Of a stretch of 64,000 nt of DNA, positions 1 to 64,000 are shown piece after piece. A model generated the notes under the pieces. The model was not told where the DNA came from and ran no database searches. It saw only the letters and a list, made by a program, of their open reading frames with translations. The DNA lies in contig JAPDFW010000147.1 in the NCBI GenBank assembly GCA_028826165.1, positions 124,001 through 188,000 of the forward strand. The letters are read 5' to 3'. Within the stretch, counting starts at the first letter, position 1. Every line of letters starts with the position of its first letter. Position numbers and translations under genes: made by a program. This DNA comes from Anaeramoeba ignava BMAN. Its lineage: Eukaryota > Protista > Anaeramoebae.

Positions 1-222
1 ATTCAATTCAAATTCAATTCAATTTCAAATTCAAATTCAATTCAAATTCAATTAAAATTCAATTTCAAATTCAATTCAAATTTAATTCAATTTTAAAAAA
101 TTTAATTCAAATTCAATTCAAATTCAATTCAAATTTTAAAAAATTCAATTCAAATTCAATTCAAATTTAATTCAAATTCAATTCAAATTTTTATTAAAAT
201 TCAAATTTTAAAATATTAAAAG

Positions 223-863
223 ATTAGAAGACCATTAAGATCAAAACATGATAAAGTCGCAAATAAATGTGTTTCTAAATATGATCATTGGTGTCCATGG
301 ACTTATTCTCCAATAGGAATTAATACTGAAGCTTATCTATTTTTCTTCCTATTTTTGGTAGTTTTTTCAACACTAAACTTTTATTTTTATGCTTTCAAAT
401 GTAAATATCAAAAGAGAAAGAAAAAAAATAAAATTTACATCTCATTTTCGATTATTTAGATCTTTCAATTAGTGAGCAAATTCCTCCTTTTAAATCAATC
501 TTTAAATTTATATTAGCATTTTATCAAAAAGAAAAATGGTTATTTTTCATCTTTACAATGAATATCGCTTTTCTTTATTTTGAAGTTACATTATTAATTG
601 AAAGAATAATTCACATTGCAAAAAATTTGACAATAAATGAAACACTTAATTTATATAAATATCGATATTTTTTTGATTCAAATGGTTTATTCTCAAATCC
701 TTTTGATTTAGGTTATCGATTGAATACTCTCCAGTTTTTCAAATTTTCTAATCAAGTAAATTGGAGTCAAATGAAAAAACTTAGTGATATTCCAGTTCAT
801 TGCAGAAATCCAAAAAGATCATTTGAAACTGATTCAAGAAATATTCTTAATAAACAAATATGA
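223..863 (+). CDS. DHHC-family S-palmitoyltransferase (Akr1/ZDHHC13-17-like), 3' part; exons 223-400 and 460-863
   Basis: Manual translation IRRPLRSKHDKVANKCVSKYDHWCPW...; TTxE-like NLTINE and PaCCT-like NPFDLGYRLNTLQFF motifs; GT-AG intron 401-459 keeps frame; 1-222 is a repeat-filled intron ending in AG. Confidence 0.85.
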
Positions 864-1004
864 TTTTCTTTTTTTCTTTTTAAAGATTTTTTTTTACAAA
901 ATTAAAGGAAATTAAATTTTTATTTCTTTTTTAATTTTTTAATTTAATTTAAAAAAAAGTGGATCAAAAATTATCTTCTTTTTCTTTTTTTTTTTTTTTC
1001 TTTC

Positions 1005-4000
1005 TTAAAAATCTGAAATTTGTTTAACTTTTTTTCCTTTATCATTTTTTTTCGGTTTTTTCTTTTTAACTGAGGATTTACTTTTTCTGAATTTTTGGAA
1101 AAATTTTCCCATTCTTTTTTTCTTTTTTTTTTCAGGAACTTTTGGAAGAATAGCTTCAAGTTTTTTAATCATTGAAGAAACGGTTTCGAAATGAGTTTGA
1201 TCTATTGAACCATTAACAATATCATCCAAAAGGAAAGTCAATCCAGGAATTAAAAACTCAGCAATTTTCTCATGAGTTAAGGAAATTCCACTGAAAGAAC
1301 CAAAAGCAGAAATCAAATTGTGGAACATTTTTTGTTTTTGAGTTTTGTTCTGATTGCAAAAATTTTCTCGAGCCAAATACAACAATTTAGGAAGAATATA
1401 ATCATCACGAACACGAGGATCTGTTTTTGGCAAAATATCTACAAAGACCTGCACAATTTTGGATCTAATTTGGAAGGAGTCTTGAGGAAGAGTATCTATT
1501 TTTTTTGAGTCTGTTTCAAAATGTTCATGTTCAGAATCATCTTCATTTGCCAGATCAATATCTTGGTCTTTTTGGGTTGAAATATCTGATTCCATTCCCG
1601 ATTTGATATCACTTTCTTCAGCGTCGATGAGGTCGAAGAAATCGTCGAGTTGAACTGTTACTTTATCAATCAAAACATCATCGCCTATATTTTGCAAAAT
1701 ATTTCCAAAAGCTTCAATAACAACAAATCGGACCGATATATCTTGGTCTTTTGAAAGCGATATCAAGGCTGGAATAACGGTCGAGTTTATGAGCTGGAGA
1801 TTCAAAATTGAAATGAATTTTTTGAACATGCTTGCGACTCCTGCTTTCACTTTTGGAGATAAATGGACCAATAAATCTTGGAAAACGGAAATGATGCTTG
1901 ATTGCAATTCCGTTATTTGTGCCTGTTTTTGTGTCTGTTCTTGTTCTTCATAATTCACATATCCCTCGTCGTATTCTTTCACATTGAATCGTTTTGCTGC
2001 TTGATTTGTTGTTTTTGTTTTTGGATCATGTTCGTTTTCTTCTTTTTTGATTGTTTGATTGGATGTTGTTTGCAATTTGAATTTGTTTTTATCAAAGAAA
2101 GAGAAAACCAAATCTTGGAAAAGTGGGAGTTGACTCAATTTCCATCCGTTTTCCTCCAAACAAATATCCAAAAAGAACTTGTGAATTTTTGTGATGAATT
2201 CTGATTTTTTGCGAATTATTAAAAACGAATGAAACAAGGGAAACAAAAGATTTGCTCTTTTCATTTCCATTTCAAAAACGCCTGCCTTTTTGCGATATCT
2301 ACTCATTTGTGATTGGAGTTTTTTCTTGAAGAAATTTGTTGTGAAGGTTTCTCCAAAAATGATTAAAATTCTTGTAATTAATTGAGACATTTGAAACAAG
2401 ATGTTTGAATCATAAAAATTAATTTTAGTCACAATTTCAACTGATTTTTTTAAAAGAGTGTTTATGATCCATGAGAATTCTTTCCATTGAGTAAAATCTG
2501 CTTTTGGGTTTTGGATTTGATTTAAAAATTGTTTGTGGAGTTTGCTTAAAATTGTTGAATCCTCAATCAAAGATGAAGCGATTACTTTCATTTGTGAATA
2601 AATATTTTGATGGTAAGGAAGGAGTTGATTTATATCGAAATCTAGAATTAAATTTTGATTTTGATTTTGATTTTCATTTTCATTTAAATTTTCATTTTGA
2701 TTTTCATTTTCATTTAAATTTCCATTTTGAACTTCTTTAAAAAAAGGTGAATAAATCAACACAGAGACATACATAAAAGGAACAAGATTCGATAATAAAT
2801 TTATAGTTCTTTCTATTCTCATCGATGTTATTGGTTCAAATACTTGCATTTTTTGTGAGATATTTGGGATTTGAGCCAAAATTTTCTTCCCATTTTTTAA
2901 TAAAACATCAATTTGTGAAATGAAATATTGCGACAGATTTGAACAAATATATCCATAAGAAAGACTCCATCTTCCCAATTTAGGAGCCAGTTTCCTGATT
3001 GCTGAATCAAAAACAATAGATTCTTGATCAAAAAGCAAGCGAGAAGCTAATTGGAAAATTTGTTTAAATTTATCATCATTTTCAAAAGTGAGAATTAATT
3101 CTCCCAAATTTTTTGCAACTTCAGAACGAACAAAGGGACTTTTATCATCAACAAGCTGTTGCAAAATACTAAGAATAAGGGAAGAGCGTAATTCCGGTTT
3201 ACAAAAATCAGCCAATTCACCGCAAAATTGGGCAACTAATATTCTTCTTTCTGGATATTTATGAGTAATTTGTTCCCAACATTGCGGCAATAATTCTTCC
3301 TCCACTTTATCATATCCTATTCTGCTTGCCAAGGCAAGACATCCATCCATTATAACTCTGCGCTGATTTTTGTCTGGTTTCTTGATTAAATTAAACAATA
3401 ATCCTGTTAATGAATCCCGCACTTTCAAATCGGGATGTTGCAATATTGTCGGTAAAATTAACGGAAGAAGTTCTTCCCTTTTGTTGATTAATACATTTGG
3501 TACTACAAATGGTATTGTTTCGGCAACAATATTCACCATTGATTGCTCGGAATCATCAAGATAGGCAATTTTTGTGATCCGATTTTTCAGTAGTTTTGAA
3601 TTTGGTTCTTTTTTTTCTTTTTCTATAATTTCAGTTATTCGGCTTGTTTTTGTGCTAAATATTGATGGTTTTTGATTTTCTTTTAATTTTTCAACTTGAT
3701 TTTCTTTTAAATTTTCATTTTCATTTTTATTTTCATTTTGATTTTCATTTTCATTTTGATTTTCATTTTCATTTTGATTTTCATTTTCATTTTGATTTTC
3801 ATTTTCATTTTCGTTTTCGTTTTCATTTTTATTTTTATTTTGATTTTCATTTTCATTTTCGTTTTCATTTTTATTTTCATTTTCATTTTCAATTAAATTT
3901 TCAATTTCATTTTCATTTTTATTTTCAATTTCATTTTTGGGTTCAATTTGTTTGTGTTCTTTTTTATCAAATTCTTTTTTCTTTGAATTTAGATTTTCAA

Positions 4001-5849
4001 TTTCATGCATTTTTATTGATAATTTTGTTTGCATATTTTTAAGTTTGATTTCCATTTCTTCATTTTGTTTTATTAATAAAAGGGATTGTTCTTCAAGTGA
4101 TTGTTTGCTATTTTTTTCAGTTTGAAATTCTTCTTTGACTTGATTTAATTCCATTATTTTCTCACTTAATGATTTTTTTAAATGGTTCATTTCAAGAGGA
4201 ATTTGAATTGAAGCTTTATAATATCGGAATATTTCAGGAAGAGAAACTAAGTTATTTGAATCAAGACCAGCAGATTCAAGGTCATCTAAATTTTGAGTAA
4301 CTTCATCTGACATTGTGATTGCAGTTAATCTATATTTCATTTCCATTAAGTATCTTTTTTTTTTTAACAAAAAAAGAATTTAAATTAATTTTAAAATAAA
4401 TATTAAATTTAAATATTAAAATAAATATTAAATTAAATATTAAATTAAATTTTAAAATAAATATTAAAATAAATATTAAAATAAATATTAAAATAAATAT
4501 TAAAATAAATATTAAAATAAATATTAATATAAATATTAAAATAAATATTAAAATTAATATTAAAATAAATATTAAATTAAATATTAAAATAAATATTAAA
4601 ATAAATATTAAATTAAATATTAAATTAAATATTAAAATAAATATTGAAATAAATATTAAAATAAATATTAAATTAAATATTAAATATTAAAATAAATATT
4701 AAAATAAATATTAAAATAAATATTAAAATAAATATTAAATTAAATTTGAAATAAATATTAAAATAAATTTTAAAATAAATATTAAAATAAATATTAAATT
4801 TTAAAATAAATATTAAAATAAATATTAAAATTAATATTAAAATAAATATTAAATTAAATTTTTAAAATAAATATTAAAATAAATATTAAATTAAATATTA
4901 AAATAAATATTAAAAATAAATAAATATTAAAAATAAATATTAAAATAAATATTAAAATAAATATTAAAATAAATATTAAAATAAATATTAAAATAAATAT
5001 TAAAATAAATATTAAATAATAAATATTAAAATAAATATTAAAATAAATATTAAAATAAATATTAAAATAAATATTAAAATAAATATTAAAATAAATATTA
5101 AAATAAATATTAAAATAAATATTAAAATAAATATTAAAATAAATTTTAAAATAAATATTATAATAAATATTATAATAAATTTTAAAATAAATATTAAATT
5201 AAATATTAAATTAAATATTAAAATAAATTTTAAAATAAAAATAAATTTATACTGCTTAATTAAACAATTTAATGCTTTTTGTTCATGCAATTTTGTTTCT
5301 TCAGAAATTTCATTTTCATTCATAAAAAATTCATTTTGTTCTTGATTATTAATTTGATTATTATCAATATTAATATGAAGTTCTTTATTTTCAGATAAAT
5401 TTGGAAGATTTGAAGTGATAAAATGAGAATTTTCCAAAGAAGATAAATTAGAAATAATTTTTTCATTTTCACGAATTGTTTGTTGAGCTCTAACTAAATC
5501 AGACCTTAAACTAGTAAGAGTTTTTTTCATTTCATTTTCATTAGATTTTGAAAGTCTTAATTCTCTTTCCAAAAGAATATTTTTTTCTTTTAATTCTTGA
5601 ATGTTTGATTCTTCAATTTCATCATCACTTTGAATTCTATAATTTGAAATATCTGATGAGTATGAATCATCTAAATTAATTTTTGCTTCTTTTTGTTGAT
5701 TTTCTTTTTGTTTGATTTTCTTTTTGTTTAAAAAAATTGTTTAATATTTCAATTTCTTCTCCATTTTCTTTTGCTTCTGTATATAATTCAAGTGAAGACA
5801 AAAGATATTTTTTTTCAAGTAAAAATTTTGCAATTTGATTCAAATCCAT
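1005..5849 (-). CDS. RELCH: RELCH/KIAA1468-like LisH domain and HEAT repeat protein; exons 5849-5253 (apparent +1 frameshift near 5712) and 4353-1005
   Basis: N-terminal LisH (MDLNQIAKFLLEKKYLLSSLELYTE); second LisH across the splice (LIKQYLMEMKYRLTAITMSDE); conserved HEAT segments KREELLPLI, LFNLIKKPD..QRRVIMDGC, ELLPQCWEQITHKYPERRILVA. Confidence 0.8.
4355..5252. repeat. Intronic 12-nt tandem repeat (AAAATAAATATT)n
   Basis: Visible periodicity filling the RELCH intron. Confidence 0.9.
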
Positions 5850-5901
5850 TTTAATTAAAAAGAAAGAAAAAAAATGAAAAAAAAAAAAGAAAAAGAAAAA
5901 A

Positions 5902-7378
5902 TCAATTTTGAGGATCATTAATTCCATCATTATAAATTCCAAACATAGCTTCAGCTTCAGGTAAACAAGGAGAATCATAAATTTTACAAATTCTTGTTTC
6001 ACCTTTTCCTTTTCTTAGATATAATCTAGTAGTAGAAGCATGTGCCATAATATTACCACCTATTGGTTTTTTTGGATCAGAAACAAATAAAGAAGCTCCA
6101 TCAACTTGAGCAACAACTTGATTTGTATAAACAACTGCTATTGAGAATTCTGTTGCTAAATTTGAAACATTTCTTAAGAATTTTGCAAGTTTCATTTGTC
6201 TTTCTGATAATTCTCCTCTTCCTGAAAAATCTGTTCTGTATAATCCAGTTGATGAATCAATAACTAATAAAGAGAATTTATTTTCTGACATTAAAGCAGC
6301 AGCTTGAACTAATAATTGGTTTTGACTAATTAAATTAAATATTCAAATAAATATTAAATTAAATATTAAATCAAATATTAAATATTAAATATTAAATATT
6401 AAATATTAAATATTAAATATTAAATATTAAATATTAAATATTAAATATCAAATATTAAATATTAAATATTAAATATTAAATATCAAATCAAATTAAATAT
6501 TAAAATAAATATTAAATAATAAATATTAAAATAAATATTAAATAATATATATTAAATATTAAATCAAATATTAAATATTAAATATTAAATTAAATAATAA
6601 ATATTAAATATTAAATATTAAAATAAATATTAAAAATAAATATTAAATATTAAATATTAAATTAAATATTAAATTAAATATTATTTACTGTTCACTATTA
6701 TGTGCTCTTGCTACTGCTATGTTTTCAAGTACATCATTTGGATCAAGATTAAATCTTTCTGCAATAGGAACTAATCTTTCAGGTCTAAAAGTACCTTCAG
6801 TATCAATAAGCATAGCTTTTCCTTCACCACCACCTTGATTTGAAGGTAATTGACAAGTAACACATAAAGTATGACATAATTGAGTCTAAAAAATAAAAAA
6901 TAAAAAATAAAAAAAAAATAAAAAATAAATAAAAAAGAAAAAAAATTTTTTATTTTTAGGGACTTACTTTTCCTGTTCTAAATTCTCCAAAAATTTCAGT
7001 TGTTGAACAAGTTTCAATTCCACCACCAAGAAGTTTATCAAGCTCTTTAGAACCAGTTGTAATTTTTACTACTTTTTGTCTCTGTTTAAAAGCAAGAGTA
7101 GCAGTTGTAAAACCCATTGGAACTAATTTTTGAGCAACTGCTAAAATCTTTTCTGCTTTGTTTTCTGAAATTCCTTTTACAGCTACTAGTTGTTTTATTG
7201 TTGAATATGCTACTCCTTCTACACTGTGAAATCCTCCTTCTAATAGTTTCTTTACATCTGCTGTTGCTATTCCATTTGATTCTAATTCACTTATTGGCAT
7301 TGGTCCTTCTAATCCATCACTTTCTACTTCTTCTTGTTCTTGTGTTTCTTTTTTTGATTTTCTTTTTGATTTTGACAT
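5902..7378 (-). CDS. RAD51: DNA repair recombinase RAD51; exons 7378-6968, 6885-6689, 6325-5902
   Basis: HhH N-domain; GEFRTGK|[14 protein letters not shown] Walker A; LLVIDS Walker B; [43 protein letters not shown]; GT-AG introns keep frame. Confidence 0.97.
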
Positions 7379-7500
7379 TGTTTTTTTTAATTTGTTTTTT
7401 TTAATTTAAAAAAAAAAATGAAAAATAATTTTTTTTTTTACAATCCTTTTATAGTGTTTGAAAAAAACAAAATAATGACTAATTTTTACTCTAAAACAAA

Positions 7501-7880
7501 TTTATCATTTTAAAATAAAAATTTAAATCTATTTTAAATAAAATATTACTTATAAAATTATTATAAATATTAAATTTAAATTAATTTAATGTATTATTAT
7601 TAATTAATATTATTTAATTTTATTATTATTTTATTAATTAATATTTTTTATCATTTTAAAATAAATATTTAAATCTATTTTAAATAAAATATTACTTATA
7701 AAATTATTATAAATATTAAATTTAAATTAATTTAATGTATTATTATTAATTAATATTAATTTAATTTTATTATTATTTTATTAATTAATATTTTTATCAT
7801 TTTAAAATAAATATTTAAATCTATTTTAAATATAATATTACTTATAAAATTATTATAAATATTAATTTAAAATTAATTTA
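7501..7880. repeat. ~146-bp tandem repeat (about 2.5 copies) between RAD51 and the BTB-TLDc gene
   Basis: TTTATCATTTTAAAATAAA recurs at ~7501, ~7647 and ~7793. Confidence 0.75.
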
Positions 7881-8475
7881 ATGTTTAAAATAATAATTTA
7901 ATGTTTTAGATTTAAATATTTTATTATTTAAATATTTAACATATAAATATAAAAATGGGAATAGATTTAATTTAATATTTAATTTATAAATTAATTTAAA
8001 AATATAATTTAATATTTAATTTTATTATTAAAATAATAATTTAATGTTTTAGATTTAAATATTTTATTATTTAAAAATATTTTGAAAATTGATTTTTGAA
8101 ATTAAAATTTTATCTTTTTGAATTAAATTGAATTAATATTAATTTGGAAATTTGTTTTTAAATTTAAATTTATTAATAATTTTTAAATTCCAAAAAAAAT
8201 TAAATTAAAAATTAAATTAAAATAATTTTCCTTTTTTTTTAATAATAAAAATTAATAATAAATAATAATAATTTATTAATAAATTAATTTAAAATAATAA
8301 ATTAAAAAGAAAATTAAATTAATTATTAATTTAAATTTATTCTTATTTTTTATATTTTTATTTATTTTCAAAATCCACTTTTTTTTATTCATTTTTTTTA
8401 TTTAAATTTTTTTTTTCATTTTTTTCCTTTTTTTTTTAAAAACACAAAAACACAAAAACAAAAACACAAAACAAA

Positions 8476-11400
8476 ATGGATAATAATAATGATAATAACC
8501 AAATTGAAAATGCAAATCAAAATGAAAATGAAAATGAAATGAAAAATTTAGAAAAAAAAGTAACAAAAAATTTAATTAAAGATTATTCAAACCTTTTAAA
8601 TGGAAATTCATTTAAAGATTTTTCAATTTTTGTTGAGAATAAATCAAATCCTTTTGAAATTAAAGTTCATAAATCAATTTTATCTTCAAGATCTCCTTTT
8701 TTTAATGAATCATTAAGGCAAGAATCTCTTTCTATTTCTTTAAATCAATTTAATAAAAAAGAAATGGAATCAATTTTGAGTTATATTTATTATGGAAATA
8801 TTTCTTTTGAGAATCAAGAAAATCTTATTCAATTATTAGAAATTTCAATTTATTTTAAATTAAATTTATTGAAAGAAATTATTCAAAAAAAAATTTCAAA
8901 TTCAATTAATTATTCAAATTTTTTCCAATTTTTATTCCAAAATCGAAATTTAAATTCAAATGAAATTGAAATAAAATGTTTTGAATTAATAAATCAAAAT
9001 TTTTCCCAAATTCAGAATAATGAAAATTTATTCAATTTAACTAAAGAAGAAATTATCAAATTTATTCAATTTAAACAAGAAAAAAAAGAAATTTTTCAAT
9101 TTGATTTTTTTCAATTTTTAAATAATTGGATTGAAAAAAGAGTTAAAACATTAAATTTAAAGAAATATGAACACAAAATGAATGCAAAGAAAAGATTATT
9201 TCATTCTTTTTTTTCATTATTTGATAAAGATTCAATTTCAAAACAAGATTTTGATAAATTAAAACAATTTGATATTTTTCCTAAATCTTTTTTAATTCAT
9301 TTTGAAAGAACTATTTTTGAAATTCAAGATCAAGAAAAAGATAAGAAAATCAAAGAAAATGAAAAGAAAATTAAAAGAAGAGATAAAAGAATCAAATTAT
9401 TTGAATCTGAAAATGAAAATCAAAAACAGGAAAATGAAAAGAAAGAAAAGAAAATTAAATCATTTGAATCTGAAAATCAAAATTTAAAACAAGAAAATCA
9501 AAAGAAAGAAAAAGATATTCAAAATCTAAAATCTGAAAATGAAAAGAAAATTAAATCATTTGAATCTGAAACTCAAAATTTGAAACAAGAAAATCAAAAG
9601 AAAGAAAAAGATATTCAAAATTTGAAACAAGAAAATGAAAAGAAAGATAAGATTATCAAACAAAAAGATGAAGAAATTCAAAATATTAAATTATCATTTG
9701 AAAAAGAAATTCAAAATCAAAAAGAAGAATCAAAACAAAATGAAAATAAATTATTGAAGATTTTTTCAGATTCAGAAATTGTGAAAGATAAAGAATATGT
9801 TAAGAAATTACAAGAATGGATAAATGATAATGATTTTTTTTCTAAAATGAAAAAAGGATTTTCAGCAAAAAATGATGGATTTAATTCTCAAAATTGGCAT
9901 AAAACAGTTGATGATAAAGGAAAAACATTAGTTATTATCAAAACAAAAGATAATTTTATTTTTGGAGGATTTACTCGAGTTGGATGGACAAACGATAAAT
10001 CAAAATGGAGTGAAGAGCGTGGAAATTGGGGATGGATTAAAGATGAAAATGCATTTATTTTTTCATTAAGAAATGATAAAGGAGATAGAAAACCAGAACA
10101 ATTTACAATTAAACAAGGAGAAGAAAAATATGCAATTGAATATGATTTAAGTGATGGTCCAACTTTTGGAGGTAAAAATAATAATATTATTATTATTTCA
10201 ATTTAAAATAAAATTAATTTTAAAATAAATTATTATTAATTATTATTAAAATTTTTTCCAATTTTTATTAAAATAAATTTAAATAATTTATGAATTTGAA
10301 ATAAATAATTATTATTATAATTAATATTAAAATTAAAAATAATCCAAAAAATTAAGAATAATGAAAATTTATTTATTTTTAATTTAAAATAAAATTAATT
10401 TTAAATTTAATTATTATTAATTATTAATTAAAATTAATTATTTATCTTTATTAAAATAATTTTAAATAATTTATATTTAATAAATATTTATTATTATAAT
10501 TAAAATTAAATTAATAAATAATCCAAAAATATTAATATAATAAATAATATTATTATTTTAATTTAAAATAAAATTAATTTTTAAATTAAATTATTATTAA
10601 TTATTATTAAAATTAATTATTTATTTTTATTAAAAATAGATTGTAAATAATTTATATTTAATAAATATTTATTATTATAATTAAAATTAAATTAATAAAT
10701 AATCCAAAATATTAATATAATAAATAATAAATTATTATTTCAATTTAAAATAAAAATCAATTTTTAAAATAAATTATTATTAATTATTATTAAAAATTAA
10801 TTATTTATTTTTATTAAAATAGGTGGTAAATAAATTATATTTAATAAAAAGAAAGAAAAAACAATTAAAATTAAATTGAAAATAAATAATCAAAAAAAAA
10901 ATAAAAGAAAATAAAAAATAAATTATTTTAATTTAAAATAAAAAACAAAATTAAAAGAAATTAAAAAGAAAAATTAAATCATTTGAATTTGAAAATCAAA
11001 ATTTGAAACAGGAAAAACAAAAAGAAATAAAAAATTAAAATTAAAATTAAAATTAAAAAATAAATAATCCAAAATATTAATATAATAAAAATTTTAATTT
11101 TAAAAGAAAATTAAAAGAAAATTAAATCATTTGAATCTGAAAATCAAAATTTAAAACAAGAAAATCAAAAGAAAGAAAAAGATATTCAAAATCTCAAATC
11201 TGAAAATGAAAATCTCAAATCTGAAAATCAAAATCAAAAACAGGAAAATCAAAAGAAAGAAAAGAAAATCAAATTATTTGAATCTGAAAATCAAAATTTG
11301 AAACAGGAAAATCAAAAGAAAGAAAAAGAAAATCAAAATTTAAAAAAAGAAAATCAAAATCTCAAATCTGAAAATCAAAATCAAAAACAGGAAAATCAAA

Positions 11401-13427
11401 AGAAAGAAAAGAAAATTAAATTATTTGAATCTGAAAATCAAAAACAGGAAAATCAAAAGAAAGAAAAGAAAATTAAATCATTTGAATCTGAAAATCAAAA
11501 TTTGAAACAGGAAAATCAAAAGAAAGAAAAGAAAATTAAATTATTTGAATCTGAAAATCAAAAACAGGAAAATCAAAAGAAAGAAAAGAAAATTAAATCA
11601 TTTGAATCTGAAAATCAAAAACAGGAAAATCAAAAGAAAGAAAAGAAAATTAAATTATTTGAATCTGAAAATCAAAAACAGGAAAATCAAAAGAAAGAAA
11701 AGAAAATTAAATTATTTGAATCTGAAACTCAAAATTTGAAACAGGAAAATCAAAAGAAAGAAAAAGAAAATCAAAATCAAAAACAAGAAAATCAAAAGAA
11801 AAAAATTAAATTAAAATTAAAAAATTAAATTATTTGAATCTGAAAATCAAAAACAGGAAAACTTTAAAAGAAAAAAGAAAATCAAATTATTTGAATCTGA
11901 AAATCAAAAACAGGAAAATCAAAAGAAAGAAAAGAAAATTAAATTATTTGAATCTGAAACTCAAAATTTGAAACAGGAAAATCAAAAGAAAGAAAAAGAA
12001 AATCAAAATTTAAAACAAGAAAATCAAAATCTCAAATCTGAAATTCAAAATCAAAAAGAAGAATCAAATCAAAAGAAAGAAAAGAAAATTAAATCATTTG
12101 AATCTGAAAATGAAAATCAAAAACAGGAAAATCAAAAGAAAGAAAAGAAAATTAAATTATTTGAATCTGAAAATCAAAATTTAAAACAAGAAAATCAAAA
12201 GAAAGAAAAAGATATTCAAAATCTAAAATCAGAAAATGAAAACCAAAAACAAGAAAATGAAAAGAAAGATAAGATTCTCAAACAAAAAGATGAAGAAATT
12301 CAAAATATTAAATTATCATTTGAAAAAGAAATTCAAAAAGAAGAATCAAAACAAAATGAAAATAAATTGTTGAAGATTTTTTCAAATTCAGAAATTGTGA
12401 AAGATAAAGAATATGTTAAGAAATTACAAGAATGGATAAATGATAATGATTTTTTTTCTAAAATGAAAAAAGGATTTTCAGCAAAAAATGATGGATTTAA
12501 TTCTCAAAATTGGCATAAAGCAGTTGATGATAAAGGAAAAACATTAGTTATTATCAAAACAAAAGATAATTTTATTTTTGGAGGTTTTACTAAAGTTGGA
12601 TGGACAAATGATAAATCAAAATGGAGTGAAGAGCATGATGGAGGAAATTATGGATATATTAAAGATGAAAATGCATTTATTTTTTCATTAAGAAATGATA
12701 AAGGAGATAGAATACCAGAAAAGTTTATAATTAAACAAGGAAAAGAAGAATATGCAATTGAATATGATTTAAAAGATGGTCCAACTTTTGGAAGTAAAAA
12801 TAATAATAATATTATTAATTTAATTTAAAATAAAATTAATTTTAAATTAAATTATTATTAATTATTATTAAAATTAATTATTTATTTTTATTAAAATAGA
12901 TAGTAAATAATTTATATTTAATAAATATTTATTATTATAATTAAAATTAAATTAATAAATAATCTAAAATATTAATATAATAAATAATATTATTATTTAA
13001 ATTTAAAATAAAATCAATTTTAAATTAAATTATTATTAATTATTATTTAAATTAATTATTTTATTTTTATTAAAATAGATAGTAAATAATTTTATATTTA
13101 ATAAATATTTATTATTATAATTAAAATTAAATTAATAAATAATACAAAATATTAATATAATAAATAATATTATTATTTCAATTTAAAATAAAATTAATTT
13201 TAAAATAAATTATTATTAATTATTATTAAAATTAAATATTTATATTTATTAAAATATTTATAGGTGATATTTATTTAAATTCTGAATTACAAAGTGGTCA
13301 ATCATATTTTGGAAATAGTTATAATCTACCTAATGGAATTACTTATAAAACAAATGAAGCTAAAAGTTATTTAGCTGGTTCTTATAATAAATGGGTTGTT
13401 GATGAACTTGAAACTTATTTCATTTAA
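8476..13427 (+). CDS. BTB/POZ - coiled-coil repeat - TLDc protein locus. Exon 8476-10171; a second headless coiled-coil + TLDc segment at ~11110-12793; one terminal exon 13264-13427
   Basis: BTB (DFSIFVE..IKVHKSILSSRSPFF); ESENQNLKQENQKKEK repeats; TLDc (GFSAKNDGFNSQNWHK..DKGKTLVIIKT..IFGGFT..GPTFG); terminal exon NSYNLP..SYLAGSYNKWVVDELETYFI; phase-1 donors at 10172 and 12794. Confidence 0.8.
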
Positions 13428-13629
13428 AAACTATTTTTCATTTTTTTTTCAAAATTCAATTTTATTTTCTTTTACTTTTAATCAAATTAAATTCTTCAAA
13501 TCAATAAATAAGAAACAAATTTAATTTTAAACAATTTAATTTTAATTTAAAAATATGATTAAAAATTTAATTAATAAATTTTGAAAATTGAAAATAAAAA
13601 TTAATTATAATTAAAATTGGAATAATAAA

Positions 13630-14545
13630 TAATTAAAAATATTAATATAATAAATAATATTATTATTTCAATTTAAAATAAAACAATTTTAAATTAAATT
13701 ATTATTAATTATTATTAAAATTAATTATTTATCTTTATTAAAATATTTATTCCACTTTTTTAATATATTTTATTATAATTAAAATTGAAATAATAAATAA
13801 TTAAAAATATTAATATAATAAATAATATTATTATTTCAATTTTAAAATAAAACAATTTTAAATTAAATTATTATTAATTATTATTAAAATTAATTATTTA
13901 TCTTTATTAAAATATTTATTCCACTTTTTAATATATTTTATTATAATTAAAATTAAATTAATAAATAATTAAAAATATTAATATAATAAATAATATTATT
14001 ATTTCAATTTAAAATAAAATTAATTCCAAATTAAATTATTATTTATTATTATTAAAATTAATTATTTATCTTTATTAAAATATTTATTCCACTTTTTGAT
14101 ATATTTTATTATAATTAAAATTGAATTAATAAATAATCCAAAAATATTAATATAATAAATAATATTATTATTTCAATTTAAAATAAAACAATTTTAAATT
14201 AAATTATTATTAATTATTATTTAAATTTTTAAATAAATTTATTAAAATATTTATTCCACTTTTTGATATATTTTATTATAATTAAAATTGAAATAATAAA
14301 TAATCCAAAATATTAATATAATAAATAATATTATTATTTCAATTTAAAATAAAACATTTTTAAATTAATTTATTATTAATTATTATTAAAATTAATTATT
14401 TATCTTTATTAAAATATTTATTCCACTTTTTTAATATATTTTATTATAATTAAAATTAAAATAATAAATAATTAAAAATATTAATATAATAAATAATATC
14501 ATTATTTCAATTTAAAATAAAATAATTTTAAATTAAATTATTATT
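13630..14545. repeat. ~167-bp AT-rich satellite, about 5.5 copies, downstream of the BTB-TLDc gene
   Basis: TATTCCACTTTT marker at ~13751, 13920, 14088, 14255, 14422. Confidence 0.85.
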
Positions 14546-14608
14546 AAATTAAATTTAAATTAAATTAAAAATTAAAAGGATTTGAATCATTTTTATTGAT
14601 TAAAAAAC

Positions 14609-17600
14609 TTAGGCTTTGGTTGTTTTATTTCCTCCAAAAGAAAAACTATTTAGAAATAACCCTTTTTGAGTTGTGTTAGCAAACATAATAAACTCTTTAC
14701 CTTTCTTATGTTGCAATTTAATAACTTTCTCATCATCTTTCAATGGAATCACTTTTGTTTTTAAATCAACTAAATCGATAATTAAAGTTTTCTTATTTGT
14801 CACAATTTGAATATTTTTGGGATTAATCCAAATTACACCTTCTTCAACTTTCTCCCTTTTCTTATTCAACACAAAAATATCAAATTCATGTGGTCTTTGT
14901 TGATGAAGAGATTCTTGTTGTTTCATTTTGGAAAAGAGCTGAGAAACAAAGATCTGGAATTTCGCATGAAATTTTGTTCTTTGTTCTTCATTTGGAAAAG
15001 AAACGATAACTTTTTGATTCTTTTTTTTCGGTCCGTATTTTATTGTTAGAATATTATTCTTTTTTTGATCTAGCAAAACCTCAACTTGCGGACTGAATTC
15101 AATTTCAAGTTCCTTTTTCTGTGTTGACAAGCGTAGATAATCTGTGTGGAATAGCACAAAACCTTTGTCGATTACATTAGAATTGTCGTTCAAAATTTGA
15201 ATATCAAAAGTTTCGGATTTCTTGTTTAAATCGTTTTGGGAATCCATTTTGTCCTGGAAAATTTGCTTTTGAATTGTTAAAAATCGCACAAATTCGTTTT
15301 TTGTTTTTTCGTCACTAAACTCAATTTGGAAAGAATCACTTTTTCTCCAAACAATTTTAATCAAACGGAGATTATTTGTGTTGATCGCGATTTCAAAGTT
15401 ATTCTCGAAAGAGTATTGGATTTTTTGTGTTGGAAATTGGATCAGAACTTCCTTTTCATCAACAATAATTTTGGCGCTAATAAATTTCTTTTGTGGAATT
15501 GAATTTTGATCATGACTTTGCTTCTCATCCATGATTGAGACCTCGAACTCTTTGAATTGAGGATAAGACCTATCAGAAACTAAGTCTATGTTCTGGTCTC
15601 TTTTTTGTAAATTGTGATCCAAATTATTATTATTGTTGTTGTTCAAATTCTTATTGGTATTTTCGTTATTTGCATTGATTTCATTATCCTGTTCTTCTGT
15701 TTCAGAACTATCTTCATCAACATCCGATTCATAACCTTCTTTCAGTTGGAATTTCTTTAAAATGGTATTTTGGAAATGAGTGAAATTTCTGATAAACACG
15801 TTTTTGCTGCCTTTTTTTTGAAAAGAAACAATGAAGTTTGTTCTTCCAACAAAATAAACTTGAATCAAACTACTGTTTGATTTGTGGGAAAAAATTTCAG
15901 TTTCGATCACAGGATTCTGATATTTTTTGGTGTCTGAAATGAAGGAAATATCAGTGGGTCTCAGACATAAAATTGCTGAAGTAGGTGATTCTTGATTTTG
16001 GTCATACAGGGAGATACGGAAATTCCAAGAAGAGGAACCGAAGAAATCGTTGATATTGCATTGCTGGGCGTATTTAATGAAAAGTTGTTTTTGTTGTTCT
16101 TCGATGAAGGACAGAAGTAGTGATTTTGGTGATGGCAACTGAAGAACAATTTGCGAGCCCTCCTTGTCAAACAAGAAGCATTCATCGAGCTTGTATGTTT
16201 CGATTGTGTTGTCTTCATTTTTGATTGTGAGTCTATGGGGAGTCAGGAAAATACGCGATTTTTGGATCATTGATGCGTCGGGAAATTTCTCAGTAAGAAG
16301 ATTAAAAACAAATGATTTTTGTCCAATAGATTGTGCGAAATAATTGTCGCAATTTGTGTGGAGAAGCTGCTTGAATTCGGATGTTTGAGAAGGGTTTTGA
16401 AGCTGTATTTGCATGTATCCGATCTTGCCCATATCGATTTTGAGAGTGTTTTGGTTTTCCGAAATTGAAAGACTGGGAACAAAATCAAATGCTGCATTAT
16501 CAATAGGACAAGAAGCAGAAATTCCATCAGGAAGAATCCTTATTTTGCCGTAGAAATTTCCTACAGGAGTGATAAATTTGCAGTCAAAAGTGCCGCTAAG
16601 AATTGGGATGTTTTTTTGCAAATCCAGGTATTTTGTTTTGTATGAATCGAAAGCTTTTTGGAAAGAAATGGCCATTTTGGTATTTGGAAAGGAGACAAGA
16701 ACAAACTCAATCTCGTCGATCATGAGTCTGCATTTTTTATTATCAGAAGACTCCAAAACAGTCTTAGAATAATGCGAATAGAAACGCTGAATAAAGAATG
16801 TGGGGAATTTGAAAGAGAAGTGATCGGGATACAATGTGATTTTCCCGACTCCAAGTTTTGATCCATACAAATCATGAACATAAAGAGAAAATTGCACATA
16901 ATCTTCGTGGGAATTTTGTGGAGTATCAGAATCCTTTTGGTCTTGGGCGTTTGCATTTCCATAAAGAAATGTTGTTGGTGTAAGAATTGTTTTGGGGATA
17001 AAGTTGTGGATCGAGGAATCTAGAGAAGGGGAAAGAAGAGGCGAGTTTATAAGAGTTGATCCATCGCGTTTCTGGATAATTTTGTAGTTTGCGAGGTTTT
17101 TAAGAACCTCTCTGCTGATCTCATTTGTGGGGAAGAATCCGGGATGAGCAGCATGTTCGCGATGGGAGCGTGCTTCCTCTCTTCGATCAACAGCAAGCTC
17201 ACTCTGCACAACCTCTTCGTAATCCATACTCGAGAAAACTTGTTTGTATCTGAACTGCAACATGTCGAAGCAGCTGAGGGTTGTGGAAAGGAGAGTGCGT
17301 TGCCGAGAAGAGTTGCACACAATCAAAAGCGCATGTCCAGTGTCGATGCGCTCAATTGTGATTTTCAGGAGATTGTTGTGCTTGGAATGCGGCTGTATGT
17401 TGAGCAGGCCGTTATCTAAAGGCACAAATATTTGCGGTTCATTTTCCGCATAAATTGTAATTTGATTGCGATCCAATTTCAAAATTGCGACGACTGGATC
17501 GGATAAATTCTTCATCATTTTAACAGCAAAAGTAGCCTCGTTTTTCGACCAGCAACGAAGAGCTACTGCCATTGCTTCATGCGATTCCCCAAGCACATCT

Positions 17601-19372
17601 CCTCCAATCTCAAACGCTTCGGGGAAACTACCCGGATATTTCCGAAATAGATTGTATGTTTTCCAAAAAATAAAGCCTCTGATATTGCTTAAGAATTCCA
17701 AATAACATATAAATTTGCCATCAATTACTAATTCAAATTGCGCCAGATTTTCTGGGTTGATCAAAAGCTTGTGGTTCTTGTTTGTGTGCTTTAGAAGGAT
17801 TTTTGCTGTTCCAATCAATTGAATATGCAAAAAATACGTTGTTAATCTTATTGTTGCTGTTTGTGTTTGAGTTTCGCGATAAATTTGGACATCGAACTCT
17901 TGGAATCCTGTTGCGAAATTTGCTTGTATTGTTTGGACCCATTCGTATCCCATTTTTTTGGATTCTTCTTCGTTGATTTCTGGTTGGAATTCTATTAGTG
18001 ACATTTCGCCAACTTTTTTTGCGTGTTGTTTTTCTTCTAATCCGAGTTTTTGAGGAAGTGGATAGTCTTGTTTTATTGACATTTCTATGAAGTTTGGGAT
18101 GAAATAGGATATGAGAATTTTGTCTAAAGGATTATTGAATTCAACGATTATATTCTGTTGTTCCTGGAAATTGATCAATATTTCCAAGTTTTCCAAGTCT
18201 GTATTAATCTAATTTTTTGAATTTTATATAAATTATTTATAAATTATTTATAAATTAAATTTGTTTTACATCTTCTAATTGATCAATCTTTTGACTCAAC
18301 TTTTCCTGTTTTGATTGCAACCAAATTTCATAATTAAATAATAACAATATTCCAGGAAAATTTGGATCATCATAATTCCTTCCAGATCCAAAAAGAACAT
18401 TAAAACTAAGAGGAACTTGAAAAAATAGAGACCTAGCAAGCACATCAACAATTCTTAAAGAAGTTGATGGATATTTTTCAAGCAAAATTTGGCACAAATT
18501 ACAAACATTTTCATTTTCATTTTCATTTTCAATTTCAATTTCAATTTCATGATTTCGATCATTTTCTATATTTTCTTCGGAAAAATCAATAAGATTGCGA
18601 AACGCATCAGAATCTCGAAGACTTTGAAACCTTTTTGTGGCGTAAATCTTGTTTGTATTAGTATCTTGATATTCGATCCAAAGTAGAACTTGATTCAAAC
18701 TTAGCAAGTCGACAATTTCTAGTTCATCTTCTAATTTTTGATTTAAAGAAGCATGAACGAAATTTCTAAATTCTTGAGAGTCAATAATAGATTCGAACCC
18801 ACTTGAGGTATAATAGCAAGTAACTTGGGTTTTTTGGAGAGAAATGTCCGCACTCAAAATAAAAGCTGCCCTTATTCCATCAACAACGCTGACTTGTTGT
18901 TTTATAAAAGTGAATTTTTCGGGATAAATCATGTTCTTTTCCATTAATTTTTTCTCATAAATTGTGCGAATCTCTTGAATTAAAATATGCACTGGCTCGT
19001 AATTCTTGTTTTGGATAATCTCGTCTGGTTTCAACCGAAAACTCTCGGGTATTCCACACAAATGACTATATCGATTTAATCTTTTGATGTTTGAAATTGC
19101 ATCGTTTCTTTTTTATCACAAAGAAAAATAAAGATTGAGAAGAAAAAATGATTGTTAGATCAGCATAAAAATCATCTTCATGATTTCTTCTCTTTTTTTT
19201 GTAATTATTTGTTTGTTATGTTTATAGCTTACTTTTCTTTTTTTGATGAAGGAAGATATGGAAATAATGTCTCAATAGTTTCACATAATTTTTGTGTTAA
19301 TTCTTCAATTTTGATTTGTGAATTAATTTCTTTATGTAAAACTGAACTAATCCATAAATATAATTGATCCAT
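14609..19372 (-). CDS. Large hypothetical protein with an N-terminal calponin-homology-like domain and repeated PH-like modules; exons ~19372-19233, ~19107-18270, 18208-14609
   Basis: LYLWISSVL..LCETIETLFP..NIKRLNRYSHLCGIPESFRLKPDEIIQNKNYEPVHILI resembles a CH fold; repeated beta-rich units ending in an 'F...E..K..F' helix; GT-AG joins link the two long ORFs. Confidence 0.6.
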
Positions 19373-19499
19373 TTAAACAAAAAAAAAGAATGAAAGAAAA
19401 AAAATGAAAGAAAAAAAAAATGAAAAAAAATTTTTTTCATTAATTTATTTTAAAAATGAATTTGTTTTTTTTTTGACATTAACTTTTTCTTTTCCATTT

Positions 19500-22400
19500 T
19501 CAAATTTTTTTATTCTTTTCTAATTCATTTTGTTGTAAAATTGATTTGGCTTTTTCAATTTGAAGAAAAAGTTGATTATTTTTTTGTGTTAAAGTTTCAA
19601 CTTGTTTATTTTCTTGTTGAAGAATATTTTGTCTTTTTTCCAAAATTTTTGAAAGAGATTTTTTTTGATTTGCAAAAAAATTATCTCTTTTTATTTTTTG
19701 GATTGTCAAATGTATTTTTGTTTGATTATAAAAACTGAAAACTTGTTGAAAACAACCTTCAAGTTCATTACATAATTTTTTAAATTTAGTGAATTTTTTA
19801 GAATTTTTTGAAAGATTTAAAATTTTGGAGCAATAATTTCTAGCTTGTGATTCTTTTTAAAATTAAAATTTTAAATTTAAAATTTAAAATTAAAATTAAA
19901 ATTAAAATTAAAATTAAAATTAAAATTTAAATTTAAATTAAAATTAAAATTAAAATTAAAATTTAAAATTTAAAATTAAAATTAAAATTAAAATTTAAAA
20001 TTAAAATTAAAATTAAAATTTAAATATTTAAATATTTGAAATAAACTTATTTTACCAAAATGTCTTTCTTCAGTTGAATTTTGTGATTCTATTTGTGAAA
20101 TAACAAATTGTTTTTTTGATTTTTGATTTGAATTTGAAAGAAAATTATCAAAATTTTTGGTTTCATTTGGAAAATAATTAAATAATGATTGACGAGAAAA
20201 AACAAAAGAATTATTTGGAGGCCATGCTGTAGAATCTTGTGTAACTTTTTGAATTAAAGCTTGACTATATAATCTACCACCATAAGTAATAAAAGATATT
20301 TCAACAGAAGATAAAAATTGTTCTTCGTTTATTGTTTGAAAAACCCAACGAAATTTAAAATTTCCTCGTCTTTTTTTATTAAATATAAAATTAATTATCA
20401 AATTAATTATAAAATTATTTATAAAATTAATTATAAAATTTAATTATAAAATTAATTATAAAATTTATTATAAAATTATTTATAAAATTTATTATCAAAT
20501 TTATTATAAAATTTATTATAAAATTTATTATAAAATTTATTATAAAATTAATTATAAAATTTATTATAAAATTAATTATAAAATTAAATATAAAATTTAT
20601 TATAAAATTAATTATAAAATTAATTATAAAATTTATTTATAAAATTATATTAAAATTATTTATAAAATTTATTATAAAATTTATTTATAAAAATTTTATC
20701 AAATTTATTATAAAATTTATTATATAAAAAATTATAAAATTTATTATAAAATTTATTATAAAAATTTAAAATTAATTATAAAATTTATATAAAATTTATA
20801 AAATTATAAAATTAATTATATTATAAAATTTATTATAAAATTTTTATTAAAAATTTATTATAAAATTAATTATAAAATTAATTATAAAATTTATTATAAA
20901 ATTATTTATAAAAATTTATAAAATTATTTATAAAATTAATTATAAAATTAATTTATTATAAAATTAATTATAAAATTTATTATAAAATTTATTATAAAAA
21001 TTTATTATAAAATTTATTATAAAAAAAATTTATTATTATAAAAATTATAAAATTATTTATAAAAAATTATAAAATTTATTATAAAAAAATTAAAATTTAT
21101 TATAAAATTTATTATAAAATTAATTATAAAATTTATTATAAAATTTATTATAAAAAATTATTATAAAATTATTTATAAAAAATTAAATATAAAATTAATT
21201 ATAAAAAAATTTATATATATAAAAAATTATAAAATTATAAAATTTATTATAAAATTTATTATAAAATTTTATAAAATTATAAAATTAATTATAAAATTAA
21301 TTATAAAAATTTAAAATTATAAAATTTATTATAAAATTTATTATAAAATTAATTATAAAATTAATTATAAAAATATAAAATTTATTATAAAATTAAATTA
21401 AAATTAATTATAAAATTAATATATAAAATTTAATTATTATAAAATTATTTATAAAATTTATTATAAAATTATATTATAAAAAAATTTATTATAAAATTTT
21501 TATAAAATTATTTATAAAAATTATATTATAAAATTATTTATAAAATTAATTATAAAATAAAATTTATTATAAAATTTTTTATTATAAAATTTATTATATT
21601 ATAAAATTTATTATAAAATTTATTATAAAATTTATTATAAAATTTATTATAAAATTTATTATAAAATTTATTAAATTTATTATAAAATTTATTTATAAAA
21701 TTAATTTAAAAAATTATAAAATTATTTATAAAATTTATTATAAAATTTATTATAAAAATAAAATTTATTATAAAAATTATAAAAAAATTATAAAAATTTA
21801 AAAATTATAAAAAAATTATATTATAAAATTTATTATAAAATTAATTATAAAATTTATTTAAAAATTATAAAATTTATTATAAAATTTATTTATAAAATTA
21901 TTTATAAAAATTTATTTATAAAAAATTATAAAATTTATATAAAATTTATTATAAAATTTATTATAAAAATTTAATTATAAAAATTTAATTATAAAATTTA
22001 TTATAAAATTTATTATAAAATTTATTATAAAATTTATTATAAAATTTATTATAAAATTATTATTATAAAATTAATTATAAAAATTATTTATTATAAAATT
22101 ATTATAAATTAATTATAAAATTAAAATTATAAAATTAATTATAAAATTTATTATAAAATTTATTATAAAATTAATTATAAAATTTATTATAAAATTTATT
22201 AAAATTTATTTAAAATTTATTATAAAAATTATTAAAATTTATTATAAAATTTATTATAAAATTTATTATAAAATTTATTATAAAATTTAAAATTTATTAT
22301 AAAAATTATTATAAAATTAATTATTATTATAAAATTTATTATAAAATTTATTATAAAATTAATTATATATTTAATTATAAAATTAATTATAAAAAATTTA

Positions 22401-22933
22401 TTATATAAAAAATTTATTTTATAAAATTTATTTATATAAAAATTATAAAATTTATAAAATTAATTATAAAAAATTTATTATAAAATTAATTATAAAATTT
22501 ATTATAAAATTTATTATAAAATTAATTATAAAATTTATTATAAAATTAATTATAAAATTTATTATAAAATTAATTATAAAATTTATTATAAAATTTATTA
22601 TAAAATTTATTATAAAATTAATTATAAAATTTATTATAAATTTAATATAGTTTTTGGAATTTACTCTTGAAAAAGGGAACGAATAATAAGATCAGCATCG
22701 AAAGCTTTCATTCCAAAATTTGGTTGAAAATTAGCTGAAAGTTGCCAAGGTTCTTTTCCAATTAAATCTTTAGGTGATTCAGCTCCAAAAAGATGAAGAA
22801 AAAAATCATTTGCACTTATTAAAGAAAATGAACCACTTGGTTCCCAAATTGCAACTGCTGTGTCTTTTTTTCCCATTCTTTCAAGATATTTCCTAAAAAC
22901 TTTGTGACTAGGTTTTGTAGAAGGAACTCCCAT
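19500..22933 (-). CDS. PAS-domain protein with C-terminal coiled coil; exons ~22933-22665, ~20369-20056, 19852-19500
   Basis: AVAIWE..ISANDFFLHLFGAESPKDLIGKEPWQLS..FRWVFQTINEEQFLSSVEISFI..SQALIQKV matches a PAS/PAC pattern. Confidence 0.75.
20380..22645. repeat. Intronic 12-nt tandem repeat (ATAAAATTTATT)n, ~2.3 kb
   Basis: Almost pure A/T periodic array inside the PAS gene intron. Confidence 0.9.
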
Positions 22934-23202
22934 TATTTAAATAAAATAAGAAAATAAAAGTAAAAAAAAAATGAAAAAAAAAATGAATTTTACAAATAAA
23001 TCTAAAATAAAAAATAAATAATTTTGAATAAACCAATTATAAATTAAAAAAAGCAAATTTTTTTCACTTTTTTTTTCTTATCTTATTTTAAAAATAAAAA
23101 TAACAAAAAAAACAATAAAAAAACCAAAGTTTCTTTTTTAAATTATTAATCAAAAAAAAAAAGAAAAAAGAAAAAAAAAAGAAAAAAAATTGAAAAAATT
23201 AT

Positions 23203-24480
23203 TTAATTATCACTTCCTTCACCACTATCAGAATTAGATTGAGTTTTGGTTTTTTTAGTTTCTTGTTCTATTGGAAAGTCTTCATCAATATTCTTTTTTG
23301 TTTTTTTTGGTGATTGTTTTTGTTCTTTGATCGATTTTAATTTTGAGAAAAATTTCGGAAAAAAAAATTTTTTGTTTTTGAAAGATTTAAAAATTAAATT
23401 TGAAATTGAATTTAAAATTAAAATTGAAATTGAAATTGAAATTGAAATTGAAATTGAAATTGAATTTGAATTTGAAATTGAATTTGAAATTGAATTTAAA
23501 TTTAAAATTGAAATTGAAATTGAAATTGAAATTGAATTTGAATTTAAAATTAAAATTGGAATTGAAATTGAAATTGAAATTAAAATTAAATTTGAAATTG
23601 AAATTAAAATTGAAATTGAAATTAAAATTGGAATTTAAAATTGAAATTAAAATTGAAATTGAAATTGAAATTAAATTTAAAATTGAAATTGAATTTGAAT
23701 TTGAAATTGAAATTGAAATTGAAATTGAATTTAAATTTGAAATTGAAATTGAAATTGAAATTGAAATTGAAATTGAAATTGAAATTGAATTAATTTTATA
23801 TTCATTTCATTTTCATTTTTAATTGAAATTGAATTTGAAATTGAATTAATTTTATATTCATTTCATTTTCATTTTTAATTTTATATTCATGTCATTTTTA
23901 TATTCATTTTCATTTTTAATTTTATATTCATTTCATTTTTAATTTAAATTTCATTTCCATTTTTAATTTAAATTTCAATTTAATTTTGATTTGATTAATT
24001 ACTCAATTCAAAATTTAATTCATCACTATTTTTCTCTTGAAAAGATTGAGGAATAATAGAATCAGATAATTCTTGATAATTAGATTCTGAATTATTATTT
24101 TGATCAAAAGGAGATTTTTCGAAATTGGATTGAGTATTTGAAATAAAAACCATTTTCCCTCTTCTATAAGGTTTCAAAAGAGCTAAATCATTTCTAACAG
24201 CCCAAGTACGAAAAGCACGGCGAATACAATCAATTTTTTGATGGGAAATGATATTTTGAATCCGAAAAAATTTTGAACCAATTACTAATTTTTCATCCGA
24301 TTGAAGAAAAAAATTTTTTGAACCTCTTTCACTTGGAAAAGGTAACGTTTCCTTATTCTTTTTAATAAAAATTAAATTGGTTCCATATATTTTTGCAAAA
24401 CAACATAACCGCCACCACATTTTTGTTTGTCCGGGTTCTTTTCTTGCTAATTCCGATTGTAATAATATTAATTTTTGCAT
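23203..24480 (-). CDS. Hypothetical protein; exons 24480-24003 and 23324-23203
   Basis: 161-aa ORF with complex basic N-terminal region; phase-1 donor at 24002 fits the AG at 23326-23325, giving ...KQKQSPKKTKKNIDEDFP...GEGSDN*. Confidence 0.55.
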
Positions 24481-25075
24481 TTTATTTTTTTTAAATTTTT
24501 TGAATTTAAAATTTTTTTTTTGTTTTTAATTGTTTTTAATTAAAAAAATTTTTGATCCGAAAAGCGAAAAATGAAAAAAAAACTTTAAAAAAATAATTTT
24601 TTGTAATTTGTTTCTTGCTAATTTTGTTCTTTTTCTTTTTTAAATTCATTTTAGTTAAATTTTATAAATTATTTATTATTCAATTCTTTTTATTTTCTTT
24701 TTAAAAAAATTTATTTCCGATTTTTCTTTTTTTTAATTATTTTTTTATTTAAAAAAATTTTTTTTTTTTGCTTTTTTTATTTAAAATTTTAAAATTAAAA
24801 TTAATAAAAAAAATTAAATTTCGATCATAAAAATTATTATAAAATTATTTTTTTAAATTTATTTTTAAATTTAATTTTCTTTAATTTAATTGAATTTCTT
24901 GATTAAAATTTTAATTAAATTAAAAAGGAGAAAAAAAAAAATCAAATAAATTTTTTTTTCAATTTTCTCCTTTTTTTTTTCATTTTTTTCTTTTTCTAAT
25001 AATTTACATTTTTAATCTTTAATCTTTAATCTTTATTCTTCATTCTTTTTTAAACTATTTTATTCTTTTTATTCT

Positions 25076-28000
25076 ATGAGAACATCTGTAATTTTAATTA
25101 ACAAAAAATTTAAATTTAAAAACAAATTTAAAACAATACGAATCAACCATTTTCAATTACAATTACAATTACAAATATAATTATAAATATAAATATAAAT
25201 ATAAATATAATTACAAATATAATTACAAATATAATTATAAATACAATTACAAATATAATTATAAATATAAATATAAACATAAATATAAATATAAATATAA
25301 ATATAAATATAAATATAAATATAAATATAAATATAAATATAAATATAAATATAAATATAAATATAAATAAAAAATATAAATATAAATATAAAATATAAAT
25401 ATAAATATAAATATAAATATAAAATAAATAAATATAAAATATAAATATAAATATAAAATATAAATATAAATATAAATATAAATATAAATATAAAATATAA
25501 ATATAATTATAAATATAAATATAAATATAAATATAAATATAAATATAAATATATAAAATATAAATATAAATATAAATATAAAATAAAAATAAAAATAAAC
25601 ATAAATATAAATATAAAATAAATAAAAATATAAACATAAACATAAAAACATAAAATAAATAAAAATACAAAAAAATAAACATAAATATAAATATAAAATA
25701 AAAATAAAACAAAATATAAAAATAAAATACAAATATAAATATAAACATAAATATAAACATAAACATAAAACATAAAAAAAATATAAACATAAACATAAAA
25801 TATAAAATATAAAATATAAACATAAAATATAAAATATAAACATAAATATAAATATAAATATAAAAATATAAATATAAATATAAAAAAAAAAAATATAAAA
25901 TAAAAAATAAAAATAAACATAAAATAAAAATTATAAAAATATAAATATAATTATAAATATAAATATAAATATAAATATAAATATATAAAATATAAATATA
26001 AATATAAATATATAAAAATATAAATATAAATATAAAATAAATAAAATATAAAATAAATATAAATATAAATATAAATATAAATATAAATATAAATATAAAT
26101 ATAAATATAAATATAAATATAAATATAAATATAAATATAAATATAAATATAAATATAAATCTAAATATAAATATAAATATAAATATAAATATAAATATAA
26201 ATTATATTTAAAATTAAAATTTAAATTAAAAAAAATTAAAAATTAAGAAATCAACTACACGAAGAGATCTGTTACTTTCAATTGAAAAAGAAATTCAAAA
26301 AACATGGGAAGAAAATCATTCATTTGAAATAGATGCACCAACAGAAATTCAAGAAGATAATATAACACAAGATAAAAAGAAATTTTTTGGGACTTTCCCT
26401 TATCCTTATATGAATGGACGTTTACATCTTGGTCATGCATTTACAATTTCTAAAGTTGAATTTGCAGTTAGGTAATTAATTAAAAATTAAATTTAAAATT
26501 AATATCAAAATTAAAATTTAATATACTTTATATATATTTCCTCAATATTTTTAGATTTGAAAGAATGATGGGAAAAAAATCATTATTTCCATTTGCATTT
26601 CATTGTACAGGAATGCCTATAATGTCAAGTGCAACAAAACTTCGAAGAGAAATAGAAAAAAATCAAAATAATCAAAATGAAAATGAAAATGAAAAGAATG
26701 AAAATAATGAAAACAATGAAAATAATGAAAACAATGAAAACAATGAAAATAATCAAAATCAAATTCAAAATCAAAATCAAAATCAAAATCAAAATCAAAA
26801 TCAAAATCAAAATCAAAATCAAAATCAAAATCAAAATCAAAATCAAAATCAAAATCAAATTCAAATTCAAAATCAAAATGAAATTCAACAAGAAAAATTA
26901 AAACCAATTGTTTTTCGTTCAAAAAAAAAGAAACTAAAACAAAAATCAAGAGCATCAAATATTCAATTTCTAAAAGAAATGGGTATTCCTGAAGATGAAA
27001 TCCCACAATTTATTAATCCTGAAAAATGGATTGACTATTTTCCTCCAATTACAAAACAAGATTTAATGAGATTAGGTCTTGCTGTAGATTGGAGAAGATC
27101 TTTTATTACAACAGAAAAAAATCCTTATTATGATAGTTTTGTTCGTTGGCAATTTGAAACTTTAAAAGATTTAAACAAATTACATTTTGGAAAAAGGTTG
27201 ATTTTCAAAATTATTTCATTTATTTTAATTTAAAAATATTTCATTTATTTTAATTTAAAAATATTTCTTTTATTTCAATTTAAAATTATTTCAATTCAAA
27301 ATTATTTCAATTTAAAAAATATTTCATTTATTTTAATTCAAAATTATTTCATTTATTTCAATTTAAAATTATTTTAATTCAATTTAATTTAAAATTATTT
27401 CTTTTATTTCAATTCAAAAATATTTCATTTATTTCAATTTAAAAATATTTCATTAATTTCAATTCAAAATTATTTCATTTATTTAAATTTAAAAATTATT
27501 CCATTTATTTCAATTTAATTTCAATTTAAAATTATTTTAATTTAATTTAATTTAAAAATTATTTCATTTATTTCAATTTAAAAATATTTCATTAATTTCA
27601 ATTCAAAATTATTTCATTTATTTAAATTTAAAAATTATTTCATTTATTTCAATTTAATTTCAATTTAAAATTATTTTAATTCAATTTAATTTAAAATTAT
27701 TTCTTTTATTTCAATTCAAAATTATTTCATTAATTTCAATTCAAAATTATTCCATTTATTTCAATTTAAAAATATTTCATTAATTTAAATTTAATTTCAA
27801 TTTAAAATTATTTCATTTATTTAAATTTAAAAATATTTCATTAATTTCAATTTAAAAATAAAAAAGATATATTATATTTTCTCCAAATGATCAACAACCA
27901 TGCTTAGATCACGACAGATCAACAGGAGAAGGAGTTCTACCACAAGAATATGTACTAATCAAGATGAAGATGCAAAAAATACCTAAATCACTAGAAAAAC

Positions 28001-31000
28001 TAAAACGGAAAGAGATATATCTTCTAGCAGCAACACTTAGACCAGAAACAATGTATGGACAAACAAACTGTTGGGTTTCACCAAATTGTGACTACGATGT
28101 AATAGAAACGAAAACAGGGGAAACATACATATGCGCAAATCATACAACACTCAATTTAGCTTATCAAGATTACTTTGAAACACATGGAATCCCGAAAATT
28201 TTAAGCAAAATAAACGGTCACGAACTGATCGGGACGCCATTAGAATCGCCACTTTGCCAATACAAAACAATATTCGCACTTCCTTCGTTTTCTTTACAAC
28301 GCGATAAAGGAACAGGAATTGTGGCCAGTTGTCCTGGAGATGCGCCAGAAGATTTTATAATGCTTGAAGATTTGAGGAAAAATGAAGATTTAAGGAAAAA
28401 ATATAATTTAACGGACAAAATGGTTTTTGAATGTGAACCAAAATCAATCATTGATATTCCGGATTATAAGGAATGTTATGCTAAACAAGTGTGCAAAAGT
28501 TATGGTATTCAGAACCAAATGGAGCAGAAAAAAATAACACAAGCGAAGGATCTTCTTTATTCTAAAGAATATTATACTGGTCAAATGCTTGTTGGTTCTT
28601 ATCGAGGTCAGTTTGTCAGGGAAATGAGATCAAGGATTAAGGATGATCTTGTTAAATCTGGTCAGGCAATTATTTATAGTGAACCTGAAGCAAAAGTTAT
28701 TTCTCGTAGTGGTGATGTTTGTGTTGTTAGTTTGACTGATCAGTGGTATATTGATTATGGTAAATTAAAATCAAAATCAAAATCAAAATCAAAATCAAAA
28801 TCAAAATCAAAATCAAAATCAAAATCAAAATCAAAATTAAAATCAAATTCTAAATCAAAATTAAAATCAAAAATAAAAATCAAAATTAAAATTAAAATTA
28901 AAAATTAAAATTAAAATCAAAATCAAAATTAAAATCAAAATTAAATTCAAATTAAAATCAAAATCAAAAATTAAAATTAAAATCAAAATCAAAATCAAAA
29001 TCAAAATCAAAATCAAAATCAAAATCAAAATTAAAATCAAAATCAAAATTAAATTCAAATTAAAATCAAAATTAAAATCAAAAATTAAAATTAAAATTAA
29101 AATTAAAATTAAAATTTAAAATTAAAATTAAAATCAAAATTAAAATCAAAATCAAAATCAAAATCAAAATTAAAATCAAAATCAAAATTAAAATTAAAAT
29201 TAAAATCAAAATCAAAATTAAAATCAAAATCAAAAATCAAAATTAAAATCAAAATCAAAATCAAAATCAAAAATCAAAATCAAAATCAAAATCAAAATTA
29301 AAATTAAAATCAAAATCAAAAATAAAATTCAAATTCAAAATTAAAATCAAAATTAAAATCAAAATCAAAATCAAAATTAAAATTAAAATTAAAATCAAAA
29401 TCAAAATCAAAATCAAAATCAAAATTAAAATTAAAATCAAAATCAAATTTAAAATCAAAATTAAAATCAAAATTAAAATCAAAATCAAAATTAAAATTAA
29501 AATTAAAATCAAAATTAAAATCAAAATCTAAATTAAAATTAAAAATCAAATTCAAAATTAAAATCAAAATCAAAATCAAAATTAAAATCAAAATCAAATT
29601 AAAATCAAAATTAAAATTAAAATTAAAATTAAAATTAAAATCAAAATTAAAATCAAAATTAAAATCAAAATTAAAATCAAAATTAAATTAAAATCAAAAA
29701 TTAAAATCAAAATCAAAATCAAAATTAAAAAATTAAAATTAAAATTAAAAGGTGAAAATGATTGGAAACTTCAAGTATTTGATCACCTCAAAACAATGAA
29801 AACATACCACGAAGAATCAAGAAACTTTATTGAATCATCCTTATCATGGATCAAACAATGGGCATTTTCACGTTCATTTGGATTAGGAACACGAATTCCT
29901 TGGGATCCAAAATATCTAATTGATTCCTTATCAGATTCAACACTTTATATGGCTTTTTATACAATTTCTCATCTTCTTCAAGGAAATTTCGATGGATCCA
30001 AATTAGGAATTTTAAAAATCAAACCCGAACAAATGACAAAACAAGTTTGGGATTATATTTTATTAGGAAAAGAACTTCCAAAAAAATCCGAAATTCCTCG
30101 AAAAAGTTTTGAACTTTTAAAACGAGAGTTTGAGTTTTGGTATCCAAATGATTTAAGAGTTTCTGCAAAGGATCTTGTTAGAAATCACTTGATTTTTTGG
30201 TTAGCAAATCATGTTGCTATATTTCCAAAAGAAAAAAGACCAAAATCAGTTAGAATCAATGGACATTTAACTTATAATTCTCAAAAAATGGCAAAAAGTA
30301 CTGGAAATCTTATTCTATTAAATGATGCTATTGATCAATACTCTGCTGATGCAATTAGGTTTGTTCTTGCTGATTTAAGTGATACTCCTGAAGATGTTAA
30401 TTTCCTTCCAACTTCTGCTAATTCTGCTATTTTAAAATTAACAAGTCATCTTAAATGGACTAAAGTTTGTTAAACAAAATGCAATTTAAAATTTTAATTC
30501 AAATTTCAAAACCAAAAATTTTTTATTTTTTATTTTTTAGAAAATGTGTACTCATTTAAAAGATTTAAGAGATGGTCCACTTGAAAATTTTTTTGATAAA
30601 GTTTTTGAGAATCAACTTCATGATATTTTAACAACAACCAAAGAAAATTATCAAAAGTAGAAAAATATTCAAATATTTATTCAAATATTTATTCAAAAAT
30701 TTATTAAAATATTTATTTAAAAATTTATTCAAAAATTTATTCAAATATTTATTTAAATATTTATTTAAATATTTATTAAAATATTTATTCAAATATTTAT
30801 TCAAAAATTTATTTAAATATTTATTAAAATATTTATTTAAATATTTATTTAGATATTTATTCAAAAATTTATTCAAATATTTATTTAAATATTTATTTAA
30901 ATATTTATTCAAATATTTATTAAAAAATTTATTTAGATATTTATTCAAAAATTTATTCAAAAATTTATTTAAATATTTATTAAAATATTTATTTAAAAAT

Positions 31001-32209
31001 TTATTAAAAAATTTATTAAAATATTTATTTAAAAATTTATTTAAATATTTATTTAAATATTTATTCAAATATTTATTTAAAAATTTATTTAAATATTTAT
31101 TTAAATATTTATTCAAAAATTTATTCAAAAATTTATTCAAAAATTTATTCATAAATTTATTCAAAATATTTATTCATAAATTTATTAAAATATTTATTCA
31201 AATATTTATTTAATATTTATTTAAAAATTTATTAAAATATTTATTCATATATTTATTTAAATATTTATTTAAATATTTATTCATTCTTTAATTTAAAGTA
31301 TGCTTTATCGAGAAGCTCTTAAAAATGGATTTTTTAATTTACAAAATGCACGAGACAAATATCGAGCTAATGTAGGAGGAGATCTATTTATGCATCAAGA
31401 TTTAGTTCGACAATTTCTTAAAGCACAAATAACAACACTTTCACCAATTACTCCACATTTTTGTGAACATCTTTGGGGTATATTAGGAAACAAAACATCT
31501 ATGTTACAAGAACCATGGCCAATTGATAAATTTGTTGATCATTCTGTTTTATCTGCCAATGATTATATTGAAAGACTTATTTCTGAATCACAAAAAATTT
31601 TACGAACCATTTTTAAATCAAAAAAACATATTAATTTAAACACAAAAGAAACTCAACCAAAAGGTTGCATATTTTATATTCGTAGATCAAGAAAATCTTG
31701 GCAGAAAATTGTTTTGGAACAATTAAGAAAGATTTATGATTTGTATAAAAATCAATTTAAATTGAAACAAAAAGAAATTTTAAAACGTTTATGTAAATTT
31801 GATGAGTTGAAGGATATGACTTCTGTTATGATGCCTTATGTTACTTATATGAAAAAAGAAGCGATTAGAACAAAAGGAAGATTACTTGCAGATGATGTAA
31901 AAAAATCGGATAAAAAATTAAAATTAAAATTAAATTTAAAATTAAAATTAAAATTTAAAATTTAAAATTAAAATCAAATTAAAAATTAAAATTCGGATAA
32001 AAAATTAAAAATCGGATAAAAATTTAAAATATAAAAAGTTACCATTTAAGGAAAGAGATGTAATTTATCAATGTTCTGATTTAATTAAAAAGATTCTCCA
32101 TATTCAAGAATTTTCAGTTTTATATTATGATGAAGTTAAAGAAGATGAATTTTCTTCTTTAGTTGAAAAATCAGAAGTAGGACAACCTTCAGTCAGATTT
32201 TATTTTTAA
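25076..32209 (+). CDS. LARS1: Cytosolic (eukaryotic/archaeal-type) leucyl-tRNA synthetase; exons 25076-25087 (tentative), 26248-26471, 26555-27196, 27867-28759, 29752-30464, 30541-30656, 31299-31896, 32039-32209
   Basis: [15 protein letters not shown] (HIGH), [36 protein letters not shown] (CP1), [31 protein letters not shown]; GT-AG joins keep frame. Confidence 0.93.
25160..26200. repeat. Intronic (ATATAA)n microsatellite
   Basis: 6-nt periodicity in the first LeuRS intron. Confidence 0.85.
28762..29750. repeat. Intronic (AAAATC/AAAATT)n microsatellite
   Basis: 6-nt periodicity in a LeuRS intron. Confidence 0.85.
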
Positions 32210-32490
32210 AAATGAACAATTCCCATAAATTTTTTTTTTACTTTTTACTTTTTAATTCCAAAATTTGGATTTGATTTAAATCATTTCTTTTTTGAATTTA
32301 AAAACAATTTGAATTGATTTGATTCATTTTGTTTTTCTTTTTCTTTTTTCTTTTTCTTTTTCTTTTTCTTTTTCATCAAATAAAAAAAAAAATTCGTTAA
32401 TTTTTTAAATTAAATTTTTTAATTGATTTTTTTTTTTTCATTTTTCTATTTGTTTTTTATTTTCCAATTTTTAATTTTATTTTTTTTAAA

Positions 32491-35400
32491 ATGGTTTTTA
32501 TTAAAAAAATTATTATTCAAGGATTTAAAAGTTATAAGAATAAAACTGTTATTCAATCACTTTCTCCAAATCATAATATAATTGGTAAATTAAAAATTAA
32601 AAAATCAAAATTAAAATAAAATTTAAAATAAAGATTTAACGGTTTTTTTAAATTAAAAAAAAATTTAAGTTGGAAAAAATGGATCAGGAAAATGTCTTCA
32701 AATAAATACACCAGTTCTTATGTACAACGGAAAAATCAAAATGGTTCAAGATATTAAACCAAATGAAAAATTAATGGGAGAAGATTCTAAACCAAGAACT
32801 GTTCTTACAACAACATCAGGACATGGAAAACTCTTCAGAATAACCCCAAATTCATATAATGGTTCAGAACCGTTTGTTGTTAATGAACATCATATTTTAT
32901 CACTAGCTTATTCTTATTCTCCTTCCCAAAAATTCAATCACAAAATCATATTGATATTCAATTGAATGATTTTCTCAAACTCAATCAAAAAACCCAAAAA
33001 AATTATCTTTGTTACAAAACATCAATTGATTTCCCTTCAAAAAAAGTGGATCAAGATCCGTATTTAATGGGTTTTAACACAAAAACCCAAAATAATTATT
33101 CAAAATTATCCAAATCATATTTAATTAATGATAAATCAACAAGAATGAATTTTTTAGCTGGTTTTCTTGATTCAAATGGATTCATAACCCAAAAAAAATT
33201 CGATTCACAATTTTGTTATGAAATCAATTTTGTTTATGATCAAATTCCTCAAAATATTCCCATTTCAATCAAAAATATTCAATTTCTAGTCCGTTCATTG
33301 GGATTTGCAATTTATTCCAAAGAAACTAGTTTAAATGAAGGAGGTTATTGTTATTCTCTTCAAATTTTTGGTGAGAAAATTGATTCAATTCCTGTTAAAT
33401 TACTTGATAGACAAGTTTTTAGTTCTCAATCAAATTGTAAATATGATTATGACACTTTAACTTCAGATTTTACTATTGATTATATTGGTTATGGTGATTA
33501 TTATGGATTTGAACTTGATGGAAACGGTCGTTTTTTACTTGGTGATTTCACTGTAACTCACAATAGCAATTTTTTTCATGCAATTCGTTTTGTTATTTGT
33601 GATTTATTCCATCAAATGAATCAAATTGAAAAGAATGATCTTTTACATGTAATTTTATTTTGGAAAAAAAAATTTTCTTTTATTTTTAATATTATATTAG
33701 GAAGGAGCTGGTTATTCAGCTGTTTCAGCTTATGTAGAAATTGTTTTTGATAATAAAGATCGAAGATTTCCTGTAAAAAAAAAAAGCAATCAATCAAAAT
33801 TGATTTTCATTTTAATTGATTTTCATTTTAATTGATTTAAATTTAATTAGATTGATCTTGATGAATTCTCTTTAAGAAGAAGTATTGATTTGAAAAAAGA
33901 TGATTATTTTCTTAATCAAAAACATATTTCGTAAGATTAAAAATAAAAATGAAAATAAATTATTAAATAAATTATTAAATAAATTTTTAGAAAAAACGAA
34001 GCAATTAGTTTTTTAGAAAGTGCAGGATTTTCACAATCAAATACATATTATATTGTTCAACAAGGAAAAGTAAGATTTAAATATTAATTTTATTTTAAAT
34101 ATTAATTTTCATTTTAAATATTAATTTTCATTTTAAATATTAATTTTTATTTTAAATACTAATTTTTATTTTAAATATTAATTTTTAATTTAAATACTAA
34201 TTTTTATTTTAAATATTAATTTTTATTTTAAATATTAATTTTTATTTTAAATATTAATTTTTATTTTAAATATTAATTTTCATTTTAAATATTAATTGTC
34301 AATTTAAATATTAATTTTCATTTTAAATATTAATTTTCATTTTAAATATTAATTTTCATTTTAAATATTAATTTTCATTTTAAATATTAATTTTTTAAAT
34401 ATTTTCATTTTAAATATTAATTTTCATTTTAAATATTAATTTTCAATTTAAATATTAATTTTTATTTTAAATATTAATTTTCATTTTAAATATTAATTTT
34501 CATTTTAAATATTATTTTAAATATTAATTTTTTTAGGTTAATTCTTTAGCAACAATGAAAGACCAAGAAAGACTTGAATTATTCAAAGAAATTTCAGGTG
34601 TCCAAATTTATGAAGAAAAAAGAACAGAAAGTCTTTCAATGAACAAACAAGCTGAACAAAAACGTCAGAAAATCCAAGAAACACTAGAAAATATTGAACA
34701 AAGAATCAAAGAACTTGAATCAGAAAATCAAGAACTTCATGAATATCAAAAATTGGATCGCAAGAAAAGATCATTAGAATACGCAATATTTCAAAGGGAA
34801 CTCGAATATATCCAGAAAAAATTGAATACTTTGGATAAAAGACAACAATCGGAACAAAAAGAAACTTCAGAATTTTATCTAAAAGCAGAACATGGAAAAC
34901 AGAAAATAAAAGATTTGCAATACAAAATCAAGACCTTGCAAACAGAGGTTGATGGATTAGAACGCAAAATTAGGGATTCTAGAACAAACAGAGAAGATTT
35001 AATCAAGGAAAAAGTTATGGTTGAATTGGATGTCAATGAACTTGATAAAAGAATTGCTTTTGAAAATGAACGCAAAAAAGAAACTCAACAAAAATTAACC
35101 GCCATTCGTTCCGAATTGGAACAAGCAAGTAAAAAACTTTCCGAAATTGTTCCAAAATTCGAAAATGTCGATCAAGAAGAAAAAAATCTTAAACAACAGC
35201 TCAATTCATTTCAACATGAAATTTCAAGTTTGCAAATGAAACTTTCAGGAAAAAGTCAATTTTCTAATAAAAAAGAAAGAGATCAATGGATTAAGAAAGA
35301 AACCAATAAAATTAGTGAAATTATTGAAACGCAAACAAATCAATTAGAAAATTTGAACAAAGAAAACCAACAATTCAAAAATCAACTTCAAGATCAAACA

Positions 35401-37929
35401 ACTCAATCCAAAATGATTCAAAACACAATTTCTGAACGAAGAACAAGAATTGAAGAAATGGAAAAAACAATTAAGGAATTAATCCAAAAAAGAAACGAAC
35501 AAACAGATCAAAGAAAGTAAATTTAAACAAACAAAAAAAAAAATTCACCTTTTTTTGATCTTCTTTTTTTATTTTGATTGATAAACAGAGAACTTTGGAT
35601 TCAAAAAGAAAAAATTGAGCAAGAATTGATTAAATCATCAAATGATTTTACAAAAAACAAAACCCAACTTTATAGCACAATGAGTAAAGTCCTTTCTTCA
35701 GGACTCCAGGAGGTGGAAAGAATAGCACGAGAGGAATCGCTTCTTGTTCACGGACCTTTGATTGAGCTATTCCATTGCGACGAGGCTTATTTCACAGCAA
35801 TAGAAGTCGCATCTGGAAATAGTTTATTTCATATCGTTGTTGATAGTGATCAAATAACAACCCAAATTTTAAACAAAATGAAAACAGGACGAGTCTCCTT
35901 TCTTCCTTTGAACCGTCTTCAGAATTATCCTGTGGAGCCGATCGATACTTCAGATGCAAAAAATATGATGGATGTTCTTGAATTTGATCCGAAATTCCAA
36001 AAAGCATTTGAACACACATTCTCAAAACATTTGATCTGCAAAGATCTCGAAACAGCAATGGATTATTCCAAACGGTTCGGCAAGAACTGCATTACTCTTG
36101 ACGGTGATCAAGTCCTACGCAAAGGCGCTTTAACAGGAGGCTTTCATGACAAAAGAAAATCGAGATTGAAATCGATGCAAAGCATCAAATCTTGTCGAGA
36201 AAATGTCCAAAACTACCAGCAAAAACACCAAGAAGTCGTTGCGCAAATTGAGGAGATCGATCAAGAGATTACTCAAACACTGAGCGAGATCCATAAAATT
36301 CAGACCCAACAAGCTCAAGAAACTGCAACGTTAAAACACACTGAAATGGAACTCAATACAATCCAGTCTTCAATTCTCAATTTGAACAACACAATTTCAT
36401 CCAAAAGCGCACAGATTGAAAAGCTGGAGATGAATGTGAATCAAATGAAAGAGAAATCCAAGTCTCTTTTGGCTGAGATTGACTCTGAAATGAGCGAGAA
36501 ATTAAATTCTCAAGAAAAAAACAAGATGGAAGAATTACAATCAAAACTAACAGAGTTTGAAGAGAAGGCGAAGAGTATAAAAAAGAAGAGAATGCAAGTA
36601 AGAACAAAAAACATTTTCATTTCCAAATGATATCTTTATTAACAAATGATATTTTTATTATGATTATTTTTATTTTTATTTATTTTTTAGTTCCAAACTG
36701 AAAAAACAAAAATTGAAAACAGAAAAACCTTTCTTACAAAACAAAAACAACTTCTGAAAGCAGATCAACCAACAGATTTGCAATCACTTTCAAATGATCT
36801 TTCACGAGAAGCCGCAAATCTTGAAAGAATCAAACAAGCTCTTGAACAAGAAACATTACAATTAAAAGAAAATGAAAAACAAGTTGAACTAACAAAAGAA
36901 AAAATCAAAAAACAAACAAAAAAACTGAATCAGATCCAAGATTTGCAACAACTTCAATATCAACAAGATCTCGAAGATTCGGGACAATCAGATAGAATAA
37001 TAAGCAAAAGAATCGCGTTGTTAAAAATGGAAAAGATCATGAACAAAAGAAGCACTTTGAACAAGAAAAAAGAAGATTGCTTGAATAATATCCGCGAACT
37101 CGGGTTTTTGCCTTCAAAAGACTTCGAGAAACTCAAGGAAAAACCACAAAAACAACTGATGGAAATGTTTGAGAAATGCAACAAAAAACTGCAAGGCTAT
37201 CAACATGTCAACAAAAAAGCTCATCATCAATATTTGAGTTTCATGGATAAAAGAAAAGAACTTGTTCATCAAAAGAAAAAACTCGATCAAGAATATGAAT
37301 CAATTGAAACATTGATTTCTGACTTGGATCAAAAGAAAGACGAGGCAATCAAACGCTCAATTGAAATCATTAATAATCAATTCCAAGAAATTTTCAACGA
37401 ATTAGTTCCAAATGGAAAAGCTTTTCTTATTATGCAACGCAAAGATATTGAAAAAGAAGAACAAGACAACGAAGTATCCAAAAAATCTGGAATTGAAGAT
37501 ATTTCCAGTACAAGCGATCAAACAATCCCCAATGAGCCAACCGCCACTCTTAAGCAGTATTTCGGAATAGGGATTCGAGTCACTTTTGACAAAGAATCCA
37601 AAGCACTTAAAAATCTTGAAGAGCTTTCAGGTGGGCAAAAAGCACTAGTTGCTCTAAGTTTGCTACTAGCAATCCAAAGAGCAGATCCCGCTCCGTTTTA
37701 TTTATTTGACGAAATTGACTCGGCTTTGGATCCTGGTCGAAGAAGAGATGTTTCTTTTTTGATCCAAAAAATGAGTGAAAATGCACAAGTTATCACCTCA
37801 ACTTTTAAGCCAGAATTGATCGGTATTGGTGACCAATTTTTCCATGTTTCTTACAAGAACCGTGTTTCTGTTATTTCCTCAATTTCAAAGGATCAAGCAA
37901 TTCAAATTATTTCTCAAACACAAAAATAA
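32491..37929 (+). CDS. SMC3: Cohesin subunit SMC3, intein-containing; exons 32491-32584, 32670-33648, 33701-33772, 33851-33930, 33991-34069, 34537-35516, 35589-36597, 36691-37929 (C-terminus may extend to 38092)
   Basis: [15 protein letters not shown]; [18 protein letters not shown]; Q-loop YYIVQQGKV; hinge [24 protein letters not shown]; signature LSGGQK; [15 protein letters not shown]. Confidence 0.95.
32693..33564 (+). mobile_element. Intein (~291 aa) with degenerate LAGLIDADG homing endonuclease in the SMC3 Walker A motif
   Basis: Starts at Cys1 ([13 protein letters not shown], block A); block [13 protein letters not shown]; LAGFLDSNG (block E); IQFLVRSLG (block H); block [18 protein letters not shown]; ends VTHN with +1 Ser; excision restores GKNGSGKSN. 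One base appears to be missing near 32930. Confidence 0.95.
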
Positions 37930-38169
37930 ACCAAAACAAAATGTTGAAAAACTCAAAAAGAAATTGGATTTTGATTCTGATGATCAAAATCAGAATAATG
38001 ATTTATTGAATGATAATCAAATGATAATTGAGAATGACAATATAAATTTTGAAATTGAAAAAGAAGAAAAAGATTCAACAAAAAAAGATTGAACAAGAAG
38101 AAAAAGAATATTATTATTTTTAAGGAATTTTTTCAAAAGGAAGATTTAATAAAAATATTTCCCATTTTC

Positions 38170-41100
38170 AAAATATTTTTAATTATTTATTATATTAATT
38201 TTAATTATTTATTAAAATATTTTTAATTATTTATTAATTCAATTTTAATTATAATAAAATATATTAAAAAAGTGGAATAAATATTTTAATAAATATAAAT
38301 ATTTAATTTAAATAATAATTAATAATAATTTAATTTAAAATTGTTTTATTTTAAAGTGAAATAATATTATTATTTATTATATTAATATTTTGGATTATTT
38401 ATTATTTCAATTTTAATTATAATAAAATATATCAAAAAGTGGAATAAATATTTTAATAAATATAAATAATTAATTTTAATAATAATTAATAATAATTTAA
38501 TTTGAAATTGTTTTATTTTAAAGTGAAATATTGATATTATTTATTATATTAATATTTTTAATTATTTATTATTTCAATTTTAATTATAATAAAATATATC
38601 AAAAAGTGGAATAAATATTTTAATAAATTTATTTATAAATTTAAATAATAATTAATAATAATTTATTTTAAAATTGTTTTATTTTAAATTGAAATATTGA
38701 TATTATTTATTATTTTAATATTTTTAATTATTTATTAATCCAATTTTAATTATAATAAAATATATTAAAAAGTGGAATAAATATTTTAATAAAGATAAAT
38801 ATTTAATTTAAATAATAATTAATAATAATTTAATTTAAAATTGTTTTATTTTAAATTGAAGTAATAATATTATTTATTATGTTAATATTTTTAATTATTT
38901 ATTATTTCAATTTTAATTATAATAAAATATATTAAAAAGTGGAATAAATATTTTAATAAATTTATTTATAAATTTAAATAATAATTAATAATAATTTAAT
39001 TTAAAATTGTTTTATTTTAAATTGAAATAATGATATTATTTATTATATTAATATTTTTAATTATTTATTATTTCAATTTTAATTATAATAAAATATATTA
39101 AAAAGTGGAATAAATATTTTAATAAATATAAATAATTAATTTAAATAATAATTAATAATAATTTAATTTAAAATTGTTTTATTTTAAAGTGAAATAATGA
39201 TATTATTTATTATATTAATATTTTTAATTATTTATTATTTCAATTTTAATTATAATAAAATATATTAAAAAGTGGAATAAATATTTTAATAAATATAAAT
39301 ATTTAATTTAAATAATACTTAATAATAATTTAATTTAAAATTGTTTTTATTTTAAATTGAAATAATGATATTATTTATTATATTAATATTTTTGATTATT
39401 TATTATTTCAATTTTAATTATAATAAAGTATATTAAAAAGTGGAATAAATATTTTAATAAAAATAAATAATTAATTTAAATAATAATTAATAATAATTTA
39501 ATTTAAAATTGTTTTATTTTTAAATTGAAATATTAATATTATTTATTATATTAATATTTTTAATTATTTATTATTTCAATTTTAATTATAATAAAATATA
39601 TCAAAAAGTGGAATAAATATTTTAATAAATTTATTTATAAATTTAAATAATAATTAATAATAATTTAATTTAAAATTGTTTTATTTTAAATTGAAATAAT
39701 GATATTATTTATTATATTAATATTTTTAATTATTTATTATTTCAATTTTAATTATAATAAAATATATCAAAAAGTGGAATAAATATTTTAATAAATTTAT
39801 TTATAAATTTTAATAATAATTAATAATAATTTAATTTAAAATTGTTTTATTTTAAATTGAAATATTGATATTATTTATTATATTAATATTTTTAATTATT
39901 TATTATTTCAATTTTAATTATAATAAAATATATCAAAAAGTGGAATAAATATTTTAATAAAAATAAATAATTAATTTTGATAATAATTAATAATAATTTA
40001 ATTTAAAATTGTTTTATTTTTAAATTAAAATATTAATATTATTTATTATATTAATATTTTGGATTATTTATTATTTCAATTTTAATTATAATAAAATATA
40101 TCAAAAAAGTGGAATAAATATTTTAATAAAAATAAATAATTAATTTAAATAATAATTAATAATAATTTAATTTAAAATTGTTTTATTTTAAATTGAAATA
40201 TTAATATTATTTATTATATTAATATTTTTAATTATTTATTATTTCAATTTTAATTATAATAAAATATATTAAAAAGTGGAATAAATATTTTAATAAAAAT
40301 AAATAATTAATTTTAATAATAATTAATAATAATTTAATTTAAAATTGTTTTATTTTAAATTGAAATAATATTATTATTTATTATATTAATATTTTTAATT
40401 ATTTATTATTTCAATTTTAATTATAATAAAATATATTAAAAAGTGGAATAAATATTTTAATAAAAATAAATAATTAATTTTAATAATAATTAATAATAAT
40501 TTAATTTGAAATTGTTTTATTTTAAATTGAAATAATGATATTATTTATTATATTAATATTTTTAATTACTTATTAATCCAATTTTAATTATAATAAAATA
40601 TATCAAAAAGTGGAATAAATATTTTAATAAAGATAAATAATTAATTTAAATAATAATAAATAATAATTTAATTTAAAATTGTTTTATTTTAAAGTGAAAT
40701 AATAATATTATTTATTATATTAATATTTTTGATTATTTATTATTTCAATTTTAATTATAATAAAATATATCAAAAAGTGGAATAAATATTTTAATAAATT
40801 TATTTAAAAATTTAAATAATAATTAATAATAATTTAATTTGAAATTTGTTTTATTTTAAATTGAAATAATATTATTATTTATTATATTAATATTTTTAAT
40901 TATTTATTAATTCAATTTTAATTATAATAAAATAAATCAAAAAGTGGAATAAATATTTTAATAAATATAAATAATTAATTTTTAATAATAATTAATAATA
41001 ATTTAATTTAAAATTGTTTTATTTTAAATTGAAATAATAATATTATTTATTATATTAATATTTTTAATTATTTATTATTCCAATTTTAATTATAATAAAG

Positions 41101-43610
41101 TATATTAAAAAGTGGAATAAATATTTTAATAAATTTATTTAAAAATTTAAATCAAGAATATTAAATAATTTAATTTGAAATTGTTTTATTTTAAATTGAA
41201 ATAATAATAATATTATTTATTATATTAATATTTTTAATTATTTATTAATTCAATTTTAATTATAATAAAATATATTAAAAAGTGGAATAAATATTTTAAT
41301 AAAGATAAATAATTAATTTTAATAATAATTAATAATAATTTAATTTGAAATTGTTTTATTTTAAAGTGAAATAATATTATTATTTATTATATTAATATTT
41401 TTAATTATTTATTAATCCAATTTTAATTATAATAAAATATATTAAAAAGTGAAATAAATATTTTAATAAATATAAATAATTAATTTTAATAATAATTAAT
41501 AATAATTTAAATTAAAATTATTTTATTTTAAATTGAAATAATAATATTATTTATTATATTAATATTTTGGATTATTTATTAATTCAATTTTAATTATAAT
41601 AAAATATATTAAAAAGTGGAATAAATATTTTAATAAATTTATTTATAAATTTAAATCAAGAATATTAAATAATTTAATTTAAAATTGTTTTATTTTAAAT
41701 TGAAATAATAATATTATTTATTATATTAATATTTTTGATTATTTATTATTCCAATTTTAATTATAATAAAATATATCAAAAAGTGGAATAAATATTTTAA
41801 TAAAAATAAATAATTAATTTTAATAATAATTAATAATAATTTAATTTAAAATTATTTTATTTTAAAGTGAAATATTAATATTATTTATTATATTAATATT
41901 TTTAATTATTTATTAATCCAATTTTAATTATAATAAAAATATATTAAAAAGTGGAATAAATATTTTAATAAAGATAAATAACTAATTTAAATAATAATTA
42001 ATAATAATTTAATTTAAAAATGTTTTATTTTAAATTAAAATAATGATATTATTTATTATATTAATATTTTTGATTATTTATTATTTCAATTTTAATTATA
42101 ATAAAATATATCAAAAAGTGGAATAAATATTTTAATAAATTTATTTACTAATTTAAATAATAATAAATAATAATTTAAATTGAAATTGTTTTATTTTAAA
42201 TTGAAATAATAATATTATTTATTATATTAATATTTTGGATTATTTATTAATTTAATTTTAATTATAATAAAATATATCAAAAAGTGGAATAAATATTTTA
42301 ATAAAGATAAATATTTAATTTTAATAATAATAAATAATAATTTAATTTAAAATTGTTTTATTTTAAATTGAAATAATGATATTATTTATTATATTAATAT
42401 TTTTAATTACTTATTAATCCAATTTTAATTATAATAAAAATATATTAAAAAGTGGAATAAATATTTTAATAAAGATAAATAATAAATTTTAATAATAATT
42501 AATAATAATTTAATTTAAAATTATTTTATTTTAAATTGAAATAATAATATTATTTATTATATTAATATTTTTAATTATTTATTATTCCAATTTTAATTAT
42601 AATAAAAATATATTAAAAAGTGGAATAAATATTTTAATAAAAATAAATAATTAATTTAAATAATAATTAATAATAATTTAATTTAAAATTTATTTTATTT
42701 TAAAGTGAAATAATAATATTATTTATTATATTAATATTTTTAATTATTTATTAATTCAATTTTAATTATAATAAAATATATCAAAAAGTGGAATAAATAT
42801 TTTAATAAAGATAAATAATTAATTTAAATAATAATTAATAATAATTTAATTTGAAATTGTTTTATTTTAAATTGAAATAATGATATTATTTATTATATTA
42901 ATATTTTTAATTACTTATTAATCCAATTTTAATTATAATAAAATATATTAAAAAAGTGGAATAAATATTTTAATAAAGATAAATAATTAATTTTAATAAT
43001 AATTAATAATAATTTAATTTAAAAATGTTTTATTTTAAATTGAAATAATGATATTATTTATTATATTAATATTTTTAATTATTTATTATTTCAATTTTAA
43101 TTATAATAAAATATATTAAAAAGTGGAATAAATATTTTAATAAAAATAAATAATTAAATTAAATAATAATAAATAATAATTTAATTTAAAAATGTTTTAT
43201 TTGAATTGAAATATTGATATTATTTATTATATTAATATTTTGGATTATTTATTAATTCAATTTTAATTATAATAAAATATATCAAAAAGTGGAATAAATA
43301 TTTTAATAAAAATAAATATTTAATTTAAATAATAATTAATAATAATTTAATTTGAAATTAATTTTATTTTAAATTGAAATAATAATATTATTTATTATAT
43401 TAATATTTTTATTTATTTATTAATTCAATTTTAATTATAATAAAATATATTAAAAAGTGGAATAAATATTTTAATAAAAATAAATAATTAATTTAAATAA
43501 TAATTGATAATAATTTATTTTAAAATTATTTTATTTTAAATCGAAATAATAATATTATTTATTATATTAATATTTTTGATTATTTATTAGTTCAATTTTA
43601 ATTATAATTA
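38170..43610. repeat. ~167-bp satellite array, about 32 copies (5.4 kb)
   Basis: AAAAGTGGAATAAA marker at 38272, 38439, 38606, 38772, 38939 ... 43457; reverse complement of the 13630-14545 array. Confidence 0.92.
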
Positions 43611-43783
43611 ATTTTTATTTTCAATTTTCAAAATTTATTAATTAAATTTTTAATCATATTTTAAATTAAAATTAAATTGTTTAAAATTAGATTTGTTTCT
43701 TATTTATTGATTTGAAGAATTTAATTTGATTAAAAGTAAAAGAAAATAAAATTGAATTTTGAAAAAAAAATGAAAAATAGTTT

Positions 43784-46432
43784 TTAAATGAAATAAGTTT
43801 CAAGTTCATCAACAACCCATTCATCATAAGAACCAGCTAAATAACTTTTAGCTTCATTTGTTCCATAAGTAATTCCATTAGGTAGATTATAAATATTTCC
43901 AAAATTTGAATAACCAGGTTGTAATTTATCTTTTAAACGAAAATCAAAACCTATTTTAATAAATATAAATAATTAATTTTAATAATAATTAATAATAATT
44001 TAATTTAAAATTAATTTTATTTTAAATTGAAATAATAATATTATTTATTATATTAATATTTTGGATTATTTATTAATTTAATTTTAATTATAATAATAAA
44101 TATTTATTAAATATAAATTATTTACTCCCTATTTTAATAAAAATAAATAATTAATTTTAATAATAATTAATAATAATTTAATTTAAAATTATTTTTATTT
44201 TAAATTGAAATAATAATAATATTATTTATTATATTAATATTTTGAATTATTTATTAATTTAATTTTAATTATAATAATAAATATTTATTAAATATAATTT
44301 AATTTATTTTAATAAAGATAAATAATTAATTTTAATAATAATTAATAATAATTTAATTTAAAATTAATTTTATTTTTAAATTGAAATAATAATATTATTT
44401 ATTATATTAATATTTTGGATTATTTATTAATTTAATTTTTAATTATAATAATAAATATTTATTAAATATAAATTATTTACAATCTATTTTAATAAAAATA
44501 AATAATTAATTTTAATAATAATTAATAATAATTTAATTTAAAATTAATTTTATTTTAAATTAAAATAATAATATTATTTATTATATTAATATTTTGGATT
44601 ATTTATTAATTTAATTTTAATTATAATAATAAATATTTATTAAATATAAATTATTTACAACCTATTTTAATAAAGATAAATAATTAATTTTAATAATAAT
44701 TAATAATAATTTAATTTAAAATTGATTTTATTTTAAATTAAATTAATAATATTATTATTATTTTTACTTCCAAAAGTTGGACCATCTTTTAAATCATGTT
44801 CAATTGCATATTTTTCTTTTCCTTGTTGAATTGTAAACTTTTCTGGTTTTCTATCTCCTTTATCATTTCTTAATGAAAAAATAAATGCATTTTCATCTTT
44901 AATATATCCCCAATTTCCTCCATCATGCTCTTCACTCCATTTTGATGTATCATTTGTCCATCCAACTTGAGTAAATCCTCCAAAAATAAAATTATCTTTT
45001 GTTTTGATAATAACTAATGTTTTTCCTTTCCCATCAACTGCTTTATGCCAATTTTGAGAATCAAATCCATCATTTTTTGCTGAAAATCCTTTTTTCATTT
45101 TAGAAAAAAAATCATTATCATTTATCCATTCTTGTAATTTCTTAACATATTCTTTATCTTTCACAATTTCTGAATTTGAAAAAATCTTCAACAATTTATT
45201 TTGGTTTTGTTTTGATTCTTCTTTTTGATTTTCTTTTTCAAATGATAATTTAATATTTTGAATTTCTTTATCTTTTTGTTTGATAATCTTTTCTTTCTTT
45301 TCATTTTCAGATTTTAGATTTTGAATATCTTTTTCTTTCTTTTGATTTTCTTGTTTTAAATTTTGATTTTCTTTTTCTTTCTTTTGATTTTCTTGTTTTA
45401 AATTTTGATTTTCAGATTCAAATGATTTAATTTTCTTTTCTTTATTTTCATTTTCCTTGTTTTTGATTTTGATTTTCAGATTTGAGATTTTGATTTTCTG
45501 ATTCAAATGATTTGATTTTTTTATCTCTTCTTTTAATTTTCTTTTCTTTTTCTTGAATTTTCTTTTCATTTTCTTGATCTTGAATTTGAAAAATAGTTCT
45601 TTCAAAATGAATTAAAAAAGAATTTGGAAGAAAAATATCAAATTGTTTTAATTTATCAAAATCTTGTTTTGAAATTGAATCTTTATCAAATAATGAAAAA
45701 AAAGAATGAAATAATCTTTTCTTTGCATTCATTTTGTGTTCATATTTCTTTAATTTTAATGAATTAACTCTTTTTTCAATCCAATTATTTAAAAATTGAA
45801 AAAAATCAAATTGAAAAATTTCTTTTTTTTCTTGTTTAAATTGAATAAATTTGATAATTTCTTCTTTAGTTAAATTGAATAAATTTTCATTATTCTGAAT
45901 TTGGGAAAAATTTTGATTTATTAATTCAAAACATTTTATTTCAATTTCATTTGAATTTTAAATTTCGATTTTGGAATAAAAATTGGAAAAAATTTGAATA
46001 ATTAATTGAATTTAAAATTTTTTTTTGAATAATTTCTTTCAATAAATTTAATTTAAAATAAATTGAAATTTCCAATAATTGAATAAAATTTTCTTGATTC
46101 TCAAAAGAAATATTTCCATAATAAATATAACTTAAAATTGATTCCATTTCTTTTTTATTAAATTGATTTAAAGAAATAGAAAGAGATTCTTGCCTTAATG
46201 ACTCATTAAAAAAAGGAGATCTTGAAGATAAAATTGATTTATGAACTTTAATTTCAAAAGGATTTGATTTATTCTCAACAAAAATTGAAAAATCTTTAAA
46301 TGAATTTCCATTTAAAAGGTTTGAATAATCTTTAATTAAATTTTTTGTTACTTTTTTTTCTAAATTTTTCATTTCATTTTCATTTTCATTTTGATTTGCA
46401 TTTTGAATTTGGTTATTATTATTATTATCCAT
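43784..46432 (-). CDS. BTB/POZ - coiled-coil - TLDc protein, inverted paralogue of the gene at 8476; exons 46432-44768 (apparent +1 shifts at ~45958 and ~45457) and 43950-43784
   Basis: Near-identical BTB N-terminus and TLDc; same intron position; each shift is one extra A relative to the paralogue. Confidence 0.8.
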
Positions 46433-47413
46433 TTTGTTTTTTGTGTTTTTTTGTTTTTGTTTTTGTTTTTTGTTTTGTTGTTTTTTGTTGTTTTTAAAAA
46501 AAAAAGGAAAAAAATGAAAAAAAATAAATAAAAAAGTGGATTTTGAAAATAAATAAAAATATAAAAATAAGAATAAATTTAAATTAATAATTAATTTAAT
46601 TTTCTTTTTAATTTATTATTTTAAATTAATTTATTAATAAATTATTATTATTTTTTATTAATTTTTTTGTTAAAAAAAAGGAAAATTATTTTAATTTAAT
46701 TTTTAATTTAATTTTTTTTTTTGGAATTTAAAAATTATTAATAAATTTAAATTTAAAAACAAATTTCCAAATTAATATTAATTCAATTTAATTCAAAAAG
46801 ATAAAATTTAATTTCAAAAAAATCAATTTTCAAAATATTTTTAAATAATAAAAATTTATTTTTAAAACAATAAAATATTTTTTTAATAATAAAATTAAAT
46901 AATAAATTATATTTTTAAATTAATTTATAAATTAAATATTAAATTAAATCTATTCTTATTTTTATATTTATATTTTAAATATTTAAACAATAAAATATTT
47001 AAAATCTAAAACATTAAATTAATATTTTAAACATAGAATTAAATATTAAATTATATTTTAAATTAATTTATAAATTAAATATTAAATTAAATCAATTTCT
47101 CATTTTTAAATAATAAAATATTTAAATCTAAAACATTAAATTATTATTTTTAAACATAAAATTAAATATTAAATTATATTTTTAAATTAATTTATAAATT
47201 AAATATTAAATTAAATCTATTCCCATTTTTTATATTTATATGTTAAATAATTAAATAATAAAATATTTAAATCTAAAACATTAAATTATTATTTTAATAA
47301 TAAAATTAAATACTAAATTATAATTTAAATATTAAGTTAAATTTAAATTAACTTTTAAAAAATTTTTGATTGTTGTAATTTTTTATTTTTCATTTTTTTT
47401 TTTATTTTATAAA

Positions 47414-47740
47414 ATGGAAGAAAAACAAGAAGAACAAAAAGAAAATGAATTAAATGAAACAGAAACACCAACAACGAATCCATTTAAAAAAGCATTCACG
47501 AACACAATACCATTTTTCGGAAAAGAATTTCCAGCTTGGAGTTTTATGATTGCATTATTAATTTTAACAAGTCTTTTTGGATTAAAAGGATTAATAATAT
47601 TTTTGGTTTTTTATTTTATTGGAAAATGTTTTGGAAGACCTCCTCATTTCCCTCCTCCTCCTTCAGATTCAAATAATAAAACTTCGTGTAGTCGAATCCG
47701 TACTCTTGATGATTATCCTCATTATGGCGGATGACGATAA
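47414..47740 (+). CDS. Candidate selenoprotein: 108-aa membrane protein ending ...RIRTLDDYPHYGG-U-R* (SelK/SelS-like architecture)
   Basis: ATG at 47414; hydrophobic segment WSFMIALLILTSLFGLKGLIIFLVFYFIG; Pro-rich linker; GGC GGA TGA CGA TAA at 47726-47740; SECIS 70 nt downstream. Confidence 0.85.
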
Positions 47741-47810
47741 ATTTTTTCTTATTTTTTCTTTTGATTTTTTTTTCTTTATTTTTTTTCTTTTTGGATCTTT
47801 TCTTTTTCTT

Positions 47811-47879
47811 TCTTTCAAATCTGTGATATTTGTTTTGTAAACTTTGAAAAAAGCCAAAACAAGTTGATTTTTTGGAAGA
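47811..47879 (+). promoter_or_regulatory. Eukaryotic type II SECIS element
   Basis: Helix I TCTTTCAAA/TTTGGAAGA; core GTGAT (47823-47827)/TGAT (47865-47868); helix II ATTTGTTTTG/CAAAACAAGT; unpaired AAA 47839-47841; apical mini-stem CTTT-GAAA-AAAG. Confidence 0.88.
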
Positions 47880-47959
47880 GATGAAATTGAATAAAAATGA
47901 TTTTAAAACAAATTTTCTTTTTATTTTATTTTGTATTTTAATTTATTTTTAATCACTCG

Positions 47960-48384
47960 AATATTGAATATTAAATTGAATATTAAATTGAATATTAAAT
48001 TGAATTGAATATTAAATTGAATTGAATATTGAATTGAATTGAATATTGAATTGAATATTGAATTGAATATTGAATTGAATATTGAATTGAATTGAATATT
48101 AAATTGAATTGAATATTGAATTGAATTGAATTGAATATTGAATATTGAATTGAATATTGGATTGAATATTGAATATTAAATTGAATTGAATATTCAATAT
48201 TAAATTGAATTGAATATTCAATATTAAATTGAATTGAATATTGAATTGAATATTGAATTGAATATTAAATTGAATTGAATATTGAATTGAATATTAAATT
48301 GAATTGAATATTGAATTGAATATTAAATTAAATTGAATATTAAAAATTGAATATTGAATATTAAATTGAATTGAATTGAATTGA
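47960..48384. repeat. (AATTG/AATATTG)n low-complexity repeat
   Basis: Visible 5-7 nt periodicity. Confidence 0.8.
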
Positions 48385-50568
48385 TTAATTTGTTTCTGAA
48401 TCATCTGAATCGCTTATATAACTTGAAACACTCGAATCACTTGAAACAAATGGATCATCTGAATCACTTGAATCACTTGAATCACTTGAATCATTTCTAT
48501 TTAAATTGTTTTAAATTGATTTAAATTGTTTTAGTTTAATATTTAAAAAAAAATATCTTTACTCTTTTTTCTCCAAATTCGAATCCTCTAATCCTTTTGA
48601 ATCTTTTATAAAATCTTCCAAAATGGAATCCAAAAAAGAATTTTGGTTTAATTGAAAATAATCTTTCAAATCTTCAAATTCGTGAATACTTTGATTTGGA
48701 ATTTTAGATTCATCAAGTTGATCATGATATAAAAAATAAACTAAATGATCTAATGTTTCAAAAGACTTTTTGGAATAATCATGAACCTGATTGGATTTAT
48801 CTTCAACATTCAAAACAAACATTCCTTTGAATAAATCACTTCTTGCAATTAAAATCAATTTATGAACTTTGATTTTCTTCTCGTTATCGCAAATAATTGT
48901 GAAATCTTTTGTTTCTTCTTGTTGATATAATTGAGATAAATCTTTCACAATTCCTTTTCTTCTTCGTTTTGATTTTATCCAAGCTGAATCGAATCCAATT
49001 TGTTGGAAAAAATGTTGGATTGTTTGGACTTTTTCTTCATACTCTTTTTGTTCTATTCGGATTTCTTCGATTCTTTTTTGTTTAAATGATTGCTCTTTTT
49101 CATGAAATTTAGAAAAATCGTTCTTTTCGTTCAAAGAAGAAAATTGACTGCTCCATTCCTTCGTTTTGTTGAGATACGAAGTCAAATTTTCCAGTCTTTG
49201 AGTAAATTTGTCGAAATCAGGAAATCCGGTGTAAAGAAAATTAACAGCGAGTTGAACAGTTTCATTTGGCGTTTTTTTGCAAATATTGATGAACTTCTGG
49301 AAAATGGAAGGGTTGTTGTTAAATTTCAATATCAAAAATGATTTATGAACACGAATTTTGGAAGAATCATCGCACTCAATTTCAAAATCAGCAAAATTAT
49401 CACTTGATTTGAAAAATTTGTTGAAATCATCATTGATTGAGAAAAGTTTGGTTACAAAATCGCACATTTCCTGATCCACATATTCTGAGAAACCAAAAAT
49501 ACTTGCTTCGTTCATGAGAAGGAATTTAACAACATTTTCATGATATTTATAAAGAGAATTAGTAAGTGAATGGCTTGTAAAAAAATCTTCATTATTAACT
49601 TCAGCTCCATTTTCAACCATATATTTAATAACCTTAAAAGATTCTGTTTTTTGATATTGGCAAAGCAAGTCCAAAGGGTATTGACCCCATCTATCAAGAA
49701 TATTCATATCAGCTCCATTTTCAACCATTGCCTTTATTACTTCAAATGCATATTTCTTGTTGTGATATTCACATCCTAAATGCAAAGGTGTATATCCTGA
49801 TAAATTTTTGGGATTCATATCAGCTCCATTTTTTGCAAACAATTTGATGAGTTCTGCCGAGTTCTCATCTTGAAAATTGCAAAAATTATGCAAAGGTGTT
49901 TCGTTTTCGAGGTTTTTATCATTAACATCTGCTCCTTTTTCAATCATGAATTCGAGAAGTTTATAGATGTTTCTTCCTTCACCATGACAAGCGTAACGAA
50001 ACGGTGTGACAAATTTATTGTTTTTGTAATTGACATCGGCACCCTTTTCAACTAGAAGTTTGGTTAGTTCAAGTATTTTTTGTTTTTGCCAATTGCAAAC
50101 TAAATGCAAAGCAAGATCGCCTTCATTATTTGGAATTTTTGGATCAGCCCCTTTTTTAAGAAGTAGCTCAATAACTGGAATTGCGTTTTGCTTTTGATAG
50201 TGACAAGCAAAATGTAAAGGTGTTTGTCCTTTGTTGTTTGTGGTGTTGATGAGTGCTCCTTTTTTAATGAGAAGTTTGAGAATTTTTACTGTTTTTCCAT
50301 GTTTTTGATATTGACAAACAATATGTAAAGCTGTTTGTTGATATTTTGTTTTGGCATTAACATCTATTCCTTTTTTAACCAAGAGCTTAATAATTTTGAT
50401 TGAGGATTGACTTTTTTGATATTGACAAACAATATGTAAAAGAGTTTGTTTATTTTTGTTGGTTGCATTGATATCTTTATATTCGCTAATTAATTGAATA
50501 ATTTTTTGAAAATTACTTGAATATCTACAAATACTATGAAGATCTTTTTCATTTTCATTTTGATTCAT
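48385..50568 (-). CDS. Ankyrin-repeat + BTB/POZ domain protein; exons 50568-48563 and 48496-48385
   Basis: About 9 ankyrin repeats (TPLHFAC..LLKKGAD); two BTB-like segments (DFEIEC..IRVHK, DFTIIC..IKVHKLILIARSDLFKGMF); phase-2 intron adds a Ser/Asp tail. Confidence 0.85.
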
Positions 50569-50698
50569 TTTTTTTCTTTTTTTTTTAATTTTGATTGAAG
50601 AAATTTGAAAGAAAAAGCAAAAAAAAAATGATTTAAAAAATTTTTCAAAAACAGTAAAATCATTTTCTTTTTATTTTATTTTGTATTTTAATTTATTT

Positions 50699-53383
50699 TT
50701 AATCACTTGAATCACTTGAATCACTACTAGTTGCATCAATTTTATCAAGTTCATCAATTTCATCCATTAAACTATTTAAATCTTCATCTCCACTTTTTTC
50801 ACTTTTTGAATCATTTTTAATTTTTAAATCATTTTTAATTTTTGAATCATTTTTAATTTTTGAATCATTTTTAATTTTTGAATCATTTTTAATATTTAGG
50901 AGATGTAAAAGATTTGGAGTTTTAGAGTTATTTTCAATATTTTCAATATTTTCATCATTTTCAATATTTTCATCATTTTCAATATTTTCATCATTTTCAA
51001 TATTTTCATCATTTTGAATATTTTCATCATTTTGAATTTTGGAATCATCTCGATAATTGAAAATATCTGGAAAATTTGAAATATCTGGAATATTTTGAAT
51101 ACTGTCATAATTTGATAATGAAAAATCTTCTTCTTCTTCTTTTTGTTTTTGTTGGAAAATTTCAATTAAATTTCTTTTTGATTCTTTTTCGGTGGTTTTT
51201 GTTGATTGATCAAAAGATTCAGAAACCTTAGGTTTTAATCTTTTAATATCAGTTTGAATATCATTTGATTGTTTCCTTTTTGTACGTGATTTATTATTTT
51301 CTAAATTCAAATTTTCAGTTAGATTTTCTATTGAAAAAGGAAATTGATTTTCTTCGTTAAAGAATGGAAATTGTTTTTTTTCAGGTGATTTTTTTGGTTC
51401 TCGAATTATATTAGGCATAAACTTTTGTAAATTTAATTTTGTTTTGGATATTTGATCTTTTATAATATTTTTTTCTTTTAATTCATTTTCATCTATATTT
51501 TGATTTTGATCTTGATTTTGGTTTAAATTTTGATCTTCATCTAAATCGTCTTCATTTAAATCATCATCTGATTCTTCTAAATTTTTTAAATCATCTTCAT
51601 TTAAAACATCATCTTGAAAAAAATCATCATCTTCATCTAAAACATCATCTTGAAAAAAATCATCTTCTTCCTCTAATTCATCATCTCCATCTTCACCATC
51701 TAAATCATTTTGATTTAAAGTTTCATTCTGAAAATTATCATTTTTTAAATTAAAATAATCTTCTTGATTATTCAAATCATTTTGAAGATAAAAATTTGAA
51801 TTAAATTTTGAATCATCTTCATCTTCATCTTCATCTTCATCTTCAATTTCATTTTCATTTTCAATTTCATTTTCATTTTCATTTTCATTTTCATTTTCAT
51901 TTTCATTTTCATTTTCATTTTCATTTTCATTTTCATTTTCATTTTCATTTTCATTTTCATTTTCATTTTCATTTTCATTTTCAATTTCATTTTCAATTTC
52001 ATCTTCAGTTTGATCTTCATCTAAATCTTCACTTAAATCAGAAAGAGAAAAAGATTTTTTATGTAAAATATCCCTTTTTTGATAATCCTAGTTTATATAA
52101 TATTGATTAGTATAATATAGTGAATAAAAAAATAAGGTGAATATTTTACTTGTTGTTTACGATTATTTATTGAATGATTTTGAAAAATATAATCCAAAAT
52201 TTCAGAAGCATTTTCAATATCATCCAAATCATTAATATAATATCGAGGATCAAAATCAGATGAAGAATCCAGAAGATCTGGATCGAAAAGCTCACTTGAA
52301 CTATCTGAATTATCTACATTTTCTATATTTTGTAAATTTTCTATATTTTCTATATTTTCTATATTTTGTAAATTATCTACATTTTCTATATTTTCTATAT
52401 TTTGTAAATTTTCTATATTTTCTATATTTTGTAAATTTTCTATATTTTCTATATTTTGTAAATTTTCTATATTTTGTAAATTTTCTATATTTTGTAAATT
52501 TTCTATATTTTGTAAATTTTCTATATTTTGTACATTTTCTATATTTTGTAAATTTTCTATATTTTCTGTATTCTTTTTTCGATATTTTAGATGTTTTCTA
52601 TTCTTTCTGAGTTCGTAATCTTGGAAGATTTGGATAGGAAATTAAATCATTAAAATCACTTGTTTCTAAATTATATTCAGATGAATTTTCAGATGAATTT
52701 TCAGATAAATTTTCAGATTCTTGATATTCAGATTCTTCATTTTCAGATTCTTCATTGTCATTTAAAAGTGAATCAATTTTAAAAGGAAATAACTGAATTA
52801 GACGAACAAGTCTTGGGTGATTTAATATAACTTTTTCAACTTCATTTTCATGAACTTTAAACGTTTGAGGCAAATAAGTAAGAGTATTTACATATTTTTC
52901 AGATGTATAAATGATAACTTCTTCAATTAATTTTTTCAACCAAGAACGAACCAAATTATTAAAAGATTTCAAAAATTGATAGCTAAAATTTTGGTTTGAA
53001 TTTGATTGATTATCGATAATTCTTTGCATATTATCCATATAAAAAATTTGATCCAATTCTTCAATCAAAAGTTCTTTTTTATGAATTTTACGTTTTTCAT
53101 TTAAAAGTAATTCATTTTCATTATTTTGTGATATCAATGTTGTTTGTTCAATTTCCTCTTCTAATTCTATATTTGATGTTTTGGGTAATCTTTTTTGACT
53201 CCTTTTTAATAGTTGAAATTTTTTAGTTGCTTTTTTAGTTTTAAAATAAATATTTGCAACTTGAAGTGGATTAACAGAACCAACTTTTTTAGCAATAAGT
53301 TGAAATGATTCAAAATTAGGTTTATAAGCAAGATAAAGATAACGGAAAATTTTATTTTTTAAAGTCAAATTAACTTTTTTCAT
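50699..53383 (-). CDS. Acidic low-complexity protein with SANT/Myb-like and histone-fold-like N-terminal regions; apparent frameshift ~52610, intron 52149-52088
   Basis: ORFs 53383-52598 and 51775-50699 are linked by an open frame (ENIENLQN repeats, DEDE tracts) and a GT-AG intron. Confidence 0.55.
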
Positions 53384-53553
53384 TTAGAAAAGAAAAGAAA
53401 AGAAAAAAATGAAATTTAAAAAGGAGAAAAAAAAAATTTAAAAAAAAAAACAAAAGGAGAAAAAGAAAAACAAAAACAAAATTTAATTTTTTTTTCATTT
53501 TTTCATTTTTTCATTTTTTCATTTTTTCATAAATAAATTTCTGTTTTAATTAA

Positions 53554-56500
53554 ATGGGAAATCAATTAAATCAAAATCAAGATCCAAATAAAAAAAAAGA
53601 CGATAAAAAAAAACAAGATAAAAAAAGTAAACAAACATCAGAACCAGCAAGAATTGGAAGAAGAAAAAAACGAGGGCCAGATGGTGTTTTCAAGCTTCCT
53701 ACAGTTAAACCGCACACAAAATGCAAGTTAAAGTTATTGAAAAATGAACGGATTAAAGATTATTTGTTAATTGAAGAAAAATTCATTAAAAATATTAATA
53801 AAATTCAACCAAAAAAAGAAGAACAAGAAAAAGAAATGGTTGAACAATTGGAATCTTTGCGTGGTTCTCCAGTAAAGGTTGGTACTCTTGAAGAAATTAT
53901 TGATGATGACCATGCTATTGTTTCTGTTAGTATGGGTCCTACTTATTATGTTCCTGTTACAAGGTTTATATTTTCCTTTTTTTTTATTTTTACAATTCAA
54001 AAACAAAATTAAAATTAAAATTAAAATTAAAATTAAAATCAAAATTAAAATTTAAAATTAAATTAAAATCAAAATTAAAACAAATTTAAAATTAAAATTA
54101 AAACAAATTTAATTTAAAATTAAAATTAATTTAAAATTAAAAACAAAATTAAAATTAAAATTTAAAATTAAAAATAAAATTTAAAATTAAAATTAAAATT
54201 AAAAACTAAAATTAAAATTAAAATTAAAATTAAAATTAAAATTAAAATTAAAATTAAAATTAAAATTAAAATTAAAATTAAAATTAAAATTAAAAATTAA
54301 AATTAAAATTAAAATTAAAATAAAAATTAAAATTAAAATTAAAAACAAATTTAAAAAACAAAATTAAAATTAAAATAAAAATTAAAAATTAAAATTAAAA
54401 TTAAAAACAAAATTAAAATTAAAATTAAAATCAAAATTAAAATTAAAATTAAAATTTATATTAAAATTAAAAACAAAAACAAATTAAAATTAAAATTTAT
54501 AATTAAATTTAATTATTTTTAGTGTTGTTGATAAAGATCTTCTTGAACCTGGTTGTACAGTTCTTCTTCATAATAAAGTTCTTGCAGTTGTTGGAATCTT
54601 ACAAGATGAAGTTGATCCTCTTGTAAGTGTTATGAAAGTTGATAAAGCACCACTTGAAACTTATTCTGATATTGGAGGTTTAGCTGAACAAATTATGGAA
54701 ATTAAAGTAAAAATTAAAATTAAAATCAAATTTAAAATTAAAATTAAAATTAAAATTAAAATTAAAAAAATTAAAATTAAAATTCAAAATTAAAATTAAA
54801 ATTAAAATTAAAATTAAAATTAAATTAAATTAAAATTAAAAAAATTAAAAATTAAAATTAAAATTAAAATTAAAATTAAAATTAAAATTAAAATTAAAAT
54901 TAAAATTAAAATTAAAATTAAAATTAAAATTAAAATTAAAATTAAAATTAAAATTAAAATTAAAATTAAAATTAAAATTAAAATTAAAATTAAATTTAAA
55001 ATTAAAATTAAAATTAAAATTAAAATTAAAATTAAAATTAAAATTAAAATTAAAATCAAAATTAAAATTAAAATTAAAATTAAAATTAAATTTAAAATTA
55101 AAATTAAAATTAAAATTAAAATTAAAATTAAAATTAAAAATTAAAATTAAAATTAAAATTAAAATTAAAATTTAAATTAAATTTAAAATTAAAATTAAAA
55201 TTAAAAATTAAAATTAAAATTTAAAATTAAAATTAAAATTTAAATTAAATTTAAAATCGGAAAAAAATCAAAAAATAGGAAACTGTTGAATTACCTCTTA
55301 CACATCCAGAATTATATGAAGATCTTGGAATTCAACCACCAAAAGGAGTAGTTCTTTATGGACCACCAGGAACAGGTAAAACCCTTTTAGCAAGAGCAGT
55401 TGCAAATCAAACAAGTGCAACATTTTTAAGAGTTGTTGGTTCTGAATTAATTCAAAAATATCTTGGTGATGGTCCAAAATTAGTTCGTGAACTTTTTAGA
55501 ACAGCCAAAGAAGAAGCTCCTTCAATTGTTTTTATTGATGAAATTGATGCTGTTGGAACAAAAGTAATAATAAATAATAAATAAATATTAAATAATAAAT
55601 AAATATTAAATAATAAATAATAAATATTAAATATTAAATAATAAATAAATATTAAAATTAAATATTAAATAATAAATATTAAATATTAAATATTAAATAT
55701 TAAATAAATATTAAATATTAAATATAAAAATATTAAAATTAAATATTAAAAATAATAAAATAATAAATAAATAATATAGAGATATGACTCACATTCAGGA
55801 GGAGAACGAGAAATTCAAAGAACTATGCTTGAATTACTTAATCAACTTGATGGATTTGATTCGAGAGGAGATGTAAAAGTTATAATTGCAACAAACAGAA
55901 TTGATACACTTGATCCAGCTTTAATTAGACCAGGAAGAATTGATAGAAAAATTTATTTCCCTCTTCCTGATACAAAAACAAAAAGAAAAATTTTTCAAAT
56001 TCATACTAGTAAAATGACATTAGCTGAGGATGTTGATTTAGATGAATTTATAATGACTAAAGATGATCTTTCTGGAGCTGATATTAAAGTGATATTATTC
56101 AATATTATATTTATATTTCAAAATATATTTATATTCCAAAATATATTTATATTCCAAAATATATTTATATTCCAAAATATATTTATATTCCAAAATATAT
56201 TTATATTCCAAAATATATTTATATTTAATAATATATTTATATTTAATATTATATTTATATTTAATATTATATTTATATTTAATAATATATTTATATTTAA
56301 TAATATATTTATATTTAATAATATATTTATATTTAATATTATATTTATATTTAATAATATATTTTATATTTATTTTATATATTTAATATTATATTTATAT
56401 TTAATATTATATTTATATTCAATATTATAATTTTATTTCAAAATTATATTTATATGTTTAATTATATTTTATATTTTAATATTATATTTATATTTTAATA

Positions 56501-59190
56501 TTATATTTATATTATTTATTATATTTATATTTGTTTATATTTTAATATTATATTTATATTTAATATTATATTTATATTTTAATATTATGTTTTATATTTA
56601 TACAATATATATTATATTTTATATTTAATATTATATATTATTTAATATATGTTTATATTTTAATATATATTTATGTTTCCAAAATATATATTTATGTTTA
56701 AAAATATATTTTATATTCAATAATATATTTTTATTATGTTATATTTATTTATATTTTATTTATATTCCAAAAATATATTTATATTCCAAAATATATTTAT
56801 ATTCCAAAAATATTTTTATTTCAAAAATATATGTTTATGTTTCAAAAATATATTTTTATTTTCAATAATATATTTATATTTTATATATTTATATTTAATA
56901 TTATATTTGTTTATATTTATATTTAATATTTATATTTATATTTAATATTTTATATTTAATATTATATTTTATTATTTAATATTATGTTTATATTTAATAA
57001 TATATTTATATTTTAATTTATGTTTATATTTATATTTTATTTTATTTTATATTATTTAATTTAATTTATATTTTATATTTTTATTTATGTTTATATTTTA
57101 TGTTTATATTTTATTTAATTTTGTTTTATGTATTTTATGTTTTATATTTATATATTTAATATTATATATTTAATTATTGTATATTTATATTCAATATATT
57201 TATATTTTTATATTTAATATTTATGTTTATATTTAAATATTATGTTTATGTTTTTATATTTTATTTTTATTATGTTTATATTTTATTTATTATGTTTATT
57301 TTTATTTATTATATATTTAATATTATATTTATATTTAATATTATTTATATTTATGTTTATATTATATTTTATGTTTATATATTTATTTATGTTTATTTAT
57401 GTTTATGTTTATATTTTATGTTTATGTTTATTTTTTTATATATTTTATGTTTATTTATATTATGTTTATATTTATATATTATATTTGTATTTGTTTGTTT
57501 TATGTTTAATATTTATGTTTATGTTTTTATATTATGTTTATGTTTAATATTATGTTTATATTTAATATTATAATATTTTTTATTTATATTATTATATTTT
57601 ATATTTTATTAATATTTTATGTTTTATATATTATTTTATTTATAATTATGTTTAATTTATATTATGTTTTTATATTTAATTTATATTTATTTTTTATTTA
57701 TGTTTATATTTTAATATTATGTTTATTTTTTAATTTTATATTTATATTTTTTTATATATGTTTCAATGTTTATTATATTTATGTTTTTATTTTTATATTT
57801 ATATTTTTAATATTATGTTTATTTATTTTATATTATGTTTATGTTTATTTAATATATTATGTTTATATTTAATATTATATTTATATTTAATATTATATTT
57901 ATATTTAATATTATGTTGTATATTTTAATATTATGTTTATGTTTATATTATATTTTATAATATTTCAATGTTATATTTATATTTATTTTATATTTAATAT
58001 TATATTTATATTTAATATTATATTTTTATTTTTAATAATATATTTATGTTTAATATAATATGTTTATATTTTATTTTATTTATATTTATGTTTATATTTT
58101 ATATTTATTTTGTTTTTAATATTAATATGTTTATGTTTTTAAATATGTATTTATATTTTATAATTTTTTTATTTTTTTTTATTTTATATTTATATATATT
58201 TATATTTTATATTTAATATTATGTTTTATATATTTAATATTATATTTATGTTTAATATTATATTTTTATATTTAATTTATATTTATGTTTATATTTAATA
58301 TTTTATGTTTTTATATTTATATTTAATATTATATTTATATTTAATATTATATTTATATTTATTAATATTATATTTATATTTAATAATATATTTATATTTA
58401 ATATTTATTTTTATTTTAATATATTTATATTTTAATAATATATTTTAATATTTTTATATTTAATATTTATATTTATATTTAATATTATATTTTATGTTTA
58501 ATGTTATATTTTATATTTAATATTATATTTATATTTAATATTATGTTTATATTTATATTTTATATATTTTATGTTTAAAATTATATTTATATATTTAATA
58601 TTATGTTTATTTTAATTATATTTTATATTTAATATTATATTTATATTTAATATTATATTTTATATTTAAATTATATTTATATTTTAATATTATATTTATA
58701 TTTAATATTATATTTATATTTAATATTATGTTTATATTTAATATTATATTTATATTTAATATTATATTTATATTTAATAATTATATTTATATTTAATATT
58801 ATATTTATATTTAATATTATATTTATATTTAATATTATATTTATATTTAATATTATATTTATATTTAATATTATATTTATATTTAATATTATATTTATAT
58901 TTAATATTATATTTATATTTAATATTATATTTATATTTAATATTATATTTATATTTAATAATATATTTATATTTAATATTATATTTATATTTAATATTAT
59001 ATTTATATTTAATATTATATTTATATTTAATAATATATTTATATTCCAAAATTAGGCTATTTGTTCTGAAGCTGGTTTATTGGCTTTAAGAGAAAGAAGA
59101 ATGAAAGTAATTCAAAATGATTTTAGAAAAGCAAAAGAAAAAGTTCTTTATAGAAAACAATCAAGTGTTCCAGAAAGTCTTTTCATTTAA
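53554..59190 (+). CDS. PSMC1: 26S proteasome AAA-ATPase regulatory subunit 4 (Rpt2); exons 53554-53963, 54523-54706, 55279-55563, 55780-56088, 59056-59190
   Basis: MGN N-terminus; [26 protein letters not shown]; [23 protein letters not shown]; GPPGTGKT; [17 protein letters not shown]; FIDEID; [28 protein letters not shown]. Confidence 0.97.
56089..59055. repeat. ~3-kb intron of degenerate 18-nt tandem repeats (ATATTTAATATTATATTT)n
   Basis: Clean repeats at both ends, noisier in the middle; bounded by GT and AG. Confidence 0.85.
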
Positions 59191-60059
59191 AAACAAATTG
59201 ATTTCTTCGTCATTTCTCTTTCTTTTTTTTTTCAAAGTAATTTTTCAAATTTAAATTTAAATTCAATTTCAATTTCAAATTAAAATTTTTTCATTTGTTT
59301 TAAAATAGGTTTTGCTTTTTTTTTAAAAAAATTTACTTCTAAAAAAATTCAAAAGAATAAAACAAAAATTAAAACTAAAGCTTTTAAATTATTTTATTAA
59401 AATTAATTTGTTCTATTTTAATTTTCTTTTAATCCAAAAAAACCCCCAAAATAAGAAAAGAAAAAAAATTTTTTTTTTCAAATTAATAAATAATTAAATT
59501 TAATAAATCTAATAAATCTATTAAATCTAATAAATCTAATAAAAATTAATAAAAGGTGAAATTTTTCATAAGAGTTGAAAAATGCTAAATAGAAAATTTC
59601 AATTAAAAAAAGTTAAAAAAATTTTTAATCCCTTTTCTTATTTATTTTCTTTATTTATTTTTAAGTGTGATGGGATAAAAGAAAAAGAATGAGAATAAAA
59701 AATAAAATATAAGAAAATGATTAATTAAATAAGAAATTAAAATTATTTCTTTTTCTTTTTTTAAGTTCACCTTATGAAAAAAATAATAAAAATAATAAAA
59801 ATGAAAAAAGATTTAATCCAGCTCAAGTTTATAATTGATCTTAATTAAAAATTAATTAAAAATTAATTAAAAAAAATTTATTTGTAATTTTAAAAAAAAA
59901 AACAGATCTATTTAATCAAACAATAAAAAATTTTTTTTATTTGAAAAAAAAAAAAAAAAATAAAAATAATTTTAATTAAAAAAGTTACTTTTTTCCTTTC
60001 AATTTTTTGTTTTTGGAACACAATTAAAAAATTTAAAATAAAAATAATAATAACTTAAA

Positions 60060-60467
60060 ATGGAAAAAAAAGAAATAAAGAATAAAGCATCAAATTATTC
60101 AGAAATATTAGAAGCTATTTATCCAGATAGAAGTTGGGTAGTATTTTCAAATGGAACATTTATAATTTTTAAAGAAAAGAAAAAAGACGAAGAAGAATTA
60201 AAAAAAGATGCAATTAAATTTTTAGAACGAGAGGGAGAAGTAGTTATTGGAACAGAAAAAGCAAACTTCAAAGTTTTGAGGTTTGATGCAACTTGGCCAA
60301 TCGATCCAGTTTTTTGTGTGTATTTTCATTGTGGTAAGAAATTGGGGAATATCCAAATTTCAGATGAATTACAAACAATTGTTGGTTTAAATGGTCGCTC
60401 AAGTAGACAAAAAGATTTTTCTAATCCGGTCATTATTAATTGGAAATTACTGGGAAATTTGAAATAA
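60060..60467 (+). CDS. Intronless 135-aa hypothetical protein
   Basis: ATG-initiated ORF of complex composition, GC above flanks (SWVVFSNGTFIIF..EGEVVIGT..GLNGRSSRQKD). Confidence 0.7.
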   Translation: MEKKEIKNKASNYSEILEAIYPDRSWVVFSNGTFIIFKEKKKDEEELKKDAIKFLEREGEVVIGTEKANFKVLRFDATWPIDPVFCVYFHCGKKLGNIQISDELQTIVGLNGRSSRQKDFSNPVIINWKLLGNLK

Positions 60468-60899
60468 ATTGTTTAACTTCTTAGTTCAAAAATTTTTTCC
60501 TTTTTTTCGTTTTTTTAAGTTTAATTTTCTTCTTAAATTTTAATAAAAAATTTTACTTTGAAATGGAATTAGTTTTTTGGATTGAATTTGCTTATTGAAA
60601 AATTTTCAGTTTAATTATTCTTGTTTTAATCCCCCCTTTATTTGTTTTTATTTGATCTTTTCTTTCTTTTGAAAAAAAAATTAACAAAAAAAAATTTGAG
60701 TGGATTTCTTAGGAAAATTGGTTTAATAAACAAAGTAAGAAATTTTAAAATTAAATTTTTAATTCTAAACAACGATCCATTTAGAAGAAAATTGAATAGA
60801 AAAAACTTAATTTTTAGAACCCCTTTTTTATTACAAATTACTTATTTTTAATTTGATCGTTATCAAAATGAAAAATTTTTAATTATGATTTTGACAGCT

Positions 60900-62125
60900 C
60901 AATTTTTTATAAATAATTATAAATTAAGTTTTCAATTTTAAACATAGATCAAATTGTAAATTTATTATTTAGAAAATATTCTTTTAAAAATGTCTTTTTT
61001 TAATATTTGGGAATTATTAAGAAAATTGAGTTTACTTGAAATGAAAAATTTTTTAATTTTTTATAAGAATTTTTAATTAAATTTTCAATTTTAAACATAG
61101 ATCAATTTGTAAATTTATTATTTAGAAAATATTCTATTGGAAATATTGTTTTGTTTATTTAAAAATTATTTTAAAATCTTTATTAAAAAATTTGATGAAT
61201 TTTGATTAATTTTTTATAAATAATTTTAAATTAAATTTTCAATTTTAAACATAGATCAATTTGTAAATTTATTATTTAGAAAATATTCTATTGGAAATGT
61301 CTTTTTTAATATTTGAGAATTATTTTAAAATCCTTATTAAAAAATTTGATTAATTTTGATTAATTTTTTATAAATAATTTTAAATTAAATTTTCAATTTT
61401 AAACATAGATTAATTTTTAAATTTATTATTTAGAAAATATTCTATTGGAAATATTGTTTTAATTATTTAAAAATTATTTTAAAATCTTTATTAAAAAATT
61501 TGATTAATTTTGATTAATTTTTTATAAATAATTTTAAATTAAATTTTCAATTTTAAACATAGATCAATTTTTAAATTTATTATTTAGAAAATATTTTATT
61601 GGAAATATTGTTTTGTTTATTTAAAAATTATTTTAAAATCTTTATTAAAAAATTTGATTAATTTTGATTAATTTTTTATAAATAATTTTAAATTAAATTT
61701 TCAATTTTAAACATAAATCAATTTTTAAATTTATTATTTAGAAAATATTTTATTGGAAATATTGTTTTGTTTATTTTAGAATTATTTTAAAATCTTTATT
61801 AAAAAATTTGATGAATTTTAATTAATTTTTTATAAATAATTTTAAATTAAATTTTTAATTTTAAACATAAATCAATTTTTAAATTTATTATTTAGAAAAT
61901 ATTCTATTGGAAATATTGTTTTGTTTATTTTAGAATTATTTTAAAATCTTTATTAAAAAATTTGATGAATTTTAATTAATTTTTTATAAATAATTTTAAA
62001 TTAAATTTTTAATTTTAAACATAGATCAATTTTTAAATTTATTATTTAGAAAATATTCTATTGGAAATATTGTTTTGTTTATTTAAAAATTATTTTAAAA
62101 TCTTTATTAAAAAATTTGATTAATT
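60900..62125. repeat. 154-bp tandem repeat, about 8 copies
   Basis: AAACATARATCAAT marker at ~60940, 61093, 61247, 61401, 61555, 61709, 61863, 62017. Confidence 0.88.
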
Positions 62126-62314
62126 TCTATTTTTGAATTAAATTTATTTTTATGATTAAATATGTTTAAAAGTTGTTTTAAAATTGATATTTAAAGATTA
62201 AAAAAAATAAATTAGTAATTTGAAAAAAAAATTAATAATTTAAAAAAAAAATAAAAAAAAAATAAAAAAAGATTTCATTTTTTTTTTAATTTCAAATTTT
62301 AAAAAAAGAAAATA

Positions 62315-64000
62315 ATGTTTTATCAATTCCTTTCAAAAATTTTATTATTAATTTTTTTAATTAAAATTATAAATACTGGAAATGCAAGTGTTTCAGTTTG
62401 TGGATTTCTTTTTAGTAATGATTGTTTTCTTTGCAATTATGAATTAAATTGCGGACTTTTTTGTTCAGGAGTAAATTTTATTATTATAAAATAATAAAAA
62501 ACTTTTTTTTTTTCATTTAACCATCATTTAAATTATCTTATTATCTTATTACTATTTCTATTTTCATTCTCTTTTCTTTTTAATAAAATTAATATTTGAA
62601 ATTAAAATCAAAATTAAAATTAAAATTGAAATTAAAATTAAAATTAAAATTGATTTTAAAATTAATATTTTAATTAAAATTAAAATTAAAATTAAAATTA
62701 AAAATTTATTTTAAAATTAAAATTAAAATTAAAATTAAAATTAAAATTAAAATTAAAATTAAAATTAAAATTAAAATTAAAAATTAAAATTAAAATTAAA
62801 ATTAAAAATAAAAAATTAAATTTAAATTTAAAAATAAAAATTAAAAAAAAAGAAAATAATGTTTGAATTAAAATTAAAATTAAAATTAAAATTAAAATTA
62901 AAATTAAAATTAAAATTAAAATTTCAAAATTAAAATTAAAATTAAAATTCAAAAATTAAAATTAAAATTAAAATTAAAATTAAAATTAAAATTAAAATTA
63001 ATAAAACTTTTTCATTTAAAATTAAAATTAAAATTAAAATTAAAATTAAAATCAAAATTAATTAAAATTAAAATTTCTAAAAATTAAAATTAAAATTAAA
63101 ATTAAAATCAAAATTAAAATTAAAAATTAAAAATTAAAATTAAAATTAAAATTAAAATTAAAATTAAAAATTAAAATTAAAATTAAAATTAAAATTAAAA
63201 TTAAAATTAAAATTAAAATTAAAATTAAAATTAAAATTAAAATTAAAATTAAAAATTAAAATTAAAATTAAAACCAAAAATTAAAATTAAAATTAAAATT
63301 AAAATTAAAATTAAAATTAAAATTAAAATTAAAATTAATATTTAAATTAAAAATCAAAATTAAAATTAAAATTAAAATTAAAATCAAAATTAAAATTAAA
63401 ATTAAAATTAAAATTAAAATTAAAATTAAAATTAAAATTAAAATTAAAATTAAAATTAAAATTAAAATTAAAATTAAAATTAAAATTAAAATTAAAATTA
63501 AAATTAAAATTAAAATTCATTTTTGATATTAAAATAAAAATTAAAATTGATATTAAAATTAAAATTAAAATTAAAATTAAAATTGAAATTAAAATTCATT
63601 TTTAAAATTAAAATTCATTTTTGAAATTAAAATTCATTTTTGAAATTAAAATTCATTTTTGAAATTAAAATAAGGCAACACCATATTGCACAAGTGACAC
63701 AGAATGTTTACTAGATTATTCCCCAGTCAGTCTAGAAAGTTGCACTGCATGGAATAATTTAACAGAATTCGACGGAAATGCAAGTTGCAAAGCATGTATA
63801 CTTCACAATGGAACATTCAACAGCAGCGCAGAAAAATGTATAGAAACAGGAGGAGATATCACAAACTACACAAATTGCCCAACTTTATCACCAGCAGAAT
63901 GTGAAATGTGGCATACATTAATAGAATGCCCAACGGATTCGGGATGTTTTTGGAACTGGACAACAGGAACAAGTTATCCACGATGCACAACAGCTGGAGT
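62315..64000 (+). CDS. Cys-rich secreted or surface glycoprotein, 5' part; exons 62315-62470 and 63675->64000
   Basis: Signal-peptide-like MFYQFLSKILLLIFLIKIINTGNA; CFLCNYELNCGLFCSG|ATPYCTSDTEC...; many Cys and N-x-S/T sites; phase-0 GT-AG intron; absent from the ORF track. Confidence 0.7.

Follow-up and report, generated by a model that had tools for sequence, protein, structure and literature searches.

PI-SceI, the intein of S. cerevisiae VMA1 (PDB 1VDE, 1LWS), is inserted in the catalytic region of an ATPase, comprises 454 residues, and carries an active LAGLIDADG endonuclease with two motifs. Prokaryotic inteins are found in the Walker A motif of P-loop NTPases, which include MCM (site a), DnaB (site b), RFC, RadA/RecA, and Lon, and the archaeal SMC ATPase has been reported to contain inteins (Novikova et al. 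2016, PMC4760082). In nuclear eukaryotic genes, the solved mini-inteins of fungal Prp8 (PDB 6MWY, 6MX6) have no endonuclease region, and their host is a spliceosome component in which they do not occupy a P-loop. The intein richness of Anaeramoeba has already been published, and the main text of that paper describes a ‘cluster 15’ of inteins in VMA, Prp8, and many replication/repair ATPases of strain BMAN, with relatives in giant viruses (Gallot-Lavallee et al., PNAS 2023, PMC10710043). Neither SMC nor cohesin is mentioned in that main text.

The window, which is the whole stretch of 64,000 nt of the Anaeramoeba ignava BMAN genome that was analysed, holds an insert of this kind in the Walker A motif of SMC3 (Table 1). 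The host gene is a canonical SMC3 (cohesin) orthologue. The exons and the two pieces of the insert were each searched on their own, with the public protein standing in for the spliced downstream part. Exon 1 aligns over residues 1/2 to 30/31 with solved SMC3 chains (E 1e-7, solved-structure search), and the downstream part matches the Pfam profiles SMC_hinge (7e-27) and SMC_N (4e-21). The top solved chains are those of SMC3 for the hinge (E 1e-54), the C-terminal head (2e-69), and the N-terminal head with the coiled coil (1e-65), whereas the chains of SMC2 and SMC1 score far weaker against the gene (1e-15 or weaker). The region of the head and the coiled coil is about 40% identical to the SMC3 of plants and other eukaryotes, which has ~1200 residues. 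In the alignments, the end of the N-extein corresponds to human SMC3 residues 31-38 and the first residue of the C-extein, Ser+1 (33565), to S39. Once the insert is taken out, exon 1, GKNGSGK, and the Ser make up a contiguous and conserved host sequence. An intein-sized length was found in none of the 120 best SMC3 orthologues listed. The public protein of the gene is KAJ5066087.1 (Anaeramoeba ignava), whose residues 167-194 are identical to the translation of 33565-33648.

Table 1. Features of the SMC3 gene and of its predicted intein (positions are those of the window)
Feature	Position	Strand	Remarks
SMC3 exon 1 (31 codons + 1 nt; N-extein residues 1-31)	32491-32584	+	ATG at 32491
Spliceosomal intron 1, 85 nt, GT..AG, very A+T-rich	32585-32669	+	Direct sequence reading; removal restores the frame
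End of N-extein, (V)GKNGSGK: first half of Walker A through the catalytic Lys	32670-32692	+	
Intein N-terminal splicing region, Cys1 frame, 80 codons	32693-32932	+	PF05203, paralogue identity, family alignment
Block A	32693-32731	+	
Block B, NEHHILSL	32882-32905	+	His in the nearly invariant H66 column of the family alignment
Interval of the frame shift, one base	32884-32962	+	A5 run at 32928-32932
Intein C-terminal part, other frame, 210 codons: DNA-recognition region, LAGLIDADG remnant, blocks F/G	32935-33564	+	
Block C-like DPYLMGF	33055-33075	+	Cut, without the G-D-G end
Block E-like LAGFLDSNG	33154-33180	+	Asn in place of the catalytic Asp
Blocks F/G, terminal His-Asn	33496-33564	+	+1 Ser through 33567; H and N nearly invariant
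Start of C-extein: Ser+1 and NFFHAIRFV...LLH, from the second half of Walker A to the exon 2 end	33565-33648	+	
Spliceosomal intron 2, 52 nt, GT..AG, GC 9.6%	33649-33700	+	
Remainder of SMC3: coiled coil, hinge, C-terminal head	33701-37929	+	KAJ5066087.1 mapped onto the window
Later SMC3 exons	~33701-33775, 33851-33933, 33992-34072, 34540-35517, 35590-36597, 36691-37929 (including stop)	+	

A first-pass annotation of this DNA had placed an intein in the SMC3 P-loop at 32693-33564, and this is borne out in the exact boundaries, the site, and the host. The Cys1 codon (tgt, 32693-32695) stands immediately 3' of the GKNGSGK codons, the insert ends in THN at 33562-33564, and Ser with NFFHAIRFV follows; the insertion point is between the Lys and the Ser of Walker A, which are K38 and S39 of human SMC3. 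The N-terminal 90 codons match the Pfam profile PF05203 (Hom_end_hint) with a score of 45.3 bits (cut-off 32.1; E 1.4e-11), and the Hint domain that the annotation expected is thereby found in the N-terminal piece. The C-terminal piece alone is sub-threshold for the same profile (E 0.12, profile positions 189-228 of 228). The N-terminal region is 38-62% identical to 41 in-genome paralogues, and the C-terminal part shares up to 43% identity with the paralogues.

The family alignment of the two pieces likewise bears out the earlier claim of intact splicing blocks (A, B, F, and G). All the nearly invariant positions of the family are kept, which include C1, T6, G29, D31, and G43 as well as the His of block B, YYGF, R, L, V, and the terminal H-N. 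The first position of block B, a TxxH-type motif, is N in this family and not T. An AlphaFold model of the intact intein at the same site in a second SMC3 paralogue (SMC3b), and not of the window's own intein, has a pLDDT of 87.5; in Foldseek it matches PI-SceI (E 4e-16, TM 0.63) and Prp8 inteins (TM 0.86). On the evidence of its sequence, the insert is a true intein of class 1 and of the VMA1/PI-SceI type, which would comprise 291 residues if its frame were continuous.

Judged by its motifs, the homing endonuclease of this intein has lost the catalytic Asp residues. A search for a LAGLIDADG domain, named as a check in the first-pass annotation, does not favour an active enzyme: PF05204 (Hom_end) remains below threshold (15.8 bits vs a cut-off of 21.1, E 0.016), and neither of the two motifs retains its catalytic Asp. 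The Asp is also absent at both positions in the other aligned family members that retain the endonuclease region.

The intein is one of a large family, with about 35 related copies within its own genome. Searches with the two intein pieces gave 46 and 42 matches in the A. ignava genome, down to E 5e-29, and a library of 1.84 billion proteins gave 5022 matches; the intein match is far beyond chance. At least 34 paralogous inteins are present in the genome, most of them at GK-S/T P-loops (34 is the number read, to which the Prp8 intein on contig C98 does not belong; twelve family loci were read with only ~1.5 kb of flank). The length is a multiple of three and free of stops in 30 of the 34. The hosts include the P-loops of dynein, MCM, RecQ, Lon, ABC proteins, and GTPases, and also VMA, Prp8, and eIF5B; some 20 ATPases and GTPases that are not related to one another carry a member of this family. 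Similarly, SMC3b (contig C90) has an uninterrupted intein of 339 residues at the same site, and both SMC1 paralogues carry an intein of the same family at the same Walker A site. Outside this genome, the nearest relatives are proteins from metagenomes with inteins that end in GDFTVTHN and that are mostly located at P-loops. A maximum-likelihood tree of 32 family inteins, in which the window intein was entered as its two pieces joined by an X at the break, is star-like and gives no supported clade with the window intein, and the AU test does not reject the inteins of the window copy (SMC3a) and SMC3b as sisters (p 0.305). Hence, inheritance from before the duplication and independent homing are both compatible with the data. 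With its spread over unrelated P-loops, the family looks like a selfish, site-promiscuous element and less like a regulator specific to cohesin.

The insert of ~290 codons that was described at first stands in its boundaries and motifs, but it is not uninterrupted. As assembled the intein has 872 nt (3n+2), and it contains a frameshift that had been overlooked. The frame of Cys1 closes at a TGA (32963-32965), and translation from the start of SMC3 stops 90 codons into the intein. In the three-frame translation, the frame of blocks F and G and of the C-extein does not open before 32884. There is no single in-frame reading with both exteins in the assembly, and the two frames differ by a shift of 1 nt. 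Reading of the sequence found no GT in the interval of the shift, which makes a GT-AG intron within that interval impossible. After the break, the frame stays open for the remainder of exon 2, a run of 238 codons for which the chance is about 1.4e-9, and the other two frames have 11 and 31 stops over the same stretch. All later exons of SMC3 are intact. This frameshift is the main caveat to any functional statement on the SMC3 intein.

Most probably, the shift is a residual assembly error in a homopolymer (A5 for A6) and not a real lesion. The assembly of A. ignava BMAN was made from R9 Nanopore reads, with polishing by Racon, Nanopolish, and Pilon (two rounds), and the genome has 80.65% A+T (PMC11550330); both the method and the base composition favour single-base homopolymer errors. 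Two other inteins of the family are frameshifted in otherwise intact genes, with an A5 or a T5 just upstream of the first stop. A homologous-protein search with the C-terminal piece returned nothing of 117-373 residues, and no independent contig or protein was obtained that covers the site. Taken together, the window is best read as holding a real intein in the Walker A motif of SMC3 that is predicted to be competent for splicing, with the frameshift as an error of assembly, and a probability of roughly three in four may be given to this joint reading.

If the frameshift were real, the SMC3 of the window would be a young pseudogene inactivated in its intein, and the divergent SMC3b would supply the function. 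SMC3b with its uninterrupted intein could in principle do so, and there are other observations in line with such a loss: the frameshift is present in the assembly as it stands, the otherwise intact but frameshifted inteins of the family are all (3 of 3) in genes that have a paralogue, and one family copy, on contig C92, is clearly dead with many stops. However, a random frame would have a stop about every 12 codons, and there is no second lesion in the ~1200 codons downstream. The window copy is also much closer to canonical SMC3 and is the better conserved of the two, with 174 and 238 bits against human SMC3 where SMC3b has 257 bits over the same span. With these points, and with the assembly method and A+T content noted above, inactivation is unlikely.

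For an intact frame, the course of events may be proposed as follows. The intein would be translated within the SMC3 precursor and would remove itself by protein splicing, by which GKNGSGK-SNFF is rebuilt, and the P-loop would bind ATP only after this step. The P-loop is split in the unspliced precursor, from which we infer that the mature SMC3 ATPase would need splicing, the splicing itself being predicted from the conserved residues. The intein may be regarded as a selfish element that is no longer mobile by its own endonuclease, and its persistence could be explained by the cost of removal, since an excision from the Walker A motif that was not exact would abolish an essential ATPase.

It had also been suggested at first that splicing could be a redox- or metal-sensitive switch acting through Cys1. 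In the strict anaerobe A. ignava, such a switch would be a shared gate on the maturation of the cohesin ATPase, and with it on cohesin loading and sister-chromatid cohesion. The four cohesin SMC genes all (4/4) have a Walker A intein of the same family, and the cohesin ATPase would respond as a whole; with both copies of SMC3 and of SMC1 occupied, no cohesin ATPase head would form without protein splicing. According to a figure legend in PMC10710043, in vitro assays of a different A. ignava intein were run with and without TCEP, Zn2+, and EDTA, which may be counted in favour of the idea. Against this, none of the results points to a redox or metal switch, the SMC3 intein showed no feature peculiar to this host, the chemistry of Cys1 is generic to class-1 inteins and the residue, nearly invariant, is common to 34 of the 34 paralogues read, and the family occupies many P-loops that have nothing to do with cohesin. 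The account of a selfish element is sufficient, and a conditional switch is therefore very doubtful.

A real frameshift could, in addition, be bypassed by recoding, in which the ribosome or the polymerase slips by -1 on the A run of the interval and a 291-residue intein is produced. The required shift is indeed -1, the last in-frame codon is the AAA within A-AAA-A, where the Lys-tRNA can re-pair, and the two frameshifted family inteins mentioned above would also need a shift of a single base with a homopolymer of five just upstream of the first stop. The output of SMC3 would then depend on the efficiency of recoding. Nevertheless, the canonical X-XXY-YYZ heptamer is absent, an A5 is short for transcriptional slippage, and an assembly error is the simpler account of the same data. 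To our knowledge, such recoding in an essential housekeeping gene would lack precedent, and it is given hardly any weight here.

Weakest of all, and rejected on sequence grounds, is the alternative that 32693-33564 is a spliceosomal intron, spliced out of the RNA and never translated: several short introns do occur in the gene, and a GT (32694) and an AG (33565-33566) are at hand, but the segment itself ends in TG..AT, excision at the GT..AG pair would take out 873 nt and put the C-extein of the assembly out of frame (874 nt, again out of frame, if the element truly had 873 nt), the GC content of 27% is not intron-like beside ~9% for the measured intron of the gene and 91.9% A+T for A. ignava introns (PMC11550330), the length is about 10 times that of the neighbouring introns, the segment has long open frames with Hint-domain homology and dozens of paralogues, and the public gene model retains the last 166 codons of the intein as coding.

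Under the preferred reading of an intact intein with an assembly error, the state of the public gene model also finds an explanation. KAJ5066087.1 starts at a Met within the intein and is without the N-terminus of SMC3 and the first 125 intein residues, probably because of the 1-nt frameshift in the assembly. With an N-terminally truncated protein of this kind, surveys that depend on predicted proteins, such as intein catalogues and those phylogenies of SMC complexes that include A. ignava, see a defective SMC3 and may miss the intein.

The SMC3 intein and PI-SceI are alike in the Cys1...His-Asn ends, in the Hom_end_hint-type domain, and in the insertion into the catalytic region of an ATPase, and the model of the SMC3b intein has the same overall architecture as PI-SceI by the Foldseek match given above. 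They are unlike in host and insertion site, in length (291 residues for the window insert), and in the endonuclease, the motifs of which are degraded in SMC3. The fungal Prp8 mini-inteins share with it a nuclear eukaryotic host and, by the model of the SMC3b intein, the same Hint core, and one in-genome member of the family is itself in Prp8; they differ in the lack of an endonuclease region and in the site. The P-loop inteins of prokaryotic ATPases share with it the Walker A location in a P-loop NTPase, and those of archaeal SMC share an SMC host, but those described are in prokaryotic hosts, whereas the present one is in a nuclear, intron-containing cohesin gene of a eukaryote. Closest of all is ‘cluster 15’ (PMC10710043), which comes from the same organism and shares VMA, Prp8, and replication-ATPase hosts with the window family. 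The window intein probably belongs to it, in view of these shared hosts and of the virus-like outside relatives, as far as the cluster is set out in the main text of that paper. No new principle is involved, as the intein richness of Anaeramoeba, the targeting of P-loops, and the inteins of archaeal SMC have already been described. Rather, the locus shows plainly that a core ATPase of eukaryotic chromosome segregation can host an intein, and the copies at the same site of SMC3 and SMC1 add to the published account of how a single intein family has spread across the P-loops of unrelated proteins in one nucleus.

The host of the intein is the canonical SMC3 gene, as the first-pass annotation had proposed. 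Its hinge exon and C-terminal head exon match SMC3 at E values of 1e-54 and 2e-69, respectively, with far weaker matches to SMC1, SMC2, and SMC4, and the head and coiled-coil region is ~40% identical to the ~1200-residue SMC3 of plants and other eukaryotes. The introns of the gene are short, extremely A+T-rich, and of the GT-AG type. Exon 2 opens with (V)GKNGSGK, and the Ser following the intein aligns to S39 of human SMC3, which places the insert between the Walker A Lys and Ser, in the P-loop that had been named. Both boundaries are exactly as first annotated. On window translation, Cys-Leu-Gln-Ile-Asn-Thr-Pro directly follows VGKNGSGK, and the element ends with Thr-His-Asn before the C-extein. 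None of the 120 SMC3 orthologues among the matches listed has an intein-sized length.

Repeats and a further open frame lie in and around the gene. The long SMC3 intron is filled by a 19-nt minisatellite (~24 copies, 92% match). A 167-nt A+T-rich satellite (~32 copies, 93% match) starts ~275 nt past the SMC3 stop codon and shows a 334-nt higher-order period that extends further; GC across this region is 4-7%, and the GC skew is strongly positive. The open frame shortly before SMC3 matches the catalytic domains of class I aminoacyl-tRNA synthetases (MetRS-type PF09334, E 7e-15) and probably represents a single exon of an adjacent gene.

Coordinates of the intein, its host gene, and related loci (L, loci read from contigs C of the A. 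ignava assembly G000; other positions refer to the window)
Feature	Location	Strand	Remark
Upstream open frame	29796-30470		
SMC3 exon 1	32491-32584	+	alignment with solved SMC3 chains over their residues 1-31
SMC3 intron 1	32585-32669	+	
SMC3 intein	32693-33564	+	872 nt
Overlap of the two frames	32884-32962		
A5 run	32928-32932		
TGA ending the Cys1 frame	32963-32965		
Start Met of KAJ5066087.1	33067		inside intein
Terminal Thr-His-Asn	33562-33564		
Long SMC3 intron	34073-34539		
Minisatellite	34076-34518		
167-nt satellite	38204-43608		334-nt period to ~44459
SMC3b intein	L032:1963-2979		339 residues; L032 = G000:C90:285000-293500
SMC1 paralogue intein	L008:1501-2577		359 residues; G000:C82
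SMC1 paralogue intein	L043:2412-3512		367 residues; G000:C61
P-type ATPase intein	L055:2900-4017		frameshifted; G000:C102
ABC transporter intein	L017:723-1734		frameshifted; G000:C126
Dead dynein AAA4-type intein	G000:C92:283245-284248		L012/L022; 1004 nt

The length of the element is no multiple of three. The Cys1 frame is terminated by a TGA, and the other frame, which encodes the C-terminal blocks and continues into the C-extein, opens only at the start of the overlap, within which T4, C3, A5, and A4 runs occur. One extra A in the A5 run, or a -1 slip there, would lead to the same 291-residue intein. As the overlap contains no GT dinucleotide, a GT-AG intron cannot account for the shift. 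The insert of ~290 codons first annotated is therefore right in its ends and splicing blocks but not in its continuous reading, a one-base frameshift having been read through unnoticed.

This frameshift is probably an assembly error (probability roughly 0.75-0.8), judging from several features of the sequence and from the assembly method. Beyond the break, the frame meets no stop over 238 codons, up to the end of exon 2, for which the chance is ~1e-9 in a random frame of the same composition, and the other two frames of this stretch hold 11 and 31 stops. All later SMC3 exons are intact. Against human SMC3 over the same span, the window copy scores 174+238 bits and SMC3b, the second SMC3 paralogue, 257 bits, the window copy being better conserved. 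Another two inteins of the family, in a P-type ATPase gene and an ABC transporter gene that are intact apart from this, likewise come into frame only once a single base is corrected, and in each the first stop is closely preceded by an A5 or T5 run. For the BMAN genome (80.65% A+T; window GC 17%), R9 Nanopore reads were put together with ABruijn, followed by Racon, Nanopolish, and two Pilon rounds (PMC11550330), a method prone to single-base frameshifts. That the frameshift is real and the window SMC3 a very young pseudogene is unlikely on this evidence, even though it is present in the assembly as given, SMC3b could cover for a dead gene, and no independent contig covering the site was found. 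A real frameshift bypassed by recoding is highly improbable.

The frameshift has evidently also forced the gene caller to a downstream start. The exhaustive library search gave one 100% match, KAJ5066087.1 (1346 residues; ‘structural maintenance of chromosomes protein [Anaeramoeba ignava]’), which bears out the first guess of Anaeramoeba. This protein starts within the intein. It lacks SMC3 residues 1-38, with all of exon 1 and the Walker A half GKNGSGK, as well as 125 residues from the N-terminal end of the intein.

The anatomy of the intein is seen directly. The two pieces on either side of the break and the exons were searched separately, with the public protein standing in for the spliced sequence further downstream. 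The first 90 codons match PF05203 (Hom_end_hint) with 45.3 bits over a curated threshold of 32.1, and the 213-codon C-terminal piece gives sub-threshold matches to the last 40 positions of PF05203 (E 0.12) and to Hom_end (E 0.016). In a 30-row alignment with in-genome relatives, the nearly invariant positions (C1, T6, G29, D31, G43, block B His, YYGF, Arg, Leu, Val, and terminal His-Asn) are all kept. A structure model (pLDDT 87.5) of the intact, same-site SMC3b intein, rather than of the frameshifted one, matches PI-SceI, the VMA1 intein (E 4e-16), and fungal Prp8 inteins (TM 0.86). The block C-like motif is shortened to DPYLMGF, and in the block E-like LAGFLDSNG an Asn replaces the catalytic Asp; both catalytic Asp are also absent from the other aligned family members retaining the region. 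By these motifs, the endonuclease part is decayed. A spliceosomal intron was rejected for the element, as its GC is 27% (intron 2, ~9%; exons, 29-36%), its ends are not GT..AG, the sole nearby GT/AG pair breaks the frame, and the public model retains its last 166 codons as coding.

The uninterrupted SMC3b intein occupies the identical site (GKNGSGK|C...SHN|SNIFHAIR) in a more divergent gene, whose exteins share 29-34% identity with the exteins of the window gene. Both SMC1 paralogues carry family inteins right after the Walker A Lys, and hence the interruption falls at one and the same position in all four cohesin SMC genes. The intein phylogeny, computed within the genome with the two window pieces joined by an X, is star-like, and sisterhood of the two SMC3 inteins is not rejected (AU p 0.305), so that the two may have been inherited from a copy older than the duplication or may have homed repeatedly to one motif.

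Searches of the assembly with the two pieces yielded 46 and 42 matches, and insertion sites were read for 34 of them. About two-thirds immediately follow the Walker A Lys (GK|S/T), in dynein, three RecQ-like helicases, several MCMs, ABC transporters, three Lon proteases, EF1A-like GTPases, eIF5B, XPB, an RFC-like protein, and an AAA protein. Other sites are DK|TGT of P-type ATPases, the position before the catalytic Cys of three phosphatases, VMA, and Prp8. A dead dynein-type copy on contig C92 has many stop codons but otherwise differs little from the intact copies of C35 and C113. The library gave 5022 matches at E 0.001 or better, the nearest extra-genomic relatives being metagenomic proteins with inteins ending in GDFTVTHN, mostly at P-loops.

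From its conserved blocks, we infer that the SMC3 intein splices. Most likely, translation would yield a precursor whose Walker A still contains the intein, and the Hint domain would excise itself via Cys1, the His of block B, the Asn at the end, and Ser+1. Excision would restore GKNGSGKS, and ATP binding and SMC1 engagement would be confined to spliced SMC3. With its endonuclease dead, the intein would be a fixed passenger, guarded from loss because imprecise deletion would destroy an essential motif. For the redox- or metal-sensitive switch suggested at first, the sequence offers nothing beyond generic Cys1 chemistry, and the spread of the family over ~20 unrelated NTPases argues for site promiscuity and against cohesin-specific regulation.

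By-products of the analysis are the N-terminal incompleteness of the public SMC3 model and the occupation of one site in all four cohesin SMC genes. The main text of the Anaeramoeba intein paper makes no mention of SMC or cohesin (PMC10710043), and the SMC-evolution preprint covering A. ignava makes none of inteins. Archaeal SMC inteins, the intein wealth of Anaeramoeba, and homing among P-loops have all been published (PMC10710043; PMC4760082). The in-genome intein family agrees with the description of ‘cluster 15’ by Gallot-Lavallee et al. (2023), which comprises 24 BMAN proteins with 28 sites, VMA and Prp8 included, and has giant-virus relatives (PMC10710043).

Follow-up and report, generated by a model that had tools for sequence, protein, structure and literature searches.

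Does the in-frame TGA at 47732 of this Anaeramoeba ignava sequence end a small membrane protein, or is it read as selenocysteine (Sec)? The codon lies in a stretch of 64,000 nucleotides (contig C137, positions 124001-188000), referred to here as the window, which was analysed together with the A. ignava assembly (42.8 Mb, 147 contigs). A preliminary description of the window had pointed out that an open reading frame stops at this TGA within GGC GGA TGA CGA TAA, and had proposed that a downstream stem-loop allows the UGA to be decoded as Sec. The sequence at the end of the frame is indeed ...CAT TAT GGC GGA TGA CGA TAA, with a further sense codon and a TAA stop directly after the TGA.

The window is extremely AT-rich, with a GC content of 4-15% in intergenic DNA and 22-39% in coding DNA. 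The 106-aa frame that starts at ATG 47414 has a GC content of 0.31, against 0.06-0.14 in its flanks, and encodes a protein whose acidic and polar N-terminus is followed by a hydrophobic segment and then by a polar tail, rich in Pro, that ends ...RIRTLDDYPHYGG. A BTB-domain gene lies on each side. Both of these genes are on the minus strand, and a plus-strand hairpin at this position is therefore assignable only to the 106-aa frame. TGA terminates 6 of the 25 long open reading frames in the window, so it is not a rare stop there. In the public annotation the UGA is taken as a stop: the protein models for the A. ignava gene and for two orthologues in Anaeramoeba flamelloides (106, 111 and 115 aa) each stop just before TGA, which is the truncation by standard annotation that had been predicted. 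An intron at the UGA was considered and ruled out, since neither species has a GT donor at the TGA or ahead of it. The features of the locus are collected in Table 1. The AATAAA that follows the hairpin may serve as a polyadenylation signal, although this hexamer turns up often in DNA so rich in AT.

Table 1. Features of the candidate selenoprotein gene (positions in the window)
Feature	Position	Strand	Basis and remarks
CDS up to UGA	47414..47731	+	106 codons, single exon; identical to public model P0001
Membrane anchor, residues 41-73 (predicted)	47534..47632	+	Two hydrophobic helices split by F-G-x-K-G motif; alignment, AlphaFold, sub-threshold DUF4605 match
In-frame UGA, predicted Sec (residue 107)	47732..47734	+	Directly 3′ of Gly-Gly codons
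CGA (Arg108), then putative real stop TAA (47738-47740)	47735..47740	+	Sequence; orthologues have GSRKC + TAA here
3′UTR spacer	47741..47808	+	Stop codon to SECIS; T-rich, GC 0.13
Form-2 (type II) SECIS (predicted)	47809..47881	+	Folds, pattern scan, covariance model R2, orthologue architecture
AATAAA, possible polyadenylation signal	47890..47895	+	Motif scan; 9 nt past SECIS

The hairpin downstream of the TGA can be folded into a form-2 SECIS element. Helix I consists of 11 bp (47809-47819 with 47871-47881), and is separated by an internal loop of 3 nt on each side from the core, in which a 5′ GUGA (47823-47826) faces a 3′ UGA (47865-47867) to give the quartet U.U, G.A, A.G and U.U. Helix II follows with 10 bp, including one G-U pair (47828-47837 with 47855-47864). 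Exactly 12 nt past the core's UGA comes an unpaired AAA (47839-47841), and a GAAA loop is closed by an apical mini-stem of 4 bp (47842-47845 with 47850-47853). Helix I starts 74 nt and the core 92 nt from the UGA codon. The features listed in the preliminary description were thus recovered at approximately the distance given there (70 nt), namely the GUGA/UGA core, the 10-bp helix II, the AAA at 12 nt and the mini-stem; helix I had been described as 9 bp and is longer. The element shares with the canonical form-2 SECIS (RF00031) its helix I, internal loop, quartet, helix II, AAA 12 nt past the core and mini-stem, but has a G before the quartet. GUGA had been called a recognised core variant, and GUGA_AA does count among the accepted SECIS patterns, with examples in green algae and sponges (PMC3473315). 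The hairpin forms a local GC island (0.27, against 0.13), and by folding energy alone it does not stand out (z -2.2). The region is present as a single copy in the genome, and a derivation of the hairpin from a repeat or mobile element was rejected for this reason.

A strict SECIS pattern matched a single site on the two strands of the 64-kb window, the candidate itself, against 0.09 hits in block shuffles. We then scored the hairpin with a covariance model, R2, built from six other A. ignava SECIS elements with the candidate left out; five of the six were found by RF00031, and the sixth lies some 950 nt past the final exon of SPS2. R2 was seeded from one element to which the rest were realigned, because MAFFT failed on the 3′ halves of SECIS elements. 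The candidate was the top R2 match in positions 46700-64000 (17.3 kb), with 29.1 bits and an E-value of 0.0025 in 34.6 kb, a rough value given the short calibration and the AT-rich genome, and the runner-up scored 21.5 bits. All 19 modelled pairs are formed in the candidate and none is broken.

At genome scale the same score carries little weight, since an R2 score of 28.5 bits corresponds to E 8.3 and one of 29 bits to about E 6. The genome-wide R2 search scored 150 of about 127,000 first-look candidates, and the candidate SECIS was outside those scored. The R2 score is therefore significant only given the position of the hairpin right after a UGA. Scaled from the search of 46700-64000, the chance expectation of an R2 match of at least 29 bits in the 300 nt that follow a given stop codon, on its own strand, is about 2e-5; scaled further to a few thousand TGA-ending open reading frames, it becomes roughly 0.1.

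Other models did not report the hairpin. A covariance model made from a single sequence (R1, with E-values as rough as those of R2) did not find it, and proved too sequence-specific. No SECIS was reported in an Rfam scan of 47300-48100, and a genome-wide search with RF00031 (SECIS_1) returned five other SECIS elements, with the candidate absent. The SPS2 SECIS likewise escaped RF00031, and the SECIS of thioredoxin reductase (TrxR) scored under the model's own cut-off. Because of these two cases, the silence of RF00031 on the candidate says little.

Whether a UGA in this genome could be decoded as Sec depends on the machinery, for which the preliminary description had proposed a search. The A. 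ignava genome contains a tRNA-Sec (70.3 bits; called tRNA-SeC with anticodon TCA by ARAGORN), SepSecS (404 bits), a SelD/SPS2 gene of three exons, the first of which contains one in-frame TGA, and two KTI12/PSTK-family genes. The best SelB-like GTPase, on contig C78, scored 147.8 bits against about 119 for the next hits, a difference that does not discriminate it from other translational GTPases. With tRNA-Sec, SepSecS, a UGA-containing SPS2 and KTI12/PSTK-family genes, A. ignava is able to read UGA as Sec.

The genome's other SECIS elements gave a local standard for comparison. Upstream of the five RF00031 elements lie a TrxR gene whose product ends GCUG, three SelW/Rdx-like genes whose redox motif contains U, and a short open reading frame with two UGA codons; after folding, all five elements show AUGA, 12 nt and AAA. 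A SelK-like gene on contig C15 is spliced, with exon 1 MENNRRKVFPQQTRTESNESRIFTKIQNILLAILQFLKIL and a last exon ending ...RRNSFSTLSFFSGGGG-U-GGGNC. The spacing of 12 nt between core and AAA was found in seven of seven other A. ignava SECIS elements (TrxR, three SelW-like, the two-UGA micro-ORF, SPS2 and the C15 SelK-like gene), and the candidate has the same spacing. The core is AUGA in all seven of these and GUGA in the candidate.

Relatives of the protein were few. When the single sequence was run against a word index of proteins, only the protein itself came back, in the form of the public 106-aa model. An exhaustive phmmer search of 1.84 billion representatives gave one relative (P0002, E 2.5e-6), and a follow-up profile search yielded the members P0002 (M0813_27802) and P0003 (M0812_05610) from A. 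flamelloides and P0004 (M0811_05750) from A. ignava. No relative outside Anaeramoeba was found in the exhaustive search of 1.84 billion representatives. M0813_27802, which occurs in two assemblies, and M0812_05610 are about 30-35% identical to the candidate. P0004, encoded on contig C58, is a Sec-less paralogue, in which the anchor is kept, the tail is acidic and unrelated, and the stop is TAA.

The ends of the two A. flamelloides genes bear directly on the UGA. Both annotated proteins end ...PQKPKTG, with TGA as the next codon after the Gly. In M0813_27802 the DNA continues TGA GGA TCA CGA AAA TGT TAA (the same in two assemblies), and in M0812_05610 it continues TGA GGA TCA CGC AAG TGT TAA. 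Past the annotated end both copies would decode as U-G-S-R-K-C-stop. The only two differences between the extensions (CGA/CGC and AAA/AAG) are synonymous, as is the difference (GGC/GGG) in the codon for the Gly that precedes the UGA; as evidence of selection the two changes in the extension count for little, because the extension is only five codons long and the copies are 94% identical in DNA. In the protein alignment a block IRTLDDYPH in A. ignava corresponds to IHTLKDLPQ in A. flamelloides; between this block and the predicted Sec there are 3 residues in A. ignava and 5 in A. flamelloides, the last of them a Gly each time. The A. flamelloides TGA thus falls two residues further in the alignment, which is the same position if an indel of 2 residues is allowed. 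A search for homologues with UGA or Cys at this position had been suggested: UGA is present in both orthologues, and no Cys homologue was found among the relatives.

Each A. flamelloides gene also has a predicted form-2 SECIS about 236 nt downstream, with GUGA, 12 nt, AAA, a 4-bp mini-stem and the 3′ GA; under R2, which was trained on A. ignava elements, the A. flamelloides SECIS scored 18.6 bits. By eye, the 3′UTRs of the A. ignava gene and of the A. flamelloides orthologues have no apparent sequence similarity. The sequence of helix II is wholly different between the two species and its pairing is kept. Between the two A. flamelloides copies of the SECIS there are two changes in the helices, G-C to G-U and A-U to G-U. 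As judged from the predicted elements, the GUGA core is specific to this gene and conserved across A. ignava and A. flamelloides, the seven other A. ignava elements examined being AUGA. Taken at the level of sequence, these orthologues, with UGA after Gly, a short extension and a GUGA SECIS, are the decisive support for predicted Sec decoding.

What kind of protein carries the predicted Sec can be read in part from the alignment. The four family members have in common a start Met, a polar N-terminus and a hydrophobic stretch, in which L48, F55, G56, K58, G59, F66 and G70 are invariant. An AlphaFold model made from a shallow alignment places a helix at residues 41-55, a break of two residues at G56-L57, and a second helix at 58-73. 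A pLDDT of about 80 is reached only at residues 41-70, most of the remaining chain scoring under 50 (mean pLDDT 57.8; pTM 0.29). The anchor modelled in this way, helix, break and helix, fits a membrane hairpin and a kinked single transmembrane (TM) helix alike, given the low confidence of the model. The tail, of about 35 residues, is rich in Pro, Ser and Asn and was modelled as disordered. The ESM Atlas gave no match above 0.78 by features and TM-scores below 0.5 by structure, and a profile search of the PDB with the protein found nothing.

The organisation of the protein resembles that of SelK and SelS, which are themselves grouped by organisation and not by sequence (PMC9344019). Like SelK, it is a membrane protein of about 100 aa without a CxxU motif or a globular domain and with a Pro-rich disordered tail past the anchor (PMC9344019). 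Again as in SelK, the predicted Sec follows Gly-Gly, little distance separates the UGA from the real stop, and a short 3′UTR contains the SECIS. The Sec would be the second residue from the C-terminus, compared with the third in SelK. The two differ further in the tail, which is rich in Pro, Ser and Asn here and in Gly in SelK, and in the anchor, modelled as helix, break and helix with an invariant FGxKG, compared with one plain TM helix in SelK. The family also includes a paralogue without Sec and without the tail. SelS (SELENOS/VIMP) has in common with the candidate a membrane anchor, an intrinsically disordered tail and a penultimate Sec. It is, however, 189 aa long, against 108 aa here, and no SelS family was listed in an hmmscan of the candidate at E up to 10.

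A first alternative is that the gene is a very divergent but true member of the SelK family, paralogous to the C15 SelK-like gene, which would leave Sec decoding unchanged. In its favour is the shared organisation, with a small size, a membrane segment, a disordered tail rich in Pro, and a Sec that follows Gly-Gly and stands 2-6 residues from the end. A distant relationship to SelK is conceivable because the U-x4-C end is common to the A. flamelloides orthologues (U-GSRK-C) and the C15 gene (U-GGGN-C). An x-T-L-x motif also lies 9-12 residues before the Sec in every tail (IRTLDD, IHTLKD, FSTLSF). Human SelK has INHL at about this position. The profile comparisons did not bear the relationship out: the Pfam family SelK_SelG (PF10961) gave no match to P0001, P0002 or P0003 at E up to 10, a weak test in that the SelK-like exons of C15 do not match either, and a search of the A. 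ignava genome with PF10961 gave no match, its control also finding nothing. BLASTP of the candidate against each of the two C15 exons separately returned nothing at E 100. Against the relationship, too, is the hydrophobic segment, whose invariant FGxKG signature is a different one and is common to the Sec-less paralogue. We consider membership of SelK unlikely, while counting it as a serious alternative.

A second possibility is that the protein is a homologue of the metazoan-type FAM241/DUF4605 proteins that has acquired a Sec tail. FAM241A and FAM241B are small membrane proteins, and a likeness to them had been suspected in the preliminary description from the hydrophobic stretch. That stretch does give the best Pfam match, to DUF4605 (PF15378), in all three Sec-containing members, and in each the match is confined to the same part of the profile (positions 29/30-54; residues 45-69 of the candidate). 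The sizes are also similar (106-115 aa compared with 121-132 aa). The scores of 10.2, 15.6 and 7.2 bits (E 0.69, 0.014 and 6.1) are, however, far under the cut-off of 27 bits. The matches are limited to the hydrophobic segment, where composition alone can give such matches, and the Sec-less paralogue P0004 did not match DUF4605. FAM241 proteins are not selenoproteins. Their TM domain is near the C-terminus, as opposed to the central anchor found here (residues 41-73 of 108), they have a conserved N-terminal block of 20 residues, and they are reported only from multicellular animals, being undetected in single-celled eukaryotes (PMC11880036). Homology to FAM241/DUF4605 is quite improbable.

That UGA 47732 is the plain stop of a 106-aa protein, and the hairpin a chance or unrelated 3′UTR structure, is very improbable: the use of TGA as a stop elsewhere in the window, the public annotation, the modest z of the hairpin, the silence of the Rfam models and the roughly six chance matches expected genome-wide at this R2 score are all compatible with it, but it does not account for so high an R2 score this close downstream of the codon, for the raised GC content of the hairpin, or for A. 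flamelloides orthologues which, with dissimilar 3′UTRs, share the placement of the UGA, have their own SECIS with the rare GUGA core, and conserve the codons past the UGA at the amino-acid level.

The locus is therefore very probably a single-exon A. ignava selenoprotein gene in which UGA 47732 would be read as Sec, and which belongs to a small family confined so far to Anaeramoeba. The proposal that the UGA is decoded as Sec has gained the support of the machinery, of the SECIS geometry of the genome itself and of the A. flamelloides orthologues, all of it drawn from genomic data. The suggestion of an undescribed family has held as far as the searches went, with no Pfam family above threshold and relatives only in Anaeramoeba. 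The protein has a SelK/SelS-like organisation, but by sequence comparison it belongs to no demonstrable known family. Opinion is more evenly divided on a stronger version, that the gene may found a selenoprotein family not described before, restricted to Anaeramoebae or so far visible only there, with an FGxKG anchor, a Sec tail added independently of SelK and SelS, a tail-less paralogue and a gene-specific GUGA core; we would give this an even chance.

On the preferred reading, Sec decoding, translation would begin at ATG 47414, and the form-2 SECIS in the 3′UTR would recruit the Sec-insertion machinery, so that Sec-tRNA(Sec) is used at UGA 47732 instead of termination. An Arg would be added after the Sec and translation would end at TAA 47738, giving a product of 108 aa that ends GG-U-R. 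The redox function, topology and location that we propose for this product are pure inference, by analogy with SelK and SelS. The protein may reside in an endomembrane with its tail in the cytosol. The selenol, close to the C-terminus on a disordered Pro-rich tail, could then act as a membrane-tethered redox group. SelS is described as forming a Cys174-Sec188 selenenylsulfide (PMC3628699). The U-x4-C end of the A. flamelloides orthologues would permit an analogous bond. In the Anaeramoeba proteins a selenenylsulfide might be formed and resolved with a partner protein or with a Cys of the tail, candidates for which are the terminal Cys of U-x4-C in A. flamelloides and Cys72 or Cys93 in A. ignava. 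Reduction would probably be by the organism's own thioredoxin system, in which the reductase, too, is a selenoprotein.

The recoding system suggested here is ordinary and the organisation of the protein is familiar; what is new is the sequence family, which is undescribed and apparently lineage-restricted. A 2026 preprint notes two tRNA-Sec genes in Anaeramoeba pumila. Beyond that remark our literature search found no description of an Anaeramoeba selenoproteome and no literature joining 'selenoproteome' and 'Metamonada', and selenium is absent from the main text of the paper on the A. ignava and A. flamelloides genomes. Together with TrxR (GCUG), SPS2 and the SelW-like and SelK-like genes, the candidate points to a full selenoproteome in Anaeramoebae, a deep anaerobic lineage.

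According to the published view, SECIS cores vary in pattern with the organism and not with the gene (PMC3473315). A GUGA core conserved with one gene among the AUGA elements of one genome runs counter to that view, and hints at gene-specific tuning of Sec insertion. For the annotation of these genomes, the three public models (one from A. ignava and two from A. flamelloides) lose the residue that probably carries the chemistry of the protein. The new sequence family would join the SelK/SelS class of membrane-tethered proteins with Sec in the tail, the chemistry of which is still poorly understood. If confirmed, it would provide that class with an independently evolved or extremely diverged example, together with a natural Sec-less paralogue, and would be useful for comparison.

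Two tandem arrays composed only of A and T enclose the main selenoprotein gene. The upstream array (window 46860-47340) is an imperfect repeat of ~125 nt, and the downstream array (window 47940-48370) is a long (GAATTGAATATT)-type microsatellite occupying the gap up to the next gene. The larger of the two BTB/POZ neighbours encodes ~6 ankyrin-repeat blocks together with the BTB domain. Elsewhere in the window, the consecutive plus-strand ORFs listed in the table are parts of an SMC gene. A Pfam search of the 1195-aa ORF gave no match at E 0.001; this ORF lies partly inside the stretch of highest GC content in the window (0.39 at 16001-18000).

Three SelW/Rdx-like genes were found in the A. ignava assembly, one of them on the same contig as the window, ~320 kb downstream. 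All three carry selenocysteine (U) within the redox motif, reading IGUGIYG..., IGUGIFG... and KKGUSDS..., and each has a SECIS element with an AUGA core and an unpaired AAA at 12-nt spacing. An intron interrupts the coding sequence in at least L016. Directly downstream of the SelW-like gene on contig C15 lies a spliced SelK-like gene, whose exons are parted by a repeat-filled intron of ~1.3 kb. Its last exon encodes the C-terminus GGGG-U-GGGNC, and its own AUGA SECIS is located ~130 nt 3′ of the stop.

Coordinates of the features described (G000, the A. ignava assembly; C, its contigs; L, loci cut from them)
Feature	Location	Strand	Detail
SelW/Rdx-like gene	L012 (G000:C137:506125-509186)		
SelW/Rdx-like gene	L015 (C15:53934-56991)	minus	
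SelW/Rdx-like gene	L016 (C1:508941-511998)	minus	
SelK-like gene	L027 (G000:C15:51667-54693) + L015:1262-1381	minus	spliced
Short ORF	L014 (G000:C73:330704-333765)	minus	two in-frame UGAs
Additional R2 match	L023 (G000:C77:126669-129731)	minus	C77:128169-128231
Thioredoxin reductase gene	L013 (G000:C2:448278-451340)		ORF end near locus 812; SECIS at locus 1501-1563
SelD/SPS2 SECIS	L022 (G000:C64:1030064-1033134)		locus 1501-1571
BTB/POZ neighbours	window 45947-46432 and 48559-50568	minus	
1195-aa ORF	window 14609-18196	minus	
SMC gene ORFs	window 34555-37929	plus	SMC_N match at 36778-37926

The short ORF in L014 encodes the peptide ...KMC-U-MLFACCFGDDDGKPRC...SSECSEG-U-N, and a SECIS of 29 bits (Rfam) lies downstream of both UGAs; it may represent a two-Sec micro-selenoprotein. 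An additional match (28.5 bits, genome E 8.3) was obtained in L023 with R2, the covariance model built from six other A. ignava SECIS elements. No obvious UGA-containing ORF was found upstream of it, and this match may therefore be due to chance or mark an unrecognised selenoprotein gene.

The thioredoxin reductase ends in ...KKTGC-U-G, the GCUG being a classic selenoprotein C-terminus. Its SECIS, ~690 nt further 3′, scored 32.2 bits with Rfam SECIS_1, under the 35-bit cut-off. The SelD/SPS2 SECIS, ~950 nt 3′ of the last exon, scored 47 bits with R2 and was missing from the results of the genome-wide SECIS_1 search. The Rfam model therefore under-calls SECIS elements in the A. ignava genome.
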